Source: a virus
Lineage: Duplodnaviria > Caudoviricetes
Reading direction: 5' to 3' (one strand)
DNA length: 64,000 nt
IMG/VR virus record: IMGVR_UViG_3300032303_001800
Span: 1-64,000 of that record
This document shows, in pieces, positions 1-64,000 of this stretch. The notes beneath the pieces are model-generated. The model saw only the letters and a list, made by a program, of their open reading frames with translations, was not told the origin of the DNA and searched no databases. The translations under genes were made by a program, and so were the position numbers. Every line of letters begins with the position of its first letter. The stretch's first letter is position 1.

Positions 1-139
1 TCTGGGCCATTGCGCGCTGATACATTTTCTCATCAGAAAAACTTCACGAATACCGCAGCAGGTTGAGTCAGGCGCACCCATGCACGATAGACCGACCGTC
101 TGGGGTTAGAAAATAGTTCTAAACCAATCGGCTTGCGCG

Positions 140-331
140 CTAGTCACGCTCACCTCGGATTTCCAACACCGCATTATAAACGATACCGCGCACTTCTTCC
201 TCTACGGCATCCCAATCTAACTCTCGGCAAGCCTTCTCGATTTCCGACTCGGTGATTTCTTCGATGTTATCGTACTCGGCAAAGACTTGTAGGTCTTTTG
301 CCCCGACAATGAACTTAATGGCCATCGGCAC
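140..331 (-). CDS. Small acidic hypothetical protein
   Basis: 63-aa ORF co-oriented with neighbours; no motif recognised. Confidence 0.6.
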   Translation of the reverse strand: MPMAIKFIVGAKDLQVFAEYDNIEEITESEIEKACRELDWDAVEEEVRGIVYNAVLEIRGERD

Positions 332-532
332 GATTTTACTCCTTGTTTAAGTTTTGTAGTGCTGTCAAAAGGGTGCTGTAAATCTCGGCATCTACTTCTG
401 CGATTGACATCATCGCCTCATGTCCGTACTTTTCGTAAGTCTCGGCGTCATAGACCCCCTCAGATGGGTCGCTGTCGGCATACCAATGACCGGTCTCTGA
501 GTTGTAAATAACCGCGAACTGATGGAGTGGCA

Positions 533-877
533 TTAGAACGCCTCGTCGCATTTGTCGCAGATACCGGCTAGAAAGTCCTCGCCATCCATCCGCGTAATGG
601 GGTGGTAGTTGTCCGGCACTACTTCGCCCATACAACCGGCGCAAAGCATTGTCGGTACTTTCCCACAACCGTAGGTACAATAACCATCATCCTGACAATC
701 ATAACTAAAGTATCCTACCACCTCGCCGTTTAGCCACTCGTTTATTACATCGTAGGCCGTTTCGGGGTCATCCATCAGCAGATTAGAAAGTTCTTCAGGG
801 AGTTTCGTGAAATCGAACATAAGCAGTCCGTTCGCGTCACCCCAACTACCATCGCTGGCTAGAAAAGTTTTCGACAT
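533..877 (-). CDS. Hypothetical protein with Cys-rich C-terminus
   Basis: 114 aa, GGAGAA RBS; CxxC pairs (CAGC, CDKC) near C-terminus. Confidence 0.7.
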   Translation of the reverse strand: MSKTFLASDGSWGDANGLLMFDFTKLPEELSNLLMDDPETAYDVINEWLNGEVVGYFSYDCQDDGYCTYGCGKVPTMLCAGCMGEVVPDNYHPITRMDGEDFLAGICDKCDEAF

Positions 878-879
878 TG

Positions 880-1086
880 TTATTCTCCTTGTTCTTTCTT
901 ACCGGTCACATGGTAGCCCTTTTCGATGACAAACACATCGTCATACCAACCGTCAATCCAATCGGGGCTGTTTTCGTCAGGTTCGGGCATGGTCTCGTAA
1001 AGAAACGCCCAACCTTCCTCAAAACTGTCAAACTCCTTAGCATCGAACATAATGTTGTCTGCCCAATCTCTAATCAGATACTTCAT
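880..1086 (-). CDS. Small acidic hypothetical protein
   Basis: 68 aa, D/E-rich, stop/start coupled with neighbours. Confidence 0.7.
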   Translation of the reverse strand: MKYLIRDWADNIMFDAKEFDSFEEGWAFLYETMPEPDENSPDWIDGWYDDVFVIEKGYHVTGKKEQGE

Positions 1087-1337
1087 TATTCACTCGCTTT
1101 CGTTAAATCGGTGTTTAGGTTATTCTGTTGCCAAAAGTCGAAGGTCAAACCGTTCAGATACTCCTGAAAGTAGTAGGCGTGTATTCCGTCATCGCAAAAG
1201 GTGATGCTCGCTGGCTTGTAGTCAGCGTGGGTGTTATCGGGCTCGATAAGTCCGATAGTGATAGTCACCTTGTTCTCGTTGGCATCGTCATCCCAAACCT
1301 CGGTGACGGTGATTTCGTACTTCGTTGTTGTTTCCAT
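1086..1337 (-). CDS. Hypothetical protein
   Basis: 83 aa, GAAGGT RBS, coupled to the 880..1086 gene. Confidence 0.7.
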   Translation of the reverse strand: METTTKYEITVTEVWDDDANENKVTITIGLIEPDNTHADYKPASITFCDDGIHAYYFQEYLNGLTFDFWQQNNLNTDLTKASE

Positions 1338-1509
1338 TACATACCTTCTTTCTCAAAGAAATCGCGGGCTTCTTCTAACCCATCGTAAATCATTTCGTAC
1401 TCATCTTCGGTAAAAGCGTCACTAAGTCCGGACTGCTCAATGTCTTGTATCAAACAATGGATAGAGTTCAGCCGGTCGGCAAGTGTAACCATTTTGTACT
1501 TCGCTTCCA

Positions 1510-1755
1510 TTATTCCCCCTCGGTGTAAAACTCTAGGTCAATGCTGTCAGCCATCAAAATCCTAGTTTCGTCGTTTTTGTAATAAAGCAAAGCGGTGTGT
1601 CCGTAGTCATCCGTAAAGTGCGCTTCCACATTAGCGAAATCCTCGGCACACAAAGGCTCATAAGTGTCGCCTTCTTCGACCTCGCTTGTATCAAGCGCAT
1701 AAATAGTATCGAACCCTACATCACTACGCAACCGCACTTTTATTTTCGTTTCCAT
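1510..1755 (-). CDS. Acidic hypothetical protein
   Basis: Start refined to METKIK after GAGGAA RBS. Confidence 0.65.
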   Translation of the reverse strand: METKIKVRLRSDVGFDTIYALDTSEVEEGDTYEPLCAEDFANVEAHFTDDYGHTALLYYKNDETRILMADSIDLEFYTEGE

Positions 1756-1756
1756 T

Positions 1757-2068
1757 TTATTCCTCGCTTTCGTCGGCAAACTGTGGAATCAAATCGCAAA
1801 ATCCCTCGTTAGGGTTTTCCTTGACGGTTCTAACGGAGTTAATAAAGCGCAGACTACAACTGTTCTCGTACCACTCCTGAAGGGTGGTAAGAATCTTGTC
1901 TTGATTGCTCGCATTAACCGGCAAAATGGGGTCATAACCGTAGTCGGTCATTGTTGCGACTTGCTCATCATCCATTAACACATAAATCTTGTGGCACTCA
2001 TCCCAAGTCACAGCCTTAGCGTCGCACAAAGCGTATTCTACGCTCTCCCAAGTTTCTTCCATTGTCAT
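1757..2068 (-). CDS. Hypothetical phage protein
   Basis: Start refined to MTMEETW after GAAGGTAG RBS; TTGACA-17-TATCGT promoter-like sequence upstream. Confidence 0.7.
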   Translation of the reverse strand: MTMEETWESVEYALCDAKAVTWDECHKIYVLMDDEQVATMTDYGYDPILPVNASNQDKILTTLQEWYENSCSLRFINSVRTVKENPNEGFCDLIPQFADESEE

Positions 2069-2684
2069 TTTACTACCTTCTTTCATCTAGGTACTATGAC
2101 GATACACACTCTATCGGGTCATGTCAAGTCATACCTTCCGATTTTTTTTCGGGGGGGGCAAAAGTACCTTCTAGGTCATAGCACTCGACAGGATAGCCCT
2201 AAGTCAAGGCACTAGGATACACCCCTCATAGCCCCATACGAGTCATCAACATAGTAACCATAGAGAGAGAGGATACTAAGGATAGAAAGCATTAGATAGG
2301 TATCTAAAGGGGTATGGAGAGATGCCATACTCGATGCGGTAGCACAATGGCAGTCAGATGTCAAATACATTGTTATTGGATAATGAGTTAAAAGCAGTTG
2401 TGAAGTCATCGTAAAGTCACGCTACCACGCCCTCGTCTGCCTCGCGTACGCGCACGATGCACCACCAATGCACCATTATTCTATTCTATTTTCATCGAAT
2501 ACATTGTTTCATCAGAAAGTTTCCACGAAAAATGGGCGGTTTCCCCGCAAGCGTAACGAAAAAGAAAAGTTTGCGCGATGACCCCCTAAATAGCGGCAAA
2601 TCGCGCAAGTGCGCGATGCTCCAAAACAAGCCAAAAGAAAAGCCCCCACCAGCCAAAGCCGATAGGGGCAAATCTAGGGGATGC

Positions 2685-2978
2685 TTACTTATTGCCTCTG
2701 ATGAGGTGACTGATTGCTGTACCGCCCTTACCTGTCATTACTTGCTTGATAGGCTTAGAGGTGATGTAGCGGAAACCTTCGAGAGCATCTAGGGCGTGAG
2801 TCTTTTTTAACGCCCATTGACGGATGCCCTTGATGTCCCCATCTTCCTTCATCGTTTCGTACTCCGCCTGTTCTTCGGGTGTCATCGTATCAACATCGAA
2901 AAGCACCATACCAAACGCTTCTCCGGTGTTCCCATTGTTGTCAATGTAGAACATACGATTATTAACTACTGTTGCCAT
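2685..2978 (-). CDS. Hypothetical protein
   Basis: 97 aa, GGAAT RBS, CGCG palindrome upstream at 3048. Confidence 0.65.
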   Translation of the reverse strand: MATVVNNRMFYIDNNGNTGEAFGMVLFDVDTMTPEEQAEYETMKEDGDIKGIRQWALKKTHALDALEGFRYITSKPIKQVMTGKGGTAISHLIRGNK

Positions 2979-3268
2979 TGTTATTCCTATCTATGTGTTG
3001 TAAATCCTTACCCCAGAACCCTACCAGACCGAAATGAAATCTGTCAAATCGCGCTTGCGCGATACAAAAGTTCATCAGAAAGTTCCCACGAAAACTTCGG
3101 AACTCCGTAGCACACCTGTTTAACTTTGTCAATCATCGCGTATGCGCGATGACGCTATGCGCGATGCTGGGGGGAGAGGTAGCGGGAAACCCACTCACCA
3201 TCCCTTTCGGGGATGATGAGTGGGCGGGCAGAAAGGTGATGCCACTTATTTCCCTGACCTTTTCCCCT

Positions 3269-4672
3269 TTACCGCCTACCGCGTTTGCGGATGGCTTCGA
3301 CCTCACGCCCTACCCTGCCGTAGTAACGCTTATTAACGCTTGCCTTAGCGGGCTGTTTTAGGGCTTCGATAGCCCTTTCGGTGTCCGGCACTTGGATAAT
3401 GCCGTTTCGCCAAAGCATCTTGGCTACGATTTCCGTCAAATCATCGCTACCCCTATCGGTGGAGCCGGTGACTTGTCCATCGCAGACCCAAACAATAGGC
3501 TCGTTGCCCTTCTTGATAGAGATGGCAAAGTCTAGGGCGGGAGCATCTACACCGTTGCCAACATTGGATAGGTTCGCTAGGGCTTCGGGGGCTACCCGCT
3601 TACCATCCCTGACCAACATGAAAGCGTTAGGCTTGTTGGTCTTGTCGTGCGGGAGATGCGAGTAGGCAAAGACGGTGGCATTAGGCGCGTGGTCTAGGAT
3701 GCGGTCTAAGTCATCGCTATCCAAACTCATTGAGCCTGAAATGTCAATCACCACGATACCGCCCTTAGCCTTGCGCTTGATGGCAAAGATGCGCCTTTCG
3801 CTATCGGTGATTAGGCGGGATGGATACCGCACCGCACCGCCACTATTTATCGCCCGCTTCTTGGCATGGATGTTGCCCTTGCTACGGATGCTAAGGGGTA
3901 GGTCTGTTTTCCAAATCAGGGGAGCGAACACATCTGCCCCGCTACCCACTTCGTAGCGAACCCCGCCCTTGCCGTAGAACTCGCCTACCGGCATCTGCGC
4001 TTCGCCTAGTAGGTGCTTTTCTACCTCTTTAGCCAACGCTCCGGTGTGAGCCACAAAACCGTAGGGGGCTTCGATACCGTCATCGCTTAACTCATAAATC
4101 TCACCGTTGGCGAGAGTATCGGCATCGTGCCATTTCCACGACTTTTTCATTTTCGCCTGAATAGCCCGCACTTCGGTTGCCCACTCCGGTTGCCCGCCCG
4201 CCTTAAGCCCTGATGCGAACTTGGCGAACGCCTTAGTACCGGCTAGGGATGCTCCGGTAAGGATGGCTTCATCGTGAGCCTTGCGAGTACCGCGTTCTGC
4301 TAAGTCCTCGCCCGCTTGCTTTTCGTAGCCGGTAACGATTTCGGTAGTGTCAAAACCGCGACCCGATGAAACGCGGTTAAGACGGTACTGCTCTACCGCC
4401 ATTAGGGTCTTTTCCCCTACCCCGCGCTTATCTGCCACAGCCGTAATCGCTTCACTACTAAGGGGCGAGATGTTGGCTCGCACCATCTCACGCCCGCGTA
4501 GTACCCGCGCCGTTTCACCATTAGCGGGTGTGCTAACGGTGCGATTGGCAAAGTTGGTACTGCCTTCGCCATCGCTAACTTTCCAGCCCGCTATTGGCTC
4601 GTAAGTCTGAACATCCCGCCGAACCGCTAAAGCGATTTCGGGGTATGCCACTACTGTCTCTTGCTTTTCCAT
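3269..4672 (-). CDS. VWA (von Willebrand A) domain protein, CobT-like partner of a MoxR ATPase
   Basis: MIDAS-like VVIDISGSMS and VWVCDG motifs in the C-terminal third; adjacent to AAA+ gene; start refined to MEKQET. Confidence 0.85.
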   Translation of the reverse strand: MEKQETVVAYPEIALAVRRDVQTYEPIAGWKVSDGEGSTNFANRTVSTPANGETARVLRGREMVRANISPLSSEAITAVADKRGVGEKTLMAVEQYRLNRVSSGRGFDTTEIVTGYEKQAGEDLAERGTRKAHDEAILTGASLAGTKAFAKFASGLKAGGQPEWATEVRAIQAKMKKSWKWHDADTLANGEIYELSDDGIEAPYGFVAHTGALAKEVEKHLLGEAQMPVGEFYGKGGVRYEVGSGADVFAPLIWKTDLPLSIRSKGNIHAKKRAINSGGAVRYPSRLITDSERRIFAIKRKAKGGIVVIDISGSMSLDSDDLDRILDHAPNATVFAYSHLPHDKTNKPNAFMLVRDGKRVAPEALANLSNVGNGVDAPALDFAISIKKGNEPIVWVCDGQVTGSTDRGSDDLTEIVAKMLWRNGIIQVPDTERAIEALKQPAKASVNKRYYGRVGREVEAIRKRGRR

Positions 4673-4849
4673 GTTCTTACCTTTCATAAGAAACTTAGTC
4701 ATTTAACTAAGTGATGAAACACTACCACATCCCACGCCCACCGATGGGAACATCGCGCGTGCGCGATACCAAAAATCTTGCGCGATGATACCATCATGGG
4801 CGAAATGAAGGGGCGAGGTCTTGCGACCCCGCCCCGACAGTTCGGGCGA

Positions 4850-5572
4850 TTAACTCGCCGATGCTCGCAAGGCATCCACGACAGCCTCACCACGATGCTC
4901 GCCAAAGGAGAGGCGTGCGGCTCGTTCGGTGTCCATCTGCGCTTCGAGAGTAGCGAAAGCGTAGAAGGCTCGGATGGATGCCCTACGGCTTGGCTCGGCG
5001 GTGATTACTGCCGATGCCACGACCCGCAAGCGTTCCGGCAAAGTCATCAGAGCGTTCGGGTGCGGGGCGTTGATTTCGAGAGCCACAGGAAAGCGGTCAC
5101 GCAAAGCCACCGGCAAATCGTCAGGATGTTCGATGTTACTAGTCATCACGACAGAGAAACCATCCAACGGCTTAATGACTTCGCCGGTAGGTAGTTCCAA
5201 AGTTGCCGATGCTTCGCTATCGGTCATCGCCAACAGAAGGGATGAAACATCGCCGGATGCCTTGTCACACTCGTCAATAACGAGGCGTGCGCCCTTAGTT
5301 CCATTACCCATCCATGCCTTCGATGCGTATCCCAAAAGGTACTCAAAGCCACCGTTAGCGTTCGGCATCCATGAGCCGGTTACATCTGCGCTCGTCATTT
5401 CTTCGGAGCAGATAAGACGGTGACTACCGGCTTCGTTGATACCCATAGTAAGACCACCATAGGTCTTTCCGGTTCCGGTTGGACCAAAAAGGATAATACG
5501 GTTAATACCCGCATTGACTACATCCTCAAAGTCCTGCCAGCATTGTGCCATAGGCAAGTTATTGTTTTCCAT
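4850..5572 (-). CDS. MoxR/CobS-like AAA+ ATPase
   Basis: Walker A GPTGTGKT, Walker B LVIDECD, MTSN sensor, ALRDRF arginine finger. Confidence 0.9.
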   Translation of the reverse strand: MENNNLPMAQCWQDFEDVVNAGINRIILFGPTGTGKTYGGLTMGINEAGSHRLICSEEMTSADVTGSWMPNANGGFEYLLGYASKAWMGNGTKGARLVIDECDKASGDVSSLLLAMTDSEASATLELPTGEVIKPLDGFSVVMTSNIEHPDDLPVALRDRFPVALEINAPHPNALMTLPERLRVVASAVITAEPSRRASIRAFYAFATLEAQMDTERAARLSFGEHRGEAVVDALRASAS

Positions 5573-5931
5573 TATTACGACTACCTTTCTAGTAGTTGGC
5601 TTCGGGAGTTTCCCTTAGCCGATGAAACAGTACCACATCTCTTAGCACTTAGCAAATCACTTCGCAAAGAACTTCGATGGGTAGAACCCTACCACATCCG
5701 AAATCAAAATCGAGGCACATCGCGCGTGCGCGATAGAAAAAAAGTTGCGCGATAAGAATGCCCTTCACAAACTTTCCAGAAATCTCCGAGAGTTTTTGCT
5801 TCTACCTCAAAGAAAAACAGAAATCAAGCATCGCGCTTGCGCGATGTACGCACGCGCGATGTTCCTGCGCGATGACGGCGGGGTAGGCAAAAAAATGGAG
5901 CGAGCCGAAGCCCGCCCCATCTTTCCAGCCA

Positions 5932-6357
5932 TTACCACCAACTATCGTAATAGACTTCGTAATCACCGGACATCGCCTTGCGAGCCTCGGCAATAAACTT
6001 GAGGTCATCTTCCCTATCTTCCGGTTGGCTCTCACCGAAGAAAAAGCCTTCAGTAGAGGGTAGTGCCTCGCCCAGCACCGCGCTCTCTAGTTCCTTGAGG
6101 TCATCCCAAGTAAGTCGGATAGGCTGACAGTTAAAGCCCTGCTCCGCATGGTAGCCCTGCGCCGATGCCTTCTGATAGAATAAATCTTCCATCCAGCCCT
6201 GAAGGTTAGGGTGCTTACGCCAATAAGAGATTTGGACATAACTCTCTGTCGTAATCGTGTCGTTCTCACCCACTTGTTCGATGCTCTCACGAACATAGGA
6301 GAAATCGGTGTTTGCCTTGTTAGGGCGTACTGCGTATGCGTATTGGTCAAGACCCAT
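5932..6357 (-). CDS. Conserved phage hypothetical protein (MGLDQY...YWRKH type)
   Basis: MGLDQYAY N-terminus, YWRKHPNLQGWM, GFFFG and YYDSWW end resemble a recurrent phage family; start refined. Confidence 0.75.
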   Translation of the reverse strand: MGLDQYAYAVRPNKANTDFSYVRESIEQVGENDTITTESYVQISYWRKHPNLQGWMEDLFYQKASAQGYHAEQGFNCQPIRLTWDDLKELESAVLGEALPSTEGFFFGESQPEDREDDLKFIAEARKAMSGDYEVYYDSWW

Positions 6358-6468
6358 ACTTTCCTTTCGTCTAGGGAGTTTCCCTATCAACATCCATCTT
6401 ACCAGCCAAACCCCAAATCGGTCAAATCGCGCGTGCGCGATGCCTAAAACCTTGCGCGATACTGCCCC

Positions 6469-6684
6469 CTACTCCTCGATTTCGGTGTAGTTGCTCTGAA
6501 TACTGCGAGCCAGCAAGCGAACTTGGCTGATGGTGTATCTTTCTTGGTCATCACTAAGGTACTCAAACACCTCTGTAATCTCCTGCGCTGGTTCGCTGGT
6601 GGCTCTGCTGTAAGCATTGAGAGCGTGTTGGATAATAGTTAGTTCTTGGCTGGTTAGTTCTACTTTGTATCTCCACATAGTCAT
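6469..6684 (-). CDS. Hypothetical protein
   Basis: 71-aa ORF inside a repeat-bounded cassette. Confidence 0.6.
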   Translation of the reverse strand: MTMWRYKVELTSQELTIIQHALNAYSRATSEPAQEITEVFEYLSDDQERYTISQVRLLARSIQSNYTEIEE

Positions 6685-6784
6685 ACTCTATCTTATCTCA
6701 GCCCGCCGAAAAGAGCATCGCGCGTGCGCGATGTCTTGACAGGGGGCAAAGAAATGGGGGCGAGCCGTAGCCCGCCCCCAAGTC

Positions 6785-7045
6785 TTAGTAGTTGGTCTTA
6801 GCCAACTCGTAATGCTTCGCTACCGCTAGGGCTTTTCGTTGAGCAAGCACCGTCTTGCGCTGTTCGATGAGCAACAGGAACGGATAGACAAACAGATACC
6901 CGATGAGTACCGATGTCGCAACATCCCCATAGTGCCACCACTTATCCAGCGTAATGCCAAGCGTTTCCTGACCGCGAGAGACTACGCCGGTACAGAGCGT
7001 AACCGCCACACAGAGAGCCACTAGAACCTTCATGCGGAACTTCAT
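6785..7045 (-). CDS. Small membrane protein
   Basis: Two hydrophobic stretches; coupled to the 7045..7278 gene. Confidence 0.65.
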   Translation of the reverse strand: MKFRMKVLVALCVAVTLCTGVVSRGQETLGITLDKWWHYGDVATSVLIGYLFVYPFLLLIEQRKTVLAQRKALAVAKHYELAKTNY

Positions 7046-7278
7046 TATTCACCATCCTCATCATCGAAATCGTCATCCTCAAAGCGTTCGCTTTCGAGAG
7101 CGACATCAAACCACTCCATAACGGTACGGAGCAGAGCATCGTAGTCTCCAGCCGTAGCCTCGGCGTGGAACTCACTCCACTCATCGTAGCGACCCGCCCG
7201 CTTCATAGCGGTAGAGCAAGCCCCAAGTATGGAGAAAGCGTTACCATCGCCCAACTCCACTTTCATTTTTTCTGACAT
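7045..7278 (-). CDS. Conserved phage hypothetical protein, acidic tail
   Basis: GNAFSILG...GDYDALL pattern; FEDDDFDDEDGE C-terminus; GAAAGGTAG RBS. Confidence 0.75.
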   Translation of the reverse strand: MSEKMKVELGDGNAFSILGACSTAMKRAGRYDEWSEFHAEATAGDYDALLRTVMEWFDVALESERFEDDDFDDEDGE

Positions 7279-7549
7279 AACTACCTTTCTTGTATGGGTG
7301 TTTCCCTTACGATGAAAACACTACCACAAAACACACCAAACTTTTGACACATCGCGCACGCGCGATAGCAAAAATCTTGCGCGATGACGGTGACACCGGC
7401 AAAGAGAAACCCCCCACCGGTCTGAAAGGGATAAGCGACCAATGGGGGGTGGGGCGGTCGGGGGAAAGAGAGTAACCCCTAACGCCACCTAGAACTTGGA
7501 AAGGTGGGGGGTGAGAAACCTAGTGGAATCCCACCCCCCGATGAAGCGA

Positions 7550-7897
7550 TTAAAACCCTTGTAAAAACTCCTGCGCCTCATCTACGGCATCCTTGATAGC
7601 GATGTCCTCAATGACATGACCGTAGTTCTCATTAAAGAAACTACTAAGCCTACGAAGGATGATTTCGAGGCTAAGCCCCTTAAACCCTACTTCTTGTGGG
7701 ATGTCCTCATGAGCGATACCCTCTACGGCATTAACCATAGCAGAGTGTATCTCCTCTAGCAACTTGACTAGGAAACCTAGTTCGCCCACCTCAAGAGTGA
7801 CATCTATCTTCTCCATAAGAGGAGCATCAACATTACCAAAGTCCTCGTTGATGAACTCAAAGAGAAATGTCTCCTTGTCGTTGTTGTTGTTATCCAT
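7550..7897 (-). CDS. Acidic hypothetical protein
   Basis: Start refined to MDNNNNDK after GAAAGG RBS; the longer ORF call reads through intergenic repeats. Confidence 0.7.
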   Translation of the reverse strand: MDNNNNDKETFLFEFINEDFGNVDAPLMEKIDVTLEVGELGFLVKLLEEIHSAMVNAVEGIAHEDIPQEVGFKGLSLEIILRRLSSFFNENYGHVIEDIAIKDAVDEAQEFLQGF

Positions 7898-8118
7898 CTC
7901 TACTGCCTTTCTTGTCGTATCCCTTACGACAACAATCACTCTACCACACATCGAACCGGAAATGTGGAACATCGCGCGTGCGCGATACAAATGCTCATCA
8001 GAAACTTTCCAGAAATCTTCGAGAAACGCAAGCGTCGCGCATGCGCGATGAAGAAAAACCTGCGCGATGTAAAGGGGAGTTGGCAAGGCGAACACTTGTT
8101 CGCCCCGCCGGTGAATCA

Positions 8119-9021
8119 CTACTCCTCTTCGCCCCACTTCTTGCTTTCGATACCTAGCACTAGGTCGCACGCTTTCTGCGCTCTGCTGGCACTCTTGACC
8201 AAGATTTTCGGGTCATTCTTGAGTACCTTTAGCCACCCTGCGATGTACGCGGTGCTGTTTTCGATAGTGCTAGGAGCGATGCCGGTTTCCGCGCATAGGA
8301 AGGTCGCTGTGAACTCCGCGACTAACTCCTCTTCGCTGTATGTCGCATCGCCAAAGTAGTGCGCTTCGACTACACCTTCGCGTGCTAGTCGGCTCTTGTG
8401 TCCGGTGCTGTGCGCTGTCTCATGGAATAGCGTTGAGTAAAACGCTTCATCGCTTGTGAAACTATCCTGCTTAGGCATCGTCACCGCATCGCTACTAGGT
8501 GAGTAGTAGGCACGCTCTCCGGCAAAGGTAAGGCTAGGCGCTCCGGTGCGGGCGTAGTAGGCATCCACGATGCTCTGCGCTCCTTCGATGATGGCAACAT
8601 CTCCGCGTACCTCTCCGCGCTCCGTTGTCGGCATCTCCTTCTCTACCCACTCCGCTTGCTCCGCGTTAAATACGCTGAAGTAACGCATTACGGCACTCTT
8701 CTTGAGTTTGCCATCCTTGTCGGTAGTCTCTAGTGGTTTCCACAACACTACCGGCGTACTCTTCTCACCCTTCTTGACCTTGCCACCCATCGCTTCTATC
8801 TGCTTGTAAGTTCCCCACCACTTGCTTGTGTATCCACCGGCTATGGTCGCAAACATTAGGAGCATCTTGTTAGTACCGTTGTATGCCTTCTTGCTACTAA
8901 GGCTAGTTGGATACACTCCCGATGTAGTCCACTCCTTACGCCACGCGGGGATGCCACCCTTCTCTAATGCTTCGATGATGCCTTGTGCCACAATCTCGTA
9001 GGGACTCTTTCTCTTTTCCAT
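8119..9021 (-). CDS. ardC: ArdC-like antirestriction ssDNA-binding protein with zincin-like domain
   Basis: N-terminal PAWRKEW...YNGTN...TYKQ...GGKVKKGEK; C-terminal HETAHSTGH, YSEEELVAE, YIAGWL. Confidence 0.92.
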   Translation of the reverse strand: MEKRKSPYEIVAQGIIEALEKGGIPAWRKEWTTSGVYPTSLSSKKAYNGTNKMLLMFATIAGGYTSKWWGTYKQIEAMGGKVKKGEKSTPVVLWKPLETTDKDGKLKKSAVMRYFSVFNAEQAEWVEKEMPTTERGEVRGDVAIIEGAQSIVDAYYARTGAPSLTFAGERAYYSPSSDAVTMPKQDSFTSDEAFYSTLFHETAHSTGHKSRLAREGVVEAHYFGDATYSEEELVAEFTATFLCAETGIAPSTIENSTAYIAGWLKVLKNDPKILVKSASRAQKACDLVLGIESKKWGEEE

Positions 9022-9192
9022 AACTACCTTTCTACCTAGTCACTCTAACTAGGTGCTTTCACCTTACACCCTAGCAGACCGGAACCGGTCGCATCGCGCG
9101 TGCGCGATAACGAAAATCTTGCGCGATGACACCGATGTACCAAAAGAAAAGCGGGGCCGACCTAAGCCGACCCCGCCTCTCGACACCTTCGA

Positions 9193-9351
9193 TTAGATGA
9201 TGTCAAACTCCTTGAGGATGTTGTCAATGTTTCTGTCCAGCAACTCGAAGAGAGCCTTCTTCGACTTCTCATCCAAATGCTCGAAGTCGTACTCGTTGAG
9301 AGCAAGTACGTACTCGTACCACACTCCGTCAATCGTTTCACCCTTTGCCAT
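9193..9351 (-). CDS. 52-aa hypothetical protein (not in ORF track)
   Basis: MAKGETIDGVWYEY...KEFDII; GAAAGGTAG RBS; own cassette. Confidence 0.6.
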   Translation of the reverse strand: MAKGETIDGVWYEYVLALNEYDFEHLDEKSKKALFELLDRNIDNILKEFDII

Positions 9352-9562
9352 TACTACCTTTCATGTTGGCAACCTACCAACTACAACCACATTAGCACAT
9401 CGAACTAACCAAAGAAACGTCGCGCATGCGCGATACAAAAGGTCATCAGAAAGTTTAGGGAAATCTTCCTGAGACACCCGTAACGTGCCACGTGCGCGAT
9501 GAAAATATCGCGCGTTAGACGCATGCGCGATACCCATGCGCGATGACGGCGGGGAATACCCC

Positions 9563-10006
9563 TTATTCCCCCCTCTCGTAGTAGGGGAAGAACTCGAAGG
9601 ATGCGCCCATCTCATCGTGGCTACTCCGCGTGACCCTGAGTGTTCTGTTCTCGAAGTCGTACTCCCAGCGCAGGATGTAGTCTCCGTTGATGCCGAGCAT
9701 GGCTACTAGTCCGTCTGCCGTATCGGTGTGGGCGCTGTCTGCTGTCTGCCGTTGCCATCCCATCCCTTCGGCGTGGATGTAGTAGTAGTCGGTGTCGGTG
9801 AAGTCATCCATCCATCCCTGAACGGTTGTCACGAAGTCGTTGCGGGCGTAGTCCCAGCAGTCTCCATAACACTCCGTAGTGGGCGTAACCGTTACTCCGC
9901 AGGTGTCGCACCTACCGCCGTTCGGTTCGCTGTCGTATCCGACACTACACTCCTCGCACCAATAGCAGGTACAAGTGTTAGTGAGTGTTCCTTTAATCGT
10001 TGCCAT
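9563..10006 (-). CDS. Hypothetical protein with N-terminal Cys cluster
   Basis: CTC, WCEEC, CDTC; GAAAGGAA RBS. Confidence 0.72.
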   Translation of the reverse strand: MATIKGTLTNTCTCYWCEECSVGYDSEPNGGRCDTCGVTVTPTTECYGDCWDYARNDFVTTVQGWMDDFTDTDYYYIHAEGMGWQRQTADSAHTDTADGLVAMLGINGDYILRWEYDFENRTLRVTRSSHDEMGASFEFFPYYERGE

Positions 10007-10163
10007 TGTATTTCCTTTCGTTGGTTGTTACTACAAGTTCCACTCTACACGCTGAGAACTAAAATCGGGGACATCGCGCGTGCGCGATAGCCCCAATCCT
10101 TGCGCGATGCTAGGGGGGGGATACCCCGCGGGGCGAACACTTGTTCGCCCCGCGAGGGTCGGC

Positions 10164-10454
10164 CTAACTCAACTCTTCCAACTCGCTCATCACCGCACGA
10201 ATGTCGGTGGTGATGCTGTCAAGGTCGCTGATGTTGTCGATGTCGCTCTGTGCGCTGTCAAGGTAATCCTTGGCGTGCTCGATGTTTCGCACCGCATCGG
10301 CCAACTCGCTCTGCGCCCCGCTGACATCATCCTCAAGGGATGAGAGGGAGTTCATAATCCCGCCCAATGTTTCACGTGGAACAATCACCACATCCTCACC
10401 CAACAATGCGGGCAACAACTCCAACAACTTCTGTACCGCTTCATCCTTAGTCAT
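10164..10454 (-). CDS. Acidic coiled-coil protein containing an internal parS site
   Basis: Heptad-rich 96 aa; the VPRET peptide is encoded by the parS palindrome. Confidence 0.7.
   Translation of the reverse strand: MTKDEAVQKLLELLPALLGEDVVIVPRETLGGIMNSLSSLEDDVSGAQSELADAVRNIEHAKDYLDSAQSDIDNISDLDSITTDIRAVMSELEELS
10368..10383. promoter_or_regulatory. parS: parS site (ParB binding)
   Basis: TGTTTCACGTGGAACA; matches bacterial parS consensus TGTTNCACGTGAAACA when read on the minus strand. Confidence 0.8.
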
Positions 10455-10600
10455 TATGACCCTTTCCGCTAGGTGCTTTACCTAACAGTTACAACTTACC
10501 AGAAAATCTACGAGGTGTGTCACATCGCGCACGCGCGATAGCCGAAAACCTTGCGCGATGGGGGGAGATTGGGATGGGGGTCGCCCCCCACCCCGCTCCC

Positions 10601-10990
10601 CTACATACTCGTAACCGTGAACCCGATGTAGTCTTCGATGTCAAGGTTAGGGATGAAGATGCGCTTCTTGTAGTCCAACAAGTAGGCGATGGTTTCATCG
10701 TCTAATCCAAGAGTCTCGCCTTCGTCATCCGTTCCACCGGTGATGACGATGTTACCCACCGTGACATCGGTGAGGCCGTAGGAGTCGGACCAAAGAGCGG
10801 TACCGTAGGAGTTTTGCTCCAACCCGTTCAGTTTGCCTTCTTCATTGACCCACATCTCAATACCGGTAGCGGGGAGTCTTACGCACTCAATCCATCCACC
10901 GACACCCTCTTTAAGCATCTCGTAGCAGTTGGAGTTATCGAACTCCACTACCTCGAACACTCCATCGGTGCTGACCTTAATAGCCTTCAT
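10601..10990 (-). CDS. DUF3846-like protein
   Basis: VGGWIECV, MWVNEEGKLNGLEQN, GNIVITG motifs; start refined to MKAIKV. Confidence 0.8.
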   Translation of the reverse strand: MKAIKVSTDGVFEVVEFDNSNCYEMLKEGVGGWIECVRLPATGIEMWVNEEGKLNGLEQNSYGTALWSDSYGLTDVTVGNIVITGGTDDEGETLGLDDETIAYLLDYKKRIFIPNLDIEDYIGFTVTSM

Positions 10991-11195
10991 ACTTACCTTT
11001 CCGCTAGTGAGTTTCACTAACAGCAATCATTGTAGCAGGTAAAAATCCAAACCGCTATTTTTTTTGCGCGATGAATACAAATCCTCCTCAGAGAGTTTTT
11101 GGAAATCTCCACACAGTCAAGCGTCACGCGTGCGCGATGCCGCTATCGCGCACCTGACTTATGCGCGATGACGATGGGGTAAAAAAAAATCAGAG

Positions 11196-11215
11196 TTATC
11201 CACAGGTTATCCACA
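11196..11215 (+). promoter_or_regulatory. Two tandem perfect DnaA boxes
   Basis: TTATCCACA at 11196-11204 and 11207-11215. Confidence 0.8.
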
Positions 11216-11241
11216 GGGCGGGGTTTCCCCCACCCTGCGGA

Positions 11242-11257
11242 TGTTCCACGTGAAACA
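11242..11257. promoter_or_regulatory. parS: parS site (ParB binding)
   Basis: TGTTCCACGTGAAACA, matches consensus; intergenic, 26 bp from the DnaA boxes. Confidence 0.85.
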
Positions 11258-11258
11258 T

Positions 11259-11546
11259 CTACTCCGCTGATGCCAGCAGAGCATTGTAGGTTTCGACTGC
11301 CCACGCCAGCGCCTTTTTACGCCCTGACACCCCGCGCCCAAAGGTGAGCCCGCTGATGTTTTCCGCGCCCTTGAGAGCGGTAAGGTGGCGGGACATCTTC
11401 ATCCCTGGGAACTTGATTTCCATCTCCAGCATGGAGATAACCATCTTTAGGCGGTAGGCATCCATCGCCATTTCGCCGGATACTACGCGGATGCCCGTTT
11501 CATCCTGCTCGACTTGCGAGCCATCGGGGAAGACTACGTTACTCAT
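11259..11546 (-). CDS. Hypothetical protein
   Basis: Start refined to MSNVVF after GAAAGGG RBS. Confidence 0.7.
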   Translation of the reverse strand: MSNVVFPDGSQVEQDETGIRVVSGEMAMDAYRLKMVISMLEMEIKFPGMKMSRHLTALKGAENISGLTFGRGVSGRKKALAWAVETYNALLASAE

Positions 11547-11756
11547 AATGCCCTTTCCGTTCGGTGATTTACCTAACAGGTACATAATACAGAAATTTTT
11601 TGATTGAGGGGTCTATCGCGCACGCGCGATGAAGAAAATCTTGCGCGATGACGGGTTAATATTGTTAAGTCAAGTCGAATCTTGCGCGATGACGTAAGAG
11701 GCAAGGGAAAAGGGAGCGAACAGACGTTCGCCCCCTAGTCCTTGTTGCCCGTTCTG

Positions 11757-11867
11757 CTACTCGCAGTCTAGGCAAGCCATGACCGGCATGAGCCGGTTTG
11801 TGTCCTTAGACCAGACACGGATGACGGTAAGAAAACTACCGACGTAACCACAGATGTCGCACTTCAT
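11757..11867 (-). CDS. 36-aa zinc-ribbon micro-protein (not in ORF track)
   Basis: MKCDICG...ACLDCE; own TTGACT-17-TATTGT promoter and GAAAGGGG RBS. Confidence 0.65.
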   Translation of the reverse strand: MKCDICGYVGSFLTVIRVWSKDTNRLMPVMACLDCE

Positions 11868-11893
11868 TTTACCCCCTTTCCCTTTCTGCTACC

Positions 11894-11922
11894 ACAATAC
11901 CCCGCCCACCAAAAAAAGTCAA
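11894..11922 (-). promoter_or_regulatory. Sigma-A type promoter
   Basis: TTGACT-17-TATTGT with a CGCG half-site just upstream of -35. Confidence 0.75.
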
Positions 11923-12024
11923 GTCGGTTTTTGCGCGATAGGGGAGAAATCTTGCGCGATAATGGCAACTTGACCGGCAGAATGCGGGGGATGCGCCCGC
12001 ATCCCCCGCATCTAGTCTAGAGAG

Positions 12025-12291
12025 TTACCTCTCTAGCACTACGGCATCCGGCGAAAGGGTAAAGCCGGAAAGCCCCTGACGAATAAACGTCTGATGGCGT
12101 GACGTTGTTTGACTGTAATACTGATTGTTGAGATGCGTAACGCTCTCGCCCTTTACTACTGCCATGAGAGTAGAGTACGAATACACGCGGTATTCCCCAT
12201 CGCCCCACATCTCGCCCCGCATTGTGTTAGCGGTGAATGGCTTACGGCTTGCGATGTATTCGCTTGCCTTTTTGTTTGTTACCTGTGGCAT
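12025..12291 (-). CDS. Hypothetical phage protein
   Basis: Start refined to MPQVTN; YRVYSY...YYSQTTSRHQ pattern. Confidence 0.7.
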   Translation of the reverse strand: MPQVTNKKASEYIASRKPFTANTMRGEMWGDGEYRVYSYSTLMAVVKGESVTHLNNQYYSQTTSRHQTFIRQGLSGFTLSPDAVVLER

Positions 12292-12447
12292 GTTTTGCCC
12301 TTTCTCTTTCGATAGTGAAACCTTACCAGAAAATCTAACCAAAAGTAGCATCGCGCATGCGCGATAGACCAAAATGATTGTTTTTTGTTGCGCGATGTGG
12401 TATAGGGAAGTTTCAGGCGGGGTCTCCCCCGCCCTACTCCCTACCGG

Positions 12448-12606
12448 CTAAAGAAACTCAAACGGGTCTCTATCCTCAAACATCTCCTCAAACGCCACGT
12501 AGGGCATCAGCGTAATGTCTCCGTACTCCGCTTCCGCGTCGAGCATGTTCTGAAGGATGCGCTCGTTTTGCTCGCGCTCCCCTTGGCTAATCTCTTTCTT
12601 TGGCAT
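12448..12606 (-). CDS. Small acidic hypothetical protein
   Basis: Start refined to MPKKEI after AAAGGAGG RBS. Confidence 0.65.
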   Translation of the reverse strand: MPKKEISQGEREQNERILQNMLDAEAEYGDITLMPYVAFEEMFEDRDPFEFL

Positions 12607-12756
12607 ATTGCCTCCTTTGCTTGTACTGCTTGATGTGTCCACAATAGCACCCTAATCTTAAATTTTAAAGCATCGCGCGTGCGCGATACAACAATGTGCG
12701 CGATACAACAATGGGGCATTGGGGGATGGGGCGCCCGCACCCATCCCCCCGCGCTC

Positions 12757-12954
12757 CTAATGATGCCAGCGCGTATCTGACACCTTGCGCCGAGTCTCCT
12801 TGTAGGTCTCAATGCGGGTCTCCCAGAAACCAACGGTATCCGATGCGAACCGGTTAGCGATTTCGAGCATCTCCGTAAGGCGGAGGATTTCGGCATCGAG
12901 CCCCGACAGGATGGCTAGTCCCATTTCCTTTGTAAGCGTTAGTGAATCATTCAT
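12757..12954 (-). CDS. Hypothetical protein
   Basis: 65 aa, GAAAGGGG RBS, own cassette. Confidence 0.65.
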   Translation of the reverse strand: MNDSLTLTKEMGLAILSGLDAEILRLTEMLEIANRFASDTVGFWETRIETYKETRRKVSDTRWHH

Positions 12955-13142
12955 TTCGTACCCCTTTCTTAAGGTACCCCTACCTTACTACCTGAAAACT
13001 ACAATAGAAACGTCGCGCATGCGCGATGACGTTAGTCCTAGCAGATTAAAAAAGTTAAGTCAAGTCAATCCTTGCGCGATGGACTCGGTGAGCGACAAAA
13101 AAGCGGGGCGGACATTACGCCCGCCCCGCCCGTTTGATTTGG

Positions 13143-13295
13143 CTAGCCTCGCCTAGCGTTGATGAAGTAGGCATTAGGGAAGATAGAGCGCCCCATTGCA
13201 ATTGCTTGTGGCAGGTCATCCGCCCCCACAAAAAAGTAAGACGAGAAATCTATCTCGCCGATGATGATGGCGTATTCCACCCTGTAAGTTTTCAC
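13143..13295 (-). CDS. 50-aa hypothetical protein (not in ORF track)
   Basis: GTG start, MKTYRVEY..., GAAAGGGG RBS. Confidence 0.55.
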   Translation of the reverse strand: MKTYRVEYAIIIGEIDFSSYFFVGADDLPQAIAMGRSIFPNAYFINARRG

Positions 13296-13418
13296 TTAAG
13301 CCCCTTTCATTTGGCTAAGACCACTTTAGCAGATTTTTTGAGGTAAAGAAACGTCGCGCGTGCGCGATGGTACCAACCCCAGAAAAAGCGGGGCAGGTTT
13401 TACCCTACCCCGCCCCTC

Positions 13419-13577
13419 TTAGTATTGCTTCTCTACTACCTTGACAACCGCCGAAAACGGCGCGTACTCAATACGGCACGCCGTTTCGATGGCAGTTTCG
13501 GCATCGGTAGATGGTGTGGTTATGGTGATGGTGTGACCACCATCCCGCTTGAGGGTAATCTCGAAAATGCTAATCAT
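13419..13577 (-). CDS. 52-aa hypothetical protein (not in ORF track)
   Basis: MISIFEITLKRDGG...EKQY, GAAAGGGG RBS. Confidence 0.6.
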   Translation of the reverse strand: MISIFEITLKRDGGHTITITTPSTDAETAIETACRIEYAPFSAVVKVVEKQY

Positions 13578-13804
13578 TGTAGGCCCCTTTCATTGGACTA
13601 GGACTATTGTAGCAGGTTTTGAGCAGTCTGGAAGCATCGCGCACGCGCGATACATAAGCCCGTCAGAAAATTCCCAGAAATCTTCGAGACAACTCCCCTA
13701 CGCATGCGCGATTATGTCTGCGCGATATGACGCACGTGTATTCGTGCGCGATGCCGACCGGATTAAAAAACTGAGAGCGAGCCGATTTCTCGACCCGCCC
13801 CGTT

Positions 13805-13918
13805 TCAGTTTTTACGCTTCAGAAACTTTTCGATGCACGCTGTGCAAAAGTCTCCGGCTGTGCTCCGGTTTGCTCCGCATCCCTTGCACTTGTGTTTTTT
13901 GTATCCCTTCGCTGGCAT
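13805..13918 (-). CDS. 37-aa zinc-ribbon micro-protein (not in ORF track)
   Basis: CKGC...CTAC, basic; GAAAGGGG RBS. Confidence 0.62.
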   Translation of the reverse strand: MPAKGYKKHKCKGCGANRSTAGDFCTACIEKFLKRKN

Positions 13919-14068
13919 CTTCGCCCCTTTCATTTGGCTGACTCCATTGTAGGCAGATTTGCCGAAAAAAAGCAAGTTTCGCGCATGCGCGATGGGGGAA
14001 AAGTCTGTTACACTTTGCGCGATGAGGGGGCTGGGTTTGGAGCGGGGGTTTCCCCCCGCCCCGCGCCT

Positions 14069-14239
14069 CTAGTCCTCCTCTTCTTCGATGCTGTCCTCGT
14101 ACTCGACTACGCCGATTTGGTAGGCGATGGGGTCGCAGTCAAAAAGGATTTGGCTGGGGTAAAAGGTCATTGAGCCGATGGAGTAAGTGGGGTAGCACTC
14201 ATCCAGCATTTCGTCGAATCCTTCGTGTCGCTGTGTCAT
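14069..14239 (-). CDS. 56-aa acidic hypothetical protein (not in ORF track)
   Basis: FDEMLDECYP...PSQIL..CDPIAYQIG...EEEED; GAAAGGT RBS. Confidence 0.68.
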   Translation of the reverse strand: MTQRHEGFDEMLDECYPTYSIGSMTFYPSQILFDCDPIAYQIGVVEYEDSIEEEED

Positions 14240-14400
14240 TTTCTTACCTTTCGTTTTTCGGTTTTCCCGATGCTTCTATTGTAACAGAAAAATCTAACTA
14301 ATCAACTATCGCGCATGCGCGATGGCCAAAAACTGTGTTATTGTTTGCGCGATGACGTAGGGGGTCGGGTTTAGGGGCGGGCTCACGCCCGCCCCCGCCC

Positions 14401-14598
14401 CTACTTTCTAAGTTTGAGGATGATGAGCGCCGTAGCGAACGATGCCACCACTCCTAGAGCAAGTGAAACCAACCACACCAGAGCGGGCGCGGTCAAGTCA
14501 CCTACTGCCTTAGTGCTGGCGATGTAGGCAAACGCATAGACGATTACCCCCATGAGCAGAGCGAACAACTTTTCGCCCCTAGTACCTTCGCGTGTCAT
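14401..14598 (-). CDS. Small two-TM membrane protein
   Basis: Two hydrophobic helices; TTGACT-16-TATGCT promoter at 14637-14664; start refined. Confidence 0.68.
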   Translation of the reverse strand: MTREGTRGEKLFALLMGVIVYAFAYIASTKAVGDLTAPALVWLVSLALGVVASFATALIILKLRK

Positions 14599-15081
14599 TG
14601 TTACCTTTCCGTAGGGCGTTTGCCCTAACAATGAACAGCATAACAGGATGAGCGATTAAGTCAAGTATTTTTTTGCGCGATGGATACAAAAGCCCCTCGG
14701 AAAGTTCCCAGAAATCTTTGGGAGAACCTGGCTACGCATGCGCGATTGTATGTGCGCGATTACATGTGCGCGATGCTCGGCGCAGGGGCAAAGCAAAAGG
14801 GGCGGGCTTGCGCCCGCCCCCCTGCCGGTGGCTACTGCCAGAGTTTCCACCAGACCCACCCGCCCCCGATTTGGGCGCGGTCAGAGAAATGCGAGGTGAT
14901 GCGACGGATAAGAGGGCGAACTGCCTTCATTTTAACCCCTTTCAGTTGGTTAGTTACATTGTAGCAGATTTTTTAGACTTTGGAAGCATCGCGCGTGCGC
15001 GATGGACAAAAACTGTGCTAAACTTTGCGCGATGTTAGGGGGGGAGTTGGGGGCGAACACTTGTTCGCCCCGCTCCGCGCC

Positions 15082-15204
15082 CTAGAGCCACACCTCCGCA
15101 ACCTCGCAGGGAGCGCACGCCTCAAGCGTGACGCACGAACGCGAGGCGGGTGAATACACCTCGACCTCGACCGTGGGGGCATCGGCCCCGCAAAAATCGC
15201 ACAT
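15082..15204 (-). CDS. 40-aa zinc-binding micro-protein (not in ORF track)
   Basis: MCDFCG...EACAPCE; GGAAGGG RBS. Confidence 0.6.
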   Translation of the reverse strand: MCDFCGADAPTVEVEVYSPASRSCVTLEACAPCEVAEVWL

Positions 15205-15344
15205 AATAACCCTTCCGCGGGGGAGCATCCACCGCTAGAACCACAATAGCAGGAAAACGCCGAGGTGGGGAAAATCGCGCATGCGCGATGACTTGACACG
15301 GGGCAAAAGAAGAGGGGCGGGTTTCCCCGCCCCTCCCCCGCGTG

Positions 15345-15524
15345 CTACATGTAGTCGCACGCCTCGTTTTCCGCGCCGTGCGTGGATGGGGTGCCCCAAA
15401 CGATTTCGGTGGGGGTGCCATCGTAGAACGGTTCGATGTGACCGCAGGCGGAACAGCGAACGGAAAGCACATCCGAGATGGGGCAAAGGCGTGCGCCCTC
15501 GTCCCCGCAAAATGAACACTTCAT
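15345..15524 (-). CDS. 59-aa zinc-ribbon micro-protein (not in ORF track)
   Basis: MKCSFCG...RCSACGH; GAAAGGGA RBS; TTGCTT-17-TAGACT promoter upstream. Confidence 0.65.
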   Translation of the reverse strand: MKCSFCGDEGARLCPISDVLSVRCSACGHIEPFYDGTPTEIVWGTPSTHGAENEACDYM

Positions 15525-15811
15525 AAATCCCTTTCGTTTTATCGGCTTCGTTACCGATAGGAGAGAGTCTAGTCAGACTATTTAGGGAAAGCAACTATTT
15601 TTTTGCGCGATACAAAAAAGATACAGAAACTTCACAGAAACTTTTCCAGAAAGTTTAGTGCGCGTGCGCGATTGCGTGTGCGCGATGATTTCCGGACAGA
15701 GAGTTTCCCAGAAATCGCGCACGCGGGAGACAATACCGTGCGCGATGGACTCGGCGGGCAAAAAAAAGAGGGGCAGGGCTCACGCCCCGCCCCCCCCTCA
15801 AAGGCTCCCCC

Positions 15812-16030
15812 CTAAAACCATCGGGAGATGCCCGCCCAAAGGCGTAGGGCATCCTCTCGGGTGCGGTAGAGGTGTCCGTCATCGCTCAACGGCTTACCAT
15901 CGGCGCCAAACAGGGTAAGCGTGAAGAAAGAGCCGTGGTCAAACTCATGGCTCGGGTTGTAGTGGCGGTTGATGGTCGCCGTGACCTCACCCGCGGGCGA
16001 AGTGAGAGTGTCAGTCAGTTCGTAAATCAT
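15812..16030 (-). CDS. Hypothetical protein
   Basis: 72 aa; GAAAGGGA RBS; strong promoter upstream. Confidence 0.7.
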   Translation of the reverse strand: MIYELTDTLTSPAGEVTATINRHYNPSHEFDHGSFFTLTLFGADGKPLSDDGHLYRTREDALRLWAGISRWF

Positions 16031-16075
16031 TGTAAATCCCTTTCGTACTCACCGGCATTGTTGCCGATGGTACAG

Positions 16076-16104
16076 AGTTTAGTGAGCGTTTTTTAGAAAG
16101 TCAA
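16076..16104 (-). promoter_or_regulatory. Sigma-A type promoter abutting CGCG palindrome
   Basis: TTGACT-17-TAAACT; the palindrome at 16107-16122 ends 2 bp upstream of -35. Confidence 0.78.
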
Positions 16105-16203
16105 GCATCGCGCGTGCGCGATAGGGGAAAACCCCGATAAACTTTGCGCGATGACGTAGGGTTTGGTTTGGGGGCGAACACTTGTTCGCCCCCGCCCCTT
16201 GCC

Positions 16204-16482
16204 TTAGTCATCCTCTCGCGGGTTGGTGTGGGTGAGTAGGAGTTCGACTAGTGCGGTGTAGGCATCCTCGCTAGGGGAGCACCACGCTAGGCGGGTGTGG
16301 GCTAGGGCGTTCGCCCGCACCGCTTCCGCTTCCGTGGCGTACCAAAAGGCGAACAGGGAGAAATAGCGTTCGCCGTCAGATGCGCTGACCTGAACGCCGA
16401 AATAGGGGTGGGTGTCCTCGGCGTACCAACCCCAATGACGGGGTTCGTTGGTCAAGGTAACTTGGGCGGAAGTGTAAATCAT
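16204..16482 (-). CDS. Hypothetical protein
   Basis: Start refined to MIYTSA; TTGCTT-17-TAGGCT promoter upstream. Confidence 0.68.
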   Translation of the reverse strand: MIYTSAQVTLTNEPRHWGWYAEDTHPYFGVQVSASDGERYFSLFAFWYATEAEAVRANALAHTRLAWCSPSEDAYTALVELLLTHTNPREDD

Positions 16483-16828
16483 TGTAAAACCCTTTCGGTT
16501 GGTGTCGGTATTGTTACCGATGGTACTGAGCCTAGTGAGCAAAAAAGTAAAAAGCAACTATTTTTTTGCGCGATACATTTGTTCGTCAGAATGTTTTCAG
16601 AAATCTCAGCGGGGGCGTTGGGTTACGTGCGCGATGGATTTTGTGCGCGATACATTTGTTTGTCAGAAAGTTTTCCAGAAACATCGCGCAGGGGTTTCCG
16701 TATGCGTGCGCGATACATTTTCTCCTCAGAAAGTTTCCAGAAATCCTCGGAGCGCGCAGGGGTTACGTGCGCGATGCCGATGGCGAACAAGTGTTCGCCG
16801 CAAAAAAGCGAACATTTGTTCGCTTTAG

Positions 16829-16873
16829 TTATCCACAGACTTATCCACAGGCTGTGGTTTATTCTGTGGGTTA
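16829..16873. promoter_or_regulatory. DnaA-box cluster
   Basis: Perfect TTATCCACA at 16829-16837 and 16841-16849; two inverted 2-mismatch boxes at 16853-16861 and 16865-16873. Confidence 0.78.
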
Positions 16874-17055
16874 TTGGATGGCGAACGCTTGTTCGTTTTC
16901 TCCTATTCCTGACTAGTTAAGTCATGTTTCGGGCGGGCGTGCGGGGGTATGCGTTTTTATGCGTGGAGATGTGTTTTTAATCATCGGGCTAGATGTGCGC
17001 GATGTGGCGCGTAGGGCGCGGGATGTGATAACATCCCGCGCCCATCGTGGCGCGT

Positions 17056-17083
17056 GCGTGATGCGTGATGCGTGATGCGTGAT
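17056..17083 (+). repeat. Tandem (GCGTGAT)x4
   Basis: Four perfect 7-bp units. Confidence 0.95.
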
Positions 17084-17088
17084 GCGTT

Positions 17089-17123
17089 GCGATAGGCGCG
17101 GGCGTGATGCCCGCGCCTATCGC
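17089..17123 (-). terminator. Perfect 15-bp-stem hairpin after the 17134..18018 gene
   Basis: GCGATAGGCGCGGGC-GTGAT-GCCCGCGCCTATCGC; no clear U-tract. Confidence 0.55.
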
Positions 17124-17133
17124 GTGCGATGCG

Positions 17134-18018
17134 TTACAACGCTACCGCGTGACCGCGCTTTACCACACGCGATGTCCAATCTTCGACATCTTCGATGTCA
17201 TCCCATAGACCGGCGATGTCTGAGCGATGCGCAATACGCTGTCGAACATCGTTCGACATCGTAACGCTCTCATCGTGGCGGGCAAGGATGGACTCAGCGA
17301 GTGACCGCGCACCGGTAGCGATACCGCGAGACTCCAGATTATCCAGATGCCCTACGGGGTCGCGCCACAATACAGGGCAACCACAAACGCGCACCGCGAG
17401 AAACTTTCGTTCCTCGTTGATGTGCGCGACTGTCTCGCTTTCATCGCGACTCCATGCCGTCATTGGAGCCAACAACATCATCGCGTTGTTATCGTGACCG
17501 CCTGACGCGTAGAGCAGACTGTTTAGCAACAGTCCATCGGCGTTAATAGTGATGATGTTCCATGCGCTCTGCGAATGTTGCGCGTTGCGAATGATAAGAA
17601 CGCCACCATTCGTTAGGAACGATGTCATCTCTGCCAACGATGCGAAAGTGCCACTAGTCGCGATGACATCATCCATGAGCGCGCTTAGCACCTTGTCGCG
17701 CTTAGTGCGTGTTGCCATCTTCACGCGAACATCGTTCGCGGGCGTGATGACATTGACACCCTCGCGCTTTTTGTCTTTCGTGACATTGTCAGAAAGTTGC
17801 GCGATGACTGATGCGATGAACGCGTTAGCGCGATTGTAAGTAGTCATCGCTCCATGAGTGATAACACCACCATCACTAGGCGCGATGTTCGTTCGACAAA
17901 TGTGTCGCTCTGCTATCTCATCGGCGATGTGTGATGCGATGCCGTTAGCGCGTGCCATGTCTCCAATCAGTTTGCGCGTACGGTCGCGGTCTTTCGTGTT
18001 GTTGTTGATGCGTGTCAT
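17134..18018 (-). CDS. Hypothetical protein
   Basis: 294 aa from MTRINNN after GAAAGGT RBS; no motif recognised. Confidence 0.72.
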   Translation of the reverse strand: MTRINNNTKDRDRTRKLIGDMARANGIASHIADEIAERHICRTNIAPSDGGVITHGAMTTYNRANAFIASVIAQLSDNVTKDKKREGVNVITPANDVRVKMATRTKRDKVLSALMDDVIATSGTFASLAEMTSFLTNGGVLIIRNAQHSQSAWNIITINADGLLLNSLLYASGGHDNNAMMLLAPMTAWSRDESETVAHINEERKFLAVRVCGCPVLWRDPVGHLDNLESRGIATGARSLAESILARHDESVTMSNDVRQRIAHRSDIAGLWDDIEDVEDWTSRVVKRGHAVAL

Positions 18019-18208
18019 GTTGTTACCTTTCGTTGAGTGGCGAACGCGGGCGCGCTCTTTAACCACACTCAAACAATACACCAACCATTACACGCAAGCA
18101 GCCATTGGGACCAATGCAGTGCCCACACGTCTGAATTTTACACCTCCTATATAAGAACATATGTTCAAACCGTAGACAGGCTACAAAAAGTATGCTATGC
18201 TATCACAC

Positions 18209-18982
18209 ATGGAGAATATTACCTATATTGACAATGACGGCTCGTATCGGTCGGCCAAGGCCTACCAATTGCTCGGGCAGCGGGACTTCGCGGTGAACCA
18301 GGAGCGGATTCGGGCATTATTTACCAATAGTAGGGTCAATGTCTCCATCACGCCTGGTGGAGTCAAGGTTACCTGGCCCAAGGGTCAGAAGATTATCTTC
18401 ACTGGTGAATTTTTTTTCCGGGGGGAAGATGGAGAACTCGAGTCAGTACCAGAGTTCAGCATTATCGACCCACTCAAAGCCCTCAAGGACGCCTGGGGTG
18501 CAACAAGCAGCGCTGCTGCTGTTAATAGGTTTAAGGGGCTAGAATCGAACCTCAGAGGCCTCTACGACCATTCTGTTGGCGCAGTTAGGAACATTCGGGA
18601 AGACATTAACCAGTACTTCCATGTTACTAGTGATTTCGGGGGTGCTATGTTGCTCCAGGGGCCTTCTAAGGAGGACGAGGAGTTGATGCGTCACGAAGAT
18701 TTGGCTGATGTGTTCAAGGTAGGGAAGTGTTGGGAAGAAAAGGATACTAGGGCGTTATTCTCATTTTTTTCTCAGACAAATTCCGGGGGGATTACTCCAG
18801 TTGTGAACGTGACACACCGTTACACTGGCTCACTTGACAATTGCTCCCTTAAAAGCCTATATATCTACGCATACGGCTTTGACGAAGGAGTCAACGTCTT
18901 CCCTAACGACGTAATAGTGCGTTACAATAATAAGTACACAATTATTCGTAATGTTGTCCGTGAAGATAAGCACGTCGATTAA
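18209..18982 (+). CDS. Hypothetical protein, probably leaderless and LexA-controlled
   Basis: TAGACA-17-(TG)TATGCT promoter puts the TSS at about the ATG 18209; SOS box at 18155. Confidence 0.72.
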   Translation: MENITYIDNDGSYRSAKAYQLLGQRDFAVNQERIRALFTNSRVNVSITPGGVKVTWPKGQKIIFTGEFFFRGEDGELESVPEFSIIDPLKALKDAWGATSSAAAVNRFKGLESNLRGLYDHSVGAVRNIREDINQYFHVTSDFGGAMLLQGPSKEDEELMRHEDLADVFKVGKCWEEKDTRALFSFFSQTNSGGITPVVNVTHRYTGSLDNCSLKSLYIYAYGFDEGVNVFPNDVIVRYNNKYTIIRNVVREDKHVD

Positions 18983-19190
18983 TCCTTTGCGATAGCAAAG
19001 ACCCAATAACCCAAATTTTAAGAAAAATTTTTGATGCGCCGTTGGCGCGCGGGCAAAAAATTTTTTAGGCCTATGCCCAGAATTTTTTTAGGTGTTTCTA
19101 CTGTTATGAACAAATGTTCAGAGGGGCCCTTAAATAAATAGAATGTGTCTTGCGTATTTTGGCAAAGCAGGTCAAACTAGACAGAAAGTT

Positions 19191-19427
19191 CTATAAATCT
19201 AGGTAGGGGGTTCCGCGGTCGAGCGCGGCCCGGATTTCGGCGGCCGCGGCGTCGGCCTCGGCGCGAGTGGCGTATTCGGCCAACGGAACGCGCAAGTACC
19301 GAAAGGGAACGGTTTCGCTACTCGAGGTGCACGCCATAAGAATGTAGGTTTCCCCTACGGCCCTGCATTGCTCCTTCTGGCGCGGGATGTCCCAGTCGGG
19401 TTTGCCCATCACAAGAATGCTAATCAT
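19191..19427 (-). CDS. Hypothetical protein
   Basis: 78 aa directly downstream of the tRNA cluster. Confidence 0.55.
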   Translation of the reverse strand: MISILVMGKPDWDIPRQKEQCRAVGETYILMACTSSSETVPFRYLRVPLAEYATRAEADAAAAEIRAALDRGTPYLDL

Positions 19428-19463
19428 TTTACCCCCAAAATTGGCCGTTCAGCCACGTTTCCT

Positions 19464-19551
19464 TGGAGGAAGTGGAGGGATTCGAACCCCCGGAGGCTCT
19501 CACCTCTCCTGTTTTCAAGACAGGTACCATAAACCGCTCGGTCACACTTCC
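19464..19551 (-). tRNA. tRNA-Ser (TGA)
   Basis: GGAAGTG/CACTTCC acceptor, CCTGT-CTTGAAA-ACAGG anticodon arm, long variable arm, GGTTCGAATC T-arm, encoded CCA. Confidence 0.93.
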
Positions 19552-19556
19552 GTTAG

Positions 19557-19623
19557 CGCAGGCGGTAGGACTTGCACCCACACCGAGACCCGAAGGTCCC
19601 TGCTACTTTTACACCACGCCTGC
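19557..19623 (-). ncRNA. tRNA-like RNA with anticodon loop replaced by a C(UUCG)G tetraloop
   Basis: Perfect 7-bp acceptor GCAGGCG/CGCCTGC, D-like arm, GGGACC-TTCG-GGTCTC hairpin, T-arm GTGGG-TGCAAGT-CCTAC; lies between two real tRNAs. Confidence 0.7.
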
Positions 19624-19624
19624 T

Positions 19625-19710
19625 TGGTTGCACGAGAGGGATTCGAACCCCCGAACTCAAAAGAGGGATGGTTTACAGCCATCAGCGTTTGACCACTTCG
19701 CTATCGTGCA
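19625..19710 (-). tRNA. tRNA-Tyr (GTA)
   Basis: TGCACGA/TCGTGCA acceptor, GATGG-CTGTAAA-CCATC anticodon arm, long variable arm, A discriminator plus CCA. Confidence 0.92.
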
Positions 19711-19844
19711 ATGTTGAGGGCCCCAGGCGTATCGCAATTTTCCCTAGAGCCATTCCCGCACTCATATGATTCGCGTTATCATACAAAGTACACGTACCCC
19801 CGTTGTACACCGGGCGGTACGTTTAAATTACGACGGGTATCAGA

Positions 19845-20300
19845 TTACAGCGAGGCCTGGAGTTGCCAGTTCCACTTCTGATGAGCGTCAAGACGCTCGG
19901 CAATGAAGTTGGCAATACCTTGCTGATTGGCTGAAGAAGCAACGCGGAACGCAGCGTTCAGTGAAACTATTACGCCAGTATTGGTAGCCAACAAATCTTC
20001 GACCAATGTTCTTGCACTGAAGTTGGCGGCGTTTTCGTCGTCAACCGTGGCATGCTCGGAAAGGTCCCAGAGACAAAACGGTGCAACTGAGCCCATCTTG
20101 CGAATGTTCTCTGCAAAAGGGTCAAGGCTACCGTAGACATCTTCATAGATTTCGGCAAATTTATCGTGCCACTGTGGAAAATCGGGGTCCACAACATTCC
20201 AGTGAAAACCGTGCGCGCGGTGATACATAATCGTAGCATTAGCCAGAACTGGCATCAGCGCATCTGCGACTGACTTCATGCTTTCATCTTGAGTAATCAT
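19845..20300 (-). CDS. dps: Dps (DNA protection during starvation) ferritin-like protein
   Basis: YHRAHGFHWNV, WHDKFAEIYEDV, DPFAENIRKMG and KWNWQL Dps signatures. Confidence 0.92.
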   Translation of the reverse strand: MITQDESMKSVADALMPVLANATIMYHRAHGFHWNVVDPDFPQWHDKFAEIYEDVYGSLDPFAENIRKMGSVAPFCLWDLSEHATVDDENAANFSARTLVEDLLATNTGVIVSLNAAFRVASSANQQGIANFIAERLDAHQKWNWQLQASL

Positions 20301-20489
20301 TTACTCCTCTTCCTCTTTGGGGATTAGATTGATAGTAAGTTCGTAGCGCCCATCTTCCACAAAATTCCACGGGTCAGTCATTTCAACCTCGCCGTAGATA
20401 TTTGTGTGTTCGACGGTGATAATATCAGGATTTGACTCCTGGCGCTGCATCACTAACTTGATTTGAAAATTCATTTCAAAATTATTCAT
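20301..20489 (-). CDS. Hypothetical protein
   Basis: 62 aa between tRNA-Asn and dps. Confidence 0.6.
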   Translation of the reverse strand: MNNFEMNFQIKLVMQRQESNPDIITVEHTNIYGEVEMTDPWNFVEDGRYELTINLIPKEEEE

Positions 20490-20499
20490 AATTTCCTTG

Positions 20500-20571
20500 C
20501 TGCTCGGGAGGGACTCGAACCTTCAACCTTTGCATTAACAGTGCACTACTCTGCCATTGAGTTACCGAGCA
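20500..20571 (-). tRNA. tRNA-Asn (GTT)
   Basis: TGCTCGG/CCGAGCA acceptor, TGCA-CTGTTAA-TGCA anticodon arm, GGTTCGAGTC T-arm, G discriminator; CCA not encoded. Confidence 0.9.
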
Positions 20572-20579
20572 AAATCCGG

Positions 20580-20909
20580 CTACTTGACCTGACGAGTCTT
20601 AGCCGCCGGAGCGGCCTTCTTGGTGGCAGTCTTCTTGACAGCCTTTTTAGCCGGAGTACCATCCGATGCAACGGGGATGGTGAGAGACATTGGTTCTGGC
20701 TTTTGAAGCGCAGAAATAGCCTTAGTGACATCCTTGGAAATCTTGTCGATTTCTTCAAGAATCGTGTCTACATCATCGGTCACCTGAACAAGCATAGTCT
20801 GAACTTGTGTTTCAAAGTTCTTGGCCTGCCTAACAAAAGCGGCGACGCTACTACCGATGCTACCGGCAAAGCCGACTGCTACGGTGATGAGGGTGGGCAT
20901 TGAAGACAT
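20580..20909 (-). CDS. Hypothetical protein with hydrophobic N-terminus, coiled coil and histone-H1-like PAKK tail
   Basis: C-terminus PAKKAVKKTATKKAAPAAK. Confidence 0.72.
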   Translation of the reverse strand: MSSMPTLITVAVGFAGSIGSSVAAFVRQAKNFETQVQTMLVQVTDDVDTILEEIDKISKDVTKAISALQKPEPMSLTIPVASDGTPAKKAVKKTATKKAAPAAKTRQVK

Positions 20910-21158
20910 CTGGGTTCCTCCAGTTAGATTTAGTTGCAGGTCAAGTGTACAGCATCACATGCAACCTGTCAAGAGTTACAGCAGAATTTTCTGTAGATGA
21001 TATGTAGTATTAGTTAATATATATTATTATATATAGGGTGGTAACTGGCTGCCACCCCAAAGTTTCAAGAGAAACGCCCATTTACCCTGGTCAAATACCT
21101 GGCAACTGGCTGCCACCCATACCCTTGCTTATTGTACCACCTCTGGTACAATTAATTT

Positions 21159-21362
21159 ATGGCAACCCCCAGCGAAAAAGAGCGCATGACTGCGATTATG
21201 GACCGGATGAATATCATTTACGGTCTTGAGGGGGTCAACCCAATTCTTATTGATGTATTGGACGCAATAACGCTTGACGTGGAGTGGCTGTATGATAGAC
21301 TGAACTCTGCATGGTCAACCGTTGAGGTTTACCAGCAGGAATTAAGACAAATTTACCGATAG
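21159..21362 (+). CDS. Hypothetical protein
   Basis: First gene of the plus-strand block, 67 aa. Confidence 0.62.
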   Translation: MATPSEKERMTAIMDRMNIIYGLEGVNPILIDVLDAITLDVEWLYDRLNSAWSTVEVYQQELRQIYR

Positions 21363-21379
21363 TCCTAATTGGAGGAACA

Positions 21380-21601
21380 ATGAACTGGCTGCTATGGATT
21401 CTGGCATTTTATCTGGGGATTGGCCTGTTGATTGCGGGTCGCCTTCACTATGTTTTGGTCAAGTTGTCCCGCGAACTTGCTGTACGGGCAATTGCTATTC
21501 GTAAACGCAATTTCATTAAAACTGTAATTTTTGACGGCCTCAGTTGGCCCTACTACGTGCTCTGGTACGGACTTAAGGATTTTTTCCAGGACATCAAGTA
21601 A
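21380..21601 (+). CDS. Small membrane protein
   Basis: Hydrophobic N-terminus, GGAGG RBS. Confidence 0.68.
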   Translation: MNWLLWILAFYLGIGLLIAGRLHYVLVKLSRELAVRAIAIRKRNFIKTVIFDGLSWPYYVLWYGLKDFFQDIK

Positions 21602-22140
21602 TGCTTATTGGACTTTGCGGTTACGCGCAATCTGGCAAGGACACGCTTGGCGCACTATTAGTTCGCCACAACGCATTTGAGCGTCGCGCTTTTGCTGACC
21701 CCATGCGCCAAATGCTTTATGCCATGAACCCGTTTGTGTTGACTTACGAAGAAACTGGTCAGCCCAATCTAAAGCGTGTCCGCGCTATTGTTGACACCTA
21801 TGGGTGGGAATATGCCAAGAAACACTCCGAGGTCCGCGACCTTCTTCAACGACTGGGGACCGAGGGTGGTCGCGACATCCTTGGTGATGACGTTTGGGTC
21901 GAAGCACTTTTCCACAGACCCTATGAAGACCTAGTCATTACTGACGTGCGTTTTCAAAATGAGGCGGATGCTATTCATGCCCGCGGCGGTACAATTTTGC
22001 GAGTTGTCCGCGATGGGGTGTCGGCCGCAAATAGCCACATCTCTGAGTTTTCCTATAACGACCAAGACCACATTATTTTCAATGACGGCACAATCTTTGA
22101 TTTACACGAAAAGTTCCTGGAGATGTTCAGACTAGTATGA
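21601..22140 (+). CDS. Deoxynucleoside monophosphate kinase
   Basis: IGLCGYAQSGKDT P-loop, AFADP, LLQRLGTE, VITDVRFQNEA. Confidence 0.92.
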   Translation: MLIGLCGYAQSGKDTLGALLVRHNAFERRAFADPMRQMLYAMNPFVLTYEETGQPNLKRVRAIVDTYGWEYAKKHSEVRDLLQRLGTEGGRDILGDDVWVEALFHRPYEDLVITDVRFQNEADAIHARGGTILRVVRDGVSAANSHISEFSYNDQDHIIFNDGTIFDLHEKFLEMFRLV

Positions 22141-22472
22141 GTAAAGCCCGCGCTAAAGGAACCAAGTTTGAAACGGATATTGTCAATTTCCTAAAAGAAA
22201 ATGGCTATCCGGATGCAGAACGTTGGGGCAGTAGCAATATGGACCTCGGAGACATTCGTGGAGTTCCCATGGTTCTAGAGGCAAAGGACCAGAAGACCAT
22301 GACGCTTGCTGAGTGGTGCAAGCAGGCGGCGGTATCCGCTCTTAAGGCAAACAAACTCTGGGCAGTTATCCACAAGCGCGCCCGCAAGGGGACTGGCGAG
22401 GCATATGTCACAATGTCTCTTGAACAGTTTGTTGTTTTAATGCGCGCGTATGAAAAAAGTTTAAACACTTGA
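22137..22472 (+). CDS. Holliday junction resolvase (Hjc-like PD-(D/E)XK)
   Basis: KAKGT.FE N-terminus, GDI, VLEAK motifs. Confidence 0.85.
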   Translation: MSKARAKGTKFETDIVNFLKENGYPDAERWGSSNMDLGDIRGVPMVLEAKDQKTMTLAEWCKQAAVSALKANKLWAVIHKRARKGTGEAYVTMSLEQFVVLMRAYEKSLNT

Positions 22473-22539
22473 CACAGGGTTATTTTTGTGATAGACATAT
22501 TGCTATAAATGGCAACTAGTGCCCCAAATAGAGGAACTG

Positions 22540-23118
22540 ATGGCTACTAAGTTAAGCAGAAAAGGCGAACAGCGACTACGTCGTTTGTCCGAAGGCCTGG
22601 AACATATTTCCCAACTGGTTAACAGAGTAAGTCTTGAAGAGATGAGCGAATTGCTTCGTCGTTCAGAAATACGCATTGACCCCAGTAGTATTTCTGGCGG
22701 AAGTGTTATTCAGGCACGCACCAATTCAGACCCATCATCCTCCCCTGTAGAACGAGCAGTAATGGCCCGGTTGGACGGTCGCGCAATGCGTGACCCCCTG
22801 ACTGAATTGGTCCGAGAAATTGAAAAGTTAATTATAGAAGCCGAGGGCGCTTTAGCACAGGCTCACCGAAATATCCATCTCATTAAAAACCCGCTCGAGA
22901 AAACTCCAGTCCGGAAAACACCAACGCCGTGTGACTCCTGCCTTATTTTCCCAGCAGTACGTACTGGTTTTTGCGTTGAGTGCTATGGGGAGTGGGTTGA
23001 TGCGGGTTCACCCGACAGGCAGCGTTGGGTCGCCTTTAAGCGTCAACTGACCTCTAGCGATGGTCAAGTTTTGGTTGAGCATCAGCCACCCCCGCGCCCC
23101 GGCATTCGAAACACTTGA
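22540..23118 (+). CDS. Hypothetical protein with CxxC-CxxC zinc site (possible late regulator)
   Basis: CDSC...CVEC; GAGGAA RBS; lies before the packaging genes. Confidence 0.68.
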   Translation: MATKLSRKGEQRLRRLSEGLEHISQLVNRVSLEEMSELLRRSEIRIDPSSISGGSVIQARTNSDPSSSPVERAVMARLDGRAMRDPLTELVREIEKLIIEAEGALAQAHRNIHLIKNPLEKTPVRKTPTPCDSCLIFPAVRTGFCVECYGEWVDAGSPDRQRWVAFKRQLTSSDGQVLVEHQPPPRPGIRNT

Positions 23119-23130
23119 CATTTAGAAAAT

Positions 23131-23319
23131 GTGATGTATATTATGTGTAAGGATAGGGAAAAGTCTGCTCCGACAGATGACGAACTAATCTATCTTGGTT
23201 TTGAGCAGTGGCAAATTTCTGCAATGCGGAGATTGCCCAGTGGCTCTCAATGGATTATCCACGACGAATTTATACGTCGAATAATGTCCGGTGAAGATGT
23301 TGATGGATTCCAACTGTAG
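23131..23319 (+). CDS. Hypothetical protein
   Basis: 62-aa ORF; TTGACA promoter at 23115 suggests a later start. Confidence 0.5.
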   Translation: MMYIMCKDREKSAPTDDELIYLGFEQWQISAMRRLPSGSQWIIHDEFIRRIMSGEDVDGFQL

Positions 23320-23327
23320 GGGCTACA

Positions 23328-23591
23328 ATGTCTGAAGAATGGGATAAAAGTTTTGAGGAACTCGTTGCCAAAATTAATGGTGATGACCCCGAAAAGTCCG
23401 CTCAGGATAATGCTCTGAGGGAAGAAGAAATTGCCTTCAACCGTTTGGGCGTAATTCTTTCTCTTGAGAAGGAAAAGTCTCAGATTACCTATCTGCAGGT
23501 TTTGGCCTCGTTGCAAAAAACATCCTCCCGCGTTATTGCGGTTGTAGGGGTTCTTTCAGTTATGTGGTCTTTTTACTTCTGGTTGTCATAA
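23328..23591 (+). CDS. Hypothetical protein with C-terminal TM helix
   Basis: 87 aa, stop overlaps terminase start. Confidence 0.62.
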   Translation: MSEEWDKSFEELVAKINGDDPEKSAQDNALREEEIAFNRLGVILSLEKEKSQITYLQVLASLQKTSSRVIAVVGVLSVMWSFYFWLS

Positions 23592-25111
23592 TGGCAAGTT
23601 TTGCAGATTTTATTTCCAATTCTGTTGTACCGCCAATGGTCGATGCTTTTGCCGCAATGGGGTACACCCCCACTGAACGGCAGCAAGTTTTTCACGAATC
23701 CTCACGGAATCGCGTCGATGCCATCCTTTATGGTGGTGCGGCCGGTGGTGGTAAATCTTGTGCGTTCCTAATGGACGCTATTTGGCACGCTGCCAATATC
23801 CCTGGTATGAAGATTGGCTGTTTTCGCCGCTCGTATCCAGAACTTGAAGAGTCATTCTTGGCCGAACTCGGTCGCCGCGGCTATGCCCGCGACCTCGGCG
23901 CAAAATGGAACTCCACCAACAAGGTGTTGAAGTTTGCCAATGGCTCTGTTATTAATTTTTCTTACGCAGAAAACCTTGTTGACGCATCCCGAATCCTCGG
24001 TGGTGAGTACCAGGCTTTCTACATTGACGAAGCAAGCCTCATGCTCCCTGCTGTTATTCAGCACATTGAGGAGCGTCTTCGTTCCGGTAACAAACTTGTT
24101 CCGGTTATTGGCCTTCGACTTGCAACGAACCCCGGTGGTGTCGGTCACAAGTATTTGAAGGACCGTTTCATCAATCCCACCAAGCGCGGCAAGGAAATCT
24201 ACATTGAAACTGTAGATGGTTCCAAGGTTGCCCGTAAGGTTGCCTTCATTCAGGCCAAAGCGTCAGACAATCCTCACCTTAACGAAGGTTATGACGCAGT
24301 CCTTAACTCCATTCCCGACCCCGCCCGCCGTGCAGCAATGCGTGATGGTGACTGGGACGCGATGGTTGGACAGTTTTTTGAACAATGGCAATACTCCAAG
24401 CATGTCGTACGTTCTTTCCCAATTCCGAAAGAATGGCCTCGTTACGCTGGTATTGACTATGGCTACGCCGCCCCCTGGGCCGTTGTCTGGCTTGCCCAAG
24501 ATAACGACGGTCGCATTTGGGTTTACCGCGAAATTTACTCGACAAAGGTCAATGCCGACGGTCAAGCCAGAAACATTTTAGAGACCGAACGAAGCGCTGG
24601 CGAGTTCGAAGTTGTGCGCGTTGCTGACCCCTCAATGTGGGGACACCGTGGAACACCACTCTCTATTGCAGATATTTATGGTCTTGAAGGTTGCGGTATT
24701 ATGCCCGCCGACAACGACCGAATTAACGGATGGTCACGCGTTCACCATTATCTAAATAATGGTCCTGCCTGCGAAATCCACCGTTTAGAGGGCAAGGATA
24801 CTTGCCCTATGCTTCACGTTTTTGAGGACAAATGCCCGATGTTCATTGAGACCATCCCGGCATTGCCAAGAAATTCTGCCAAGCCAGACGATGCTGAAAC
24901 TCGTAACGTAGAGGACCACATCGCCGACGCGCTAAGATATGTAATTATGGCAGTAGGAACTTACGCACGTCCCGTTATTTACGACGAAGACCCCAGCATG
25001 CGTAGCGGACTCCCAGACACGATGGTTTCGGTCGGGGAAGAGGCTGCGGGTAGAAAATTACCGATGTTCGGTGGTTTGTTTGTAGGGGACCTAAACATTA
25101 GCCCCTTTTAA
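23591..25111 (+). CDS. terL: Terminase large subunit
   Basis: YGGAAGGGKS Walker A, FYIDEA Walker B, ATNPGG, GIDYG and DHIADALRY nuclease motifs. Confidence 0.96.
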   Translation: MASFADFISNSVVPPMVDAFAAMGYTPTERQQVFHESSRNRVDAILYGGAAGGGKSCAFLMDAIWHAANIPGMKIGCFRRSYPELEESFLAELGRRGYARDLGAKWNSTNKVLKFANGSVINFSYAENLVDASRILGGEYQAFYIDEASLMLPAVIQHIEERLRSGNKLVPVIGLRLATNPGGVGHKYLKDRFINPTKRGKEIYIETVDGSKVARKVAFIQAKASDNPHLNEGYDAVLNSIPDPARRAAMRDGDWDAMVGQFFEQWQYSKHVVRSFPIPKEWPRYAGIDYGYAAPWAVVWLAQDNDGRIWVYREIYSTKVNADGQARNILETERSAGEFEVVRVADPSMWGHRGTPLSIADIYGLEGCGIMPADNDRINGWSRVHHYLNNGPACEIHRLEGKDTCPMLHVFEDKCPMFIETIPALPRNSAKPDDAETRNVEDHIADALRYVIMAVGTYARPVIYDEDPSMRSGLPDTMVSVGEEAAGRKLPMFGGLFVGDLNISPF

Positions 25112-25123
25112 GGAAATAGACGA

Positions 25124-26704
25124 ATGGCTATTACATCTTTTAGAAGGGGAATCGAGGAAATGCTCGCGCAACCTGTCGACGAAAGCATCGTCGAAGGTCG
25201 TCAGCGCACCACCGAGAAGCGTACAGGTTACGCTGTTGGTATCCCCGTAGGCGGAAGCACCGAGATTAACGCTGGCGGAAATGTCAGCGCCAGCACTCTT
25301 GACCGCCCCACTTTTATGCTGCAGTTGCTGCAGGCGTACCTTTCGTGCACCTGGTCCTCTGCTTGTATTGACGTAATTGCCCGAACCTGCACAGCAGGCG
25401 GCATCGATGTTGTTTACATCAGCGGTGTCGACAGCGACGCTGTTATGCCAGAACCACCTCCAGAGGTGGCAAAGGTCCAGCAGTTGCTTGCATACGTTAA
25501 CCCGCACGACGATATTCGTCAACTTATGCGGGCCATGATTACTGACCTTATGATTTTTGGCGACGCCTTCTTGGAAGTTGTCTGGGTCATGGGCGAGCCT
25601 GCTGCTCTTTATCCTTTAGACCCGACAACGATGACCGTCATTGCTGATGAACACGGCGTTGTCAAGGGTTACTTCCAAAAGACGCAGACCAACCGCCAAG
25701 CGCGTTTTAAGCCGCGCGAGGTTATTCACGTCAAGTTTGACTCCCCAGGAGACACCCTTTACGGTGTCTCCCCTACGCAAAAGAACATCCTGCCGATTAC
25801 GTCGTGGTTATTCACCGCTGCGCTCATCAAGGAAACGATGAAGCGTGGAGACCCAATGCGTGCTCACGTTGACTGGCCTATCGCTCTTCCGGAATCGGAA
25901 ATGAAGCGTCTCCAGCAGCAGTACGCAACCCGCAACCTTGGTGCTAAAAACATTGGAAACTTGTTCGAGACCAAGGGTGGCGCTGTTGTTAACGAAATGG
26001 GAACAAACCAGATTAATAACTGGCTCAGCACCCTTCAGCAACGCCGCGATGAAATTCTTTCAGGTTACGGTGTCCCGCCGTCAAAGGTGGGCGTTATCGA
26101 GGCAGGAAACCTCGGTGGTGGAACCGGAACCCAACAGGACAAGACGTTCCGCGTCAACACCTGTGGTCCTATTCAGGAACTCCTTCTTGAAAAGTTGACC
26201 TTCGCTATTTTGTATCAAGCATATGGCCTCACTGACTGGATTTTCAAGTTCGGTGCAGTCGACTGGCGAGACGACGAAGTTATCGAAAAGATTCGCGACA
26301 TGCGTATCCGAAACGGTACTTGGACTCTCAACCGAGGTCGTGCAGACATCGGAGAGCCAGCCGTCGATGGCGGTGACAACCCAATCCTGGTTGACCGACA
26401 GAACATGGTTCTTTGGTCAGACCTTGAGGAACTATCACACGCCAACCTCGATGCTGTTAAATTCAAGGGCGAACCTAAAAATTCTATGCAGATGGGGCAA
26501 ACAAACCCCGATGCAACAGTCAGCGACCGTCAGCAGGCGTCGAGTCTTAAGACTCCCGCCAAGAACGTTCGCCCCACGGAATCAGCACGTGGCCCCGAAG
26601 ACGAATCTTCCGCTCTTGAGGGTGCCTGGAATAAGGCATACCAAAAGCGTCGCAAAGAAGTCCTAAAGGAACTGCCCCATCTAGAGGTAGGCGATGCCGA
26701 ATAG
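25124..26704 (+). CDS. Portal protein (HK97-like)
   Basis: Follows TerL; DLMIFGDAF, LYPLDP, EVIHVK, LYGVSP, YGVPP motifs. Confidence 0.93.
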   Translation: MAITSFRRGIEEMLAQPVDESIVEGRQRTTEKRTGYAVGIPVGGSTEINAGGNVSASTLDRPTFMLQLLQAYLSCTWSSACIDVIARTCTAGGIDVVYISGVDSDAVMPEPPPEVAKVQQLLAYVNPHDDIRQLMRAMITDLMIFGDAFLEVVWVMGEPAALYPLDPTTMTVIADEHGVVKGYFQKTQTNRQARFKPREVIHVKFDSPGDTLYGVSPTQKNILPITSWLFTAALIKETMKRGDPMRAHVDWPIALPESEMKRLQQQYATRNLGAKNIGNLFETKGGAVVNEMGTNQINNWLSTLQQRRDEILSGYGVPPSKVGVIEAGNLGGGTGTQQDKTFRVNTCGPIQELLLEKLTFAILYQAYGLTDWIFKFGAVDWRDDEVIEKIRDMRIRNGTWTLNRGRADIGEPAVDGGDNPILVDRQNMVLWSDLEELSHANLDAVKFKGEPKNSMQMGQTNPDATVSDRQQASSLKTPAKNVRPTESARGPEDESSALEGAWNKAYQKRRKEVLKELPHLEVGDAE

Positions 26705-26828
26705 CATTCCAGAAGACGAGCCTATGGGTGGCGCTCTAAACTCCTCAGAGCGCACAGGCACCTATGTTGCCTTTCCTGGGCAAACCGCTGAAAAAGTTTG
26801 GATGCTCGTTAACAAGCAGGTTGACTAA
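26694..26828 (+). CDS. 44-aa hypothetical protein (not in ORF track)
   Basis: GAGGTAGG RBS; fills the gap and overlaps both neighbours. Confidence 0.5.
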   Translation: MPNSIPEDEPMGGALNSSERTGTYVAFPGQTAEKVWMLVNKQVD

Positions 26829-27313
26829 TGGCTAGTAGTTACTTAGCATCTGCAGCCGCTTACCGCATGCACAAGCGTTATCCTGCTGGACAACAGACCG
26901 CTGCTCAGTTAAAAGCCCAACGCGAAAACCTCAAAAAAGCGCGTGCTGCACGTGGTCTTGTGCACCACACAAACAGTACTCGCTACCACGGCCTTCGTCG
27001 TTCTAGCGCAAAAAGTCGCGCCAGCAGTGCATCCGCGAGGATGTATTACGGTCGTGATTTGCGACTCAATAAACCTAGACCCCTTGGTTCAAGGTATATG
27101 ACTTTTAGGTCGACGGTACGTTTTAAACGTCCGCGCATTAACGGTATCAACAAGCGTTTCCGAAGCCGTGTTTCCCCAGGTGGTTACTACAAAAGAACCG
27201 GGTGGGGCGCATCCCGAGGACATGGTTTCCGCAAGCGCCTAGTTAAGCGTTCGCGTCGATTCCGTCAACAGTCTCACTGGAAGCAAAGGGGAAAGCGATA
27301 CACTCCGAGATAG
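26828..27313 (+). CDS. Arg/Lys-rich basic protein (putative DNA-condensing virion core protein)
   Basis: Very R/K-rich with almost no acidic residues; in the head module. Confidence 0.72.
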   Translation: MASSYLASAAAYRMHKRYPAGQQTAAQLKAQRENLKKARAARGLVHHTNSTRYHGLRRSSAKSRASSASARMYYGRDLRLNKPRPLGSRYMTFRSTVRFKRPRINGINKRFRSRVSPGGYYKRTGWGASRGHGFRKRLVKRSRRFRQQSHWKQRGKRYTPR

Positions 27314-27501
27314 CAATTTACGCACGCTCCTCTTTTGCGAACGGGTATGCGAAATACACAGATTTAGTAACCGACGAAGCCAAATCCGATTGCATTACTG
27401 CTATGCAATATGCGATTGAACACGTTGATAACGAAAACGTAATGAAAATTGTCGAGCAGATGGGCTCCCTTGCGGGACTCAAGGCATTTTCAAGTAAATA
27501 A
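27289..27501 (+). other. Putative -1 programmed frameshift extension of the Arg-rich protein
   Basis: G GGA AAG heptamer at 27289-27295; -1 frame open to TAA 27499-27501. Confidence 0.55.
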
Positions 27502-27503
27502 TA

Positions 27504-29813
27504 ATGGCTACCAATTTTTCACCTCCCGAACAAGTACGCAAGAACGCTGCACGTTCCCTGGAATTACGCAGGAAACACGGACGCGGCATGACCGCCGTCG
27601 GCGTTGCCCGCGCTCGTGACTTGTCTAATGGCAAAAACATACCTGCAGACACCATTAGGCGTATGCACTCGTATTTTGCACGACACGAAGTAGACAAGAA
27701 GGGGAAAGATTGGGCTAACCAGTCAAACCCTTCTGCTGGATATATCGCCTGGCTTGGCTGGGGCGGTGACGCAGGTCGTTCTTGGGTTAACGGGATTATT
27801 AAAAAGTTGGATGCCAAAGAATCCGAAGGGACTTTAAATATGGCTTCAACAAAGTCAGCCATTATCCGTGGCATCTTTATCCGACCCGGTGTCTCCAAGA
27901 ATCGACGCTTGTACACGCGTGAAAATATTGGCAAAGCCATTGAGCGTATGAAAACTCAATTGGCCAGTGGCGAAGGCATGCCCATCAGCATGGCTACAAG
28001 TCACGGAGCCGCATTCAACGACGATGCTCTTGCAACCGTTGGACGTATCACGCACGTTGTGCAACTCCCCGATGGCTCCGGTCAATTCGAGGCAGAGATT
28101 GCCAACACCTCCCAGGGCCGCGACATCGCAGCGCTGACAGTTGGTCGATTTATTAAGGGGGTCTCCATCCGCGGTGAGTGGATGGGAAACCTAGACACTG
28201 TTGCGCACAGCGATGGCGAAGAGGCGATGACCGCTCACGACCTGAGAATTCTCGGCGTCGACTTCACTCACAGCCCCGGCGTTGATGGCGCCGAAGTACA
28301 GTACGCTGTACTGGCCGAATCCTACACTGCAAGTCCCTACAATATTGTAGAGTCAATTGAGCAGGTAGAGGTTATCGAGCGTGATGAGTCACTCATTGCT
28401 AACGAAGCCGAAGAACTTATTCGCGCGGCGGTCGAAGATGTTGTCTCATCCATCATGGAAAAAGACTCATCTAAGCCGTACGGTAGCGTTACTTATGCGG
28501 ACCCTGGATACCAGGCCGACAAAAAGAAGCGCTACCCGGTTGATACCGCAAAGCACGTTCGCGCCGCTTGGTCATATATTAACCAAGCCGGTAACGCGTC
28601 CGTTTACAGTGCCGCTCAACTACGACGCATTAAGTCAAAGATAAAGTCCGCTGCCAAGAAATTTGGCATTGATATTCAAGAAGAATACAGTGGTCTTATC
28701 TCTGATTTGCGTGATGCTATTGAAACGCAAAACTTTTTAGACACCGCTAAGTCAAGCGAAATTGCCGCTCGCCTTGCCCACATTACCCTTATAAACGCAG
28801 ATGAAGGTCACGTAATGCTTAATGCTCGCGGAGAAGACTTAGCAACAATTCTTAGGCACGACGCCGGTCACGACGACTGGCATGCTAAGCACGGCGACCC
28901 GCCCTGCAAATCACCGGAAGACTGCGCCCGTATGGCCGCAGCCTACGAAGAAGAAGAAAATAACTTGGACATGTCAAACGAGGGTGGCATGTCCGACGAC
29001 CCAAACATGGAATGCCATGAATGCGGGACTGAGTGTCGTGACGGTGCGGCTTATTGCCACGCTTGCGGGGCAAATCTTCCCACGGAAATGCATGCAGATG
29101 TTTGTGGAAATTGTGGCGCAGAATCTATGGATAGCGCTATGTATTGCCCCACATGCGGGCACCCCGTACCACAAGCCGAGTCAACCGACGACGCTCTAAC
29201 TCAAACTAAGGAGAATGTCCAAGTGGATGAGAACATCACCGCCGCTGAGACTTCAGCCGAAGAGTCGGGGCACGCGCCCGTTGAGGCTCGAACGCTGAAC
29301 GACGCGGACCTAAAGGCACTTGCCGCGATGGTTATCGCTGGCTTGAAGCCAACCGAAAATGCCCCTGAAGCCGAAGTTGAGGCCGAAGTTGAAGCACACG
29401 CCGAAGAAGTTGAGGCTCCAGTAGCCGACGCTGAAGAGGTAGTTGCTGACGCTGAAGTTTCAAACGAGGAAGCAGAGGCCGAGACACCACAGGAGAATAC
29501 CGTGGAATCAAACCTTTTCACCGCCGAGCAAGTTGCTGCTATGATTTCCGAGGCTGCCTCTAAGGCCGCTACGGAAGCCGTTGCCGCTACGCGCAAGGAA
29601 GCCGTTGAGTCGTACCGTTCAACTGGTGGGGGCCGCAAGGGCCTCGTCAGCGGTTCTGCCGGCACCGACGCATCGGACCTATCAGAGTCCGAAATTACCT
29701 CAGAGTCATTGGCCGAGATGAACTCGTCCGATTTCCGCAAGGTCCAAGCAGAAGTTTGGGGAAACACCAACTTCTTTTCAACCAAGTTCGCTCAAGCGGA
29801 CCGCGGTTTCTAA
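27504..29813 (+). CDS. Multi-domain capsid maturation protease/scaffold
   Basis: Protease-like GVSKNRRLYT...GVSIRG...VDFTHSPG; KPYGSVTYADPG..RYPVDT (DUF6582-like); double zinc ribbon; E/A-rich scaffold tail; directly before MCP. Confidence 0.85.
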   Translation: MATNFSPPEQVRKNAARSLELRRKHGRGMTAVGVARARDLSNGKNIPADTIRRMHSYFARHEVDKKGKDWANQSNPSAGYIAWLGWGGDAGRSWVNGIIKKLDAKESEGTLNMASTKSAIIRGIFIRPGVSKNRRLYTRENIGKAIERMKTQLASGEGMPISMATSHGAAFNDDALATVGRITHVVQLPDGSGQFEAEIANTSQGRDIAALTVGRFIKGVSIRGEWMGNLDTVAHSDGEEAMTAHDLRILGVDFTHSPGVDGAEVQYAVLAESYTASPYNIVESIEQVEVIERDESLIANEAEELIRAAVEDVVSSIMEKDSSKPYGSVTYADPGYQADKKKRYPVDTAKHVRAAWSYINQAGNASVYSAAQLRRIKSKIKSAAKKFGIDIQEEYSGLISDLRDAIETQNFLDTAKSSEIAARLAHITLINADEGHVMLNARGEDLATILRHDAGHDDWHAKHGDPPCKSPEDCARMAAAYEEEENNLDMSNEGGMSDDPNMECHECGTECRDGAAYCHACGANLPTEMHADVCGNCGAESMDSAMYCPTCGHPVPQAESTDDALTQTKENVQVDENITAAETSAEESGHAPVEARTLNDADLKALAAMVIAGLKPTENAPEAEVEAEVEAHAEEVEAPVADAEEVVADAEVSNEEAEAETPQENTVESNLFTAEQVAAMISEAASKAATEAVAATRKEAVESYRSTGGGRKGLVSGSAGTDASDLSESEITSESLAEMNSSDFRKVQAEVWGNTNFFSTKFAQADRGF

Positions 29814-29849
29814 CAATCCTTCAACCCTAATTCATAGGAGAATATAATC

Positions 29850-31349
29850 ATGGCTAATGATTTGCAAGAAGCCCTGACTGCTGCGGGTGCTGCTGCACTC
29901 GTACAAAAGCAGATTGACCCAGTTTTGCTTGAGTACCAGCGTCGCTATGCGCCGCTCGTTCGCTCGCTTCCCTCGGTCAAGTGGGGCTCAACCGTTTACT
30001 ATTTCAACAAGCGTACGTCGCTGCCTTCTGGTGGTTTCGTAACCGACGGCGGTGCTCGCACTGTCTCGACCTCTAACTACGCCCAGGAGAACTTCCAGAT
30101 TCGTCTGCTCCAGAGCGTCGGTGCGGTCACCGGTTACTCACAGGCTGTTACGCAGGACCTGATTGGCGACCTCCGGGCTCGCGAAATCGAAGGTGCTGCT
30201 CGCGGTCTCTACTGGGACATCGAAAACGCCCTTATCTGGGGTAACGAAGCCGCCACCAAGAACGGCGCTTACCCGCAGTTCGACGGTCTCGACACTATCG
30301 TTGCTTCATTCACCTCTGGCTCAGCGCTTCCCGCTTGGCAGTCCGGTGGTGCTATTGACAACTACGGTGGCGCTCAGGGCGCTAACGGCTGGGGTACTGA
30401 ACTTTCATCAGCGGGCGTGCCTAACGCTTACACGCCTTGGACCGATGGTGTAGACCAGAACGCTATTGACGCGGCTGGCGCAACCCTTTCACTCGCTTAC
30501 CTCGACCAACTCATCGACATGGTTGAATCCAACGTCGCCGAGCCAATCGACAACTCCGAGTGGAACTTCGTAATGTCACCTACCGCCAACAGCAAGTTGG
30601 CCCAGTTGCTCACCAACCAGCAGCGTTTCGTTGACCAGGTTGAAGTTGCAGCCGGTTTGATTGTTCCCACCTACCGTGGCGTTCCAATCATCAAGTCGTC
30701 GTTCCTGTCACCTCGTTCCAACGTTATGGGCGCAGTGACCGCAGCAACGACCACCACCGGTGGTTCAATTGGTGCAAGCACGACGTACCACTACCGTGTG
30801 TCGGCTGTAATCGCCCGCTTCGGTGAAATTCAGGCTTCTGCCACCGTTTCACAGGCGAGCGGTTCAGGCACCTCCACGAACACCGTGGTTCTGTCCTTCT
30901 CGGTTCCTACGGGTCCTGACGGCGCTCAGCCTACGCACTACAAGGTGTACCGCGGTACGTCTTCAAGCAACCACACTCTTCTGGGTTGTGTTGACGCTTC
31001 GTTGGTTGACTCCAGCGGTTCGCTCTACAACACCATCAAGATTACTGACACTGGTGGCGCTTTGGTTCCCGGCAACGGCGCGAATGTTCCTGCCATTGCT
31101 CCTTCAGCGTACTACTACACGAACACCGGCTTGAAGCCTCTGGACGCCGGTTCACAAAGCATCTTCTTGATGTCACGTGACCCCAACTACATCGTACGTC
31201 CTTACGTTCGTGAGATGCAGCCAATCAACGTGTACCCAACCACTGCTTCGCCTGACAGCCTGCCATTCGCCTTCGTTGCGGACACCACGCTGGCAGTTCG
31301 CGGTCCCAAGTTCTTGGGCCGTCTTGCGAACATTGTTGCGGCACTGTAG
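29850..31349 (+). CDS. Major capsid protein with inserted beta-sandwich domain
   Basis: Position after scaffold, strong AGGAG RBS, biased codons; insert YHYRVSAV...HYKVYRG. Confidence 0.88.
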   Translation: MANDLQEALTAAGAAALVQKQIDPVLLEYQRRYAPLVRSLPSVKWGSTVYYFNKRTSLPSGGFVTDGGARTVSTSNYAQENFQIRLLQSVGAVTGYSQAVTQDLIGDLRAREIEGAARGLYWDIENALIWGNEAATKNGAYPQFDGLDTIVASFTSGSALPAWQSGGAIDNYGGAQGANGWGTELSSAGVPNAYTPWTDGVDQNAIDAAGATLSLAYLDQLIDMVESNVAEPIDNSEWNFVMSPTANSKLAQLLTNQQRFVDQVEVAAGLIVPTYRGVPIIKSSFLSPRSNVMGAVTAATTTTGGSIGASTTYHYRVSAVIARFGEIQASATVSQASGSGTSTNTVVLSFSVPTGPDGAQPTHYKVYRGTSSSNHTLLGCVDASLVDSSGSLYNTIKITDTGGALVPGNGANVPAIAPSAYYYTNTGLKPLDAGSQSIFLMSRDPNYIVRPYVREMQPINVYPTTASPDSLPFAFVADTTLAVRGPKFLGRLANIVAAL

Positions 31350-31391
31350 TAATTGCTGTAAATTCGCTGCAAAATAATTTGTAGCCCCGTT

Positions 31392-31441
31392 CAGATGGGG
31401 GTGGGTGGTTCCCTCGTTCCTCCCCACCCGCCCCCCATCTG
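31392..31441 (+). terminator. GC-rich hairpin after the capsid gene
   Basis: CAGATGGGGGTGGG...CCCGCCCCCCATCTG inverted repeat. Confidence 0.55.
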
Positions 31442-31465
31442 TCTTAAGATTTGAAAGGCTTTACT

Positions 31466-31753
31466 ATGGGCGTTTTCCTCGCCAAAACAGAAGTCAATGG
31501 TGAGACCACCATTGCAGGCGTTGCGTGGACTAAGGCTGGCGCTGAAGGCGCTCAAGAGGTACACCCTCGCCTTGCACACGAATTAATGCTTATCTCCGGC
31601 GACCACTTCTTCGTCGTTGAAGCCCCTGCCAAGAAGGCAAAGGCTGAAGAGCCCAAGGTTGAAGAACCCGAGGCAGAAGAGGCACCAGTCGAAGAGACTG
31701 TTGTTGCTGAAGAAAAGCCAGCCCCCAAGCGTCGCACAACCCCCAAGGAGTAG
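31466..31753 (+). CDS. Hypothetical virion-associated protein with E/P/K-rich tail
   Basis: GAAAGG RBS; position after MCP. Confidence 0.72.
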   Translation: MGVFLAKTEVNGETTIAGVAWTKAGAEGAQEVHPRLAHELMLISGDHFFVVEAPAKKAKAEEPKVEEPEAEEAPVEETVVAEEKPAPKRRTTPKE

Positions 31754-31756
31754 CCA

Positions 31757-32443
31757 ATGACCAAGCCGGTGTCTCAATACAATGACCCGGTAGCATTGGC
31801 CACGGTCGAGGACTTTAAACGTCGCTACCCCGAGTTGACTGTTAATATCGACGACAGTCTCATTGCGGACATCTTGGTTGAGGCTACGTCTCACCTTGAA
31901 GACCGCACCGGTCGCCGTCTTGCCCCGTTCACAGGGCACATCTACGAAGACCGACTTTTCGGCATTGACCCATCTGAGTATGGTAATAATGCCGACCTTC
32001 CAGTTGACATCTATGCGTCACTGGGAATGTCATTTTCTATTGCACTTGGTTCTTCCAACCTTGTGCGCCATTTTTGGCTGGACCAGTTCGCGCCGGTATA
32101 CCCGGAGTTGTGGACATACGACATCCAGTCAATTACGCTTTACCGTACCTACGGCGACTACCAGCCAATTGACTTCCGCAATGGCGGAATCCGTGGCCCT
32201 TCTATTACCGACGGTCACTGCTGGCTCCGTTTGGGTACTTTTGCTCCCGAAGGCTCTCGAGTCCGCGTTGTTTACAATGGCGGATACACAAACGGCATTC
32301 CGCCCTCGTTGCGGCGTGCCTGTCTTTTTATGGCAGCAAAGTTCATTATTCTTGAATTTGAACCTCAGTTGCGCGCATCTATGGACTTAAAGGAGATAGA
32401 CGAGCAGGTTGATAACCTAATCGCCTCCTGGATTCGAGGCTAA
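31757..32443 (+). CDS. Head-to-tail adaptor
   Basis: ALATVEDFK N-terminus, VRVVYNGGY..IPPSLRRACL C-terminus. Confidence 0.8.
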   Translation: MTKPVSQYNDPVALATVEDFKRRYPELTVNIDDSLIADILVEATSHLEDRTGRRLAPFTGHIYEDRLFGIDPSEYGNNADLPVDIYASLGMSFSIALGSSNLVRHFWLDQFAPVYPELWTYDIQSITLYRTYGDYQPIDFRNGGIRGPSITDGHCWLRLGTFAPEGSRVRVVYNGGYTNGIPPSLRRACLFMAAKFIILEFEPQLRASMDLKEIDEQVDNLIASWIRG

Positions 32444-32445
32444 AC

Positions 32446-33954
32446 ATGGCCACATCCCGCAAACCCACTGGGTCAAAATCTACCCAGCCGCGGTTATCTA
32501 ATGGTCGATTTGCGTCCAACAAAAAGGTAACCCCCAAAAAGGTCGCTGCTAAAAAAGCAGCGCCTAAAAAGGTTCAGGCCAAAAGAGCGCCTACTAAAAA
32601 AACTGCCGCTGCGCGCGTGGCTTCTTCATCCAAGTCTCTCTCTAAGAGGTCAGCGCCTAAAAAGGCAGCACCCAAAAAGGCCGCTGTTAAAAAGGCTGTT
32701 GCTAAAAAGGCCGCGCCTAAAAAGAAGGCCCCTATTAAAAGGGCTCCAATAGCGCGTGCGTCAGTTAAGCGTAAAATGGACCCAAGTATGGTCCCGCAGT
32801 CAAAAGACTTTAAAAGTTCCGTTGTCACAGACAATGGCGGTCTTTCGTACTACTTAGAGTTGGTTTACCAACGTGCCAAGACTCCGCAGGTGCTTTATAA
32901 GCAGATTGCGGCAGAGTTTGCCAACATGTTGGCTGAGCGTTTTAAAAACTCCGGCCCTGCCCCTTCATACGGGGTTAAGGGTAAGTGGAAGGCGCTTAGT
33001 ACTAACACCTATGGCGCAACAAGTGCAGGCCGTCGCCCGTTAAACCGTTACGGTCATTTATATCATGCTGCTACGCACCCAAAGATTGCCTTTTTAGGCG
33101 GCATGGGTATGACTATTGAAATTGACCCGCGTAATGCTAAACCGGCTCCCGGAAGTGCTTATTCGCGAGGCCAAAATTATGCTACTTTCCATCAAACCGG
33201 AAGCGGCAGTACGCCTAAACGTGAAATTGTCCCAAAGATTGTACCAGGAAGCGGCTTTGGCCTGCTTGTTGGCCAAATGGCCAAGAACTACTTTATACCC
33301 AGTAAACGGCAGGCTAAATTGCCTTCCGAAAGGGGTCATAGAGTAGAGCACGCTCCACCCAGCAGTCGTGCACTTCAGCAAAAACGTCAAGCAAGAACTC
33401 GCCGCGATAAACGTAGTGCTGAGATTAAGTCTGAAAAATTTGCTCGCCAGCAACGTTCGGCTGAACGCTCCAAGGTTGCCAAAGCCCGTCGTGATGACAT
33501 GGCCATTAAGCAGGCTCAAAAACTTGAAGACCGCCTAGCCAAGCAGGCCGCTCGAGAGCGGATAGCCGAATCTAAGAAGAAAATCGGCACTGCTAAGACT
33601 ATGGACCGAAGTACCTATATGGGTATGGACGCCAAGGCTAAGGCTAAAAAGGTCGAAGAAGCGGCAATTGCCAAAGAGGCTAGTTTTGCTGAACATGTTT
33701 TTGAGTCAGATGCAAAGGTCCGTTTTGCTAAGCACATGGGCCGCGTCGACGCAAAGATAACGACCAAAGAACACTTGGCTAAAGTTCAACATTTTAATAC
33801 CCACGATACCAAGTATCGTAAAGCGGCGATTGAAACCCACCCGGCTGAATACGTACCACCAGGTACTAGGATGCCACTTGGTGAATATAAAAAATACCGA
33901 GGTCTGGCTAAAAACTGGGCACGTCGCGAAACGTTTGACCGTGGTCGTGGGTAA
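32446..33954 (+). CDS. Neck/virion morphogenesis protein fused to histone-H1-like PKKAA repeats
   Basis: N-terminal AKP-rich repeats; central YATFHQTG..TPKREI resembles Mu gpG-type motif; basic coiled C-terminus. Confidence 0.65.
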   Translation: MATSRKPTGSKSTQPRLSNGRFASNKKVTPKKVAAKKAAPKKVQAKRAPTKKTAAARVASSSKSLSKRSAPKKAAPKKAAVKKAVAKKAAPKKKAPIKRAPIARASVKRKMDPSMVPQSKDFKSSVVTDNGGLSYYLELVYQRAKTPQVLYKQIAAEFANMLAERFKNSGPAPSYGVKGKWKALSTNTYGATSAGRRPLNRYGHLYHAATHPKIAFLGGMGMTIEIDPRNAKPAPGSAYSRGQNYATFHQTGSGSTPKREIVPKIVPGSGFGLLVGQMAKNYFIPSKRQAKLPSERGHRVEHAPPSSRALQQKRQARTRRDKRSAEIKSEKFARQQRSAERSKVAKARRDDMAIKQAQKLEDRLAKQAARERIAESKKKIGTAKTMDRSTYMGMDAKAKAKKVEEAAIAKEASFAEHVFESDAKVRFAKHMGRVDAKITTKEHLAKVQHFNTHDTKYRKAAIETHPAEYVPPGTRMPLGEYKKYRGLAKNWARRETFDRGRG

Positions 33955-33973
33955 TTGAACAACGAGGATTCTT

Positions 33974-34639
33974 ATGGCTAGAGCATGGTGGACAGACTGG
34001 AACTTATCGTATCTCGATGATGCTTTTGGCCCCCTTTACGGTGGACATTCAGTCCAAGAGGCTTTTTACAAGACACTCGAGAAGAATCTTCCGGCTTACG
34101 TCGAACAATTTAATCGCAACCTCGGTTCCGAAGTCTTGATGCTCCCATATGAGTATCGGCATCGACCCGAGTACCGCACTCTTCCTAAGGTTGCCGCCGC
34201 GGCAGTCTTGGTAGAAGTGCCATCTACTACAGGCCACCCAGAAACCTACCAGTCCGGTATTCGTACCAACTGGATGGTTGAAGTCATAGTTTACGTTTAC
34301 GGAACTCAGGACTGGCAAGAGACTCAGGCTTTGACGCAAGCGTACGCTGCATGTGTACGCGCTTGCATTATCCAAAACCGAGGCCTCGGTGGTCTTGCAG
34401 AAACTACCATCTGGGATGGTGAGCAGTACCTCGAAGGCGAACACAGTGGTACACGTACCACTGGAATAGCCCACATTAGTTTTACCGTCACGGTTGGAAA
34501 CGCCATGAACATGAACGGCGGACTGCCATTGCCTCAATTTGCACCAACAGGTGCGGTTGTGGCTCCTTCTACGCAGCCAGCAACTCAAGTTCCACGCGTG
34601 ACCAACCCCAACGTAACAATCATTAAGGAACAATTGTGA
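33974..34639 (+). CDS. Tail terminator/completion protein
   Basis: Position before sheath; 221 aa alpha/beta. Confidence 0.6.
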   Translation: MARAWWTDWNLSYLDDAFGPLYGGHSVQEAFYKTLEKNLPAYVEQFNRNLGSEVLMLPYEYRHRPEYRTLPKVAAAAVLVEVPSTTGHPETYQSGIRTNWMVEVIVYVYGTQDWQETQALTQAYAACVRACIIQNRGLGGLAETTIWDGEQYLEGEHSGTRTTGIAHISFTVTVGNAMNMNGGLPLPQFAPTGAVVAPSTQPATQVPRVTNPNVTIIKEQL

Positions 34640-34899
34640 GTAAGAAAGTCACAGTTGTCGTGCAGTGCGCCCATGTGCTGCAAGACATCGATGGCAATTT
34701 AATGAACCAGTGGGAATACCACGTGGTAGAGTTAAACGAGCACATCGAACAATATATTTCTGATGGTCATTTGATTGTCTTAGATTCCGAGGAAGAGGTT
34801 GAAGAAACCCCGGCCGAGGATGAAGTCAAGAAGACGACCCCCGTAACCAATAAATCCAACAAGCAGGCAACTGCTTCTGTTCAACAGGAGAACGTATAA
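34636..34899 (+). CDS. Hypothetical protein
   Basis: 87 aa, AAGGA RBS, coupled to sheath. Confidence 0.65.
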   Translation: MSKKVTVVVQCAHVLQDIDGNLMNQWEYHVVELNEHIEQYISDGHLIVLDSEEEVEETPAEDEVKKTTPVTNKSNKQATASVQQENV

Positions 34900-36539
34900 T
34901 GGCTAGTTCAGCCCCCGGCGTTAACATCACCGTCAGCGCCTCCGCCGCAAGCCCCCGTAGCGTAAGCCCTACCGGTGTCTGGTTCGTAGCCGGCACCGCC
35001 AATGGTCCCTCTGGTATTGCCGTTCCGATTACTTCGATGAGCGACTTTACCACGTACTTTGGAGCCGTTGTCAACTCTCAGTTGACTGGCCGCTACTCAA
35101 TTGCTGCGTCAATCGCTTCCGGTGGTACTGCATTCAATATCACCAGCAACACCCTGTACGATTCACTGGACCTTTTCTTCCGCGAAGGCGGAGTTCAGGC
35201 CTACGTAAGCCGTATGGTTTCTTCAACCGCTACCAACGTCCAGAACGCCAAGGCGACCATTACTAGCGGTAAGATTACTCTTACGGCTATCAGCGGTGGT
35301 TCGTGGGCTAACGTTCCTGGTACGCTTCCCTCGAGTGGACCGGTTCCCGGCCTTCGTCTTACCGTTTCCGCGCCAGTTAACAGCGTCTACTACGCAAGCA
35401 TTGCATTAAACGGCACCACCATTGCCAACTCACCCGGATTGGGTAACGAGCAGGACATTGTTAACTGGGTTAACTCACTGCCTGCCTACCAGTCCCTCTG
35501 CGTTGCAACTTTTGTCTCTGGCGGTACCTCAAACATCTCAAGTGGTGTAACAATTTCGCTGGCTGCTGGTACGGACTTTGCACCAGTTGACGCCGACCTC
35601 AACCTCACCCTCTCCGTGTTTACAGCGGACCTTGGCGTTGGCCAGATGTCGTACCCCGGTGGTACCTCAACTGCCAACTATTCAATGTTGACTGCCTATT
35701 CTCAGTTGACAAACCGAATCGCCGTTCTTGACGCTGTCGACACGGCAACTGCTTCAACGATGACCACTGCGGTCAACGCTCTGGCCACCACTTTGGGCTC
35801 TGTTACAACGCTCCTTGGTGCTGTAAATCAGATTGACGCATCGTACGCTGGTATGTACGCTCCCTGGATGAAGGTTCCTGGAATCACCCAGACCAACCCC
35901 AACCAGGTTACCGGACTTGTTTTTCAGCGCACTGTTCCTCCCTCCGCCTTGGCCGCTGCCAAGATGGCTCAGAACGACCAGGCCAATGACTGCAACGTCC
36001 CTGCCGCCGGTGTCGGTCCAGGTGCTTCGTTCTACGCTACGGGTGTTACCCAGACGTACAACGATACGGACCGTGCAAGCCTGAATAATGGTGGTGTCAA
36101 CGTCGTCCGTCTTATCCCGAACGTCAACCAGATTGTTATCTACGGCTCACGCTCTTGCTCAAGCGACGCCAACTGGGTCTACCTGAACAACTGCCGTTTC
36201 CGTATGCAGGTTATCCGTGAACTCGACCTTATTGCCGAAAACTTCACGTTTGACCAAATTGACGGTCGCGGACAAATCTTTGCTCGACTGAATGGCGCCC
36301 TTGCCGGACAGTTGCAGACCTACTGGATTCGCCGTAGCATCTACGGCGCCAACCCAAGCGACGCGTTCCAGGTTAACACTGGCACCACTGTCAACACCCC
36401 AGCAACTATTGCTGCAGGTCAGATGAACGCTCAGGTCGGTCTCCGTATGTCCCCATTTGGTGAATTCGTCAACGTCAGCGTCACTAAGTACGCTACGAAC
36501 GCGTCTCTGCCTAACTACACCAACAACTTCGTACTCTAG
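34899..36539 (+). CDS. Tail sheath protein
   Basis: APGVNI N-terminus; YAPW, VPPS..AA, LNNGGVNVVR, IYGSRS, YLNNCR sheath C-terminal motifs. Confidence 0.92.
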   Translation: MASSAPGVNITVSASAASPRSVSPTGVWFVAGTANGPSGIAVPITSMSDFTTYFGAVVNSQLTGRYSIAASIASGGTAFNITSNTLYDSLDLFFREGGVQAYVSRMVSSTATNVQNAKATITSGKITLTAISGGSWANVPGTLPSSGPVPGLRLTVSAPVNSVYYASIALNGTTIANSPGLGNEQDIVNWVNSLPAYQSLCVATFVSGGTSNISSGVTISLAAGTDFAPVDADLNLTLSVFTADLGVGQMSYPGGTSTANYSMLTAYSQLTNRIAVLDAVDTATASTMTTAVNALATTLGSVTTLLGAVNQIDASYAGMYAPWMKVPGITQTNPNQVTGLVFQRTVPPSALAAAKMAQNDQANDCNVPAAGVGPGASFYATGVTQTYNDTDRASLNNGGVNVVRLIPNVNQIVIYGSRSCSSDANWVYLNNCRFRMQVIRELDLIAENFTFDQIDGRGQIFARLNGALAGQLQTYWIRRSIYGANPSDAFQVNTGTTVNTPATIAAGQMNAQVGLRMSPFGEFVNVSVTKYATNASLPNYTNNFVL

Positions 36540-36558
36540 TACCCGACAAGGAAAATAA

Positions 36559-36996
36559 ATGCCTACTCAAGTTTCTAACCATTTTTACGGCTCAGAGCAG
36601 CAGTGGCTTGCTACCCTGACTGTGAACGGCGTCGATTACGGCGTGTTTGACCGCTTTAGCGGTGGTGACGTATCTGCCGCCGTCAACAAGCACCGTCCTG
36701 GTGGCATGGGCCCAGAAATCAGTTACCTCTCGCTGCCGACCTATTCGGATGTTTCGTTGACCAAGGTCTACGAAACCCAGCGTGACCACGACCGCGTCGC
36801 TACCCTGCACACTCTCGTTGGCAAGGCCCTCGCCTCTGTCACACTTCAGCCTTTGGACGACAATGGCTCACCTTGGGGTACTCCTCGTACCTACCAGGGT
36901 CGCCTCGTCGCTGTAAAGGACGGCGGCACTGACTCGCAGTCAAATGCTGCTAGAATGTTCGAAGTAGACCTTTCGGTCGAGACCGTAACAAACTAA
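36559..36996 (+). CDS. Tail tube protein
   Basis: 145 aa after sheath; FDRFSGG, KHRPGGMG, YSDVSLTK. Confidence 0.85.
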   Translation: MPTQVSNHFYGSEQQWLATLTVNGVDYGVFDRFSGGDVSAAVNKHRPGGMGPEISYLSLPTYSDVSLTKVYETQRDHDRVATLHTLVGKALASVTLQPLDDNGSPWGTPRTYQGRLVAVKDGGTDSQSNAARMFEVDLSVETVTN

Positions 36997-37025
36997 CAAC
37001 TCACTACAAACCATAGGAGGAACCA

Positions 37026-37565
37026 ATGGTTGAATTTAATATCACCAATGAAGAGGGAAGCGGTTTTCCACAGGACGAGACGGTGGCGGTGTTTTCTAAC
37101 ACGGAAATCACCCCACTCGTCTCCCTGCGAAACCGTCGTGAAGAGATTGTCAGCAATCTTTTTATTGACATCAAAGTCCCACGCTGGGAAGACCCGGAAA
37201 TTTTTGTCCGGTTCAAGCCAGTGTCGGCAACCCGACTTAACTCTGCTATCGAAAAGCGCCGTAAGCAAAAGAGTGACGACTGGTCGCTCCTTGCTAACGC
37301 CGACATGCTTGTCGATTCATGCGTTGGTATTTATGGCGTTATTGATGGGGACAAGGACAACAAGTTGTCCCTCCGCATCGGTGACCCAAATGGCTCACTT
37401 ACAAAGTTCGACCCCGAACTTGGTGCCGCTCTTGGCGTAGACGCTCAACGTGCCGTTGACGTTTGCACCTCACTCTACTTGACCGAAGGCGACCTCCTTG
37501 AAGTTGCCAACCGTCTTTTCCAGTGGAGTGGCGTAGCATCAGATGAGGCTGACGAAACTTTTTAA
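37026..37565 (+). CDS. Tail assembly chaperone
   Basis: Between tube and TMP; ends at a T TTT TAA slip site. Confidence 0.8.
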   Translation: MVEFNITNEEGSGFPQDETVAVFSNTEITPLVSLRNRREEIVSNLFIDIKVPRWEDPEIFVRFKPVSATRLNSAIEKRRKQKSDDWSLLANADMLVDSCVGIYGVIDGDKDNKLSLRIGDPNGSLTKFDPELGAALGVDAQRAVDVCTSLYLTEGDLLEVANRLFQWSGVASDEADETF

Positions 37566-37789
37566 CAAGCCTGGGGACAGATGATTTCGTAGAGAGCGCT
37601 TCATACGCACTCACAATGGGTATGAACCCCTACGATTTTCTGTCCCAAGGCAAAGAAGATTACCTTATTAGCATTGCAATAATACAAAAAGCCCTTCAAA
37701 TCAGCAACGAACGAAAGTCAGAGGAAATTAAAGTTCTTGCAGAATTGACTGGGCTCGAAGTAGCGAAGGTAATCGCTAACATCTTCTAG
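37559..37789 (+). other. -1 frameshift extension of tail assembly chaperone (G/GT-type)
   Basis: -1 frame open from TTT 37559 to TAG 37787-37789 (FLTSLGTDDF...VIANIF). Confidence 0.75.
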
Positions 37790-37816
37790 TCCGTCTTATA
37801 TTAGGCGGCGACTTAA

Positions 37817-37851
37817 GCCGCTATCTCCTGCCCGGAGGTAGCGGTTTTTCT
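37817..37851 (+). terminator. Intrinsic terminator upstream of the tape measure gene
   Basis: 12-bp stem GCCGCTATCTCC/GGAGGTAGCGGT followed by TTTTCTC. Confidence 0.65.
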
Positions 37852-37866
37852 CTTGAGGCAAACTAT

Positions 37867-40800
37867 ATGGCAGATGTAGAAAGATTAGGACTAGAACTAG
37901 TCACCAATGCGGGTGGTTCGTATCCTCGTGATGTAATGCGAGGCAAGGAAGCCACCGACGCACTCAGCGGTTCAGTCGAGCGCGTTGCAGTTTCTGCCGA
38001 TGCTATGTCCGCGTCTGTTGCTGGTGCTGCCGATTCTACCGCGGCACTAGCCGCCGAGGCCGGAGCCGCGACTAAAGCGTGGCAGATGTACCTCAGCGGT
38101 AATCCGCAAAATGTGGCAGCGCTCAATGCAACCGCTGGTGCCGCCACCCACGCTGCTGATTCAACAGCCGCTGCAGCCGGTGCTACTGTTGAGTATGCCG
38201 AGGCTTTGCGCCTTGCCAGTGCCTCCTCATCAGAGTTTGTTGCCGCCTCGGAGAGAGTTGCGGCAGCCGAAGCGCAGCGTTCAATGCAAATGGCTTCGTC
38301 GTCTGTCAGCATTGCTGCGGCCGAAGCCAATCTGGGCAGATACTACAAAACCTTCTCCAAATTGGAGAAGATGGGAACCCCCGCCATTATGAAGGCGGGG
38401 ACTTGGACTGCCCTGGGTTCGGCCGGATTGATTTACTCATCCGTTCATCAATTTACCGAACTTAACGCTAAGATGATTCAGATTACCACCCAGGCGGGTA
38501 TTGCAAAAGCCTGGCTTCCCGACCTGCAAAAAGAAGTTATTAGAATCGGCAAAGAAACCGGTCAAAACTTCAATGACATTGCCGACTCTATGTACCGAGT
38601 TGCTTCTGGTACCGCTTCCTGGACTCACACTCTGAAGGACGGAACCAAGGCCGCTGGTGCTAGTAAAAAGCAAATCATGGAACTTACCGATGCTGTTTCC
38701 AAGTTGAACTTGCTTGGAAACGTCCCCGGTGGAGTGCAAACTGAACAGACCAGTCGTATTATGACGGTTATGCTCAACGCCGGTCTTAGAGACATCGGCA
38801 CGGACCCCAAGAAAGCGCTGCGACTTCTAAACGCTGGTGCTGGTGCGGGTGACGTTCGACTTGGTGGTTTGATTTCTGGTTTGGGTCGAGGCGTGCTTGC
38901 GTCCGCCAGTGCAACTGGCCTTACAGCCACAGACGCACTTTCCTGGATGGACTTGATGACCTCGATGGGTACTACGGAATCTGTCGCCGGTACCTACGTC
39001 CGTAGTGCTATTATTAACCTTGCCGCCTCGGGTGGTAAGGGTCAAAAGAGCCTTGCCATGTTGGGCATTAAGCCTGGAGAACTCCAGGGCTTGATGGCTG
39101 GCAAGGGTGGGCTTATCTCTGCTGCCCAGCGTCTTAAGACGGGACTCCAAAAGTGGGACCCCCTTCCAACCTTCCCTAAGTTCAAGGGCAAGACCGGCGT
39201 TGCGGCTGCTAGGGAGCAGTTGCAAGCCTGGGGTGCAAACAGTCTTGACCCCGAGTTGTTGTCAAACTGGTCTAAGGGCAAGTTAACCGACAAGCAAAAA
39301 GAATACATCAAGGTATTTATGCTCGCCAATGCTTTTGGTGGAGCAAAGCAATTGACCCCTATTCTCACCCTTATTCAAAGTACATCCGTTAAGGGCGACC
39401 ATGCCCAGCGTGAAGACACCATTGAGGGTATTCACAAGGCAATTACAGACCACGCAACTGATGCAAACGTTAAGCGTAGCCTTAAATTAGCCACAGACCA
39501 GCCACAGACTCAGTTCCGCATTCTTAAACAAACACTTAGGGCTGACCTTGTTCAAATTGGTCAGACTATTACTCCTGCTGTTTTGAGCATTTCTAAAGCA
39601 CTTGTTCACTTCATTGACAAGATTGCCAAGATGAAGTCGGTCATTATTCCGCTGACTCTGGCGGTAAGCGGTTTTATTGCTGTTGCCGGTCTGGCAAAAC
39701 TTGGCTCACTAGCCAAGGGTATGTATGCTCCGCTAGGCAAGGCCTACGGAATTACCGATAAACTGTGGGGCGGACTGTCCCACATCCCGGGACTTGGCTG
39801 GACTAAGAATTTTGTAGGCAAGGGTGGAGGTCGCTTCCGCGATGCTGCCTTGACCAGCGACCGCACAGCACTTAAAGAGGCTGGAGACACGCTTACTAAG
39901 GCCGGCATGGGGCTTATGGGCGCCGCTGAAGCCATTGAACGAGCCGCCTATATGGGTGGTGGTGCTGGCGGCCGTGGCGGCCGTGGCGGCCGTGGTGGCG
40001 GTGGCGTGCACCCAGGCGCTTCTGGCATGGGCGGTGGCGGCCGTGGCGGCCGTGGCGTGCACCCAGGCGTTTCTGGCATGGGCAAGGGTATTACCGGCTC
40101 CCACGCAGGCATTGGCAAGGGCAGTGAAGGTTATTACAACCTCATGGGTAACATGAAGAAGGACCCTCGTTACGCCTACTACGCTATGCATGATAACATC
40201 GGCTCGGCTATGAAGGTTGAAGAAAAGGTAGCCAAACGCGGCCTCTTTAGCCGCATGTTTGGACGCACCACCCCTACCGGCTTTAGCGGTAAATCACGGA
40301 TGTCTGGCCCCATGATGGGTGGCGCTCGTGGGTTAATAGCAAGCATGGCCCTGAACTTTGCCGCCTTGCGTGGACCTCGAGGCAAAACTGCCTACGAACG
40401 CCGCGGCGCAGCCGAACCCACCTCTATGTACATTGGTGACATTATTGGGGGTCCCGGCAAAGTCAAGAAGGTAAACCCTCGCAAGATGAAGGGTGTTTCC
40501 AGGTACGGAAGCCGTGGCTTGACTAAGATGTTAAGCAAGGCGGACATTGCCGAAGAAGCAGCCGCTAAATTACGTATGCCTCACGGTTTGCCTCGCAGCA
40601 AATACGCCGGCTCTGCCGTTAAGAGCGTCGAGAGCAAGGCACTTGGACTTGCAGGACGCATGGCCGGTAAGGCCGGCATTGTTGGCAAACTTGGCAGTAT
40701 AGCCGCAAAGGTTGGCGGCGGCAGTATTATGAAAACGGCCGCGGGCGGTCTTGCCAGGTTTGGCGGCACCGCTGCCCTTGGTGGTATAGCATCGGCTGCC

Positions 40801-41979
40801 GGAGGAACCGCTCTTGGTTCTATCGCCGGAGGAGCCCTTGGTATGCTTGGTGGCCCACTTGGTATGATAGCCATGTCGGCCCTCATGCCCATAGCAATGC
40901 CTTACATTATGAAGGGCATGGGCGGTATTGGCAACTTTGTTGGTGGACTTTTTGGCAACAAACCCACCCCCAAGGTTACCGGCCCAACTGCCGTCACCAC
41001 TCAGGGCAAAAAAATTGCAGCCAAACTCACCCAGCAAGAAAAGCAACTTGCCAAGGACGAAAAAGAACTTGCTAAGCGCATTAAAAATGGTGGTAACACT
41101 GACGAAGTTCTTCGTTGGATTAATCGCGATAAACGTAACATTGCCGGCCTTAACAAAAACATGGGCAACGTCGACAACGCTAAGTCTTTCAAAAAGATTT
41201 ACGACAAGACAAACGCTATGGAGAGCGTCCGCAACGCCATCGCACATCACAAGAAAATTAATCTTGCGGATGTAAAAAAGTTGCCAAAAGAAGTGCGAAT
41301 GCAGATTTTTGGCAAAGATAACGTTAAAGAGTACGATGTAGGCAAGTACGTCAAGGGCTCAAAATGGTACACCGGTGCAAACGAACGCTACCTGAAGAGG
41401 CAAGTTGGTGCTTACGAAAAGTATATGGGCGGCAAAGAGGGCTCCCAGTATCTTAATAAGATTGACAAGAACTACTTTGCTCGTCGTGAGGCTTCCAATG
41501 CTATTGGCGGGGACGCATTGAATCGTCTCAACAAGGACCAGAAGGCAACGTTGCGAGAAGGCGAAGGCCACTTCCGCAACAACCTGACTAAGACTGAAGC
41601 CCAGGGCAAGTACATGAAGATTGAGCAGATGGCCGGTACGCTGGTTGCTCAAGCCGCAGATTTCCGTAAAAAGGCTGCCGCCACCACCTCAACTTTTGCC
41701 AAAACGCAATACAAAGCAGAGGCAGTTCGTCTTGAGACTAAGGCCAAGCAGATGGAAGGCAACGCTAAGAAATTGGCAGCCAAATTCCACCTTGAAAAAG
41801 CAACAATTACCGATTTGGCATCTGCGATAGCAACCGCCAACAAAACCATGTATACTTCAATGGGACTTACCAAGCAGGGTTACATCGACGCATTTACTGC
41901 CGCCATGAACGGCAGCGGTGGACAGGGGCTTGCAGCAGCCGTTGCCAAGGCAATGGGCAACTCACAAGCCTTCTCATAG
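37867..41979 (+). CDS. Tape measure protein
   Basis: 1370 aa, Ala/Gly-rich helical; position after chaperone; RGG repeats near 39960-40080. Confidence 0.92.
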   Translation: MADVERLGLELVTNAGGSYPRDVMRGKEATDALSGSVERVAVSADAMSASVAGAADSTAALAAEAGAATKAWQMYLSGNPQNVAALNATAGAATHAADSTAAAAGATVEYAEALRLASASSSEFVAASERVAAAEAQRSMQMASSSVSIAAAEANLGRYYKTFSKLEKMGTPAIMKAGTWTALGSAGLIYSSVHQFTELNAKMIQITTQAGIAKAWLPDLQKEVIRIGKETGQNFNDIADSMYRVASGTASWTHTLKDGTKAAGASKKQIMELTDAVSKLNLLGNVPGGVQTEQTSRIMTVMLNAGLRDIGTDPKKALRLLNAGAGAGDVRLGGLISGLGRGVLASASATGLTATDALSWMDLMTSMGTTESVAGTYVRSAIINLAASGGKGQKSLAMLGIKPGELQGLMAGKGGLISAAQRLKTGLQKWDPLPTFPKFKGKTGVAAAREQLQAWGANSLDPELLSNWSKGKLTDKQKEYIKVFMLANAFGGAKQLTPILTLIQSTSVKGDHAQREDTIEGIHKAITDHATDANVKRSLKLATDQPQTQFRILKQTLRADLVQIGQTITPAVLSISKALVHFIDKIAKMKSVIIPLTLAVSGFIAVAGLAKLGSLAKGMYAPLGKAYGITDKLWGGLSHIPGLGWTKNFVGKGGGRFRDAALTSDRTALKEAGDTLTKAGMGLMGAAEAIERAAYMGGGAGGRGGRGGRGGGGVHPGASGMGGGGRGGRGVHPGVSGMGKGITGSHAGIGKGSEGYYNLMGNMKKDPRYAYYAMHDNIGSAMKVEEKVAKRGLFSRMFGRTTPTGFSGKSRMSGPMMGGARGLIASMALNFAALRGPRGKTAYERRGAAEPTSMYIGDIIGGPGKVKKVNPRKMKGVSRYGSRGLTKMLSKADIAEEAAAKLRMPHGLPRSKYAGSAVKSVESKALGLAGRMAGKAGIVGKLGSIAAKVGGGSIMKTAAGGLARFGGTAALGGIASAAGGTALGSIAGGALGMLGGPLGMIAMSALMPIAMPYIMKGMGGIGNFVGGLFGNKPTPKVTGPTAVTTQGKKIAAKLTQQEKQLAKDEKELAKRIKNGGNTDEVLRWINRDKRNIAGLNKNMGNVDNAKSFKKIYDKTNAMESVRNAIAHHKKINLADVKKLPKEVRMQIFGKDNVKEYDVGKYVKGSKWYTGANERYLKRQVGAYEKYMGGKEGSQYLNKIDKNYFARREASNAIGGDALNRLNKDQKATLREGEGHFRNNLTKTEAQGKYMKIEQMAGTLVAQAADFRKKAAATTSTFAKTQYKAEAVRLETKAKQMEGNAKKLAAKFHLEKATITDLASAIATANKTMYTSMGLTKQGYIDAFTAAMNGSGGQGLAAAVAKAMGNSQAFS

Positions 41980-41996
41980 GATATAGGATATAACAC

Positions 41997-42773
41997 ATGC
42001 CCGCTAGTTTTGCACATTCAGCACCAACTATCGTTACCATTTCGCCGGTTGCCATACCTGCCACTAATGCAAAGTACAGTCCGATTTCTCTTGGTCTTCT
42101 TGGGAGCGCGGAGTACGGCATTATTGGTCAGGGTGGTTGGCAAATTATTGACCGGCCCAAAATGGTTGCGGCTACTCAGTGGTTTGACCGCTCTCCATAT
42201 TCCCTGAAGTTTTCAGCAATAATTGACCACTCCATCACGGCACCCGTTACTCCGGGCGCCCCAATTTTGTCAACGTCGACTTCGGTGGAAAACGACTGTG
42301 AACAACTTGAACTTTGGCTGGAAAAAGTAGACGCTACTTACTCGCCTCCCGTTCTTTCGATTACAGGGCCAGTTCCAGGCATTAAACGGCTGTACGTTCT
42401 TTACGGCCTCTCTTTCCGCGATGCACTTCGCGACCAGGAGGCCGGGTATAGAATTCAACAAACTGTTGACATCACGCTTTATGAGTATAGCCCACCACTA
42501 GGCAATACTCTAAATCAATATTCATATGCACCATCGCAAACATTTGCAGAGCAACAGAACAGTTCGGACATAACGGGTACACAACAGTTTATCATTTACA
42601 CCGTTAAAGACGGCGATACACTGACAAGCATCTCTAATAATTTTTACGGCAACCCAAGTATGACCCAACAGATTAAAACCTTTAACGGCATACGAGATGA
42701 TTCGGTTCTTTCCATCATGTCCGGTCAGGTTTTGAAAATGCCTAGACTGACTGCAACGGGAGCGTTCCAATGA
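41997..42773 (+). CDS. Baseplate/tube-initiator protein with LysM domain
   Basis: C-terminal YTVKDGDTLTSIS..FYG...IKTFNGI...GQVLKMP LysM. Confidence 0.85.
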   Translation: MPASFAHSAPTIVTISPVAIPATNAKYSPISLGLLGSAEYGIIGQGGWQIIDRPKMVAATQWFDRSPYSLKFSAIIDHSITAPVTPGAPILSTSTSVENDCEQLELWLEKVDATYSPPVLSITGPVPGIKRLYVLYGLSFRDALRDQEAGYRIQQTVDITLYEYSPPLGNTLNQYSYAPSQTFAEQQNSSDITGTQQFIIYTVKDGDTLTSISNNFYGNPSMTQQIKTFNGIRDDSVLSIMSGQVLKMPRLTATGAFQ

Positions 42774-43738
42774 CAACTGCAGGATTTGGTCCTTTTGACC
42801 TAAACCAGATTACCATCAACGGTGCGGCTCTTGACCCCGACTACAAACGCGCTGTAACTAACATTTTGATTCAACGTAGCAACATGGGTTCTTCACTGTT
42901 GACCATGCAGTTGACCGACCCTGAGCGTCAAATTATTCAAAAAGTGGCAAAGCAAGGTGCCACATTAAAAATTGACGGTCTCTCATACACGTTAAGTCAA
43001 TTTGTAAAAGCATCGGACCAGGTTCAGTTGATTTTTGAGTCTAGCGGTGTATATGCTCTTCGCGGGCAACGTAAGCCTACCAAGGCCCAAACCGGAAACC
43101 AATATGTAACGCCTTTTATGAAGTCGCTAGTTTGGGCAATTAGAGGCATGACGTATGTGGGCCCAGATTACGCTGCCACTTACCCTCAACTAATTGCTCT
43201 GAAGGCAAACAAGGGGATTACTTTAAAAACTGTCCCGCCTTTTGCCGTGGGTCGAGGCAGCGGTGCTACTACTGACACCAACGAAGATTCTTGGACATGT
43301 CTGTCTCGTATTGCGTCCACTATTGGATGGCGATTGTGGGAAAGCGGCAACGTAGTTTACTGCGGACCAGACGAATATTGGTTAGGTAAATTGCCCGGTC
43401 AAAAGGGAATTCCTCCAGTTAACAAAGCAGTTTCTAATAGCAAAATTCCTGACTTAAAAGAATTTACACGAACCACTCAGTTGATTGACTTTGACTGGAA
43501 CGTCAACAAACCTCTTGGTCAAGCAAGCGTTACCTGCATGCTGGATGGTTTTTCTTACAACATTGGTCAGATAGTCAACCTTCAAGGCGTTGGTATTGCA
43601 AACGGTCATTGGATGGTCTCCTCTATTCAAAGAAACATGTTTATGCCCACTGCGGCGATGGTGCTCAATGTTCCAATGCCGCTTGCAACTTACGTCAATC
43701 CAACCTCGCTTCCGCTCAGCGCCTTCCCCCTTAAGTAA
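42770..43738 (+). CDS. Baseplate hub protein (gp27/late control D-like)
   Basis: Position after LysM gene; EDSWTCLSRIA..IGWRLW, GHWMVSSI. Confidence 0.72.
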   Translation: MTTAGFGPFDLNQITINGAALDPDYKRAVTNILIQRSNMGSSLLTMQLTDPERQIIQKVAKQGATLKIDGLSYTLSQFVKASDQVQLIFESSGVYALRGQRKPTKAQTGNQYVTPFMKSLVWAIRGMTYVGPDYAATYPQLIALKANKGITLKTVPPFAVGRGSGATTDTNEDSWTCLSRIASTIGWRLWESGNVVYCGPDEYWLGKLPGQKGIPPVNKAVSNSKIPDLKEFTRTTQLIDFDWNVNKPLGQASVTCMLDGFSYNIGQIVNLQGVGIANGHWMVSSIQRNMFMPTAAMVLNVPMPLATYVNPTSLPLSAFPLK

Positions 43739-43747
43739 AGACACTTT

Positions 43748-45754
43748 ATGAGAACTACAGACCCCAACGTACTTCTCCAGTCATTTTTCCGTTATTCACA
43801 CGGTCAAATTTTAGCAACTAGCCCTATGGGTCAGGGTGTCTATTACGGTACAGTTATCGAGACTAACGCAACTAACACTAGCCTTGCCGCTGGTTACATG
43901 CGCGTCAGCATTCCGTATCTCATTGCAGACGAAGTGTACGCAGAAATTCCATTTGCGGGAACAACTGCTCCCCCCAATGGGACTACCGCTGTTGTTGGGT
44001 TTTCCCCCGACGGCAATCTTATTTCGCTTGGTTTCATTGGATGGGAATCATCCGGCGGCGGCGGCGCGGGAACACAGGGTCCACAGGGTTTTCAGGGCAA
44101 CGCCGGGGCTAACGGCTCTCGGGGTTACCAGGGTTACCAGGGCACCGCTGGTGGACAGGGTGCCGGTGGAGCACTCGGCTACTGGGGTTCTTTTTACGAT
44201 ACCACCACACAATCTTGCGCCACAACCAACACGGCGTACGGGGTGCTTTGTAACACTACTGCTGGCTCTAACGGAGTCAACGTTGACCCGGTTATAAAAA
44301 GTCGCCTTATTTTTGACCACTCTGGTGTTTATAACTTGCAATTTTCGTCGCAGTTTGAAAATCAGGGCGGTGGCGGTAGCGGAACAACAGTTCGGATTTG
44401 GCTTCGCGTAAATGGGACTAACATAGTAGAGTCCGCGGGTAGTGTTGACGTTAACAACAATAGCCCACTCGTAGTGAGTTCTTGGAACTATGTTCTGCAA
44501 TTATACGCCAACGACTATGTAGAATTAATGTGGGCAACCACAAACACCCACATTGTCATGTTGCACAACACAACTGCAACACCGGCACCAGGCACTCCAT
44601 CGGTTATTTTTACCGCTACCCAGGTAATGTACACCCAAGAAGGTCCCCAGGGGTTTAGTGGTGCACAAGGCTACCAGGGAAATCAGGGCTCGACCGGAAT
44701 CTTTGAAGGTGCTACGCCCCCAGGCGATGTTACTCTTGTCTGGGCAGACACCTCGAGCCCCTACCAGGTTGGCCCGCAGGGTTATCAAGGTTATCAAGGC
44801 GCTGGCTACCAGGGTTCGCAAGGCTCGCAGGGTTACCAGGGTGTAACTGGCGTTTACGTCAATGCCACCGCTCCGTCTAACACGTCTCTTGTTTGGGCCG
44901 ATACCTCAACTGCCTTTTCCGTGGGCCCGCAAGGTTACCAGGGCGCCACTGGTTCGCAGGGAAATCAAGGTTCCACCGGTCCCCAGGGTTCGCAAGGAAC
45001 GCAAGGTACAAATGGCTCGCAAGGCTCAACTGGAACCCAAGGTTTGCAGGGATATCAAGGCTATCAGGGTTATCAAGGCAAAACTGGCGTTTACGTTAAC
45101 GCCACGGCGCCCACCGATACCTCTCTTGTGTGGGCTGACACTTCAACTGCTTTTTCCGTTGGTCCACAGGGTTATCAAGGAAATCAGGGAAATCAAGGCG
45201 CTGGCTATCAGGGGGTTCAGGGTGCAACTGGCTCACAGGGTTATCAGGGAAACCAAGGTTTAACAGGTGCAGGTACGCAGGGTAGCCAGGGCGCATCAGG
45301 CTCTCAGGGAAACCAGGGTGCTCAAGGTGCTGCTGGTTCCGCGCCAAATGCTTGGACCACTGGTCAATACACTACTAACGTTACAATTTCCAGTACAAAT
45401 GTTAACGCCGTTAACCCCGGCTCCCAAAACGTAACTGTTAGTGGGTTTACCACTTATTTTGTTATTTATAACTGTAACGAATCTGCTAACGCATCAACCA
45501 CTGGTCGCGCTATTAACTTGTACTTTATTGCAACTGGAGGCTCAATTACTGGAGTTGGTAGCACTAGTAGTAACGTCCTTATTTTGGGCAACACCAACAA
45601 CGTTACGGGTGTTCGTGCAAACCACGCCGGTTCGACTATCATAACTACGTCAACAACTGGTTCTGTAACGTTTACACCTTGGATGTACCTTGGTGGTACA
45701 ACTGACACAGTTTCAATGGCTCTCTTTTCAATGCAAGTAATAGGAATCCGATAA
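43748..45754 (+). CDS. Baseplate spike-like N-terminal domain fused to collagen-like fibre
   Basis: N-terminal GVYYGTV...MRVSIP...PPNGTTAVVGF (gpV/gp5 OB-like); C1q-like beta domain; G-X-Q collagen runs; three VWADTS blocks. Confidence 0.75.
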   Translation: MRTTDPNVLLQSFFRYSHGQILATSPMGQGVYYGTVIETNATNTSLAAGYMRVSIPYLIADEVYAEIPFAGTTAPPNGTTAVVGFSPDGNLISLGFIGWESSGGGGAGTQGPQGFQGNAGANGSRGYQGYQGTAGGQGAGGALGYWGSFYDTTTQSCATTNTAYGVLCNTTAGSNGVNVDPVIKSRLIFDHSGVYNLQFSSQFENQGGGGSGTTVRIWLRVNGTNIVESAGSVDVNNNSPLVVSSWNYVLQLYANDYVELMWATTNTHIVMLHNTTATPAPGTPSVIFTATQVMYTQEGPQGFSGAQGYQGNQGSTGIFEGATPPGDVTLVWADTSSPYQVGPQGYQGYQGAGYQGSQGSQGYQGVTGVYVNATAPSNTSLVWADTSTAFSVGPQGYQGATGSQGNQGSTGPQGSQGTQGTNGSQGSTGTQGLQGYQGYQGYQGKTGVYVNATAPTDTSLVWADTSTAFSVGPQGYQGNQGNQGAGYQGVQGATGSQGYQGNQGLTGAGTQGSQGASGSQGNQGAQGAAGSAPNAWTTGQYTTNVTISSTNVNAVNPGSQNVTVSGFTTYFVIYNCNESANASTTGRAINLYFIATGGSITGVGSTSSNVLILGNTNNVTGVRANHAGSTIITTSTTGSVTFTPWMYLGGTTDTVSMALFSMQVIGIR

Positions 45755-46287
45755 TGACCGTATTAAGACAATACAATTCAGGAACAGGAACATGGGACGC
45801 AGTAATTTCGGGGGTTCAGGGGGCACAGGGCAGTCCAATGTCGACCAACGCCTCTTTTACGGCACCATTTGAAACATTTTCGGTTGTCTCAAGCGCCTAT
45901 AGTGGTTCCAGCGCCGCAACGGTTGCTTTGGCGACCTCAAGTATTTATGTAAATACAGCCGGCTCTACCGCCAATTATGCTCTTAACATCACAGGTGCTC
46001 CGACTACGGTTGGTCAATCGGTTACGGCAGTTGTTGCGGTTAACGAAGGCGCATCAGCCTTCCTTCCAAACACAATCACAATTAACACGTATGCCACGGC
46101 GGCATCTGGCCTGCCAGCCAATGCTTCTACCTACACGCCTAGTGGCGGACCAACTTTTAAGAATTTTTGGCAGGGCGCGGCCGCACCTTCATCGGCCTAT
46201 GTGAGTACTCTTGCTACATACAGCATTACAATTATGTGCGTTGCCACTAACAGTTACTACGTTTTGTATTCTCTTGTAGGTTTCTAA
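45754..46287 (+). CDS. Minor tail/fibre protein
   Basis: Ser/Thr-rich beta protein with short GVQGAQG; WQGAAAPS motif. Confidence 0.65.
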   Translation: MTVLRQYNSGTGTWDAVISGVQGAQGSPMSTNASFTAPFETFSVVSSAYSGSSAATVALATSSIYVNTAGSTANYALNITGAPTTVGQSVTAVVAVNEGASAFLPNTITINTYATAASGLPANASTYTPSGGPTFKNFWQGAAAPSSAYVSTLATYSITIMCVATNSYYVLYSLVGF

Positions 46288-46288
46288 A

Positions 46289-47284
46289 ATGCCTTTAACT
46301 GGAACAATCGGAAGTTCGTCTTCGCGTGCGTATGGTGAATTTCTAAAAAATAGATTTGCTGTAGTTAACGGCTATACTTTTACTGGTAATGATGGGTATG
46401 CGTACGCCGTTTTTAATACCCCTACCTCTGCGGGTTCTCTTTCTGTTGCTGGAAGCGGCCTAGCCCTTGAATACATAGTTATTGGTGGCGGCGGTGGTGG
46501 GGCCTACGGTCCCTACCTACGCACTGGTACTAACCTTTCCAACTATGCCTACTATTCCGGTGGTGGTGGTGGTGGTGGAGCGGGACAGTTGCTATACGGC
46601 ACTCTCAGTTCCGTTTCTGGCACAATTTCCGGAATTACCGTTGGAACTGCTGGCTCTGGAAATGACACGCAGGGCAGCAACGGCGGCAACAGCGTTTTAA
46701 GTTCAATCACTTCTATTGGTGGCGGCGGTGGTGGTGGGTACACCGGAACCTCCCCAACGGAAAGTTCTGCAAATGGTCTTACCGGCGGTTCTGGCGGTGG
46801 TGGTTCAGGTGAGGCTACAACCGGTGGTGGGGCCTACGGCGGTTCTGCGGGAACTGGGGCAAATGTTTATGCCGGTGGTCAGGGTGCATTTGGTGGCGGT
46901 GGTGGCGGTGGTGCTACTACGGCTGGTACTCCAGGTTTCTCCTTTACGGGTACTTCCTCTGCCGGTGGTAACGGAATATCGACTTACTCCACTTGGTACG
47001 TTTCGCCTTCAACAACGCTTGGTGCCGTCTGCGGCGGTGGCGGTGGGTCTGCCGCTCAGTGGGTAGACAGTGGAGGGTGGTCTGCCTACACCGGGGGTCC
47101 CGGCGGTTCTGGCGGTGGCGGCAGAGGGGCCTATACGAGTAGCGGTCTTACTGCCGGTAATGGTACCGCATACGGTGCGGCCGGTGGTGGAGGTTGTCAA
47201 AGTGTCCCGGGCCACGGCAGCCTTCTCTATGGCAACGGTTATAGCGGTCTTGTAATTGTTCGCGTACCAGTGTCGTCTTTGTAA
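46289..47284 (+). CDS. Glycine-rich virion protein
   Basis: YIVIGGGGGG, GGSGGGG repeats, GYSGLVIVR end. Confidence 0.8.
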   Translation: MPLTGTIGSSSSRAYGEFLKNRFAVVNGYTFTGNDGYAYAVFNTPTSAGSLSVAGSGLALEYIVIGGGGGGAYGPYLRTGTNLSNYAYYSGGGGGGGAGQLLYGTLSSVSGTISGITVGTAGSGNDTQGSNGGNSVLSSITSIGGGGGGGYTGTSPTESSANGLTGGSGGGGSGEATTGGGAYGGSAGTGANVYAGGQGAFGGGGGGGATTAGTPGFSFTGTSSAGGNGISTYSTWYVSPSTTLGAVCGGGGGSAAQWVDSGGWSAYTGGPGGSGGGGRGAYTSSGLTAGNGTAYGAAGGGGCQSVPGHGSLLYGNGYSGLVIVRVPVSSL

Positions 47285-47323
47285 TTACTTGCTATACTTG
47301 CTATAATTATAGCGAGGAGTGCC

Positions 47324-48556
47324 TTGATTACTGTCTTCACGCCCAGCCATAATCCCAGATACCTAGATGAGTGTTACGCATCTCTTGCCGCTCAAACTTA
47401 CGCAGACTGGGAATGGGTCGTTTTGTTGAACGGCAGAGTAGAATGGTCTTGCGACGACAAACGCGTTATTGTTAGTTACGCCAAACCTAACGTTAAAGGT
47501 GTGGGGGCTCTCAAAAAGGAAGCCGTTAATCGTGCAAGCGGAGAAATTCTAGTCGAACTAGACCACGACGATTTACTTCTGCCTAATGCGCTCAATGAAA
47601 TTTACGCTGCTTTTGGCCGCTGGGGCGATGTTGGCTTTGTATACTCAGACACCATTCAGATTAATGAAGATGGCTCGCCTAACACCTCTCGTTATGATGA
47701 GCGATTTGGCTGGGAATATTACAACTACAACGAATACATTGTTCCGCGTACGTTTGAACCACATCCTCAAAATGTTTCCCATATTTGGTTTGCCCCCAAT
47801 CACGTAAGAGCCTTTAGGCGCTCTGTTTATGACCTGGTTGGTGGTTACGACCAAGCCTTAGACGTTCTTGACGACCAAGATTTAATGTGCAAAATGTATC
47901 AAGTCACGGAATTCCGTAAAATTGGTACACCTCTTTACAAACAGCGTATTCATCAAAAAAATACTCAGCATGTTCCCGAAATCAATGCACGCATTCAAAC
48001 GGAAACAGTTGAAATTGCCGATAAATATATAATGGGCAACATTCTTGCTTGGGCATCAAGGAACAAACTCTTAGCCCTAGACCTTGGCGCGGCACATGAT
48101 AAGCCAGCAGGGTTCTTGGGGGTTGATTTACGCGAGCGCCCAGGGGTGGACATCGTTGGCGATTTTCTTGCGCTTGACTTGCCGGAAAGTTCTGTTGGCG
48201 TTATTCGTGCCTCCGACTTTCTTGAACACATTGCAGACAAAACGGCTGTAATGGAAAAGATTTACTATTTGCTCGCAGATGGTGGAATGCTTTTATCCAT
48301 GACTCCAAGCACGGACGGCCGCGGTGCCTTTCAAGACCCAACTCACGTTTCGTACTGGAATGAAAATTCGTTTTGGTATTACACCCGCGCGCAAACTGCC
48401 GCTTACATTGATTCACAACTTCGTTTTCAAGTTTCGCGTCTCCGAACGTTTTTTCCATCGGAGTGGCACGAGCACAACAACATTTCGTACGTTCAGGCCA
48501 ACTTGATTGCCATCAAGGAACCGGGCAGAAAGTACGGCGGAATTTTAGAGATATAG
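47324..48556 (+). CDS. GT2 glycosyltransferase fused to SAM-dependent methyltransferase-like domain
   Basis: VFTPSHN, ELDHDD (DxD), DDQDL; C-terminal LDLGA, DFLEHI, AFQDPTHVSYWNENSF. Confidence 0.88.
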   Translation: MITVFTPSHNPRYLDECYASLAAQTYADWEWVVLLNGRVEWSCDDKRVIVSYAKPNVKGVGALKKEAVNRASGEILVELDHDDLLLPNALNEIYAAFGRWGDVGFVYSDTIQINEDGSPNTSRYDERFGWEYYNYNEYIVPRTFEPHPQNVSHIWFAPNHVRAFRRSVYDLVGGYDQALDVLDDQDLMCKMYQVTEFRKIGTPLYKQRIHQKNTQHVPEINARIQTETVEIADKYIMGNILAWASRNKLLALDLGAAHDKPAGFLGVDLRERPGVDIVGDFLALDLPESSVGVIRASDFLEHIADKTAVMEKIYYLLADGGMLLSMTPSTDGRGAFQDPTHVSYWNENSFWYYTRAQTAAYIDSQLRFQVSRLRTFFPSEWHEHNNISYVQANLIAIKEPGRKYGGILEI

Positions 48557-48562
48557 GTCAAC

Positions 48563-49240
48563 ATGGCTGAGCCAGTTACAAATTTTAATCTTACGTGGGG
48601 CCAAAACGTTGGCATTACCGCGTCTTGGACTGCCGCGGAGGATGTGACAACTAATTCGTACTATTTGCTTTACATTTTTGACCAAAATTTGACTTATCCA
48701 AACTATATGTTTTGGAAAAAAATAGTTCCTTTTGCACAAAAGGTGTCAGGTCAAGCCGGATACGTGCTGCAACCGCCGTCAACTGTTTACCTTTTGCCCT
48801 GGTCCGATGTTCTTAATTTTGGCAAAAATAATCGAGCACCCGCTGCTATTTCTATGAAAATAATTCATGTAGACAGCACAGAAGCATTTAGCGACCCCGT
48901 GAGCGATACCGCCTACCCAAGGGCAGTTTCAAATTTTATTGGGGCCCCTCATCTCAACAATTACTTTGATTTTGACAGTTTTGGCCAGGCAAGAGTCACC
49001 CCACAAGATTCGTACGAAGAAATTTCAGACAACGTCAAAATGCTTCTTGACACCCCACTTGGTTCGCGTACTGCTGTTCCCGGTTATGGAACTGAAGATA
49101 CGCCACTTACCACGATTAACACCCAAATGATAGAAACCTCTATTCGCCAATGGGAAACTCGCGCCAATCCAATTGTAACCGTCACTTATGACGATGACAA
49201 TAATGCATCACTTAACGTCTTTATAAAAACTAATAATTAA
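48563..49240 (+). CDS. Baseplate wedge protein, gp25/W-like C-terminus
   Basis: LLDTPLGSRTAVPGYG, IRQWETR. Confidence 0.82.
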   Translation: MAEPVTNFNLTWGQNVGITASWTAAEDVTTNSYYLLYIFDQNLTYPNYMFWKKIVPFAQKVSGQAGYVLQPPSTVYLLPWSDVLNFGKNNRAPAAISMKIIHVDSTEAFSDPVSDTAYPRAVSNFIGAPHLNNYFDFDSFGQARVTPQDSYEEISDNVKMLLDTPLGSRTAVPGYGTEDTPLTTINTQMIETSIRQWETRANPIVTVTYDDDNNASLNVFIKTNN

Positions 49241-49249
49241 GGAAAGTAA

Positions 49250-51901
49250 ATGGCTACCAGTACCGGATACATTCAGTTACCAATCACAACTGACGTCGAT
49301 GCACTCATCCAGACTTCACTTCAGAACATTTCAAAAAACCTTACCGGCTGGGTACCAAGAGAAGGTAACCTTGAAGTTTTGCTAATAGAGCAATTTGCCT
49401 ACATGGTTGCTGAGGCGGCCAACGTTGCGTCCGACGTGCCAAAATCTATTTTTCGTTACTTTGGCAATCTAGTCGGCATTACGCCCAAAGACGGAACCAA
49501 GTCTCAGTTGAAGGCTGCCTGGACCCTTGTCAACCCAGCCCCTACCGGTGGACAGTTTATTGCCGCGGGTTCGGTTGCGGGATTTTACTACCAAGGAAAC
49601 GCTTACCAATTTCTTACAATTTCAGATGTTACAATTGCAGCGGGAGAACGCTCGGCAGAAATTGTTATGGAGGCCTCAGAAGCGGGAATTGGTTACAATA
49701 TTGACAGTTTAACTGGCTTTACAGCAGTTGGAACATACCTAACGCCTACGCCCAACAACCCACTTTTAAGCCAAGTTGCTATTACGGGTACTCCTGCTAG
49801 TAATAGCAGTTTGCTTTCTGGTGTTGACCCTGAAACTGACGCAGCATATCTTGACCGCTTGTCCGCCGAACTACAGTACTTGACTCCTCGTCCTATTACC
49901 GCAAATGACTACGCTCAGATTTCTACGAATGTTGATGGAGTATACCGCTCGGCTGTTTTGGACGGATTTAACCCTTTTGCTAATCGTTTTCACGTTCAAG
50001 ATGCCTACACGGGCCCAACTACGACTACACCAGTTGCATCATGGGGCGTTGTAGGTAACGGTACCAACTTCCCCTCCATTGCCGCCCCCACTTCAAGTGT
50101 GCCACTGACCATCACTACGTCATCGGTTGCCCTGGGTTCCACTTACATTACAACAGCAACCACCGCTGGTGCCACCACCCTTAATGTTAAGGGTCAGATT
50201 GTGCTGTCCGCCACAACCTCGACGCCTGTTTTTATCCTTATTGAAGAAGCGGGCGCCCAAGAAATTGCTATGGTTACCGCAGTGGCATCAGTTGGTTCCG
50301 GTGGCAGCACTACCTACAACCTTACTATTGGCGGTAGCGGGCTGGTGTATCCTCACGCAGCCGCATCTTCAGGAACTTACGTTACCGCCCTACAAGGAGT
50401 TAAGACCCCCACTGTCACTGGTTTGGCTGCCAATACCGATTGGTACCAATTAGGCGCACAGGTTAAGTGTGGAACTGGAACAACCAACACGGCAAGCGTT
50501 TACGTTGCTGGACTGGCTACTTACAACGACAATACCAAGCGTGTTTTTAGTTCTGCACCAATAAGCGGTCCTGCTCTGTTTGACCACACTAATCAAGTTA
50601 AAACTATTTTTTGCCCCGTAGACTCGCATGGAAGTTCCTCTCTAGCAAATGCTGCTTCAAGCGCTTTTACTGGAATTAAACAAAACATTTCTTCGCTACA
50701 GGCATATGTGCTCATTAAAACTACGGAACTTTCCAGAACTCACTTCATTTATACTGCTGGTTTAATGCAAACGCCGTTTAACTTTTCCGCTGGTGGCAAC
50801 GAAGACTTAAACAATTCTAACTCTAAATACAACTTTTTGCCCGACGCCACATTCAGTAGTTATAACGCAACTTCATTTTCTTCTTGGTATGTGCCCCCGT
50901 CTTCTAACCTTGTTGTTCTTCCTGGGATTGGATTGCAATTAGTTGGCACGGGCAGTGCGTCAGTTGCTGACGTTACTGTGCCTTCACAATTTTTTACATT
51001 AAGTAATATTGCAACATCAGGCACAGCAACCACTTCGCGTCAATATACTGTTTTTGCCAACATCGACACAACTTACTGTGGTGCAACGTATGACAAAATT
51101 GCTTTAGAAATTATTGATGCAGGCTCTAACTCAATATTGGCTACCGTTAGTCCTACTAATAACAGTATTCAGACTGTAGTAGCAACTTTTACACTTGCAA
51201 GTGCGCCAGCAACCGTTTTTGTTCGTTTAAATTTTCAAACAGGTTTAAATGTTATTAACGGTTCAAGCATTATTATTTCTCAAATTGGCCTTCTTTCCGG
51301 TTCCCTTTCTACCGCTCAATTGCCAAGTAAGTATCAGGCTGGGTATACGTGGTCTCCTGGTGACCAATACGTTACAAACGCATATGTTGCCCCAAGGAGC
51401 GTTGCATTAGTTCCGGTCGACCAAAGCGGTCTGGCTGTTAACACTGCCGTGAACAAAACGCTTGTGGACTACCTAGAAACTTACCGAGAAATTAATTTTA
51501 ACGTTTACTCGTTGAGCCCAAATTACGTTCCTATCGATGTTGTGTGGACCGGGACGGTTAATCCTGGTTACGCTGTAGGAGACGTGCAAACTGCAGGCAA
51601 CGCAGCAATTCGTAAATTCCTGTCTCCCGCCAACTGGGGTGGGGGGGACCAAAGCCCTCCCAAATGGGATATAACACAAACCAATTTAACTATTCTGGAC
51701 ATTGCCGGTGTTTTGAGTATTGTTCCTGGTATTGCAAACATAACGTCAATTAAAATTGCAGTAACCAGCACAACGCTTTTCCCAACAACCGTTGGAACCG
51801 GGAATGTAGGAATGACTGGTGTTGCACCATTGCCAATTGCCAACAACGTTGTTGGAACCGTTTACTCCAATAGTTCTGACGTAGCACTGGGAAGTGTATA
51901 A
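49250..51901 (+). CDS. Baseplate J-like wedge protein with large insert
   Basis: GVDPETDAAYLDRL, RPITANDY J-like motifs; 883 aa. Confidence 0.85.
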   Translation: MATSTGYIQLPITTDVDALIQTSLQNISKNLTGWVPREGNLEVLLIEQFAYMVAEAANVASDVPKSIFRYFGNLVGITPKDGTKSQLKAAWTLVNPAPTGGQFIAAGSVAGFYYQGNAYQFLTISDVTIAAGERSAEIVMEASEAGIGYNIDSLTGFTAVGTYLTPTPNNPLLSQVAITGTPASNSSLLSGVDPETDAAYLDRLSAELQYLTPRPITANDYAQISTNVDGVYRSAVLDGFNPFANRFHVQDAYTGPTTTTPVASWGVVGNGTNFPSIAAPTSSVPLTITTSSVALGSTYITTATTAGATTLNVKGQIVLSATTSTPVFILIEEAGAQEIAMVTAVASVGSGGSTTYNLTIGGSGLVYPHAAASSGTYVTALQGVKTPTVTGLAANTDWYQLGAQVKCGTGTTNTASVYVAGLATYNDNTKRVFSSAPISGPALFDHTNQVKTIFCPVDSHGSSSLANAASSAFTGIKQNISSLQAYVLIKTTELSRTHFIYTAGLMQTPFNFSAGGNEDLNNSNSKYNFLPDATFSSYNATSFSSWYVPPSSNLVVLPGIGLQLVGTGSASVADVTVPSQFFTLSNIATSGTATTSRQYTVFANIDTTYCGATYDKIALEIIDAGSNSILATVSPTNNSIQTVVATFTLASAPATVFVRLNFQTGLNVINGSSIIISQIGLLSGSLSTAQLPSKYQAGYTWSPGDQYVTNAYVAPRSVALVPVDQSGLAVNTAVNKTLVDYLETYREINFNVYSLSPNYVPIDVVWTGTVNPGYAVGDVQTAGNAAIRKFLSPANWGGGDQSPPKWDITQTNLTILDIAGVLSIVPGIANITSIKIAVTSTTLFPTTVGTGNVGMTGVAPLPIANNVVGTVYSNSSDVALGSV

Positions 51902-52734
51902 TGACTGTCGTTTTAACTTCGGACATGGACCCTTTAACATCCTTTCCTAGTTATAGTACCAATCAAGTTTATGGTGCCGTCCCTGGATTTATTCGTAAAT
52001 GGGACTCGAGCAATTACTTCATGTTGTACTACTTCCTTTTTGGAGCCGCCCAAATTATTGACATTATTGACTCATATAGTCGAGACAATATTGGCGTAGA
52101 TGGTGTTAGGGACGTTGTTAATTACCCTAATGCTCAAGGGTGGTCGCAAATTCTGGACACAGGATTGACGGTAAACGGTGTAGTCGAAAAACCAAACCGT
52201 GTGCCGGAAGCGGCGTTGCCTTGGCTCGGGCAATTTGTTGGGGTTCGTCTTGACCCTGCCTCCACCGCGCCTAAGTCGGATAAAATTAACAAAATTCAAA
52301 CGCACTCGTCTTTTCAACGTGGGACAGTATCGGCACTTATTTCATCTTTAATTGCGGCTTTAAATGCCCAATTAAAAAGTAGAGGTTTATCCGTAGCAAT
52401 GAAACAAGTTATTGTTATGGAGCAAACGCAATACGTCGACAGCGGTTACAACCATGCCGATTATGCATTTACTATTTTGTTGCCTAGATATTGTTTTAAT
52501 CTTTTTTCGTATCAACAATTAGAAACCATAGCAGATACTCAAGATATTAACGGAAATATCACCTACAACACTCGATATAGCGACGTTGAAACTTACGTTC
52601 AAAGTATTGGTGGCGCCTCTGGTTCCTATTCAGGGTTGAACCCCAGCACCACCCCAACGACAAACTCAAAAGTAACATCGTACATTTACCGTTACCGGCC
52701 AGCCGGTTTGATTATTTATATCGGAGGATATTAA
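51901..52734 (+). CDS. Baseplate wedge/tail protein I-like
   Basis: ALPWLGQFVGV, RGTVSAL, YRPAG end; follows J. Confidence 0.75.
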   Translation: MTVVLTSDMDPLTSFPSYSTNQVYGAVPGFIRKWDSSNYFMLYYFLFGAAQIIDIIDSYSRDNIGVDGVRDVVNYPNAQGWSQILDTGLTVNGVVEKPNRVPEAALPWLGQFVGVRLDPASTAPKSDKINKIQTHSSFQRGTVSALISSLIAALNAQLKSRGLSVAMKQVIVMEQTQYVDSGYNHADYAFTILLPRYCFNLFSYQQLETIADTQDINGNITYNTRYSDVETYVQSIGGASGSYSGLNPSTTPTTNSKVTSYIYRYRPAGLIIYIGGY

Positions 52735-53694
52735 ATGAACCACACTTCACGACTTAACATTCCATACCCCGCCACTACGGACCAGGCAAACATCTCTAGC
52801 GACATGGGCAACATTGCCTTGGCTATTGACGGCGCGACCATTTATCATCAAACCGCCAGCGGGGCAACCACCCCCTCTGGGGCCATTGGCGACATTTGGT
52901 GGTGCAGCGACCTTACAAACACCAACGGTTACTACGGTTTGAACTATTACGACGGGACCTCGTGGCGTAACCTTGGGCCCGATGTTGTCTCATCGTCAAC
53001 AACTCCAAGTGCACCTTTCCCGGGTTTGGTTTGGATTAACCCTAATGGCACCATCCAGGTATATCAGTCTGGTGCGTGGACCAACCTTATTGCTTATAAA
53101 ATTCCGCTTGCAACAACAGATGGTCAGTTTCTTCAGTACAGTTCGGGACTTGGTGCGCTTCAGTGGGCTACTATCAGTACTGTTCCTACTGGTGCAACCG
53201 CCGGGCAAATACTTCAATATAATGGTTCTGCAAATGCTTGGCGCAACCCACCCGCCATTGTTGCGGGGTATGTTGCTACCGCAGGCGTTAACATTTCTAC
53301 AAGTGGTGCCACGCTTGTGCCATCATCCTCTATGAGCGGGACGCTTACTGGATTTACTCAATATCTATTGTCTGTCAATTTTGACACCAATGGCGGCACC
53401 TACACCACACAAATCCAGGCAGGTCAACCCTCAGTGCAGGCCGGCACCAAACCCACGGTAAACGGTGCGGTGATTGTTGACTTTGCCGCCACGCCAACGG
53501 GTGGCGGGGCAGTTATTCAAGAACGTGCTTTTGCTGGTACTTTTATTGCAAATATTGATAGCGGTGGCACTGCAACAGCAGTTATTAACACGGCCATCTC
53601 TACAACGGTTTATGCATTTAGCGTCCTCGCTGCTACCACCGTCGGCAGTATGATAGTTAAAAACGGTCAATTCAGCGTTACCGGAATCAAGTAA
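52735..53694 (+). CDS. Tail fibre/minor tail protein
   Basis: TSRLNIPYP N-terminus, PSGAIGDIWW, GQILQYNG repeats. Confidence 0.72.
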   Translation: MNHTSRLNIPYPATTDQANISSDMGNIALAIDGATIYHQTASGATTPSGAIGDIWWCSDLTNTNGYYGLNYYDGTSWRNLGPDVVSSSTTPSAPFPGLVWINPNGTIQVYQSGAWTNLIAYKIPLATTDGQFLQYSSGLGALQWATISTVPTGATAGQILQYNGSANAWRNPPAIVAGYVATAGVNISTSGATLVPSSSMSGTLTGFTQYLLSVNFDTNGGTYTTQIQAGQPSVQAGTKPTVNGAVIVDFAATPTGGGAVIQERAFAGTFIANIDSGGTATAVINTAISTTVYAFSVLAATTVGSMIVKNGQFSVTGIK

Positions 53695-53704
53695 GGAATA
53701 ATTT

Positions 53705-54256
53705 ATGCCTATTTTAAAACCCGACATGCGCGCCAATATTGTGCAAACTGCTCGTATTATGGCCGCCAACAAAGGCGGCGGTCACATGCATTACACCCAG
53801 GACCTGTCTAAGCGCATGGCTTTTGAGCATTTAAATCAATTGGTTTGGCCCATTGAAACCGACTGTTCAGGCTGGTACACAATGCTTTATTACGTCAATG
53901 GCTGCCTTGACCCCAATAAGGCCGGCTACCGTGGATGGGGTAACACCGCTACGTTAATCACCGGCGGTAAGCAAATCCCGATGGCCAAGGTTCGCCCCGG
54001 TGATGCTGTTATTTACGGTCCCGGTGGCGGAGACCACGTTGCTATTGTTGTTGAAGTACATGGCACCAATATCATGACGCTCTCCCACGGTAAAGAAGGC
54101 GACCCCAGTTATGTTTGGGTTAACAAGCCAACCGGACTTATTCTTCCTCAAAATCAGGGCGTTAAGGCCGTTGACGGGCGTACCCCGCAGCGTTTCTTTA
54201 CATACGACACTATCCAGCGCCGACCCAAAGTTGGTTTGCCTCCCATGAAGGCATAG
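53705..54256 (+). CDS. NlpC/P60-family peptidoglycan peptidase (endolysin candidate)
   Basis: TDCSG catalytic Cys, PGDAVIYG, DHVAIV. Confidence 0.85.
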   Translation: MPILKPDMRANIVQTARIMAANKGGGHMHYTQDLSKRMAFEHLNQLVWPIETDCSGWYTMLYYVNGCLDPNKAGYRGWGNTATLITGGKQIPMAKVRPGDAVIYGPGGGDHVAIVVEVHGTNIMTLSHGKEGDPSYVWVNKPTGLILPQNQGVKAVDGRTPQRFFTYDTIQRRPKVGLPPMKA

Positions 54257-54262
54257 TGCGTT

Positions 54263-54652
54263 ATGTTAGCAAATTTGCTTAACTCAGCAAACTTTTGGTT
54301 TACATTTATTTCGTCAATTTTTCTGGTATGCGGTGGTGTGTGGGGTCTTGTTAAGGGCTACCACCAATTTGTTGCTCACATTGTTGAACAACGCAGGCAT
54401 GAACAAGAATTGACCAGTAATATTCATCAACTTCAAACGGAACAAACTCAACTCAGGACAGAACTGCATACCATTAGCAAGGACATTACTCCCAACGGTA
54501 AAAATACTCAACGACTTGGCGACATTGTTGCTCGGTCTGAGGAAAAAATTGACAATTTGACGGACTTTATAACCCGCTATGCGGAAAAAGTTGACAGTCT
54601 TGAACAAAAATTAGCCAAGCATATTGGTTATCACGAAGGCGCAGACCTTTAA
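54263..54652 (+). CDS. Single-TM coiled-coil membrane protein (holin-region)
   Basis: N-terminal TM then coiled coil with PNG..LGD motif; in lysis cassette. Confidence 0.62.
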   Translation: MLANLLNSANFWFTFISSIFLVCGGVWGLVKGYHQFVAHIVEQRRHEQELTSNIHQLQTEQTQLRTELHTISKDITPNGKNTQRLGDIVARSEEKIDNLTDFITRYAEKVDSLEQKLAKHIGYHEGADL

Positions 54653-54686
54653 CAATGGCATTAAATAAAAGGCTGGAGGCCAAATA

Positions 54687-55409
54687 ATGCAACGTACTGC
54701 AGGGATGAAGGGAATGGAAGTAGGGGACCCAATTGCCATTGGCACCCTGCAGGAATACGTAAGAGGCTCATTAATTGTGCCGCCGCAATCGTTTGATTAC
54801 GCCAAGAAAGTAAAAAACTTTCCTTTAGCGTTAAACGATGTCTTAAACAACTGCACTATTGCCAGTGCCATACACCTACTACAATTGGCTTACGCTGAAG
54901 TTAGCGAAATTTTTGAATACCCCGGCGACGATGTTGTTGCAGAAACTTATCGCAATCTTGCCGTTGACGGTAACGGGCTTGTTGAGCGAATTGTTCTTGA
55001 CCATTGGATGCGTCAGGGACTTTTTAACACAAAAATTATTGCATATGCCCCGGTTGATATTAAAAACCGAAAAGAAATGACCGCCGCAATTTATGCTTTT
55101 GGCGGTTTGCTATTGGGCGTTCACATGACCGAGGAAACCGAACGTCAATTTACGACTGGGAATGCTATTAGTTTAACCGGCAAGGAACAAGGAATTATTG
55201 GCGGTCACGCTATGGTTGCCACTGGCGCCAGCCCCTCCGGAATGGGCGTTGTCACCTGGGGGCACAAAGAACATATGACCTGGGACTGGTGGGACAAATA
55301 TGCCCACGAAGCCTGGGCAATTATACCTGAAGTTTTTGTCGAGGCTGACCACGGTCCAATATGGAACGTTGACATTCTTGGACTGCGACATGATTTGGAG
55401 AACTTATGA
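54687..55409 (+). CDS. Papain-like cysteine peptidase
   Basis: NDVLNNCTIAS Cys, GGHAMV His, VTWG. Confidence 0.78.
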   Translation: MQRTAGMKGMEVGDPIAIGTLQEYVRGSLIVPPQSFDYAKKVKNFPLALNDVLNNCTIASAIHLLQLAYAEVSEIFEYPGDDVVAETYRNLAVDGNGLVERIVLDHWMRQGLFNTKIIAYAPVDIKNRKEMTAAIYAFGGLLLGVHMTEETERQFTTGNAISLTGKEQGIIGGHAMVATGASPSGMGVVTWGHKEHMTWDWWDKYAHEAWAIIPEVFVEADHGPIWNVDILGLRHDLENL

Positions 55410-55924
55410 TTAAAAACTCTAGCATTCGTCCTGGTGATGCCGTTTTTGCACACACCCGCAATGTTTACGGTGTTGTTATTCGCTTTGGCCAAGCACTTCG
55501 TTGGTGGAAATACCGTTCTTGGAACCACATGGCCATTGTCAGCAAAATTGACTCCAACGGTCAAATTTGGGTAATTCAAATGGCTCGTCGTTGCGAAGAA
55601 GTAAAACTTGAAGACGTAGCACCCAAGGGCAAACTAAAATTTGTAGAAATACCCGAAGAAGTTAGCCGTATTAACTCTGTAGAATATGCTTACAAAAAAC
55701 TGGGCACAAAGTATGGCATACTTACTATTGTTAGCATTGCCATTAATCTTGCTTTACCCAAGCAAATTGTGTTTGATGTTCGCAGCAAAGGAACTCTTAT
55801 TTGCTCAGCCCTTGTAGCAAAAGCCTGGGAACATGGAAACTGGGATTGCCCGGTGGACTCTGGACAAATTACTCCAGCCGAATTTGACGGAATCATGGGC
55901 GGCGTAGGTAACGAACTCCGATGA
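55406..55924 (+). CDS. Permuted papain-like NlpC/P60 (YiiX/YebB-like) enzyme
   Basis: PGDAVF, WNHMAIV His before LICSALV Cys. Confidence 0.82.
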   Translation: MIKNSSIRPGDAVFAHTRNVYGVVIRFGQALRWWKYRSWNHMAIVSKIDSNGQIWVIQMARRCEEVKLEDVAPKGKLKFVEIPEEVSRINSVEYAYKKLGTKYGILTIVSIAINLALPKQIVFDVRSKGTLICSALVAKAWEHGNWDCPVDSGQITPAEFDGIMGGVGNELR

Positions 55925-56577
55925 GCCAACCAGTTGATTTTACAATCGTACAAACACCTGCAATGGGTGTAAAAATTGCAACATTTCCCCTTGAAAGTCA
56001 CTCTATGTATATGCGTCCGCCTTATCAGTTCCCTCAAGGTACCAAATTCCGCATCAAAGTATCTCCTCCGTTTACTGATGCTAACGGCATGCCTGTAACT
56101 CCAGACAAGGTAAAATTAGGGTTTCAAGTTAATGACGACCCGGCTACTCTTACCACGTTTACCTATACACAGGGAACCGGTGACCCAACCAACACCATCA
56201 TTAAGCCAACCTTTACCGGCACTTTGACTAAGAATTCTAATCTTATTACCAATGTTTCCGATATTTCTGGCGGTGTAACGGGTGCCATTATTACTTGTGG
56301 TCAAAGTGGTTTTGTTAGCGGTTCCGTAGTGACAAGTTGCAACTATAACCCTAACACTATTGAACTATCTCAAGTTTACTTAGGAACAACCATTAACAGC
56401 GTTTCCTTTGGCACAGTAGGAGTTTACTACGCCGATATTGACACATCTTTGTATACTGCTGGTTCGTGGAATGTTTCAGTTGCTTGCACCAATGTAACCG
56501 GTGGCGCTGATGCCAGCAAGACAAAAACTCGTCAAAATTTTAGCCTAACAGTCCTAAACAATCCATTTGTGCTATAA
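55921..56577 (+). CDS. Hypothetical beta-rich protein
   Basis: 218 aa, GVYYADIDT..AGSW Ig-like stretch. Confidence 0.68.
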   Translation: MSQPVDFTIVQTPAMGVKIATFPLESHSMYMRPPYQFPQGTKFRIKVSPPFTDANGMPVTPDKVKLGFQVNDDPATLTTFTYTQGTGDPTNTIIKPTFTGTLTKNSNLITNVSDISGGVTGAIITCGQSGFVSGSVVTSCNYNPNTIELSQVYLGTTINSVSFGTVGVYYADIDTSLYTAGSWNVSVACTNVTGGADASKTKTRQNFSLTVLNNPFVL

Positions 56578-56585
56578 TTCTTAGC

Positions 56586-56822
56586 ATGAAGGGAACGGTG
56601 ATGGTCAAGGTTGATTTGTCTGAATTTATTCGAGTAAAAAAATGTTTGGTTGGTTCGTTAGAACTATCCGAAGAACAATGGAAAAAACTGAACGCCGCAT
56701 TGGCGTATGCAGTTGAGGAAATTCCTACAACTGAAATTATGAGAGTTCTTGGGACGTGGGGCTTTAAAGTAAAGCGGACCACGCTATCCGAGCACCGGAG
56801 GCAGGTTTGTTGTTGTGAGTGA
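56586..56822 (+). CDS. Hypothetical protein
   Basis: 78 aa, Cys/His residues, overlaps next gene. Confidence 0.62.
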   Translation: MKGTVMVKVDLSEFIRVKKCLVGSLELSEEQWKKLNAALAYAVEEIPTTEIMRVLGTWGFKVKRTTLSEHRRQVCCCE

Positions 56823-57972
56823 TGTAAGCGAATTTGTAAGCGGTGCTAAAAAGAAAAAGGCTACTCTCGAGCAGATTGCCGGTATTCTTGAGCGCAATGG
56901 TATTGACATTGAGGACATTGGCTCCGTAAGCCGCATTAATATTACGGAAAAGTTGACTAAGGGTCAAGACGGTGAGGTTGTTCAGTCTGCCTCTCATTCC
57001 ATTACTCTTAGCCCCAAGTGGGAAGAGGGTCCGGCATGGCCAACCATTCAGCAGGCTAAACCAACCGTAATTAAATTCTCATCAGCAAAGTCCACGAAAA
57101 CCACAGGCGCCAAGACAACCGTAATACTTCCAGATACTCAGATTGGTTACCTTCGCACCACCGACGGTGAATTGATTCCGATGCACGACGAAGATGCAAT
57201 GGCTGTAGGTATCGAGATAGTCAAGGCAATGAAGCCTGACGTGATTATCAACCTTGGCGACTACCTTGACATGAGCGAGTGGTCTTCTAAGTTCACCGTT
57301 TACCCAGAGTTTGTATTGACGACACAGGCCGCCTTAGACCGCGGCCACGAATACCTTGCCGAACAGCGTGCCGCCGTTGGCCCCGATGCCGAAATTTATC
57401 TTCTTGGTGGCAACCACGACAATCGGCTTGAACTGGCAGTCGCAAGAAACACAATGTCTGCATTGCGTCTTCGACAGGCCAAGGCCCCTGAATCATGGCC
57501 GGTTCTCTCCATACCTTTTCTGCTTCGCCTGCAGGACTTAAGCGTTACCTATGTTGGTTCATACCCAGCAGGCCGCATCAAGTTGGCTGAGGCGCACGGC
57601 GAACAGACTCCCCTGTACGCTTTGCACGGTGAGAAGTTGGACATGAAGAAGCAAGCAAATTCAGAACGTCAAAGCACCATCCAGGGCCACACACACCACG
57701 TTTCCATGCATTGTGAAACTTACGAAATCGATGGGCAGGCTCAACAAGTTCAATCTTGGACCCTTGGCTGTCTTTGCCGCATTGACGGTGCCGTACCCTC
57801 TACTAGAGGCGGTATGGATGAATTTGGACGCCCTTATAAGCGTCAAGAATCATGGCAACATGCAGTAGGCGTTCTCACGGAAACCGAAGATGGTTGGTGG
57901 ATTGAACCCATCATGGTCCACGATGGTGTAGCATTGTTCCGTGGAAAAAAATACAGCGCTCATGGGGCGTAG
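56815..57972 (+). CDS. Calcineurin-like metallophosphoesterase
   Basis: PDTQ, LGDYLD, GNHD, HG, GHTH motifs. Confidence 0.9.
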   Translation: MSDVSEFVSGAKKKKATLEQIAGILERNGIDIEDIGSVSRINITEKLTKGQDGEVVQSASHSITLSPKWEEGPAWPTIQQAKPTVIKFSSAKSTKTTGAKTTVILPDTQIGYLRTTDGELIPMHDEDAMAVGIEIVKAMKPDVIINLGDYLDMSEWSSKFTVYPEFVLTTQAALDRGHEYLAEQRAAVGPDAEIYLLGGNHDNRLELAVARNTMSALRLRQAKAPESWPVLSIPFLLRLQDLSVTYVGSYPAGRIKLAEAHGEQTPLYALHGEKLDMKKQANSERQSTIQGHTHHVSMHCETYEIDGQAQQVQSWTLGCLCRIDGAVPSTRGGMDEFGRPYKRQESWQHAVGVLTETEDGWWIEPIMVHDGVALFRGKKYSAHGA

Positions 57973-58219
57973 AAAAAAAGAACTACCGCCTACAGACAAC
58001 ACGTCAGTAATGGCGACAATGCAAAGACGTGAACCTGACAATCAGTTTGCCGTTTGCCCCGTATGCAACCAATGGGCGTTGCTCTGGGACCTAGACGGTA
58101 AGGTAAACTTCTACTCAGATATGCACCCAATGGGGTGCTGGGACTCTGTGGCGGGAAGAAAAGTTTTATCAGACAACAAGCGCACCGGAGCGGCAAAGAC
58201 TAACGTCAGTCTTTTTTAA
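57962..58219 (+). CDS. Hypothetical protein
   Basis: CPVC...H..GC; last plus-strand gene of the block. Confidence 0.55.
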   Translation: MGRRKKELPPTDNTSVMATMQRREPDNQFAVCPVCNQWALLWDLDGKVNFYSDMHPMGCWDSVAGRKVLSDNKRTGAAKTNVSLF

Positions 58220-58529
58220 ATTCCTGCCAAGCATCGTCCTCTGAAGTACCTGATGAAAGCCATTTTTTACGGTCTTCCTGCGAGGCTCCGCCCCAGATAC
58301 CATATTCGACTTTGTTCTCCAGAGCGTATTTAAAACATACGTCCTGTACGGGGCAAGTATTGCAGAGTGCTACCGCCTTCTTAGCGAGGTGAGATTTCCC
58401 CTGACCGGGGAAGAAGTTTTCCAGACCGCTATCAAGACAAAGTCCATCAAAATAAAACGAGGGCCTCATGCTGTCGACAAGGCGCATGAACATCAGCATC
58501 TCGTATTCTTCAAATGAACTAGCGCGCAT
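58206..58529 (-). CDS. whiB: WhiB-family transcription factor
   Basis: C...FFP...C.TCPV...C..YAL....GIWGG Fe-S motif. Confidence 0.93.
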   Translation of the reverse strand: MRASSFEEYEMLMFMRLVDSMRPSFYFDGLCLDSGLENFFPGQGKSHLAKKAVALCNTCPVQDVCFKYALENKVEYGIWGGASQEDRKKWLSSGTSEDDAWQEFKKD

Positions 58530-58673
58530 GTTAAGCAGCGTAGCGTTCTACAATATGAAGGTGTGCCTGCACTCTTGCTTCATTCTGGGATTCTATTTTC
58601 TTCGACCAGTAGCAAGAGCATGCTACTTCGAACCCACCCTTCATTAAGGGTGTTATTTGAACGTAATGAACTT

Positions 58674-59060
58674 TCATTCCCATGACCATTTTCTAAATCC
58701 TCGTCTATGCGCTTCTTGCGGGTAATTGTCTATCTGCATGTGACAATAACGGCATACCGCTAGGTATTCGCTTTCGTCACCACCAACTATCTTGCCGCCA
58801 GCGCTTCGCGGTTTAATCTCGTGGACATCGACAGACCTTTCAAAACAATTGTTATTCCAATAAACTTGGCATAACGGGTGTTCCGATAAAAACTTTTCTA
58901 CAAAGGGCCGACGCTCTTTATAAATTTGCTCCATTTTTTTGGAGCGGGGCTTGAGCGCACTACGCGTCTTGAGCCCTTTTTTGCTTTTCAGCGACGTTCG
59001 CGACTGAAGCGGGGTCTTGGTCTTTAGGGCCTTGCCCCGCTTCAGCGGTGAACGCTTCAC
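58674..59060 (-). CDS. HNH endonuclease-like protein
   Basis: C..C, VDVHEIKPRSAGG, AVCRYCH; basic N-terminus. Confidence 0.8.
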   Translation of the reverse strand: MKRSPLKRGKALKTKTPLQSRTSLKSKKGLKTRSALKPRSKKMEQIYKERRPFVEKFLSEHPLCQVYWNNNCFERSVDVHEIKPRSAGGKIVGGDESEYLAVCRYCHMQIDNYPQEAHRRGFRKWSWE

Positions 59061-59218
59061 TAGAGATAATAGTGAATGAGTTGTTCTTGAAGAACTGAAA
59101 TCTGCCGATGAGCATCCGACAGTTGGGAACGAAGACTTATCACTTCATCTTTCAAGTTGTCAACCCACAAATAAAGTTCGTGAAGTTCAACCTCTAGTTC
59201 ATGTGCGTAATCGCCCAT
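59060..59218 (-). CDS. 52-aa coiled-coil protein (not in ORF track)
   Basis: MGDYAHELEVEL...HYYL, overlaps HNH start. Confidence 0.55.
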   Translation of the reverse strand: MGDYAHELEVELHELYLWVDNLKDEVISLRSQLSDAHRQISVLQEQLIHYYL

Positions 59219-59237
59219 TGCATCATCATAGGACATT

Positions 59238-59621
59238 TCAGCCTCCTGATTCTCGGTACGAAGCCATAAGGCTACGTAGTGACTCTTGGTTACTGCGTGC
59301 AGTCAAAATAGCCTGCTTAGTAGCATCGTGCTCTGCCCGCAAACCCTCGGCTTTACGCCGAAATTCTACAGTTGCCATTACAGCGATGTCTTCTGCCATG
59401 TCTGCTGTTACCTTCATGCCGTGTTCACCACTAACGCGAGCCTCATAGCGTGCTATGTGAAAGTTGGCTTTGTGGTCGGCTTCGGCGGCTGACATGTCTC
59501 TCGCAAGTTCAGCAAGGCGCTCAGTCATTGACTCCTGATGGTTCATAAGACGAATCATTTCGTTTTCGATGTCAACGTAACTAAGCGTCTTGCCAGACTT
59601 TGCTTGGCTTTGTAGGCCCAT
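59238..59621 (-). CDS. Helical hypothetical protein
   Basis: 127 aa coiled coil, coupled to ssb. Confidence 0.68.
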   Translation of the reverse strand: MGLQSQAKSGKTLSYVDIENEMIRLMNHQESMTERLAELARDMSAAEADHKANFHIARYEARVSGEHGMKVTADMAEDIAVMATVEFRRKAEGLRAEHDATKQAILTARSNQESLRSLMASYRESGG

Positions 59622-60025
59622 TAGAAGGGTTCGTACGAACTTCCACCGGAGTTACCACCACGGGCGCCAGCGCCAGCGGTAGCACGTTCGGTCTTAATGA
59701 CACTAGCGCGGTCAAAGCGGAGCGATACGCCCACTTCATCTGCAATAACTTCTACTGAAGTTCCGGGCGTGCCATCCTTCTTTTCGTAACTGCGGACCTC
59801 AAGGCGACCAGAGACGGTAGCGCGGTTGCCACGGGTGAGCGTGTTTGCCACGTTCTCAGCCATACCGCCGAAAGTAACAACGTCATAGAAAGACGTGCGT
59901 TCTTCACCGCTCTTATCCTTGTGATTTACGGCTACGGCAAATCGTGCAACCTGCATACCGCTGTCCGTAAAACGGATTTCTGGGTCGCGGGTCAAATTGC
60001 CTGCAATTGTGATGTGTGAATTCAT
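59621..60025 (-). CDS. ssb: Single-stranded DNA-binding protein
   Basis: ITIAGNLTRDPEIRFT, VSGRLEVRSY, acidic-aromatic EPF tail. Confidence 0.95.
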   Translation of the reverse strand: MNSHITIAGNLTRDPEIRFTDSGMQVARFAVAVNHKDKSGEERTSFYDVVTFGGMAENVANTLTRGNRATVSGRLEVRSYEKKDGTPGTSVEVIADEVGVSLRFDRASVIKTERATAGAGARGGNSGGSSYEPF

Positions 60026-60034
60026 TATAACTCC

Positions 60035-60889
60035 TTACTGAAGTGACTTAAAGTGTTCGATGAGAATCTTGGCTTCATCCATCGACAGGTCGGTCAACTT
60101 GTCCGAGCGACGGTGGATAACTGCGTCAATCGCATCCCACATCTGGGGGTCGTCCATGCTGAGACCCTTGTGTGTGATTGCCCAAATAGCGCGGGTTTGC
60201 GCTTCTGATGCCATCTTGCCACCACCACCGACCGATACGGCCTGTGTTGGCTTGCCGGCAGCCGCACGCACGGTGTCACTAAGACTCTGTGGCGCCTGCT
60301 TGCGTACCGGCTCTTGGTAAGAACTGTAGGACTGCTCCTCGTGAGAAGCATCTGGGTCTTCGTCTCCCGTAGGAATCCAGAAGAACTGCTTAAAGAAATA
60401 CTTAGCCGCGGTAGCAAGAGCCTTGTTCATCGCCTTGTCTGCGGTGTCTGAAGCCTCTCCGACCATCGTAGAGACAATAGTGTCACCGGCGGGACCGACA
60501 ATGGTGTATTCCACCACTACGGTTGCAAAGTGAGCAATGGTTGCCTTGCCGGAAGAGTTCACACCCTCACGGTCGTAAGCACTCTGGCTAATGATGTTCG
60601 GGTAGATGGTAAGACCGTTCTTGATAAGAGCGGGCTGTACCTCTGCAGTAATGGCTTCGATGCCGAGAAACTTGTAACGCTGATTCTCGTTGTAGCCATT
60701 CTTGGCGATAAAACCAACGTCTTCCATAGCCCCACGCACCGCTTCGTAAACGGTAGGCAGTCCACTGTTGGATGCTGTCATGTTGTTTGTTCCTTCCTCA
60801 TATTCGGTCATATCGACCTCTTCAAATGAAATGTTAGCCGCTTCCAAGAGTTGTGTCAAGTCTGGCGGGGTAATTTTTGCGGCGGTCAT
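60035..60889 (-). CDS. ERF-family ssDNA annealing recombinase
   Basis: YKFLGIE, GEASDTADKAMNKA..AAKY, IPTGDEDPD. Confidence 0.9.
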   Translation of the reverse strand: MTAAKITPPDLTQLLEAANISFEEVDMTEYEEGTNNMTASNSGLPTVYEAVRGAMEDVGFIAKNGYNENQRYKFLGIEAITAEVQPALIKNGLTIYPNIISQSAYDREGVNSSGKATIAHFATVVVEYTIVGPAGDTIVSTMVGEASDTADKAMNKALATAAKYFFKQFFWIPTGDEDPDASHEEQSYSSYQEPVRKQAPQSLSDTVRAAAGKPTQAVSVGGGGKMASEAQTRAIWAITHKGLSMDDPQMWDAIDAVIHRRSDKLTDLSMDEAKILIEHFKSLQ

Positions 60890-61908
60890 TACTTCACTCC
60901 TCTAAGTGTGCGAGAACTGGGGCGGAACTTCTTGAACTGCTCAAAGATTTCGGGGGCCTCACGCCTCAAACGGTCGGTGTCCAAAGATTCTACCTCTTTA
61001 CCAGCCTTGTAAGTCAGAATAACGTTCCCGTCCACAGTAGCGTACTCGGCGTTACCGACTACTTCAATAATCTTGGCACGAAGACCCTTGCGGACTTTAT
61101 CGGCCTCTTCTGCGGCCACCTTGGCGGCACTGAATTCCTCCCAGAGCGACTTCAGTTCCATGCCACCCTCAAGGCCCTTGCCGGCTTCGTGGCGAGGGTA
61201 ACGGGCTGCTTGCGCTGCTTCTGTGGCATCAGAACCGTCGACTTCGGGTGCAGTGTTGGTCTGAACAAGGTCCCAAAACTGTTGCTCAATGATAACTAGG
61301 TTTTCCGCGAGTTCTTCGTCCCAAGCAAGGTGACGAACCTGCAAACCCGTTGGCGGCAAAAGCGCCGCAAAGATAATCTCGTGAACGCCTGTGACAATTC
61401 CGTAGTGAACGGTTTGCAAAACGTAACTTTGAGGGATGGAATTGTTCGACCACTGGTGCACGGTGCCGGGGCTGGCAATGCCCGAGGTCTTGACTTCAAG
61501 GATTGCCTTGACCCCCGCTGGCTCAATGTTGTTCTTCCAGTCGGTTACAACGCCGACAGGGAAATCCGGGGTGGGCTCGACAATCCAAAAGTCGATATTG
61601 GCGAACATAAAGTCATTCTTTTCTGATACAAGAATGACCGGCCATGCCACGACGGCCTGCTTGTGGTCGTGGGCGTACTTCTCTGCAATAACGCGCTCTA
61701 GTCGGTGGCCCCAATCGGTAGCCTCATTGCCTACGTTTTCACGTTCAATAAGGTTGGTACGTTCAGCCCACAAAGCGTAGGCAGACTTGTACTTGTTGAC
61801 ACCACAAACGGTACCGGCGTCAGAACCGCCGAGACCATTGGCGCGGTAGGCCAACCACTCTTCTTCGGGCATGTCCCACGTTGGGATGATTGCTTTGAAC
61901 TTATTCAT
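60889..61908 (-). CDS. YqaJ/lambda-exonuclease-like recombination nuclease
   Basis: WLAYRANGLGGSD, WGHRLE, ANID, LEVKT, Y..Q..HY. Confidence 0.93.
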   Translation of the reverse strand: MNKFKAIIPTWDMPEEEWLAYRANGLGGSDAGTVCGVNKYKSAYALWAERTNLIERENVGNEATDWGHRLERVIAEKYAHDHKQAVVAWPVILVSEKNDFMFANIDFWIVEPTPDFPVGVVTDWKNNIEPAGVKAILEVKTSGIASPGTVHQWSNNSIPQSYVLQTVHYGIVTGVHEIIFAALLPPTGLQVRHLAWDEELAENLVIIEQQFWDLVQTNTAPEVDGSDATEAAQAARYPRHEAGKGLEGGMELKSLWEEFSAAKVAAEEADKVRKGLRAKIIEVVGNAEYATVDGNVILTYKAGKEVESLDTDRLRREAPEIFEQFKKFRPSSRTLRGVK

Positions 61909-62131
61909 TGTTACTTTCCTTTATCTTAATAGTGCGAGCGACATTGTCCTCAAACTCGAGGGTCCCACTCTCTCGCAACTCCTGACACACATTATACACA
62001 GTTCCGAGCGATAGTCCAGTCAATTTTGCAAGGTCTCTAAAACTAGGACCATACTTGTGACTGGAGTACCAAGAAACAACCGCCTCCCTGACGGCAACCG
62101 TGTTAGAAACTCTAGTATTAAATGTCGTCAT
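61901..62131 (-). CDS. LexA-like winged-helix DNA-binding domain only (no peptidase domain)
   Basis: [18 protein letters not shown]...L...G.L....ARTIKI aligns with the LexA N-domain PPSVREI...RAIRI; 76 aa; overlaps the recA stop. Confidence 0.78.
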
Positions 62132-63152
62132 CTTCAACAACCTCTTCGACCTCAACAACTCCGATGGTTTCCATCACGCGGTTATAAATTTCTTGATACA
62201 ACGCTGGGTCTTCCTTTAGACGCTTTTTGGTTTTTTCTTTACCCTGACCAATGTTTTCGCCTTCATAGTTGAAGTACGCACCGGCACGGCGCAAAATCCC
62301 CAAGTCAGTAGCGCAATCAATAAGCACACCATACCTAGAAACGCCAACACCGTACTCAAGGTCAAACTCTGCCTGACGGAAAGGTGGTGCTACCTTGTTT
62401 TTGGCAACCTTGACGCGGGTGCGGTTAGCAGTTGATTCCTCGCCGGTTTTAATGGTCTGAATACGACGAATGTCAAGACGGACTGACGAGTAGTAAGGCA
62501 GGGCTTTGCCACCGGGGGTGTACTCGCTAGGCCCATACATCACACCAATCTTTTCACGCAATTGATTGATGAAAATAACCAACGTGTTGTTAATGGACGC
62601 GGCGTGGGTCATCTTGCGAAGTGCCTGACCCATAATTCGAGGCATGAGCCCGACGTGATGGTCGCCCATCTCGCCTTCAATTTCGGCACGGGGGACCAAT
62701 GCGGCTACGGAGTCAATGACAACAAGGGCCACCTCGCCGGACTCGATAACCCGAATGGCGGTCTCTAAACCCTGCTCCGCGTTGGCGGGCTGGGAGAGAA
62801 TAAGAGACTGAACATCAATGCCAATAGCCTGTGCGTACACAGGGTCAAAAGTGTGTTCAGCGTCAATGTAGACACAGGTCAAACCGAGCGATTGTGCAGA
62901 TGCAATAGCGTGCTGAGCAACGGTTGACTTGCCCGACGAAGTGGGGCCGAAGAACTCGACAATACGGCCTCGGGGCAAGCCACCAACGCCCAAAGCCATG
63001 TCCAACGGCAAAATGCCGGTAGAAATAGTTTCTACGGGGACAATATCTGAGTTGTCAAGGCGCATGATTGCACCTGCACCAAACTGCTGATTGATGGAGT
63101 CAATGACGGATGCGAGGCTTCCACCGCGCGGGGCTGAGGTTTTCTTAGCCAT
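62118..63152 (-). CDS. recA: RecA recombinase
   Basis: [68 protein letters not shown]. Confidence 0.97.
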
Positions 63153-63240
63153 ACCAATCCTTTCTTAGATTGAACATCAGTATAGCAACTTTGCTGTACA
63201 TCCGTTCATTTACATGTTAAGATTACCAGTAAGGAGGATT

Positions 63241-64000
63241 ATGCAACTTTCGTATAACTACGCGTGGCTTGTCGAAGATGAAATTTTTGTGCGTGCCCGT
63301 TTTCAACCAGGGTTTGTAGAGGACTGCCGAGACATTGAGGGTAGGCGCTGGGAGCCAAAAGACAAACTGAATGTCTTCCCTACCTCGCAGGCAGTTTCCG
63401 TTAAGGCGCTCGCAGACAAATGGAAGGTTATGCTTTCACCGGAAGTGTACGCGCTTCTATCCGTTTCGGAAGACGAACTGTCAATGCCAGCCGGGGAATT
63501 CAACCTGGATGTAGAAGAAGGTGAAGTAGTAGTTCGCTTTCCCTACAATCCACGACTCATTAATACCATTAAATCTATGGTCCCCGGTTGTAAATGGAAT
63601 AACGAAAAAAAATTTTGGCAAATTCCACAGTCAAATTACGTTAATCTCCTAGAGTTTGCTACCGCAAACACCTTTACGTCATCTGAAGAATTTTTGATTC
63701 TTATGAATGACACAGTGAAACTCATTGATGAACAACGTACAGCGTCATCTGCGTTAGATGCAGACATAGTTATTCCGAACATGGTAGGCGAGTTGATGCC
63801 GTATCAGCGTGCTGGGGTTGCGTACTTAAAAAAGGCTAGGAAGGCAATCCTCGGCGACCAGCCCGGACTTGGAAAAACCGTCCAAGCACTCGCGACTATT
63901 GCGTCGGAGGACGCGTGGCCGGTGGTTATCGTGTGCCCGAACACCCTGAAGTATAACTGGATGCGGGAGACCGCCCGTTTCTTTCCCCATCTCAATGTGG
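63241..64000 (+). CDS. SNF2/SMARCAL1-like helicase with HARP-like N-terminus (truncated by window end)
   Basis: GGAGG RBS; open frame to the end; LMPYQRAGV, LGDQPGLGKTVQAL, VIVCP. Confidence 0.88.
   Translation, partial: MQLSYNYAWLVEDEIFVRARFQPGFVEDCRDIEGRRWEPKDKLNVFPTSQAVSVKALADKWKVMLSPEVYALLSVSEDELSMPAGEFNLDVEEGEVVVRFPYNPRLINTIKSMVPGCKWNNEKKFWQIPQSNYVNLLEFATANTFTSSEEFLILMNDTVKLIDEQRTASSALDADIVIPNMVGELMPYQRAGVAYLKKARKAILGDQPGLGKTVQALATIASEDAWPVVIVCPNTLKYNWMRETARFFPHLNV

Follow-up and report, generated by a model that had tools for sequence, protein, structure and literature searches.

The locus raises the question of what is read at a short palindrome, ATCGCGC-N2-GCGCGAT, that recurs throughout one arm of the genome of an uncultured freshwater actinobacterial phage, and whether it places the genes of that arm under common control. 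The window (the whole 64,000-nucleotide stretch of DNA that was analysed) contains the arm studied, which occupies approximately 15 kb within the 78,430-bp genome.

2573-17886, minus strand: motif-bearing arm of about 29 small genes, of which 27 have a palindrome or half-site promoter of their own and 26 a terminator hairpin

The motif is confined to intergenic DNA of one arm

A scan of the whole 78,430-bp genome places every one of the 99 copies of the 7-mer GCGCGAT/ATCGCGC within 2573-17886 and none in the other approximately 60 kb, with GCGCGAT found 75 times on the plus strand and 24 times on the minus strand. Perfect 16-bp palindromes number 19 against an expectation of 0.00, and six one-mismatch copies bring the total to 25, all of them intergenic, as the first-pass annotation had claimed in describing about 25 arm-confined, intergenic palindromes. 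Equal frequency in coding or late DNA is contradicted by the half-sites, 96 of 99 of which are non-coding in an arm that is 63% coding; the three coding copies all lie inside a single gene (17134-18018). The solo half-sites are polar, again in agreement with that annotation, with approximately 51 facing one direction and about 5 the opposite.

Cassette anatomy and promoter register

Each cassette, read on the minus strand, runs from a terminator hairpin through one or more auxiliary half-sites, the palindrome, a weak or absent -35, an extended -10 and GAAAGG to a small ORF. The layout described earlier (hairpin or SOS box, GAAAGG, small gene) is retained with the correction that the minus strand carries all of these genes, with their RBSs, promoters and terminators. 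GC hairpins lie 3′ of 26 of the 29 arm genes, and eight perfect LexA boxes are found within or close to the hairpins; DnaA boxes also occur in the arm. The individual sites are as follows.

3048-3063, minus: perfect palindrome, promoter-proximal; gene 2685-2978, with -35 TTGACA and -10 TAGGGT
3135-3150, minus: one-mismatch palindrome, distal site in the control region of gene 2685-2978
4752-4767, minus: perfect, proximal; gene 3269-4672; solo half-site at 4780-4786
5719-5734, minus: perfect, proximal; gene 4850-5572
5830-5845, minus: perfect, distal site of the 4850-5572 control region
6426-6441, minus: perfect, proximal; gene 5932-6357
6717-6732, minus: perfect, proximal; gene 6469-6684, apparently leaderless
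7351-7366, minus: perfect, proximal; operon 7045-7278 + 6785-7045
7971-7986, minus: perfect, proximal; gene 7550-7897
8034-8049, minus: one-mismatch, distal, upstream of the second module
9093-9108, minus: perfect, proximal; gene 8119-9021
9419-9434, minus: one-mismatch, proximal; gene 9193-9351
10073-10088, minus: perfect, proximal; gene 9563-10006
10524-10539, minus: perfect, proximal; gene 10164-10454
11615-11630, minus: perfect, proximal; gene 11259-11546
12350-12365, minus: perfect, proximal; gene 12025-12291
12672-12687, minus: perfect, proximal; gene 12448-12606
13012-13027, minus: one-mismatch, proximal; gene 12757-12954
13353-13368, minus: one-mismatch, proximal; gene 13143-13295
13636-13651, minus: perfect, proximal; gene 13419-13577
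13978-13993, minus: one-mismatch, proximal; gene 13805-13918
14308-14323, minus: perfect, proximal; gene 14069-14239
14988-15003, minus: perfect, proximal; gene 14832-14930
15274-15289, minus: perfect, proximal; gene 15082-15204
16107-16122, minus: perfect, proximal; gene 15812-16030
16076-16104, minus: example promoter TTGACT-17-TAAACT, 2 nt downstream of palindrome 16107-16122
16559-16574, minus: A-tract variant of the proximal site (ATCGCGC, with A7 for the second arm); gene 16204-16482
15596-15611, minus: A-tract variant; gene 15345-15524
14666-14681, minus: A-tract variant; gene 14401-14598
11924-11939, minus: A-tract variant; gene 11757-11867
11057-11072, minus: A-tract variant; gene 10601-10990 (DUF3846)
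7998-8018, minus: second repeated module AGATTTCTGGAAAGTTTCTGA, consensus copy
17056-17083, plus: heptamer GCGTGAT, which differs from the half-site by one mismatch, repeated four times in tandem at the arm's upstream edge, read directly in the sequence
8119-9021, minus: cassette gene for an ArdC-like anti-restriction protein (ArdcN and zincin peptidase)
4850-5572, minus: cassette gene for an AAA_5 ATPase, paired with 3269-4672, the two together in all relatives

In the five variant promoters the distal arm of the palindrome keeps its place and the proximal arm is swapped for an A5-8 tract resembling an UP element. Further copies of the second module end at 16746, 16606, 15643, 14717, 13683, 11108, 9466, 5785 and 2532; all copies have a single orientation, with the distal half-site cluster on one side and the proximal site on the other.

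The palindrome is consistently paired with an extended -10, TGnTAnnnT, the extended TG being present in 18 of 27 promoters. In this genome a -10 (TANNNT) lies 24-27 nt past the palindrome in 22 of 24 cases, with a mode of 24 nt, and the mirror side of the palindrome has no comparable peak. A decent -35 (at least four of six matches to TTGACA) is found in only seven of 27 promoters, leaving 20 without a good one, so that placement of the element just upstream of sigma-A -35 boxes, as first proposed, fits examples such as the promoter at 16076-16104 but not the arm as a whole. With start sites inferred from the -10 boxes, the palindrome is centred at approximately -44.5, upstream of the -35 rather than over the core promoter. 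As its distance to the -10 is rigid while the intervening sequence varies, a bound protein most likely touches RNA polymerase holding sigma-A.

Same-orientation start-to-start distances between sites cluster at 13-17 (n = 10), 19-21 (n = 10), 29-31 (n = 8) and 60-66 (n = 10). The quantised spacing reported earlier is therefore real, although only two of the four classes had been given. The 19/20 and 30/31 classes are one helical turn apart, which makes the description as two and three turns approximately right for those two; it left out the 14-bp class, which is out of phase, and "helically phased" is thus true only in part.

Conservation and reordering in relatives

The same motif is present on at least seven IMG/VR contigs and is limited to one arm in all five relatives fetched whole. 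It is kept in diverged relatives with core proteins 30-75% identical, despite a lack of conservation in the flanking sequence and in most of the arm genes, and is identical across phages of 43 to 53% GC. The palindrome-to-(-10) gap is 15-16 nt in G001 (21 of 30), 13-14 in G002 (12 of 15), 11 in G004 (4 of 7) and 12 in G005 (19 of 20), with gaps of 14 and 11 on further motif-bearing contigs, which centres the palindrome at approximately -32 to -36 if start sites are taken from the -10 boxes. This genome-specific offset (11, 12, 14 or 15 nt) indicates that in relatives the palindrome replaces the -35. The recA-operon promoters of G005, G006 and G007 have an ordinary TTGACA/TTGACT -35, which marks the arm promoters as a separate class. 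Solo half-sites number 10-21 in relatives, compared to approximately 51 here, and in G002 every one faces the opposite way.

Arm gene content turns over between relatives, and contigs of relatives break at the motif arrays. The cassettes run A-B-C-D-E-F-G in this genome, A-B-E-D-F-G in G001 and F-G-E-D-C-B in G004, with orientation kept. Permuted order with kept orientation fits recombination between the repeated modules and is consistent with the earlier suggestion that they give homology for cassette shuffling, for which a comparison of cassette order had been called for.

A probable common control site and its possible modes of action

The occurrence of one motif per cassette promoter, its conservation and its rigid -10 register make a common protein-binding control site the best reading of the arm, and to this extent the proposed "protein-binding master switch" is supported. 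One putative DNA-binding protein probably switches all cassette promoters together. In the fuller form that we favour, the palindrome and the ATCGCGC(A) half-sites would be recognition sites of that protein and would form the upstream part of a promoter class specific to this clade, at which an activator or adaptor switches the arm on, a reading to which we assign about an even chance. An activator or sigma-adaptor role is the most likely one, with a shut-off repressor as its main rival. The range of offsets across genomes, from 11 to 25 nt, is hard to fit to a single rigid activator-polymerase geometry, and the ArdC-like gene would be expected on at once through host polymerase alone, which argues against the need for a phage-made activator.

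Repression, through a shut-off or immunity operator, is the less probable mode. Here host polymerase would read constitutive extended -10 promoters at infection, and a later (or carrier-state) phage repressor would silence all cassettes by occupying the palindrome and auxiliary half-sites, in the manner of L5 gp71, P1 C1 or the phiC31 repressor at dispersed operators. Extended -10 promoters work without a -35 in actinobacteria, the arm content (ArdC-like, many tiny genes) resembles an immediate-early host-takeover set, and in four relatives the palindrome covers approximately -25 to -43, so that a protein bound there would obstruct polymerase. The position of the site here, upstream of the -35, does not suit a repressor. 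Of the genomes compared, this one has its site furthest upstream and also has the most auxiliary half-sites, as if cooperative binding compensates. A repressor needs no spacing fixed within 1 nt over 20-30 promoters with diverged spacers, and no integrase or classical repressor gene was found among approximately 80 ORFs scanned. The L5 gp71 stoperators are reportedly dispersed intergenic operators oriented with transcription, and phiC31 is said to carry conserved inverted repeats (CIRs), palindromes between genes; the likeness is in the many copies of one short operator across actinophage intergenic regions and, for L5, in the asymmetric, oriented sites, which here are the polar solo half-sites and in G002 are all reversed. 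The L5 and phiC31 sites are operators for the immunity repressors of temperate phages and have no fixed -10 register, whereas here the register is fixed and integrase and repressor genes are missing from the scanned ORFs. L5 stoperators also lie inside transcription units and block elongation, while the sites here lie between a terminator hairpin and the next promoter.

It is improbable that the phage borrows a conserved actinobacterial transcription factor to time or boost its cassettes, as it apparently does with LexA and DnaA boxes. The eight LexA boxes and the DnaA boxes indicate that host-factor sites are used in the arm, a host factor would permit expression at time zero, and the motif is the same over a 10-point range of GC content. 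Among 401 genomes spread over Actinomycetota, however, none has more than two perfect palindromes, and the 26 copies in total form no regulon-like cluster; one of the 401 is an unpublished genome, G097, which has a single match, and the true hosts may lie outside the sample. We know of no described actinobacterial regulator with an ATCGCGC-N2-GCGCGAT site, and text searches of the literature for one found none. Identity with a LexA (SOS) box (CGAAC-N4-GTTCG or TCGAAC-N4-GTTCGA) is rejected, as the motif shares no half-site with it and true SOS boxes are separate in the arm.

A structural or recombination element without a regulatory protein (cruciform, Z-DNA, nicking or packaging signal, or selfish repeat spreading with the cassettes) is very unlikely: permuted order with kept orientation, contig breaks at the arrays and the 12-bp alternating pyrimidine-purine centre of 17 of the 19 perfect palindromes here would suit it, but it leaves the fixed -10 register in every genome unexplained, A-tract variants without hairpin potential (-1.5 kcal/mol, compared to -6 to -9 for palindromes) occupy the same position, a CC or TC central dinucleotide in many relative copies breaks the alternating run, and solo half-sites are unable to form hairpins.

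Precedents for activation and candidate binders

For the activator or adaptor favoured here, two precedents are close. Class II-type activators such as GIL01 gp6 and CRP-FNR act from a dimer site at approximately -41.5 to -43.5 that abuts or overlaps the -35. The gp6 protein of GIL01, a tectivirus of Bacillus thuringiensis, is a small truncated LexA, reduced to the winged-helix domain, that activates the weak late promoter P3 from a 7+7 GC-containing palindrome at -43.5 (PMC6182141). The likeness is in a 76-aa LexA-DBD-like phage protein and a 16-bp palindrome near -44.5, as estimated from inferred start sites. GIL01, however, has one site of unrelated sequence compared to approximately 27 promoters with extra oriented half-sites here, the palindrome of relatives is 9-13 nt closer to the -10, and the winged-helix protein is a candidate binder only, with an SOS-like box in its own promoter.

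The hybrid promoters of PafBC (sigma adaptation) and T4 MotA/AsiA (sigma appropriation) have a canonical -10, no -35 and a factor element placed rigidly 10-12 nt upstream, and are read by the housekeeping holoenzyme into which a winged-helix factor is inserted. In mycobacteria, PafBC recognises tGTCgg-N10-tAnnnT promoters without a -35 (PMC8635444). This layout is present in G004, G005, G002 and G001 (gap 11-15), whereas this genome has a gap of 24-27 nt and some real -35s, the element is palindromic rather than an asymmetric box, and the approximately 80 scanned ORFs contain no member of the WYL/PafBC or MotA/AsiA Pfam families.

The binder is probably phage-encoded. Regulator-type matches in the scanned ORFs comprise only WhiB-like proteins and one winged-helix protein, and the candidates considered are the following.

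61901-62131, minus: 76-aa LexA-DBD-like winged-helix protein, candidate binder, in all motif-bearing relatives
58206-58529, minus: WhiB-like protein, conserved in all relatives, possible sigma-A region 4 partner
56586-56822, plus: p78, small conserved three-helix protein, weaker candidate binder

Of these, the winged-helix protein leads as a putative binder, by analogy with GIL01 gp6. Its recognition helix and wing are conserved across motif-bearing relatives, and its structural model fits the LexA DNA-binding domain with a TM of 0.72-0.80 and an rmsd of 1.3-1.4 Å. An SOS-like box (GAAC-N4-GTWC) is conserved in the promoter of its own operon in six genomes, which makes SOS boxes, rather than the ATCGCGC palindrome, a possible target of the protein. 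Co-occurrence does not separate the candidates, because the whole core gene set is common to every motif-bearing relative.

A probably coordinated accessory arm with reordered cassettes

The cassettes also recall modules of other phages. T4-type PeSL (promoter-early stem-loop) cassettes and the SPO1 host-takeover module reportedly consist of runs of tiny genes, each with a strong promoter on one side and a stem-loop on the other. The arm has a PeSL-type layout, in that 27 promoters and 26 hairpins accompany its 29 genes, and shares with these systems repeated regulatory DNA as shuffling homology, seen here with gene turnover and an order shuffled between relatives. PeSL/SPO1 promoters differ in being plain host-sigma early promoters with no separate palindromic factor site, their hosts and sequences are unrelated to those of this phage, and the cassettes have no sequence relation to T4 PeSL.

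Taken together, the approximately 27 near-identical control modules would each drive a single small gene, or a gene pair, in the minus-strand accessory arm, and the bound protein would recruit or adapt sigma-A RNA polymerase, turning on all of the arm in concert. Here it would do so from near -44.5, about where a class II activator sits, and in relatives from near -32 to -36 in place of the -35, in a manner like sigma appropriation or adaptation. The repeated modules may also provide the homology through which cassettes are reshuffled.

Organization of the palindrome array

The complete phage contig is 78,430 bp long, and the window covers its first 64 kb. The contig ends share an exact 123-bp overlap (positions 1-123 equal genome 78308-78430; the overlap in the relative G001 is 120 bp), which indicates a circular assembly, and the coordinates therefore do not tell where the phage DNA physically ends. 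The perfect palindrome ATCGCGC-N2-GCGCGAT occurs in 19 copies compared to none in shuffled sequences, and six further copies with one mismatch bring the total to 25, every one intergenic, in line with the approximately 25 intergenic copies of the first-pass annotation. The GCGCGAT 7-mer is present 75 times on the plus strand and 24 times on the minus strand, and the proposed confinement of the motif to one arm holds as well, with all half-sites within 2573-17886 and none across the other ~60 kb of the genome. Non-coding DNA, which makes up 37% of the arm, contains 96 of the 99 half-sites. The features of the arm discussed in this section are the following:

2573-17886, minus strand: arm of small genes carrying the array
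2512-16746, minus strand: range of the second repeated module, including the copy at 7998-8018
6469-6684, minus strand: gene with upstream region 6684-6716
12448-12606 and 12025-12291, minus strand: two arm genes common to G005
880-1086: gene just beyond the arm, likewise common to G005
17056-17083: four tandem GCGTGAT heptamers

The approximately 29 arm genes (32-467 codons, called in this analysis as RBS-led ORFs) are all on the minus strand and are served by 27 promoters of the repeated type. Along the direction of transcription, each cassette runs from the hairpin of the previous gene through one or more ATCGCGCA half-sites to the palindrome, a -35-like hexamer, an extended -10 element (TGnTAnnnT) and a short leader with GAAAGG and the start codon. 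The -35-like hexamer begins 0-2 nt past the palindrome and is mostly poor. GC-rich terminator hairpins of -17 to -42 kcal/mol follow 26 of the 29 genes, and some contain a perfect LexA box. Among the arm products, one is recognizable as ArdC-like (anti-restriction), one as an AAA_5 ATPase, which has a partner of 467 aa, and one as a member of DUF3846; family searches left the other arm genes unassigned. Gene 6469-6684 has no RBS and its -10 element, TAAGAT, ends 5 nt ahead of the ATG, so that its mRNA is probably leaderless. The two arm genes common to G005, the most distant motif-bearing relative, encode an acidic protein of 52 aa with the C-terminal end FEDRDPFEF and a protein of 88 aa in which the motif YSxTTSRH is conserved; neither belongs to a known family.

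The half-site has the extended form Y-ATCGCGC-A. The five one-mismatch palindromes at promoter-proximal sites are all altered at the final base of the promoter-proximal half, the mismatch of the sixth, the distal site at 3135, is internal, and in five promoters an A5-8 tract substitutes for the whole proximal half with the distal ATCGCGC in unchanged position. As the mismatches and A-tract variants affect the proximal half and the distal ATCGCGC is kept, the basic unit appears to be an oriented half-site. Sites of the same orientation are spaced 13-17, 19-21, 29-31 or 60-66 bp from start to start. Of the quantised, helically phased distances described previously, the 19/20 and 30/31 classes are indeed one turn apart, but the 14-bp class, which represents distal clusters, is out of phase. 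Within the 60-66-bp intervals lies a second repeated module, AGATTTCTGGAAAGTTTCTGA. Its approximately 12 copies have a single orientation throughout and are located in "long" control regions between the cluster of distal half-sites and the proximal site. Relatives have second motifs of their own at the equivalent place (TGATTGAATCAC in G005, TGAAATCC in G004 and CGCAGAAAAAAGTTAAAAACTGCG in G002), and the module may be the site for a second factor. The four GCGTGAT heptamers, each with one mismatch to the half-site, lie at the arm's upstream edge, beside a hairpin with a 15-bp stem.

Register with the -10 element

With -10 elements assigned by TANNNT and a TG extension, the distance from the palindrome to the -10 hexamer is 24-27 nt in 22 of 24 cases with a mode of 24, and the register test gave no comparable -10 peak on the other flank of the symmetric palindrome. 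The TG extension is present in 18 of 27 promoters, and only 7 of 27 match TTGACA at four or more of six positions. Taking the -10 element as -12 to -7, the palindrome is predicted to span about -52 to -37, centered at -44.5. A generic sigma-70 scan found no enrichment in the arm (11 found, 11.9 expected), as most of its promoters are without a -35 element, and a test of register relative to the -10 took its place.

Arrays in related phages

IMG/VR was scanned for the palindrome and for two-site patterns, yielding true arrays in at least seven distinct contigs, and in all five of the array contigs fetched whole the motif is restricted to a single 10-15-kb arm. Core proteins are 30-75% identical between the relatives and this phage, and only 7 of the ~29 arm genes have homologues there. 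The conserved cassettes are reshuffled with constant orientation, in the order A-B-C-D-E-F-G here, A-B-E-D-F-G in G001, F-G-E-D-C-B in G004 and F-G-D-C in G002. The polarity of solo half-sites is along transcription in this phage and opposite to it in G002. Among cultured phages, the nearest share only ~34% terminase identity; GenBank phages contain no megablast match to the arm, and a locus search based on the ArdC-like protein alone identified no relatives.

The palindrome to -10 offset is tight within genomes and different between them: 15-16 nt in G001 (21/30), 13-14 nt in G002 (12/15), 11 nt in G004 (4/7), 12 nt in G005 (19/20), and 14 and 11 nt in further contigs. The spacer sequence between the two is not conserved, and in the relatives the palindrome stands where the -35 would be, at about -25 to -43. 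By contrast, in G005, G006 and G007 the promoter of the recA operon has a conventional -35 box (TTGACA/TTGACT), marking the arm promoters as a distinct class.

In three further relatives (G006, G007 and G008) the arrays and all arm genes are absent and the contigs stop exactly at the array start. The break is at the contig start in G006 and G007 and at the end, about 88.7 kb, in G008 (loci L192-L199, L187-L191), and a compressed ATCGCGCGAT variant occupies positions 4-687 of G007. As these contigs end at the arrays and lack the arm genes, short-read assembly seems to fail at the repeats, and the CheckV completeness of 100% for G008 may be an overestimate.

Candidate binding proteins and SOS-like sites

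A scan of ~80 ORFs yielded no sigma factor, phage RNA polymerase, integrase or classical repressor; two WhiB-like proteins and one winged-helix protein could be detected as candidates. The proteins and sites considered are the following:

61901-62131, minus strand: 76-aa winged-helix protein resembling the LexA DNA-binding domain
63153-63213, minus strand: SOS-like box GAAC-N4-GTWC in the promoter of the recA/winged-helix/exonuclease/ERF/SSB/WhiB operon
8089, 10134, 11717, 15054, 16175, 16784, 16809 and 16882: eight perfect LexA boxes (CGAAC-N4-GTTCG)
68277-68702 of the genome (L118:4277-4702): second WhiB-like protein, 141 aa, with a basic C-terminal extension of ~78 residues
56586-56822, plus strand: small protein p78
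17134-18018: first arm gene
75532-76569 of the genome (L118:11532-12569): DNA methyltransferase (N6/N4)

Every relative with the motif also has the winged-helix protein, whose recognition helix and wing hardly vary. The best superpositions of its AF2 model (pLDDT 80) are with DNA-binding domains of LexA (TM 0.76/0.80 with 1lea; rmsd 1.3 Å with 3jso), but a sequence profile search of the PDB did not extend to LexA. The protein has no match among cultured phages; its family comprises 75 clusters of 71-86 aa on phage-sized contigs, with PF01726 detected in a few. The co-occurrence of this protein with the motif is uninformative, since the array-less G006-G008 lack every arm gene too. A close precedent is gp6 of GIL01, a truncated LexA that binds a 7+7 palindrome centered at -43.5 and activates the P3 promoter (PMC6182141).

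The winged-helix protein may act on SOS-type sites instead of the palindrome, as its own operon promoter holds an SOS-like box in six genomes (this phage, G001, G004, G005, G006 and G007), where the box adjoins or overlaps the extended -10. This operon box is found even in genomes without any perfect CGAAC-N4-GTTCG, a sequence absent from G001, G004 and G005; the argument that relatives are without SOS boxes is thus undercut by the SOS-like boxes in all recA-operon promoters. At least five of the eight perfect LexA boxes form the stem of cassette-separating terminator hairpins.

Other candidates fared less well. The p78 model has three helices and no fold match, and p78 is retained as a weak candidate only. 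The first arm gene has a motif-free promoter, yet only weak Kelch-repeat matches, no family match and no homologue in relatives, and was rejected as the regulator. The methyltransferase was rejected as a partner because it is missing from G001-G005, the motif-bearing relatives fetched whole. G001 has three WhiB-like genes.

Possible mechanism and alternatives

Spacing rigid to 1 nt across diverged spacers is the hallmark of an element read jointly with the -10. In these phages the spacing is constant to within 1 nt over 12-30 promoters despite diverged spacers, which favors a palindrome-bound factor that would contact the sigma-A holoenzyme, as an operator that merely blocks needs no fixed spacing. 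The factor would occupy a class II position in this genome, and in the relatives its place would match that of the -26 element of PafBC or the MotA box of T4. The PafBC element reads tGTCgg-N10-tAnnnT and functions without a -35 (PMC8635444). In a more specific and rather doubtful proposal, the palindrome would be the anchor of a sigma takeover in which the winged-helix protein, possibly together with a conserved phage WhiB holding sigma-A region 4, redirects host polymerase to -35-less hybrid promoters, the anchor having slid by one half-site or helical turn between relatives. Such an actinophage system would correspond to the sigma adaptation by PafBC in mycobacteria and to MotA/AsiA of T4.

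The main rival to a factor contacting the holoenzyme is a shut-off repressor at the palindrome, for which the fixed spacing would be unnecessary; it gains from the overlap of the site with the -35 region in relatives, from the resemblance of the arm to an immediate-early host-takeover set that should not need a phage-made activator, and from the offset differences between genomes, which are awkward for rigid activator geometry. Binding by a host factor is less likely: in an even sample of 401 Actinomycetota genomes, outside which the real hosts may fall, no genome contains more than two copies of the palindrome (26 overall compared to 2 for the reversed control). The unpublished genome G097 has one match, on which no conclusion depends, and a host search using the ferritin-like gene gave no result. 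A purely structural role, including Z-DNA and cruciform formation, is unlikely because A-tract variants without hairpin potential occupy the equivalent position, the central dinucleotide is not kept as purine-pyrimidine in relatives, and solo half-sites are incapable of forming hairpins.

Significance for freshwater actinobacterial phages

There are well-known cases of dispersed operators in phages and of promoter motifs specific to phages, including the L5 stoperators, phiC31 CIRs, P1 C1 operators, T4 PeSL and the SPO1 takeover modules. The literature yielded nothing relevant in text searches for the motif or for intergenic palindromes conserved among actinophages. What is new here is an undescribed motif from an uncultured clade, the combination of a palindrome and oriented half-sites with one set per insulated single-gene cassette, and the replacement of the -35 in relatives together with a 9-13-nt shift of the anchor in this genome.

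Gene control is almost unstudied in the abundant actinobacterial phages of fresh water. The putative regulon, in which one 16-bp site serves ~27 promoters here and 7-30 per relative, is readily testable, and the natural spacing variants of 11, 12, 14, 15 and 24 nt represent a built-in mutational series for factor-polymerase contact in actinobacteria. The insulated one-gene cassettes with permuted order and fast turnover, the ArdC-like protein among them, mark the arm as an accessory or anti-defense hotspot, and may account for the breaks at the arm in metagenomic assemblies of such phages. If an activator does replace -35 recognition, phage takeover would join a host stress regulator as a case of "sigma adaptation".

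Follow-up and report, generated by a model that had tools for sequence, protein, structure and literature searches.

Two perfect host-type parS sites and tandem DnaA boxes in the left genome arm of an apparently virulent actinophage: candidate binding sites for host ParB and DnaA

The phage genome analyzed here contains exactly two copies of the parS sequence TGTTCCACGTGAAACA in 78,430 bp, one directly behind a stop codon and one inside a coding sequence. We regard these 16-mers as putative loading sites for the ParB protein of the host. Tentatively, and with somewhat less than even confidence, we favor a centromere role during a deferred infection, resembling the role of parS in phage phi29, over titration of the host protein. 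A plasmid mode of replication, roadblocks at gene junctions and a reader other than ParB rank lower. The neighboring 9-mers are, as we infer, working host DnaA boxes.

The record is a complete virus genome of 78,430 bp with a 123-bp repeat at its ends. The window, i.e. the whole stretch of DNA under analysis, comprises bases 1-64000 of this genome (64,000 nucleotides). The original prediction had placed parS sites at 11242 and 10368, the latter inside a coding sequence for VPRET, and two perfect DnaA boxes at 11196 and 11207, 26 bp away from parS. All of this was confirmed: both sites are exact copies of TGTTCCACGTGAAACA, the second DnaA box (11207-11215) is separated from parS-1 by 26 bp, and VPRET is encoded in the minus-strand open reading frame 10164-10454. 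The features are as follows.

11242..11257, reading TGTTCCACGTGAAACA on the plus strand: parS-1, intergenic, 1 nt past the stop codon of the minus-strand upstream gene and followed by a GC hairpin
10368..10383, TGTTCCACGTGAAACA on the minus strand: parS-2, within the 96-aa gene, formed by the last base of codon 24 and codons 25-29 (I-V-P-R-E-T)
10164..10454, minus strand: 96-aa gene carrying parS-2; the top-conserved protein motif LGEDVVIVPRETLGG spans the site
11196-11204 and 11207-11215, plus strand: two perfect DnaA boxes in tandem, TTATCCACA, with their starts 11 bp apart; they read TGTGGATAA on the minus strand

Both parS sites match the chromosomal consensus TGTTNCACGTGAAACA at 16 of 16 positions, and no further site within 3 mismatches of perfect parS was detected anywhere else in the 78,430 bp. 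By calculation, one genome should contain about 3e-4 matches to the 14 specified bases, and the observed count was reached in none of 100 shuffles. The DnaA box TTATCCACA occurs in 6 exact copies compared to about 0.6 expected. These copies form tandem pairs at 11196/11207 and 16829/16841 and single boxes at 22366 and 75537; a second DnaA-box cluster extends over 16829-16873. A chance origin of the parS and DnaA-box matches was rejected on the basis of observed versus expected counts and the shuffles.

The coding site allowed the conservation of parS to be followed at the nucleotide level. Nine homologues of the 96-aa protein with 60-94% identity were found in the larger protein database and none in viral_contigs. 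The residues V-[P/S]-R-E-T are kept in all nine. At the DNA level the coding parS 16-mer is identical in all seven relatives compared, which represent about five further lineages and reach down to 60% protein identity. An alignment of eight sequences revealed variation at 131 of 291 sites and at 64 of 96 third positions. Within the gene, the longest stretch without any change measures 18 nt (positions 70-87) and covers parS (72-87). None of the six third positions of parS-2 varies, which makes it the sole such six-codon window of the gene (permutation P about 0.001). The codons of the equally invariant flanking residues D21, V22, V23 and G32 do vary synonymously. Furthermore, exactly these codons for I-V-P-R-E-T have a probability of 0.0025 under the codon usage of the phage itself. 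The synonymous constraint at 10368, which the original prediction had proposed as a check, is therefore present. Judged from this alignment, parS-2 is kept by selection at the DNA level, while the invariance over the site is in part a consequence of protein constraint, since the motif itself is highly conserved. This selection is strong enough to hold a candidate centromere fixed within protein-coding DNA while the proteins diverge by about 40%. In the V-S-R-E-T variants (P0014 and P0015) the site would be a perfect palindrome if the serine codon is TCA.

The intergenic site lies in a junction of a different kind, which comprises the following elements.

11259..11585, minus strand: gene upstream of parS-1, a 108-aa open reading frame for a conserved small phage protein
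11191..11266, minus strand: composite terminator hairpin of the upstream gene (RNA fold of -45 kcal/mol, z = -4.1)
11181..11189, minus strand: T9 run (A9 on the plus strand), terminator tail after the extended hairpin and the only AT-rich tract at the locus
11059..11170, minus strand: promoter-region repeats of the DUF3846 cassette (ATCGCGC-N2-GCGCGAT / TGCGCGATG family)
10601..10990, minus strand: DUF3846 gene (Pfam PF12957, E = 2e-20; phrog_3777), located between the two parS
10130..10151, unstranded: GC hairpin with the LexA-type box CGAACACTTGTTCG, 12 nt past the stop codon of the 96-aa gene

parS-1 does not lie in free spacer. It starts one nucleotide past the upstream stop codon (TAG, 11261-11259) and forms the foot of the terminator hairpin. 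On the minus strand the order is stop codon, one base, parS (11257-11242), GC-rich hairpin, DnaA boxes, T9, promoter repeats and DUF3846 gene; the latter is followed by its own hairpin and promoter and then by the 96-aa gene with parS-2. Read in this direction, the RNA fold places the first DnaA box inside the GC core stem (11209-11242), and this stem is extended by one half of parS pairing with the second DnaA box. The stability of the composite hairpin was matched in none of 200 shuffles. The junction with the two DnaA boxes measures 230 bp and is, as predicted from this fold, a terminator with host-factor sites built in.

The protein encoded upstream probably has 95 residues and starts at 11546. 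Its AlphaFold model (pLDDT 89) gave no PDB fold match and no informative Atlas match, and its sequence gave no Pfam or PHROG match. Hypothetically, it could be a partner of DnaA or ParB. An identical protein (100%) is encoded in the relative L430 and a 92% identical one in L436. Both relatives keep the order of stop codon, one base, parS, hairpin, boxes and T run. The 16-mer at the parS-1 position is the same in L430; the change in L436 is confined to one of the two positions which are also variable among chromosomal parS. Thus, the conservation of both sites, suggested as a further check, was found for the coding site in 7/7 relatives and for the intergenic site in L430 and L436. L430 retains the DnaA boxes, one of them with 1 mismatch, and L436 retains them in part. 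According to the printed sequences, the first box of L430 carries a T-to-C change and the opposite stem arm has changed to match. Since this box lies in the terminator stem and its change in L430 is compensated, constraint on the RNA structure explains part of the first-box conservation. In both relatives an extra 109-aa gene is inserted between the boxes and the DUF3846 gene. Therefore, the unit travels with the upstream gene and not with the downstream promoter.

The distant relative L001, which lacks the ATCGCGC palindrome, has a hairpin and six DnaA-box-like sites between the same two genes. Directly past its stop codon stands GTTTCACCAGGAAAC, a parS-like palindrome plus one extra base, which may be a parS relic. 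L433 carries a LexA-type box after its homologue of the 95-aa gene, at the place where the phage studied here has parS. The matching junctions next to more remote homologues of the 95-aa gene (L204-L207) and the DUF3846 gene (L330-L348) contained neither parS nor a box cluster.

Both sites belong to an arm in which minus-strand genes occur throughout about 2.5-16.5 kb as small single-gene cassettes, each with its own hairpin and promoter region. The promoter regions are marked by the palindrome ATCGCGC-N2-GCGCGAT and its half-sites TGCGCGATG (48 copies of the latter versus 0.6 expected), and this family is present at nearly every junction between 2.5 and 17.8 kb. A sigma-70 consensus scan at the locus revealed no promoter; the cassettes appear to use an extended -10 element similar to TGCTACAAT. 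An Rfam search gave no match. The left arm contains an ArdC-type anti-restriction gene in addition to the DUF3846 gene and is probably the early arm. LexA-type boxes are abundant throughout it, and the GC hairpin with the LexA-type box follows the 96-aa gene in 7/7 relatives. This box fills the same slot as parS-1 and is itself a predicted host-factor site.

Structural genes extend from 23.5 kb onward, beginning with the terminase. A recombination and replication block at 60-68 kb encodes ERF, a YqaJ exonuclease, RecA, an SNF2 helicase, an initiator and a DnaB-type helicase. The phage RecA has its closest matches in Acidimicrobiia genomes (56-63% identity). Together with two WhiB genes in the phage genome this supports an actinobacterial host. 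A megablast search of 9500-12500 against cultured phages gave no match, and the terminase is only about 34% identical to those of Arthrobacter phages. Consequently, no annotated relative was helpful. The phage looks virulent.

Which proteins could read the sites? When all six frames of the complete genome were searched with profiles, no ParB_N, HTH_ParB or ParA-type AAA_31, no Bac_DnaA match and no tyrosine or serine integrase were detected. Hence the earlier statement that parA, parB and dnaA are absent from the window holds for the complete 78,430-bp genome, and the recommended search of the remaining genome for parAB and an integrase found none by profile. Because the phage lacks ParB, ParA and DnaA of its own, host proteins would have to read the sites, unless a phage protein of unknown fold does so. 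Host ParB is the obvious candidate reader of parS, and the sites are most likely read by host ParB and DnaA. The pattern TGTTNCACGTGNAACA was present in 82 of 151 genomes of Acidimicrobiia, a candidate host class chosen for the nearest RecA, compared to 1 of 151 for a control pattern. These genomes carry 1-4 parS copies, usually clustered, in the same three variants as in the phages. Across three phage lineages, the variation of parS is confined to two positions which are also variable in chromosomes.

These observations bear on the alternative that the 16-mer is read by an unrecognized phage protein or acts as an RNA hairpin, its likeness to parS being incidental. The site is indeed a palindrome lying in transcripts, and many early proteins, including the 95-aa and 96-aa proteins, are without known fold. 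However, a 16/16 match to universal parS, the limitation of variation in three lineages to the two chromosome-variable positions and the short, AU-rich RNA stem which the 16-mer alone would form (read from its sequence) make this very improbable. It is further weakened by the complete 78.9-kb genome of the relative G005, which lacks the 95-aa and 96-aa genes yet has perfect parS.

G005 shares 65-72% nucleotide identity with the phage in the structural genes and carries perfect TGTTTCACGTGAAACA at exactly two places, both of them in its palindrome-rich arm. At either place a single base separates the site from a preceding stop codon, and a hairpin follows directly. The flanks are unrelated to those of the sites described above. 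The junctions are non-orthologous and adjoin homologues of the genes 4850-5572, 3269-4702 and 5932-6393, and the phage studied here has no parS at the junctions matching the G005 sites. By this comparison parS is an independent gain of the G005 lineage. No DnaA boxes are found near the G005 parS; the sole box cluster of that genome is located at the arm boundary. Thus, parS and DnaA boxes are separate elements which share one junction in our phage. Among 29 other relatives, collected by terminase and as palindrome-bearing contigs, no parS was detected. Most of these are fragments, so that their lack of parS limits its distribution without contradicting its conservation; they include the complete G002 and G020 and several contigs with the palindrome-rich arm. 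The function of parS is consequently dispensable and lineage-specific. Judged from this distribution, parS is an accessory trait that is strongly kept where present and is not tied to DnaA boxes.

The original prediction had further interpreted the locus as an oriC-like signature. A bacterial oriC region with nearby parS does bring the same two motifs close together. The phage locus differs from it in the lack of dnaA and dnaN, in having two boxes only and no repeated unwinding element, and in the presence of the phage's own origin elsewhere. The initiator gene (phrog_270) is located at genome positions 65,292-66,266 and contains two 19-bp iterons (65,671-65,708) and an AT-rich tract (65,717-65,756). 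This layout is familiar from lambda O. A DnaB-type helicase adjoins the initiator gene, the whole block covering about 65.3-67.5 kb. The 11.2-kb locus offers just two boxes 11 bp apart, no repeated unwinding element and a single A9/T9 run, which is at the same time the terminator tail. Chromosomal origins carry many more DnaA boxes. Given the initiator, iterons and DnaB-type helicase which the phage itself provides near 65.5 kb, the oriC-like reading is weak, and the 11.2-kb locus is probably not a replication origin. With only two boxes, the first of them in a terminator stem, and with G005 parS standing apart from boxes, neither the oriC-like signature nor the pairing of the two motifs was upheld. 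What stood of the proposal that the phage borrows host DnaA and ParB is the part concerning the sites, which are real, conserved and unaccompanied by phage ParB, ParA or DnaA; their use as an oriC-like origin did not stand.

The main reading of the original prediction, put in these terms, regards the boxes and the A9 run as a second, host-DnaA-dependent origin and parS as its centromere, so that a phage genome silenced by LexA would be copied and passed on like a plasmid, as a mini-chromosome relying on host factors only. It draws on the presence of parS, DnaA boxes and an AT run within 80 bp, on the second DnaA-box cluster at 16829-16873, on the LexA-type boxes throughout the arm and on the absence of an integrase and of own par genes. 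Moreover, a few DnaA boxes serve as helpers in P1 oriR and in several plasmid origins. However, at 65.3-67.5 kb the phage has an initiator of its own with iterons and an AT-rich tract beside a DnaB-type helicase, the locus at 11.2 kb shows two boxes only and lacks a repeated unwinding element, these boxes belong to a terminator hairpin, and the parS of G005 have no boxes near. We consider this reading quite unlikely. In a broader form, which we rate as unlikely, the phage, having no lysogeny genes, would persist as a plasmid-like carrier: its own mini-LexA alongside host LexA would serve as repressor, host DnaA acting at the box clusters would provide once-per-cycle replication, and ParB would supply the centromere. 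If that were true, a widespread and overlooked "third lifestyle" of phages would be marked by the orphan parS of host type that occur in hundreds of viral contigs.

The phage for which the use of host parS has been worked out is phi29, where five parS bound by host Spo0J move the silenced genome into the prespore and Spo0A boxes suspend the lytic cycle (PMC2731898, PMC9437464). The original prediction had missed this precedent. phi29 (and Nf) is a virulent phage without its own ParB but with several host-type parS, it has sites for a host master regulator on its early promoters, and the host segregation machinery carries its silenced genome. The phage described here likewise has neither lysogeny nor par genes and carries multiple host-type parS. 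As to the differences, phi29 is protein-primed, measures 19 kb, has five sites and exploits Bacillus spore entrapment, whereas the present one is a 78-kb tailed actinophage with two sites, and its putative regulator sites are LexA-type and DnaA boxes instead of Spo0A boxes. The likely hosts are inferred to be non-sporulating, so the purpose known from phi29 is not directly transferable and would have to be a different one. To our knowledge, the use of a host partition protein by a phage without its own has been studied only in phi29, in the context of spore entrapment. The trick would now extend to an unrelated, much larger actinophage whose hosts probably do not form spores.

In the centromere reading which we tentatively favor, host ParB would load at both parS and coat the neighboring phage DNA. 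The coated phage genome would gain a centromere of the chromosomal type, and host ParABS and SMC would position and partition it while lytic development is held back. Through the LexA-type boxes of the same arm the state of the host would gate the early genes. The DnaA boxes would be a separate element which is tied to the 95-aa gene at its 3' end and serves for regulation or sensing through DnaA, not as an origin. Plasmid-type parABS systems, as in P1, N15 and mycobacteriophages, are similar insofar as centromere sites reside on a non-integrated phage genome. In them ParA and ParB are phage-encoded and act on dedicated parS of a different sequence, while the phage described here has no par genes and its site is the chromosomal consensus.

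Alternatively, the sites could serve as decoys. Replicated parS would soak up host ParB and the boxes would soak up DnaA as part of host takeover, dismantling the chromosomal partition complex and SMC loading and thereby blocking segregation, division or re-initiation. The chromosomes of the candidate host class carry only 1-4 parS and would be outnumbered by the phage after a few rounds of replication. The sites are also located among genes of the host-takeover type such as ArdC anti-restriction, and no carrier state is required. A precedent for DnaA titration is E. coli datA, which resembles the locus as a small high-affinity DnaA-box cluster off the origin that acts by binding DnaA and would be the model for a decoy; it differs in being chromosomal, in needing IHF and in promoting DnaA-ATP hydrolysis. 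On the other hand, only two sites and two boxes would bind little as long as the phage has not replicated, which is when early takeover matters, and a dedicated inhibitor protein would be quicker. The sole studied case, phi29, uses parS for segregation. As far as the sequence is concerned, titration and centromere fit alike. We regard the decoy as possible but rather doubtful. The parS sites would bear on how "virulent" phages survive in slow-growing or dividing hosts, or on whether they sabotage chromosome segregation.

The position of the sites raises the question of transcription control. In all four independent placements parS lies inside a transcription unit, either beside a terminator or in a coding sequence. 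LexA-type boxes fill the same slot after other genes, a LexA box replaces parS in L433, and the DnaA boxes of L001 end 25 bp before a -35-like hexamer. ParB or LexA bound after stop codons and DnaA bound after the hairpin could thus be roadblocks or local silencers, by which read-through and the next promoter would depend on the state of the host. For Pseudomonas ParB, one report describes repression of promoters next to parS (PMC5521831). Nevertheless, the junction already has its strong hairpin and T9 tail, the boxes are about 75 bp or more away from the nearest promoter-like element, and the slot after the stop codon may be only the free space left in compact cassettes. This explanation is improbable in our opinion. 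A role of parS as a "self" mark against an SMC-like defense (Wadjet/Mks) was considered and set aside.

With respect to the DnaA boxes, the closest parallel is found in T5-like phages, in which 8 DnaA boxes are conserved in the injection-stop region of the first-step-transfer DNA; a binding of host DnaA for a non-replication purpose has been proposed for them as a hypothesis only (bioRxiv 10.1101/866236). T5 is lytic, has its own replication genes and carries the oriC-like boxes in a non-coding part of its first-expressed arm; our phage resembles it in these respects, its left arm being probably the early one. The T5 array consists of eight boxes in a fixed pattern within a long terminal repeat, in contrast to two boxes fused to a terminator here, and the 123-bp terminal repeat of our phage lies elsewhere. 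By analogy, the larger box cluster at 16.8 kb is a better T5 counterpart than the 11.2-kb pair.

Literature searches revealed no publication dealing with host-type parS in actinophages. In a scan of a viral collection the perfect 16-mer was present in at least 119 viral-contig stretches, many of them with 2-5 copies, and a ParB_N match was absent in 26 of 28 such parS-bearing viral records. Mimicry of the host centromere may therefore be a general phage strategy. Finally, a protein-primed polymerase was found in 4 of 5 small multi-parS records tested, as in phi29.

The gene adjoining the parS site at window position 11242 lies in the following open reading frame:

Window 11259-11585, 108-aa open reading frame, probable 95-aa protein from 11546

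As judged from the sequence, the true product of this frame is probably the 95-aa protein starting at 11546, because the homologues align from this position and the product of the close relative L430 is identical and also 95 aa long. The predicted structure of the protein is confident (pLDDT 89) and consists of three strands and three helices. A search of solved structures with this model revealed no match. In the distant relative L001 the sequence GTTTCACCAGGAAAC (4271-4285) is located immediately 3' of the stop codon of the homologous gene. It corresponds to the parS core with one additional central base, and its position equals that of parS in the window. This sequence may represent a decayed parS.

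The placement of parS across viral contigs was determined for 162 perfect sites among the matches listed in IMG/VR loci L210-L328. Long open frames contained 91 of these sites. Another placement, 0-1 nt 3' of the stop codon of an open reading frame of at least 60 aa, was observed for 21/162 (13%) of the matches listed compared to 1.2% of random positions (P = 6e-16), an excess which may simply reflect the short spacers of compact genomes. The flanks of all 21 stop-adjacent sites among these matches differ, with a GC range of 31-62%. Two to three perfect parS sites were also found together with a protein-primed family-B polymerase (PF03175) in four small viral genomes of 15-18 kb, G041 (L273), G043 (L279), G045 (L283) and G031 (L222), two of which exhibit inverted terminal repeats. 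No ParB was found in these four genomes. They look like phi29-type phages using the same known parS trick.

DnaA boxes were also detected outside the parS junction, in a spacer which bounds the minus-strand arm:

Window 16540-17130, large spacer with three repeat units of about 40 bp and LexA-type hairpins
Window 16829-16873, four DnaA boxes in this spacer, of which two are perfect and two are degenerate and inverted
Window 17048-17080, run of GATGCGT heptamers in this spacer

The complete 78.9-kb relative G005 contains a matching box cluster at 30827-30870. DnaA boxes were further observed in L349, a large phage (contig of 129,571 bp) with a DUF3846 homologue. Its region 1940-2415 contains three perfect TTATCCACA boxes in 12-bp steps, two forward and one reverse, and the LexA-type box CGAACACTTGTTCG which recurs in the window. 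Therefore, the pairing of DnaA and LexA-type boxes extends past the phage group of the window.

The phage possesses its own replication initiator:

Genome 65,292-66,266 (L329:6292-7266), replication initiator (phrog_270)

Two iterons of 19 bp are located within this gene, together with an AT-rich tract of 40 bp that consists of TAATA-type repeats. The gene is adjoined by a DnaB-type helicase. This region probably serves as the lytic origin.

The window is rich in LexA-type boxes (GAAC-N4-GTTC):

Window 8090, 10135, 11718, 15055, 16176, 16785, 16810, 16883, 18155 and 19108, LexA-type boxes

Several are enclosed by GC hairpins a few bases 3' of stop codons. The box 3' of the 96-aa gene is kept in 7/7 relatives. 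In six of these its distance to the start of the gene is 307 nt, and in L431 it is 364 nt (by its called start). In the relatives L205-L207, which carry more distant homologues of the 95-aa gene, LexA-type boxes are placed between -35-like and -10-like hexamers.

Almost all junctions of the minus-strand arm (window 2500-17800) carry the palindrome ATCGCGC-N2-GCGCGAT and TGCGCGATG half-sites, the latter in 48 copies compared to 0.6 expected. The palindrome also occurs many times in each of the related viral contigs L006, L026, L041, L052 and L071. It looks like an operator, which a regulator of the cassette promoters would read.

Two WhiB-family genes were identified:

Window 58266-58445, minus strand, WhiB-family gene 1
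Genome 68292-68465, plus strand, WhiB-family gene 2

Among 14 control genomes the WhiB family was present in Corynebacterium only.

Follow-up and report, generated by a model that had tools for sequence, protein, structure and literature searches.

LexA-type SOS boxes paired with DnaA boxes in an early-arm spacer of an uncultured phage resemble the T5 injection-stop region

A noncoding spacer in the early arm of an uncultured phage carries three perfect LexA-type SOS boxes and a head-to-head array of DnaA boxes within 112 bp, and this composite locus has a counterpart in the paired LexA and DnaA sites of coliphage T5. The window that we analyzed (64,000 nucleotides) covers the opening 64 kb of a phage genome of 78,430 bp (IMG/VR record IMGVR_UViG_3300032303_001800; 50% G+C). 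Our preferred reading, which is tentative and which we would put somewhat below an even chance, is that the locus acts as a docking and gating module for the host factors LexA and DnaA and heads the leftward early arm. An earlier note on this DNA had interpreted the same locus as a DnaA-dependent origin, or decoy, occluded by LexA. All of the sites on which that description was built (three units, three SOS boxes, two perfect and two inverted degenerate DnaA boxes) are present at the coordinates given for them, and it is their interpretation as an origin that fared poorly.

The spacer is 651 bp long (16483 to 17133), rather than the ~570 bp of gene-free DNA originally estimated, and it separates two minus-strand open reading frames (ORFs) of 92 and 316 amino acids. 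An Rfam scan of the spacer gave only sub-threshold noise and no known RNA family. The 92-aa ORF (16204 to 16482, minus strand), whose ATG at 16482 is preceded by GAAAGGG, is the rightmost, or first, of the small genes that make up the leftward arm of early cassettes and has no Pfam or PHROG match. Its putative promoter, as read from the sequence (16529 to 16557, minus strand), would consist of a −35 hexamer TTGCTT (16557 to 16552), a 17-nt spacer, and a −10 hexamer TAGGCT (16534 to 16529). This site is missing from the list produced by the consensus promoter scan, and a hexamer TTGACT, TTGCTT, or TTGATT also follows the TGCGCGAT motif in other cassettes. Beyond it, a repeat search identified three tandem units on the plus strand (16562 to 16619, 16639 to 16696, and 16702 to 16759), each made up of TGCGCGATAC, about 10 nt, and TCAGAAAGTTTCCAGAAATC; the second and third share 78% and 66% identity with the first and follow at spacings of 77 and 63 bp. 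Half-sites with the TGCGCGAT sequence stand at 16567, 16628, 16644, and 16707, and the motif scan places the last one before the box cluster at 16768 to 16775 (plus strand).

The cluster itself begins with SOS box 1, a Cheo-type LexA site recognized by sequence match (CGAACAAGTGTTCG; 16784 to 16797), which as RNA is predicted to fold into a −12 kcal/mol hairpin. SOS box 2 (CGAACATTTGTTCG; 16809 to 16822) lies within a minus-strand inverted repeat with a T-run (16802 to 16826), in which the box supplies the hairpin stem (−11.1 kcal/mol, z = −2.8) and the complement of A6 at 16802 to 16807 supplies the T-run that follows it; together, hairpin and T-run look like a terminator. Two perfect DnaA boxes, TTATCCACA, come next at 16829 and 16841 (16829 to 16849, plus strand; sequence match), 3 bp apart and separated from the nearest LexA box by 6 bp. 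Head-to-head with them stands an inverted degenerate pair (16853 to 16873, minus strand), TGTGGTTTA at 16853 and TGTGGGTTA at 16865, each with two mismatches to TGTGGATAA; the resulting 18-nt inverted repeat (83%) folds at −17 kcal/mol. SOS box 3 (CGAACGCTTGTTCG; 16882 to 16895), a sequence match identical to a box in two related contigs (L043 and L075), closes the cluster.

To the right of the cluster, two perfect G+C-rich hairpins (17014 to 17043 and 17089 to 17123; minus strand, from inverted repeats) fold at −28.3 and −34.9 kcal/mol (z = −6.7 and −9.2) and flank a TGCGTGA tandem repeat of 4.7 copies (17055 to 17087; TRF). They are probably the terminators, without U-tracts, of the upstream 316-aa gene (17134 to 18084, minus strand; ORF list), which is transcribed toward the locus and found no match in Pfam, PHROG, a phage tblastn search, or the protein atlas. 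Terminators lacking U-tracts are common in actinobacteria. Read-through may already be halted at these hairpins, in which case a barrier at the boxes would have little to do. Since they stand just after the 316-aa gene, the box cluster occupies a spacer between probable terminators and the putative promoter of the first cassette, downstream of the former and upstream of the three repeat units that precede the latter. The promoter scan found no promoter-like site overlapping 16784 to 16895, a result that lends no support to classical repression through the three SOS boxes.

Both box types are far more frequent in the window than chance predicts. The palindrome CGAAC-N4-GTTCG occurs 8 times against 0.08 expected, and TTATCCACA 5 times against 0.37 expected, with expectations taken from dinucleotide-preserving shuffles. 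All eight perfect SOS boxes lie between 8 and 17 kb, in an early arm composed of self-contained promoter-gene-terminator cassettes. The five outside the locus stand after stop codons, and four of these, with the identical sequence GGCGAACACTTGTTCGCC, lie 15 to 17 bp past the stop codon, where other cassettes have a terminator hairpin. The unit core TGCGCGAT is present in 68 copies, all on the plus strand and only between 2572 and 17798, and appears wherever one of about 25 small leftward cassettes of genes meets the next; unit-like copies also occur at 3056, 7979, 9427, 11065, 14674, and 15604. The three units at the locus are members of this dispersed, promoter-associated early-arm repeat family. 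Thus, the iteron-like units of the earlier note exist, at ~60 bp rather than ~70 bp, and they are not unique to the locus.

Two further sites bear on how the phage deploys these boxes. A second, smaller module found by motif scan (11196 to 11257, plus strand) comprises a tandem TTATCCACA pair (11196 and 11207, 2-bp spacing), a hairpin, and a consensus parS site, TGTTCCACGTGAAACA (11242); its DnaA pair occupies the same kind of cassette-junction slot as the stop-codon SOS boxes. The symmetric DnaA array and nearby parS look more like mimicry of a chromosomal origin than like a transcription element. In addition, the motif and promoter scans place another LexA-type site, the core box GAACATATGTTC (18155 to 18166), over the −10 of a rightward promoter-like site for a 261-aa gene.

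Pairing of SOS and DnaA boxes recurs widely among viruses. A DnaA box lies within 30 bp of an SOS box in 89 stretches in IMG/VR, and clusters of at least four perfect boxes within 250 bp, often interleaved, were found at 35 loci representing about 18 DNA-distinct viral contig groups. A strict pattern, defined as an SOS box, 1 to 20 bp, and two DnaA boxes 2 to 3 bp apart, was present in 16 viral stretches in IMG/VR versus one place in 596 Gb of prokaryotic genomes, and it is specific to viruses. SOS boxes in the clusters are also packed 1 to 4 bp apart or interleaved with DnaA boxes. Gaps between neighboring DnaA boxes peak at 2 to 3 bp in the same orientation, and 11 of 35 nearest LexA-DnaA gaps, taken across 19 lineages, measure 2 to 6 bp. 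Because the two kinds of box so often abut, interplay or occlusion between the two proteins, as the earlier note proposed, is plausible; the origin part of that proposal is unsupported. Other words enriched in the clusters include the actinobacterial DnaA-box variants TTGTCCACA and TTTTCCACA, and in another lineage (L130/L132) a perfect parS abuts a LexA box. Genes next to the composite loci are diverse (TauD-like, WhiB, amidoligase, and terminase); across the neighbors of 19 composite loci, the only shared families were TauD-like and WhiB, at two to three loci each, and no replication gene was among them. A literature search, in which subscription journals were poorly covered, found no paper that combines Cheo boxes with DnaA in phages.

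These comparisons bear directly on a rival reading of the locus, in which the palindromes would be mere RNA hairpins, that is, terminators without U-tracts, and the DnaA-like words would be sites for phage proteins, with no host factor involved. The SOS palindromes do fold, at −5 to −12 kcal/mol, and they sit in terminator slots; the inverted repeat of DnaA boxes is likewise a stable fold. However, a hairpin could be built on any stem, yet about 19 lineages invariably use CGAAC/GTTCG, and hairpins would be senseless where boxes are packed 1 to 4 bp apart or interleaved with DnaA boxes. Moreover, unrelated phages repeatedly carry exact matches to the universal DnaA consensus, as well as its actinobacterial variants. 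We consider it very improbable that plain hairpins and phage-protein sites account for the locus.

Conservation of the boxes, the lack of which the earlier note would have taken as refuting its proposal, was confirmed in relatives. Three contigs from different metagenomes (L043, L075, and L042; TerL 74 to 76% identical; 42 to 43% G+C) keep the layout in the same syntenic slot, with three units, four perfect DnaA boxes, of which one is forward and three are inverted, and three perfect SOS boxes placed directly after the stop codon of a leftward gene. Their three inverted perfect DnaA boxes stand where our phage has its two degenerate inverted ones, and the units of L043 and L075 read TTGCGCGATA...CACAGAAAAACTTCCTAAAAAC. 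The DnaA boxes of L043 stand next to an A-rich tract. Genes flanking the locus in these three contigs show no detectable homology to those of our phage except for a distant pair of 261 and 264 aa, the next rightward gene. The 316-aa ORF is not conserved in the relatives that keep the locus and has no similarity to the 213-aa gene at that position in L043. Other contigs retain parts of the ensemble: in L041 and L024 the DnaA boxes are still head-to-head but SOS boxes are absent, and L014 keeps SOS boxes together with GAACATATGTTC and its promoter before the gene homologous to the 261-aa ORF. Relatives differ greatly in how many SOS boxes they have. We also considered whether contig ends might mark physical genome ends, as 15 of 32 contigs break off no more than 1 kb from the composite locus; contigs of the L043 group end inside dispersed repeat units and other contigs of the same groups read through, and such ends are most likely assembly breaks and were given no weight as evidence.

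The same observations weigh on the possibility that the sites act as decoys, in which case replicating phage DNA would drain host LexA, DnaA, and ParB, with SOS induction and disturbed host replication and segregation as the outcome. It is appealing that sites for three host chromosome-maintenance proteins, all of consensus strength, are concentrated in one arm. However, each genome offers few of them (8 to 10 LexA boxes, about 6 DnaA boxes, and 2 parS sites), their SOS box number is unstable from one relative to another, and a decoy needs no conserved position, no tight interleaving, and no fixed 2- to 3-bp spacing. We regard titration as a decidedly improbable function.

Several features of the genome hint at the host and show the phage's own resources. 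Because the phage encodes WhiB and an Rpf-like transglycosylase among the ORFs scanned, its gene content points to an actinobacterial host. Actinobacterial LexA binds CGAAC-N4-GTTCG, and host LexA and DnaA are the likely readers of the boxes. A phage protein could also read the SOS boxes, the candidate being a 76-aa winged helix-turn-helix protein beside recA; we rejected it as a LexA DNA-binding domain, as its match to Pfam LexA_DNA_bind is sub-threshold (E = 0.068) and no LexA match was found for it among solved structures. Recombination and single-stranded-DNA functions are represented by RecA, ERF, a YqaJ-type exonuclease, and SSB. An SNF2 helicase, a DnaB-like helicase, a pyrimidine-dimer glycosylase, and a DNA methylase are also encoded, and the early arm carries an ArdC-like anti-restriction gene. 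The ORFs scanned, which cover part of the genome, include no integrase, no repressor, and no DNA polymerase, and given the last of these the host replisome is probably used. No near relatives are visible among deposited phages, and a megablast search with 16000 to 18200 found nothing similar in phage records; in IMG/VR, about 80 contigs have a TerL that is 61 to 85% identical.

We asked whether the locus has the properties of a replication origin. A consensus DnaA cluster, one hallmark of oriC, is present in the two perfect and two degenerate boxes at 16829 to 16873. No AT-rich unwinding element was found beside them: the lowest 30-bp window within 250 bp has 20% G+C, and this lowest-G+C window, at 16538, belongs to the promoter region about 290 bp from the DnaA boxes. 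By eye, and using the definition in PMC10201434, there is no clear DnaA-trio run next to the boxes; the A-rich run of L043 fits loosely. An initiator or rep gene was likewise not found at the locus, where the flanking ORFs match no family. The most AT-rich 30-bp windows of the genome are at 20997 to 21010 and 65711 to 65727, and both adjoin copies of GGTGGCAGCCAGT. One set of these iterons, at 65.67 to 65.74 kb, lies inside a 324-aa gene directly upstream of the DnaB-like helicase gene, and a second set lies at 20.99 to 21.12 kb. An initiator gene with an internal origin is a classic phage layout, and the 324-aa gene is a putative initiator gene. Judged by sequence, the GGTGGCAGCCAGT loci at 65.7 and 21.0 kb are much better origin candidates than 16.8 kb. 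The GC-skew minimum that had been suggested as a check falls elsewhere, locally at 13,945 and globally at 62,373, where it must be said that skew is weak evidence in phages. Altogether, the LexA-DnaA locus is probably not the main replication origin of the phage, contrary to the initial proposal, and it serves as a warning against calling any cluster of DnaA boxes in a phage an origin.

A secondary origin dependent on host DnaA and gated by LexA is a narrower version of that proposal. DnaA assembled on the head-to-head boxes would open nearby DNA, the abutting LexA would block it until the SOS response, and the units would be iterons. In its favor, the tandem DnaA boxes have the 2- to 3-bp spacing seen in cooperative DnaA arrays, the presence of repeated units next to DnaA boxes is reminiscent of iteron plasmids and P1 oriR, L043 has an A-rich tract alongside its boxes, parS is nearby in two lineages as at chromosomal origins, and reliance on the host replisome would suit such a site. 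Indeed, iteron-type origins (P1 oriR, F, and pSC101) and oriC share with the locus the direct repeats beside DnaA boxes and the nearby parS. However, the locus is unlike them in having no adjacent AT-rich element and no cognate rep gene, its unit family is spread over 15 kb, and LexA boxes are not part of such origins. The skew minima lie elsewhere, and the genome's most AT-rich tracts accompany initiator-type iterons at 65.7 kb (by the DnaB-like helicase gene) and 21.0 kb. Phage T5 offers a further counterexample, with replication origins mapped near the genome center, far from its DnaA boxes (bioRxiv 10.1101/866236). We therefore consider a secondary origin, which has no specific evidence in its favor, unlikely.

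The closest parallel to the locus is found in T5. A preprint describes the injection-stop region of T5-like phages as untranslated and as containing an ordered set of eight DnaA boxes, and argues against their being origins (10.1101/866236). The first-step-transfer repeat regions and injection stop signal of T5, as described by Heusterspreute et al. (1987) and relayed by Davison (bioRxiv 10.1101/866236), are arranged as IRC-spacer-IRD and IRD′-spacer-IRC′ with a palindrome D. In the T5 record, we found an Escherichia coli-type LexA box, TACTGTATAAATATACAGTA, at 9409 (9409 to 9428), 8 bp from the DnaA doublets and inside the annotated injection stop signal (iss), with an inverted twin at about 6.2 kb (6211 to 6230). 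The T5 doublets are spaced by 3 bp, as in our phage. Both regions are thus untranslated, extend over several hundred base pairs, contain repeats and palindromes, lie beside small early genes, and combine DnaA doublets 3 bp apart in inverted sets with a host-type LexA operator at most 8 bp away. The remark in the earlier note that this architecture was not known in a phage is accordingly only partly true. The two systems differ in that the LexA box of T5 is of the E. coli type (CTGT-N8-ACAG) versus the Cheo type here, in that each T5 module has one LexA box versus three, and in that the modules of T5 are part of a terminal repeat of 10 kb, whereas the record of our phage has only 123 bp of identical sequence at its ends. 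A literature search, again with poor coverage of subscription journals, found no paper linking LexA to the T5 injection stop signal.

One way to interpret this likeness is that the locus works as a T5-type injection stop, where host DnaA and LexA would seize incoming DNA at the spacer and so pause its entry, and the early arm would be expressed first. The cis-architecture closely matches the annotated T5 iss (10.1101/866236), and an early arm of self-contained cassettes that carries an anti-restriction gene would suit such a pause. However, T5 has the transfer proteins A1 and A2, and a tblastn search of the T5 pre-early proteins found no A1, A2, or dmp homologues in our phage (best E = 0.59), so the likeness ends at the cis-elements. 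There is also no long terminal repeat; the 123 bp that both ends of the record share could be either a short terminal repeat or an overlap left by assembly. Finally, even in T5 the involvement of DnaA in the stop is no more than a hypothesis. We judge a pause in DNA entry to be rather improbable here.

We return to docking and gating by host LexA and DnaA as the reading that we favor. In an undamaged host, LexA dimers and DnaA would occupy the array, and the nucleoprotein complex that they form together would serve as a barrier or gate shielding the early arm from leftward read-through. Since the LexA boxes directly adjoin DnaA boxes, bound LexA would be expected to restrict oligomerization of DnaA at the array. 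Cleavage of LexA, aided by host RecA or by the RecA of the phage, would then change the state of the gate. The repeat units may be sites for an early regulator specified by the phage, since their sequence changes between phage lineages. The stop-codon slots of the SOS boxes, the predicted hairpin of SOS box 2, the placement of the boxes in L043, and the like slot of the second DnaA pair at 11.2 kb would all fit a role at a junction or as a barrier. As for the proteins involved, T5, whose host is E. coli, pairs its DnaA doublets with an E. coli-type LexA box, and the type of LexA site thus follows the host; this host-matched LexA site type beside a constant DnaA box is the best available argument for host proteins as the predicted readers.

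It is possible, if doubtful, that T5-like enterobacterial phages and many actinophage lineages share a common class of cis-element, in which host-type LexA operators are set beside arrays of DnaA boxes in untranslated DNA close to early genes and would form a LexA-gated DnaA nucleoprotein switch by which the damage state of the host would set an early step of infection. That step might be DNA entry, licensing of an origin used by host DnaA, or release of the early arm. Clusters of DnaA boxes in the injection-stop region of T5 have puzzled phage biologists since 1987, and their role is still hypothetical. Here, the same DnaA-LexA pairing is seen in many uncultured actinophages, with the LexA site switched to the type of the local host. 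Recurrence of the pairing with host-type LexA sites argues that phages use host LexA and DnaA and that the pairing is selected, and it bears on how phages sense the state of the host at the start of infection.

Other known systems share single features with the locus. The E. coli uvrB promoter is coregulated by LexA and DnaA (PMC6015884), and like our locus it has several sites for both proteins in one control region. Both proteins regulate transcription at uvrB, where the sites overlap mapped promoters, whereas no overlapped promoter was found for the phage cluster. Host LexA is a direct regulator of GIL01, of CTXphi, and of the tum promoter of coliphage 186, all of which resemble our phage in carrying host LexA operators on phage DNA. 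Those phages are temperate and have single or paired operators over a promoter, whereas here there are 8 to 10 boxes, mostly at cassette junctions, and the ORFs scanned include no integrase or repressor. The stoperators of Cluster A mycobacteriophages are dozens of short asymmetric sites in intergenic DNA, in one orientation relative to transcription. The TGCGCGAT repeat is similar in its many copies, single orientation, and location in the intergenic DNA of an actinophage; unlike stoperators, it lies upstream of promoters, often takes the form of a palindrome plus a half-site, and is confined to the early arm.

Judged from sequence, the strongest candidates for origins belonging to the phage itself are two sites of GGTGGCAGCCAGT-type iterons, at 20990-21120 in the window and at 65,668-65,740 in the genome (L001:5668-5740, L001 being a later part of the same genome). 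Both adjoin the AT-richest tracts of the genome, and one copy lies within a 324-aa gene, directly 5' of a DnaB-like helicase.

A different repeat marks the leftward early arm. The word TGCGCGAT occurs 68 times, always on the + strand, and is confined to this arm (2572-17798 in the window). It frequently takes the form of the palindrome ATCGCGCR/YGCGCGAT, immediately 5' of a -35-like TTGACT or TTGCTT, and an extra half-site is found at a distance of 19 to 31 bp. These repeats recall stoperators but differ from them in that the sites of the present phage are placed 5' of promoters. The word in this position differs among uncultured viral relatives, being CGCGCGATA in L043 and ACGCGCACGC in both L024 and L041. 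One gene of the early arm (8119-9021) codes for an ArdC-like anti-restriction protein that contains a zincin peptidase domain, and the arm carries two consensus parS sites, predicted to be sites for host ParB (10368-10383 and 11242-11257). In L130, a contig of an unrelated viral lineage, a consensus parS (L130:10635-10650) immediately adjoins a LexA box.

Four identical GGCGAACACTTGTTCGCC palindromes (8089, 10134, 15054, and 16175) each lie 15 to 17 bp past a stop codon, with a C-rich tract next on the minus strand, and in all four cases the palindrome takes the terminator slot of the cassette. As for what might read the SOS boxes, a bacterial-type recA overlaps a gene for a 76-aa winged-helix protein (L001:1901-3152; genome 61,901-63,152). 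The product matches LexA_DNA_bind weakly (E = 0.068) and might recognise the boxes in place of host LexA.

The sole prokaryotic genome match to an SOS box with tandem DnaA boxes is in Gandjariella thermophila, a thermophilic actinobacterium (NZ_BJFL01000002.1; L171:6578-6624), where it may be what is left of a prophage or plasmid. In L041, a 78.9-kb relative, decamers of the CGCGCCCACG type, repeated in tandem in a long array (L041:890-1080), immediately adjoin the DnaA-box cluster.

About half of the viral contigs with a composite locus stop less than 1 kb from it (L042, L043, L075, L082, L084, L088, L129, L130, L139, and others). These ends might possibly be physical genome ends; since those of the L043 group are located inside dispersed repeat units, however, assembly breaks are the likely cause. 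The present genome has identical ends of 123 bp (1-123 = 78,308-78,430), and its first 60 bp hold a further unit-like sequence, TTGCGCGCTGATACATTTTCTCATCAGAAAAACTTCACGAA.

What the first reader, a model, noticed from the sequence alone, without database searches (positions are those of the whole stretch)
19557..19623. Anticodon-less tRNA-like RNA (UUCG tetraloop) inside a tRNA operon
SEEN: between tRNA-Tyr (1 nt away) and tRNA-Ser lies a 66-nt cloverleaf with a perfect acceptor stem, D-like arm and T-arm (loop UGCAAGU). The anticodon arm is GGGACC-UUCG-GGUCUC and the 3' end reads GCUA, not NCCA. KNOWN: cUUCGg is an extra-stable tetraloop, and tRNA mimics lacking an anticodon occur in Y RNAs (YrlA) and tmRNA. 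INFERENCE: a deliberately stabilised decoy for anticodon nucleases, tRNA-modifying toxins or uncharged-tRNA sensors (RelA), or a processing spacer, rather than a decayed tRNA.
Basis: partly seen in the sequence, partly recalled or inferred. Interest (0 to 1): 0.72.

Follow-up and report, generated by a model that had tools for sequence, protein, structure and literature searches.

The report
Anticodon-less tRNA look-alike in phage
Between two normal tRNA genes, this uncultured 78-kb phage carries a 67-base gene that folds like a tRNA but has its codon-reading loop shortened and closed, so it cannot decode; whether it is kept as a tRNA mimic or is a recently disabled tRNA gene is still open.

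Summary
On the minus strand, 19623-19557 is a 67-nt cloverleaf lying 1 nt after tRNA-Tyr and 5 nt before tRNA-Ser. It has a 7-bp acceptor stem, a 3-bp D stem, a 5-bp T arm and GGGACC-UUCG-GGUCUC in place of the anticodon arm. It is tRNA-derived: Rfam tRNA gives 30.2 bits (cut-off 29) when it is searched alone.

The cUUCGg cap need not be a designed insert. Its D-loop and T-loop signature otherwise occurs only in two phage tRNA-Arg(UCG) genes with loops CUUCGGA and CUUCGAA. The cap therefore reads as C32-U33-U34-C35-G36-G37 with nucleotide 38 missing.

The closest homolog lies between Tyr and Ser in a related phage. It is a tRNA with an oversized anticodon loop. Its stems differ from the element's mainly by compensatory or wobble-preserving changes, with one pair broken. 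Beside it sits a second, unrelated 67-nt cloverleaf with a capped arm.

I found no other homologs, so selection after the loss of decoding is not shown. I favour a non-decoding tRNA-body mimic (about 0.45) over a young pseudogene (about 0.4). Decoys for anticodon nucleases or RelA are unsupported. The closest known kind is the phage tRNA-like stable RNAs, such as T5 RNA3. This scan has noted similar anticodon-less RNAs in other phages.

The parts
19557..19623 (-). Whole tRNA-shaped element, 67 nt from acceptor G1 to discriminator G
   Evidence: Sequence. Rfam tRNA 30.2 bits over model positions 1-71. ARAGORN at 90% threshold. Structure scan.
19617..19623 (-). Acceptor stem 5' strand, GCAGGCG
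   Evidence: Pairs 7/7 Watson-Crick with 19558-19564. Pair 5:68 is G-C here and A-U in the homolog L040:1992-2065, a compensatory change.
19601..19613 (-). D arm: UGU-AAAAGUA-GCA, a 3-bp stem and a 7-nt loop without the usual GG
   Evidence: Sequence. GUAAAAG(A)UAGC is shared with the phage tRNA-Arg(UCG) genes L129 and L201. It is 3 nt shorter than theirs.
19585..19600 (-). Capped arm in the anticodon position: GGGACC-UUCG-GGUCUC, with the tetraloop at 19591-19594
   Evidence: Sequence. Hairpin alone folds at -7.8 kcal/mol. It reads as a 5-bp anticodon stem plus C32-UUCG-G37 with nt 38 absent.
19565..19581 (-). T arm: GUGGG-UGCAAGU-CCUAC
   Evidence: Sequence. The same T-loop variant occurs in real phage tRNAs (Tyr, Leu, Arg). 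The T stem GUGGG is shared with L040:1992-2065.
19557..19564 (-). Acceptor stem 3' strand CGCCUGC plus discriminator G. The trailer is CUAAC, with no encoded CCA.
   Evidence: Sequence.
19625..19710 (-). tRNA-Tyr(GTA), the upstream neighbour in the operon, 1 nt away
   Evidence: ARAGORN. Rfam 56.5 bits.
19464..19551 (-). tRNA-Ser(TGA), the downstream neighbour in the operon, 5 nt away
   Evidence: ARAGORN. Rfam 56.7 bits.

Best explanation
The element is a tRNA-derived gene that no longer decodes. It probably comes from a tRNA-Arg(UCG)-type ancestor and is orthologous or recombinationally related to an aberrant tRNA in a sister phage. It is about 5 nt shorter than the nearest normal tRNAs: 3 nt fewer in the D arm, 1 fewer in the anticodon loop and 1 fewer in the variable loop.

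Shown: with nucleotide 38 gone, C32 pairs with G37 and U33-U34-C35-G36 becomes a cUUCGg cap on a 6-bp helix. The acceptor stem, T arm and the D/T elbow signature are intact.

Inferred: it is transcribed with tRNA-Tyr and tRNA-Ser in the minus-strand operon (ORF109, Asn, ORF62, Dps, Tyr, element, Ser, ORF78). It is cut out by RNase P and 3' trimming like its neighbours, and it receives CCA from the host enzyme. The product would be a very stable 67-70-nt tRNA-shaped RNA.

Inferred, favoured only slightly over pure decay: the phage keeps it as a non-decoding tRNA-body mimic. It would engage proteins that read the acceptor/T-arm minihelix and the elbow rather than the anticodon, such as tRNA-processing or tRNA-targeting host factors. 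It would itself be insensitive to anticodon-loop cleavage. That places it with the long-known but unexplained tRNA-like stable RNAs of phage tRNA clusters, such as T5 RNA3.
For: tRNA ancestry:
- Rfam tRNA 30.2 bits.
- ARAGORN calls tRNA-Arg(tcg) once one base is added to the loop, though only at lowered threshold.
- A pattern built from its D loop and T loop, leaving the anticodon free, hits only two IMG/VR genes, both tRNA-Arg(UCG).

Homolog:
- The model built on the element scores L040:1992-2065 at 43.8 bits, the best non-self hit in 1.7 Mb.
- That gene lies between Tyr and Ser, which are themselves orthologous to the window's Tyr and Ser.

Structural constraint:
- Across the acceptor, D and T stems the two homologs differ at 7 of 32 stem nucleotides.
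- Two of these changes are double compensatory (5:68 and 11:24) and only one pair is broken.
- Random substitution does this well in 0.4% of trials.

Recurrence of the architecture:
- L040:1921-1987 is an unrelated sequence of the same 67 nt: 7-bp acceptor, D arm, no nt 26, a 5-bp/4-nt capped arm, a 3-nt spacer and a T arm.
- Its MFE is exactly this cloverleaf, and Rfam tRNA gives 31.0 bits.
- These two are the only such objects among about 390 tRNAs scanned, with 0 in shuffles.

Precedent: the T5 record annotates RNA3 as a 'putative tRNA-like RNA' 2 nt from tRNA-Asn. It folds as an acceptor stem, a 6-bp hairpin, a 3-nt spacer and a T-like arm.

The loop length is not an assembly artefact.
Against: - Only two divergent lineages exist, so there is no covariation test for the capped arm itself.
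- The homolog has an open 10-nt loop, not a sealed one. A sealed arm is therefore not a conserved trait of this gene.
- The stem constraint may date from when both genes still decoded.
- The closest phages by Dps (75-78% identity) and terminase (61-85%) lack the element.
- This lineage's tRNA arrays hold plain debris: a truncated tRNA-Gln in L092 and a Gln 5' fragment in L040.
- There is no encoded CCA, and the discriminator differs between the homologs (G and U).
- There are no expression data, no partner protein, and no tRNA-related enzyme in the phage: PF01743 gave no hit, and the PF09511 search was uninformative because its controls failed.
- The isotype of origin is not settled by score: Leu(UAG) 40.7 bits and Arg(UCG) 38.6 and 36.8 bits with the same model.
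Confidence: 0.45

Rival explanations
1. Young pseudogene. A phage tRNA gene (Arg-UCG type) was disabled by small deletions in a fast-turnover tRNA array. It is still co-transcribed and probably processed, but it has no function of its own and is awaiting deletion.
For: tRNA sets differ in almost every relative. Remnants of tRNA genes persist in relatives. The element occurs in one phage only. The syntenic homolog carries a different lesion in the same loop. One missing nucleotide explains the 'tetraloop'.
Against: Every helix is intact, and the only lesions are length changes around the anticodon region. The same set of shortenings (the position 24-26 region, the anticodon loop, the variable loop) recurs in an unrelated gene of the sister phage. 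Changes against the homolog are compensatory or wobble-preserving. Compact phage genomes usually lose dead DNA quickly; this last point is general knowledge, not tested here.
Confidence: 0.4
2. Different origin: a class II tRNA (Leu, Tyr or Ser type) that lost its anticodon arm in one deletion of about 20 nt. The UUCG hairpin would then be the former variable arm. This concerns origin only and is compatible with either a functional mimic or a relic.
For: The pattern CTTCGG...GGTGCAAGTCC mostly hits class II phage tRNAs with CUUCGG in the variable arm, a 3-nt spacer and T loop UGCAAGU. L136 tRNA-Tyr shares GACCTTCGGGTCT with the element, and the L117 tRNA-Tyr T arm is identical at 17/17. Bacterial tRNA-Leu(UAG) genes share the acceptor stem, UGGUG and GUGUGGG and score 40.7 bits with the element's model. 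Nucleotide 26 is absent.
Against: Those hits were selected by patterns containing the shared motifs. Rfam and the element's own model align the hairpin with the anticodon arm of the syntenic class I homolog. The D-loop signature points to class I tRNA-Arg(UCG).
Confidence: 0.2
3. Still a decoding tRNA. This would be a tRNA-Arg(UCG) working with a 6-nt anticodon loop, for example kept open by m1G37, possibly with altered frame maintenance.
For: U33, UCG and G37 are in place. ARAGORN reads it as a 6-nt-loop tRNA. CGA and CGG make up 16% of Arg codons in the phage's long genes.
Against: Even with the loop restored to 7 nt, ARAGORN rejects it at default settings. The D arm and variable loop are also shortened. 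The closed form is strongly favoured in folding. From general knowledge, 6-nt anticodon loops decode poorly.
Confidence: 0.05
4. One reading: a decoy for anticodon nucleases or for RelA, or a spacer needed to process the neighbouring tRNAs.
For: A sealed loop would resist loop-cutting nucleases. Phages do counter tRNA-targeting defences with their own tRNAs (PMC10264068, PMC11464382, PMC11555353). The phage encodes an ArdC-like anti-restriction protein. Anti-restriction proteins of other types are known triggers of tRNA-cleaving systems (PMC11464382).
Against: Those published cases use decoding tRNAs with altered loops, not loop-less RNAs. Enzymes that act on the anticodon loop have little to bind here. 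RelA requires codon pairing in the A site (established knowledge). Relatives pack tRNAs 1-5 nt apart with no spacer.
Confidence: 0.07

Closest known systems
Phage T5 RNA3 ('putative tRNA-like RNA') and RNA1/RNA2 ('tRNA-like stable RNA with unknown functions'), as annotated in AY543070
   Same: It lies inside a phage tRNA cluster, abutting a tRNA gene (2 nt from tRNA-Asn). It is tRNA-sized at 73 nt. It has an acceptor-like stem, a 6-bp hairpin where the anticodon arm would be, a 3-nt spacer and a T-like arm. Its function is unknown.
   Different: There is no sequence homology: the element's model does not hit RNA3. RNA3 has no Rfam tRNA match, whereas the element reaches 30.2 bits. RNA3 has a 6-nt open loop, no D stem and an encoded ACCA.
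Canonical tRNA (Rfam RF00005), in particular phage tRNA-Arg(UCG) genes L129:3885-3959 and L201:3825-3899
   Same: It has the cloverleaf, a 7-bp acceptor stem, the T arm, D loop GUAAAAG(A)UAGC and T loop UGCAAGU. UCG sits at the anticodon position, flanked by C32 and G37.
   Different: It is 5 nt shorter, with a 6-nt self-closing loop in place of the 7-nt loop, 3 nt missing from the D arm (leaving no base at positions 25-26), a 3-nt variable loop and no CCA. The stems differ throughout. The standard finders do not call it.
L040:1992-2065 (the same sequence is in L097, L155, L160, L161 and L175), an aberrant tRNA of a related freshwater myophage
   Same: It is the best non-self match at 43.8 bits. 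The acceptor stem matches at 6/7 with a compensatory pair, the T stem 5' strand is identical (3' strand 4/5), and it has the same place between tRNA-Tyr and tRNA-Ser.
   Different: It has an open, oversized anticodon loop: 10 nt, or a 7-bp stem with CUAAUUA. Its D loop and T loop are canonical. Rfam tRNA gives 47.4 bits. Its discriminator is U.
mascRNA, bacterial YrlA/Y RNA and the tmRNA tRNA-like domain (tRNA mimics without an anticodon)
   Same: The principle is shared: an RNA with a tRNA top half whose anticodon arm is shortened or replaced, and which (from general knowledge) is processed by tRNA enzymes.
   Different: No Rfam family other than tRNA matches the element, even at E<=10. The sister element P2 reaches only 15.1 bits on mascRNA, where the cut-off is 42.5. 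Those RNAs do not sit in phage tRNA operons.

Membership tests
tRNA (Rfam RF00005) | Covariance-model score at or above the gathering cut-off of 29 bits over the full model | tested here: met
   30.2 bits over model positions 1-71, E=3.3e-5, when 19553-19626 is searched alone. This is marginal, and the element is not reported in the 401-nt or 64-kb searches because of the filters.
tRNA (Rfam RF00005) | A 7-nt anticodon loop on a 5-bp stem that presents a triplet | tested here: not met
   The loop is CUUCGG (6 nt) and closes as C:G plus UUCG. Infernal marks the arm as mispaired in the tRNA register. ARAGORN at default settings makes no call.
tRNA (Rfam RF00005) | Aminoacylation and decoding | not testable with these tools
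   This needs charging assays or tRNA sequencing.
Phage tRNA-like stable RNAs (T5 RNA1-3 type) | Encoded within a phage tRNA cluster next to tRNA genes, tRNA-sized, with tRNA-like arms but no usable anticodon loop | tested here: met
   Position and fold of the element. T5 RNA3 annotation and fold for comparison.
Phage tRNA-like stable RNAs (T5 RNA1-3 type) | Sequence or structure homology to the T5 RNAs | tested here: not met
   The element's model run over the T5 tRNA region gave only a weak hit at L200:13433-13504 and none on RNA3. This is a functional grouping, not a homology family.
Phage tRNA-like stable RNAs (T5 RNA1-3 type) | Accumulates as a stable processed RNA in infection | not testable with these tools
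   There are no expression data for this uncultured phage.
YrlA / Y RNA, tmRNA, mascRNA and other curated tRNA mimics | Match to the family's covariance model | tested here: not met
   No match for the element at E<=10.
cUUCGg extra-stable tetraloop | UUCG closed by a C-G pair on a helix | tested here: met
   C-UUCG-G sits on a 6-bp stem, and the hairpin folds at -7.8 kcal/mol. Whether it forms in vivo is unknown; methylation of G37 could prevent it.

The most novel reading that the evidence does not exclude
Phages repeatedly convert spare tRNA genes into sealed, non-decoding tRNA-body mimics. They would do this by shortening the same three places: the D-stem/position-26 junction, the anticodon loop and the variable loop. 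Here an Arg-type gene has been converted, and in the sister phage a Gln-type gene (L040:1921-1987). These RNAs would act as uncleavable competitors that soak up host tRNA-targeting defence nucleases or tRNA quality-control factors. That would give the 50-year-old 'stable RNAs' of the T4 and T5 tRNA clusters a function.
Probability: 0.2. Interest if true: 0.8.

Novelty: new variant of a known kind. Interest (0 to 1): 0.5.

Why it matters
Phage tRNA genes are now known to counter tRNA-cleaving immunity, but only as decoding tRNAs. A tRNA-shaped RNA that cannot decode and yet keeps every helix would point to a second use of the tRNA body, in binding or titrating host factors. It would also offer a handle on the unexplained tRNA-like stable RNAs of T4 and T5. 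This instance shows how such an RNA can arise: the cUUCGg cap is the UCG anticodon loop of an arginine tRNA with one base removed. If it is only a fresh pseudogene, it still documents the mode of decay in phage tRNA arrays, which is microdeletions rather than stem-breaking substitutions. It is also a caution for annotation: standard tools miss it, and Infernal's filters hide a match that lies above the cut-off.

Tried and rejected
- Exact and degenerate DNA patterns for the capped arm, the D arm and the T arm in IMG/VR found no homolog with a capped arm.
- The one metagenome scan returned only copies of the L040 homolog, bacterial tRNA-Leu and tRNA-Ser genes, and coding-sequence chance hits.
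- A BLAST-type search of the element in 25 whole records of Dps-related phages found nothing.
- blastn against 50,697 isolated phages gave only chance hits at E about 6.
- The neighbour-gene route: contigs with an identical Dps exist, but their DNA was not retrievable. The next-closest Dps contexts (75-78% identity) hold only Asn and Gln.
- All copies of the L040 block are 99.9-100% identical, so they carry no population signal.
- attP or integration-site idea: no tyrosine integrase in the phage.
- Phage-encoded CCA-adding enzyme or Rnl1: none found, but the Rnl1 search had no working control.
- Codon usage does not decide anything.
- Assembly error as the cause of the 6-nt loop is rejected, because independent contigs have the same gap length.
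- MAFFT could not align the element structurally with the sister element P2, so no joint model was built.
- Model scores do not resolve the isotype of origin.

Full report
CONTEXT

The window is 64 kb of a 78,430-bp IMG/VR virus record with direct terminal repeats. It encodes a terminase, a portal, a major head protein and a tail sheath, so it is a myovirus-type phage. Relatives come from freshwater and peat metagenomes. The whole phage has three tRNAs, all on the minus strand: Asn(GTT) at 20571-20499, Tyr(GTA) at 19710-19625 and Ser(TGA) at 19551-19464.

They lie in one minus-strand gene row: ORF 20909-20580, Asn, ORF 20489-20301, a Dps/ferritin-like gene at 20300-19845, Tyr, the element, Ser, then ORF 19427-19191. 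Promoter-like sites lie near 21055 and 20972. A terminator-like site lies at 19079-19066.

On the minus strand, 19623-19557 reads GCAGGCG UGG UGU AAAAGUA GCA GGGACC UUCG GGUCUC GGU GUGGG UGCAAGU CCUAC CGCCUGC G, followed by CUAAC and then tRNA-Ser. The features are:
- a perfect 7-bp acceptor stem
- a 3-bp D stem
- a 6-bp arm capped by UUCG
- a 3-nt spacer
- a 5-bp T stem
- discriminator G, with no CCA.

It is 67 nt long. One nt separates it from the CCA end of Tyr.

ARAGORN at default settings and Rfam at window scale do not report it. Searched alone, however, Rfam's tRNA model gives 30.2 bits over the full model, with a cut-off of 29 and E=3.3e-5. The earlier silence was therefore a filter effect. 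ARAGORN at 90% of its threshold calls it a tRNA with a 6-nt anticodon loop.

I wrote a scanner for a 7-bp acceptor stem, a T arm and a short capped arm. It found this element and one other object in 3.3 Mb of phage DNA (both strands counted) and nothing in three shuffles. The cloverleaf lies 1.1 kcal/mol above the MFE. Four other contigs encoding an identical Dps have the same 417-nt gap to the next gene, so the short loop is not an assembly slip.

WHERE THE 'TETRALOOP' COMES FROM

I searched IMG/VR with a pattern that fixes only the element's D loop (GTAAAAG, 0-2 nt, TAGC) and T loop (GGTGCAAGTCC). The anticodon region was left free. It hit exactly two genes, L129:3885-3959 and L201:3825-3899. 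Both are tRNA-Arg(UCG), with anticodon loops CUUCGGA and CUUCGAA.

Aligned to them, the element is 5 nt shorter. Its arm reads as a 5-bp anticodon stem (GGGAC/GUCUC) followed by C32-U33-U34-C35-G36-G37, with nucleotide 38 missing. C32 then pairs with G37, and UUCG becomes a cap.

Adding one base after CUUCGG makes ARAGORN call tRNA-Arg(tcg), but only at lowered threshold. The D arm (3 nt fewer) and the variable loop (3 nt long) are also shortened.

The extra-stable cap is therefore a by-product of an Arg-UCG loop losing one base. It is not evidence of design.

THE CLOSEST RELATIVE

Relatives by terminase (61-85% identity, 79 loci) carry very different tRNA sets, most often Asn plus Gln. One of them, L040, has Tyr and Ser genes clearly orthologous to the window's. 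L097, L155, L160, L161 and L175 carry the same sequence.

Between those two genes lies L040:1992-2065. ARAGORN calls it tRNA-Ile(aat) and Rfam tRNA gives 47.4 bits. Its anticodon loop is oversized: 10 nt, or a 7-bp stem with CUAAUUA.

Compared with the element:
- Acceptor stem: GCAGACG/CGUCUGC against GCAGGCG/CGCCUGC, which is one compensatory pair.
- T stem: the same 5' strand, GUGGG.
- D stem: one compensatory pair and one wobble change.

A covariance model built on the element's sealed cloverleaf scores this gene at 43.8 bits. That is the best non-self hit in all loci held.

Over the acceptor, D and T stems the two genes differ at 7 of 32 stem nucleotides, with one pair broken. Random substitutions do as well in 0.4% of trials. 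The gene lineage therefore evolved under structural constraint after the two phages split. This does not show that the constraint outlasted decoding.

A SECOND CAPPED CLOVERLEAF

Four nt downstream of that homolog lies L040:1921-1987, which I call P2. It is also 67 nt: GACAGUG UG GUGU UAGUGGGA GCAC CCGGC CUUU GCCGG AGC AUCGG UUCAAUU CCGGU CGCUGUU A. Its MFE is exactly this cloverleaf at -23.7 kcal/mol. Rfam tRNA gives 31.0 bits, with deletions at position 26, in the anticodon loop and in the variable loop.

Its loop, CUUUG, looks like the CUUUGAA loop of the lineage's tRNA-Gln genes with two bases missing. P2 is not a close sequence relative of the element, scoring 21.8 bits with the element's model.

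So two different tRNA-derived genes in sister phages share the same shortened architecture and have fully paired stems. This is my main reason not to call the element a plain wreck.

Against that, the same arrays hold plain wrecks: a truncated tRNA-Gln after Tyr in L092 and a Gln 5' fragment in L040.

AN ALTERNATIVE ORIGIN

The pattern CTTCGG...GGTGCAAGTCC mostly hits class II phage tRNAs. In them, CUUCGG caps the variable arm, a 3-nt spacer follows, and the T loop is UGCAAGU. Bacterial tRNA-Leu(UAG) genes share the element's acceptor stem and T stem and score 40.7 bits with its model.

The element could therefore be a class II tRNA that lost its anticodon arm in one deletion. I rate this lower for three reasons. 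Those hits were selected by the shared motifs. The syntenic homolog is class I. The D-loop signature is Arg(UCG)-specific. It remains open.

WHAT I COULD NOT FIND

The phage has no integrase, which argues against an attP reading. It has no CCA-adding enzyme.

HOW IT MOST LIKELY WORKS

Shown: the element is tRNA-derived, it cannot present a normal anticodon, and it is embedded in a tRNA operon with tRNA-like spacing.

Inferred from established tRNA biology: RNase P and the 3' maturation enzymes recognise the acceptor/T-arm half, which is intact here. The RNA should therefore be released and CCA-tailed like a tRNA, and it should be stable.

Inferred and unproven: the phage keeps it as a tRNA-body mimic for factors that read the acceptor stem or the elbow.

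RelA needs codon pairing. Anticodon nucleases act on the loop that is missing here. Published phage countermeasures use decoding tRNAs with altered loops (PMC10264068, PMC11464382, PMC11555353). A processing spacer is unnecessary, because relatives place tRNAs 1-5 nt apart.

COMPARISON WITH THE KNOWN

The nearest described kind is the set of tRNA-like stable RNAs in phage tRNA clusters. The T5 record annotates RNA3 as a 'putative tRNA-like RNA' 2 nt from tRNA-Asn, and RNA1 and RNA2 as 'tRNA-like stable RNA with unknown functions'. RNA3 folds as an acceptor stem, a 6-bp hairpin, a 3-nt spacer and a T-like arm with ACCA.

It shares no homology with the element and has no Rfam tRNA match. The element is closer to a real tRNA than RNA3 is. 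It matches none of the curated mimics (YrlA, tmRNA, mascRNA).

Earlier notes of this scan report anticodon-less tRNA-shaped RNAs in other phage arrays. I treat them as leads. I checked only the T5 precedent.

VERDICT

My probabilities are:
- selected non-decoding tRNA mimic: about 0.45
- young pseudogene: about 0.40

The class II origin (about 0.2) concerns origin only and overlaps these readings.

It is a new variant of a known but unexplained kind. Interest is moderate at 0.5. The anatomy and origin are clear. The recurrence in a sister phage is suggestive. Comparative depth is too thin to show function.

Noticed in passing
L040:1921-1987 (minus strand; also in L097, L155, L160, L161 and L175): A second 67-nt cloverleaf with a capped arm (CCGGC-CUUU-GCCGG) lies 4 nt after the element's homolog. 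It looks Gln-derived. Its MFE equals the cloverleaf, and Rfam tRNA gives 31.0 bits. There are weak look-alike hits to SpF41 sRNA (18.5 bits) and mascRNA (15.1 bits).
   Followed up: partly
L040:1992-2065 and L040:1824-1895 (minus strand): The related phage carries a tRNA with a 10-nt anticodon loop that can be read as a CUA (amber) anticodon plus a 3-nt insertion. It also carries a 72-nt tRNA with anticodon UCA (opal or Trp type, 36 bits). These suppressor-like tRNAs may point to stop-codon reassignment or its remnants in that phage.
   Followed up: no
window 19625-19710 compared with L040:2286-2371, L032:1003-1088 and L092:1356-1441: The window's tRNA-Tyr has a different acceptor stem (UGCACGA/UCGUGCA against CGAUGGG/CCCAUCG: 5 of 7 pairs replaced on both strands, the other 2 on one strand, and all still pair), and its anticodon stem also differs. 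The D arm, the loops and the T arm are almost identical. This suggests stem-specific pressure or recombination.
   Followed up: no
L092:1290-1355 (minus strand) and L040 just downstream of tRNA-Tyr: Truncated tRNA-Gln remnants lie directly after tRNA-Tyr: a 5' half in L092 and only the first 6 nt or so in L040. They show that tRNA debris persists in these arrays.
   Followed up: partly
L109, L114, L117, L121, L124, L125, L129, L136, L137 and L201: There is an elbow variant in real phage tRNAs (Tyr, Leu, Arg-UCG). The T loop is UGCAAGU, with G55 instead of U55. It is paired with D loops that lack the GG dinucleotide, such as AGUAGCA or AAAAGAUA. This may be a coupled change of the 18:55 contact.
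   Followed up: no
L154:5470-5642 and L156 (same sequence): An acceptor-like GCAGACG...CGTCTGC and a T arm GTGGGTTCAAGTCCTAC are separated by about 115 nt. This could be a tRNA-like RNA with a large insertion, or a permuted or tmRNA-like element. The element's model gives 27.3 bits.
   Followed up: no
window 8119-9021 (minus strand): ArdC-like anti-restriction protein: ArdcN (7e-30) plus a zincin-like metallopeptidase (3.5e-37).
   Followed up: partly
L195:1281-1355 compared with L194:1338-1412 and L196:684-758: Otherwise matching contigs differ in the anticodon of their tRNA-Gln (CTG against TTG). This is an anticodon polymorphism within one phage population.
   Followed up: no
L200:13433-13504 (phage T5, inside the annotated 'RNAX'): The element's covariance model gives a weak hit of 24.3 bits inside T5 stable RNA X. 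It may be an unannotated tRNA-like module.
   Followed up: no
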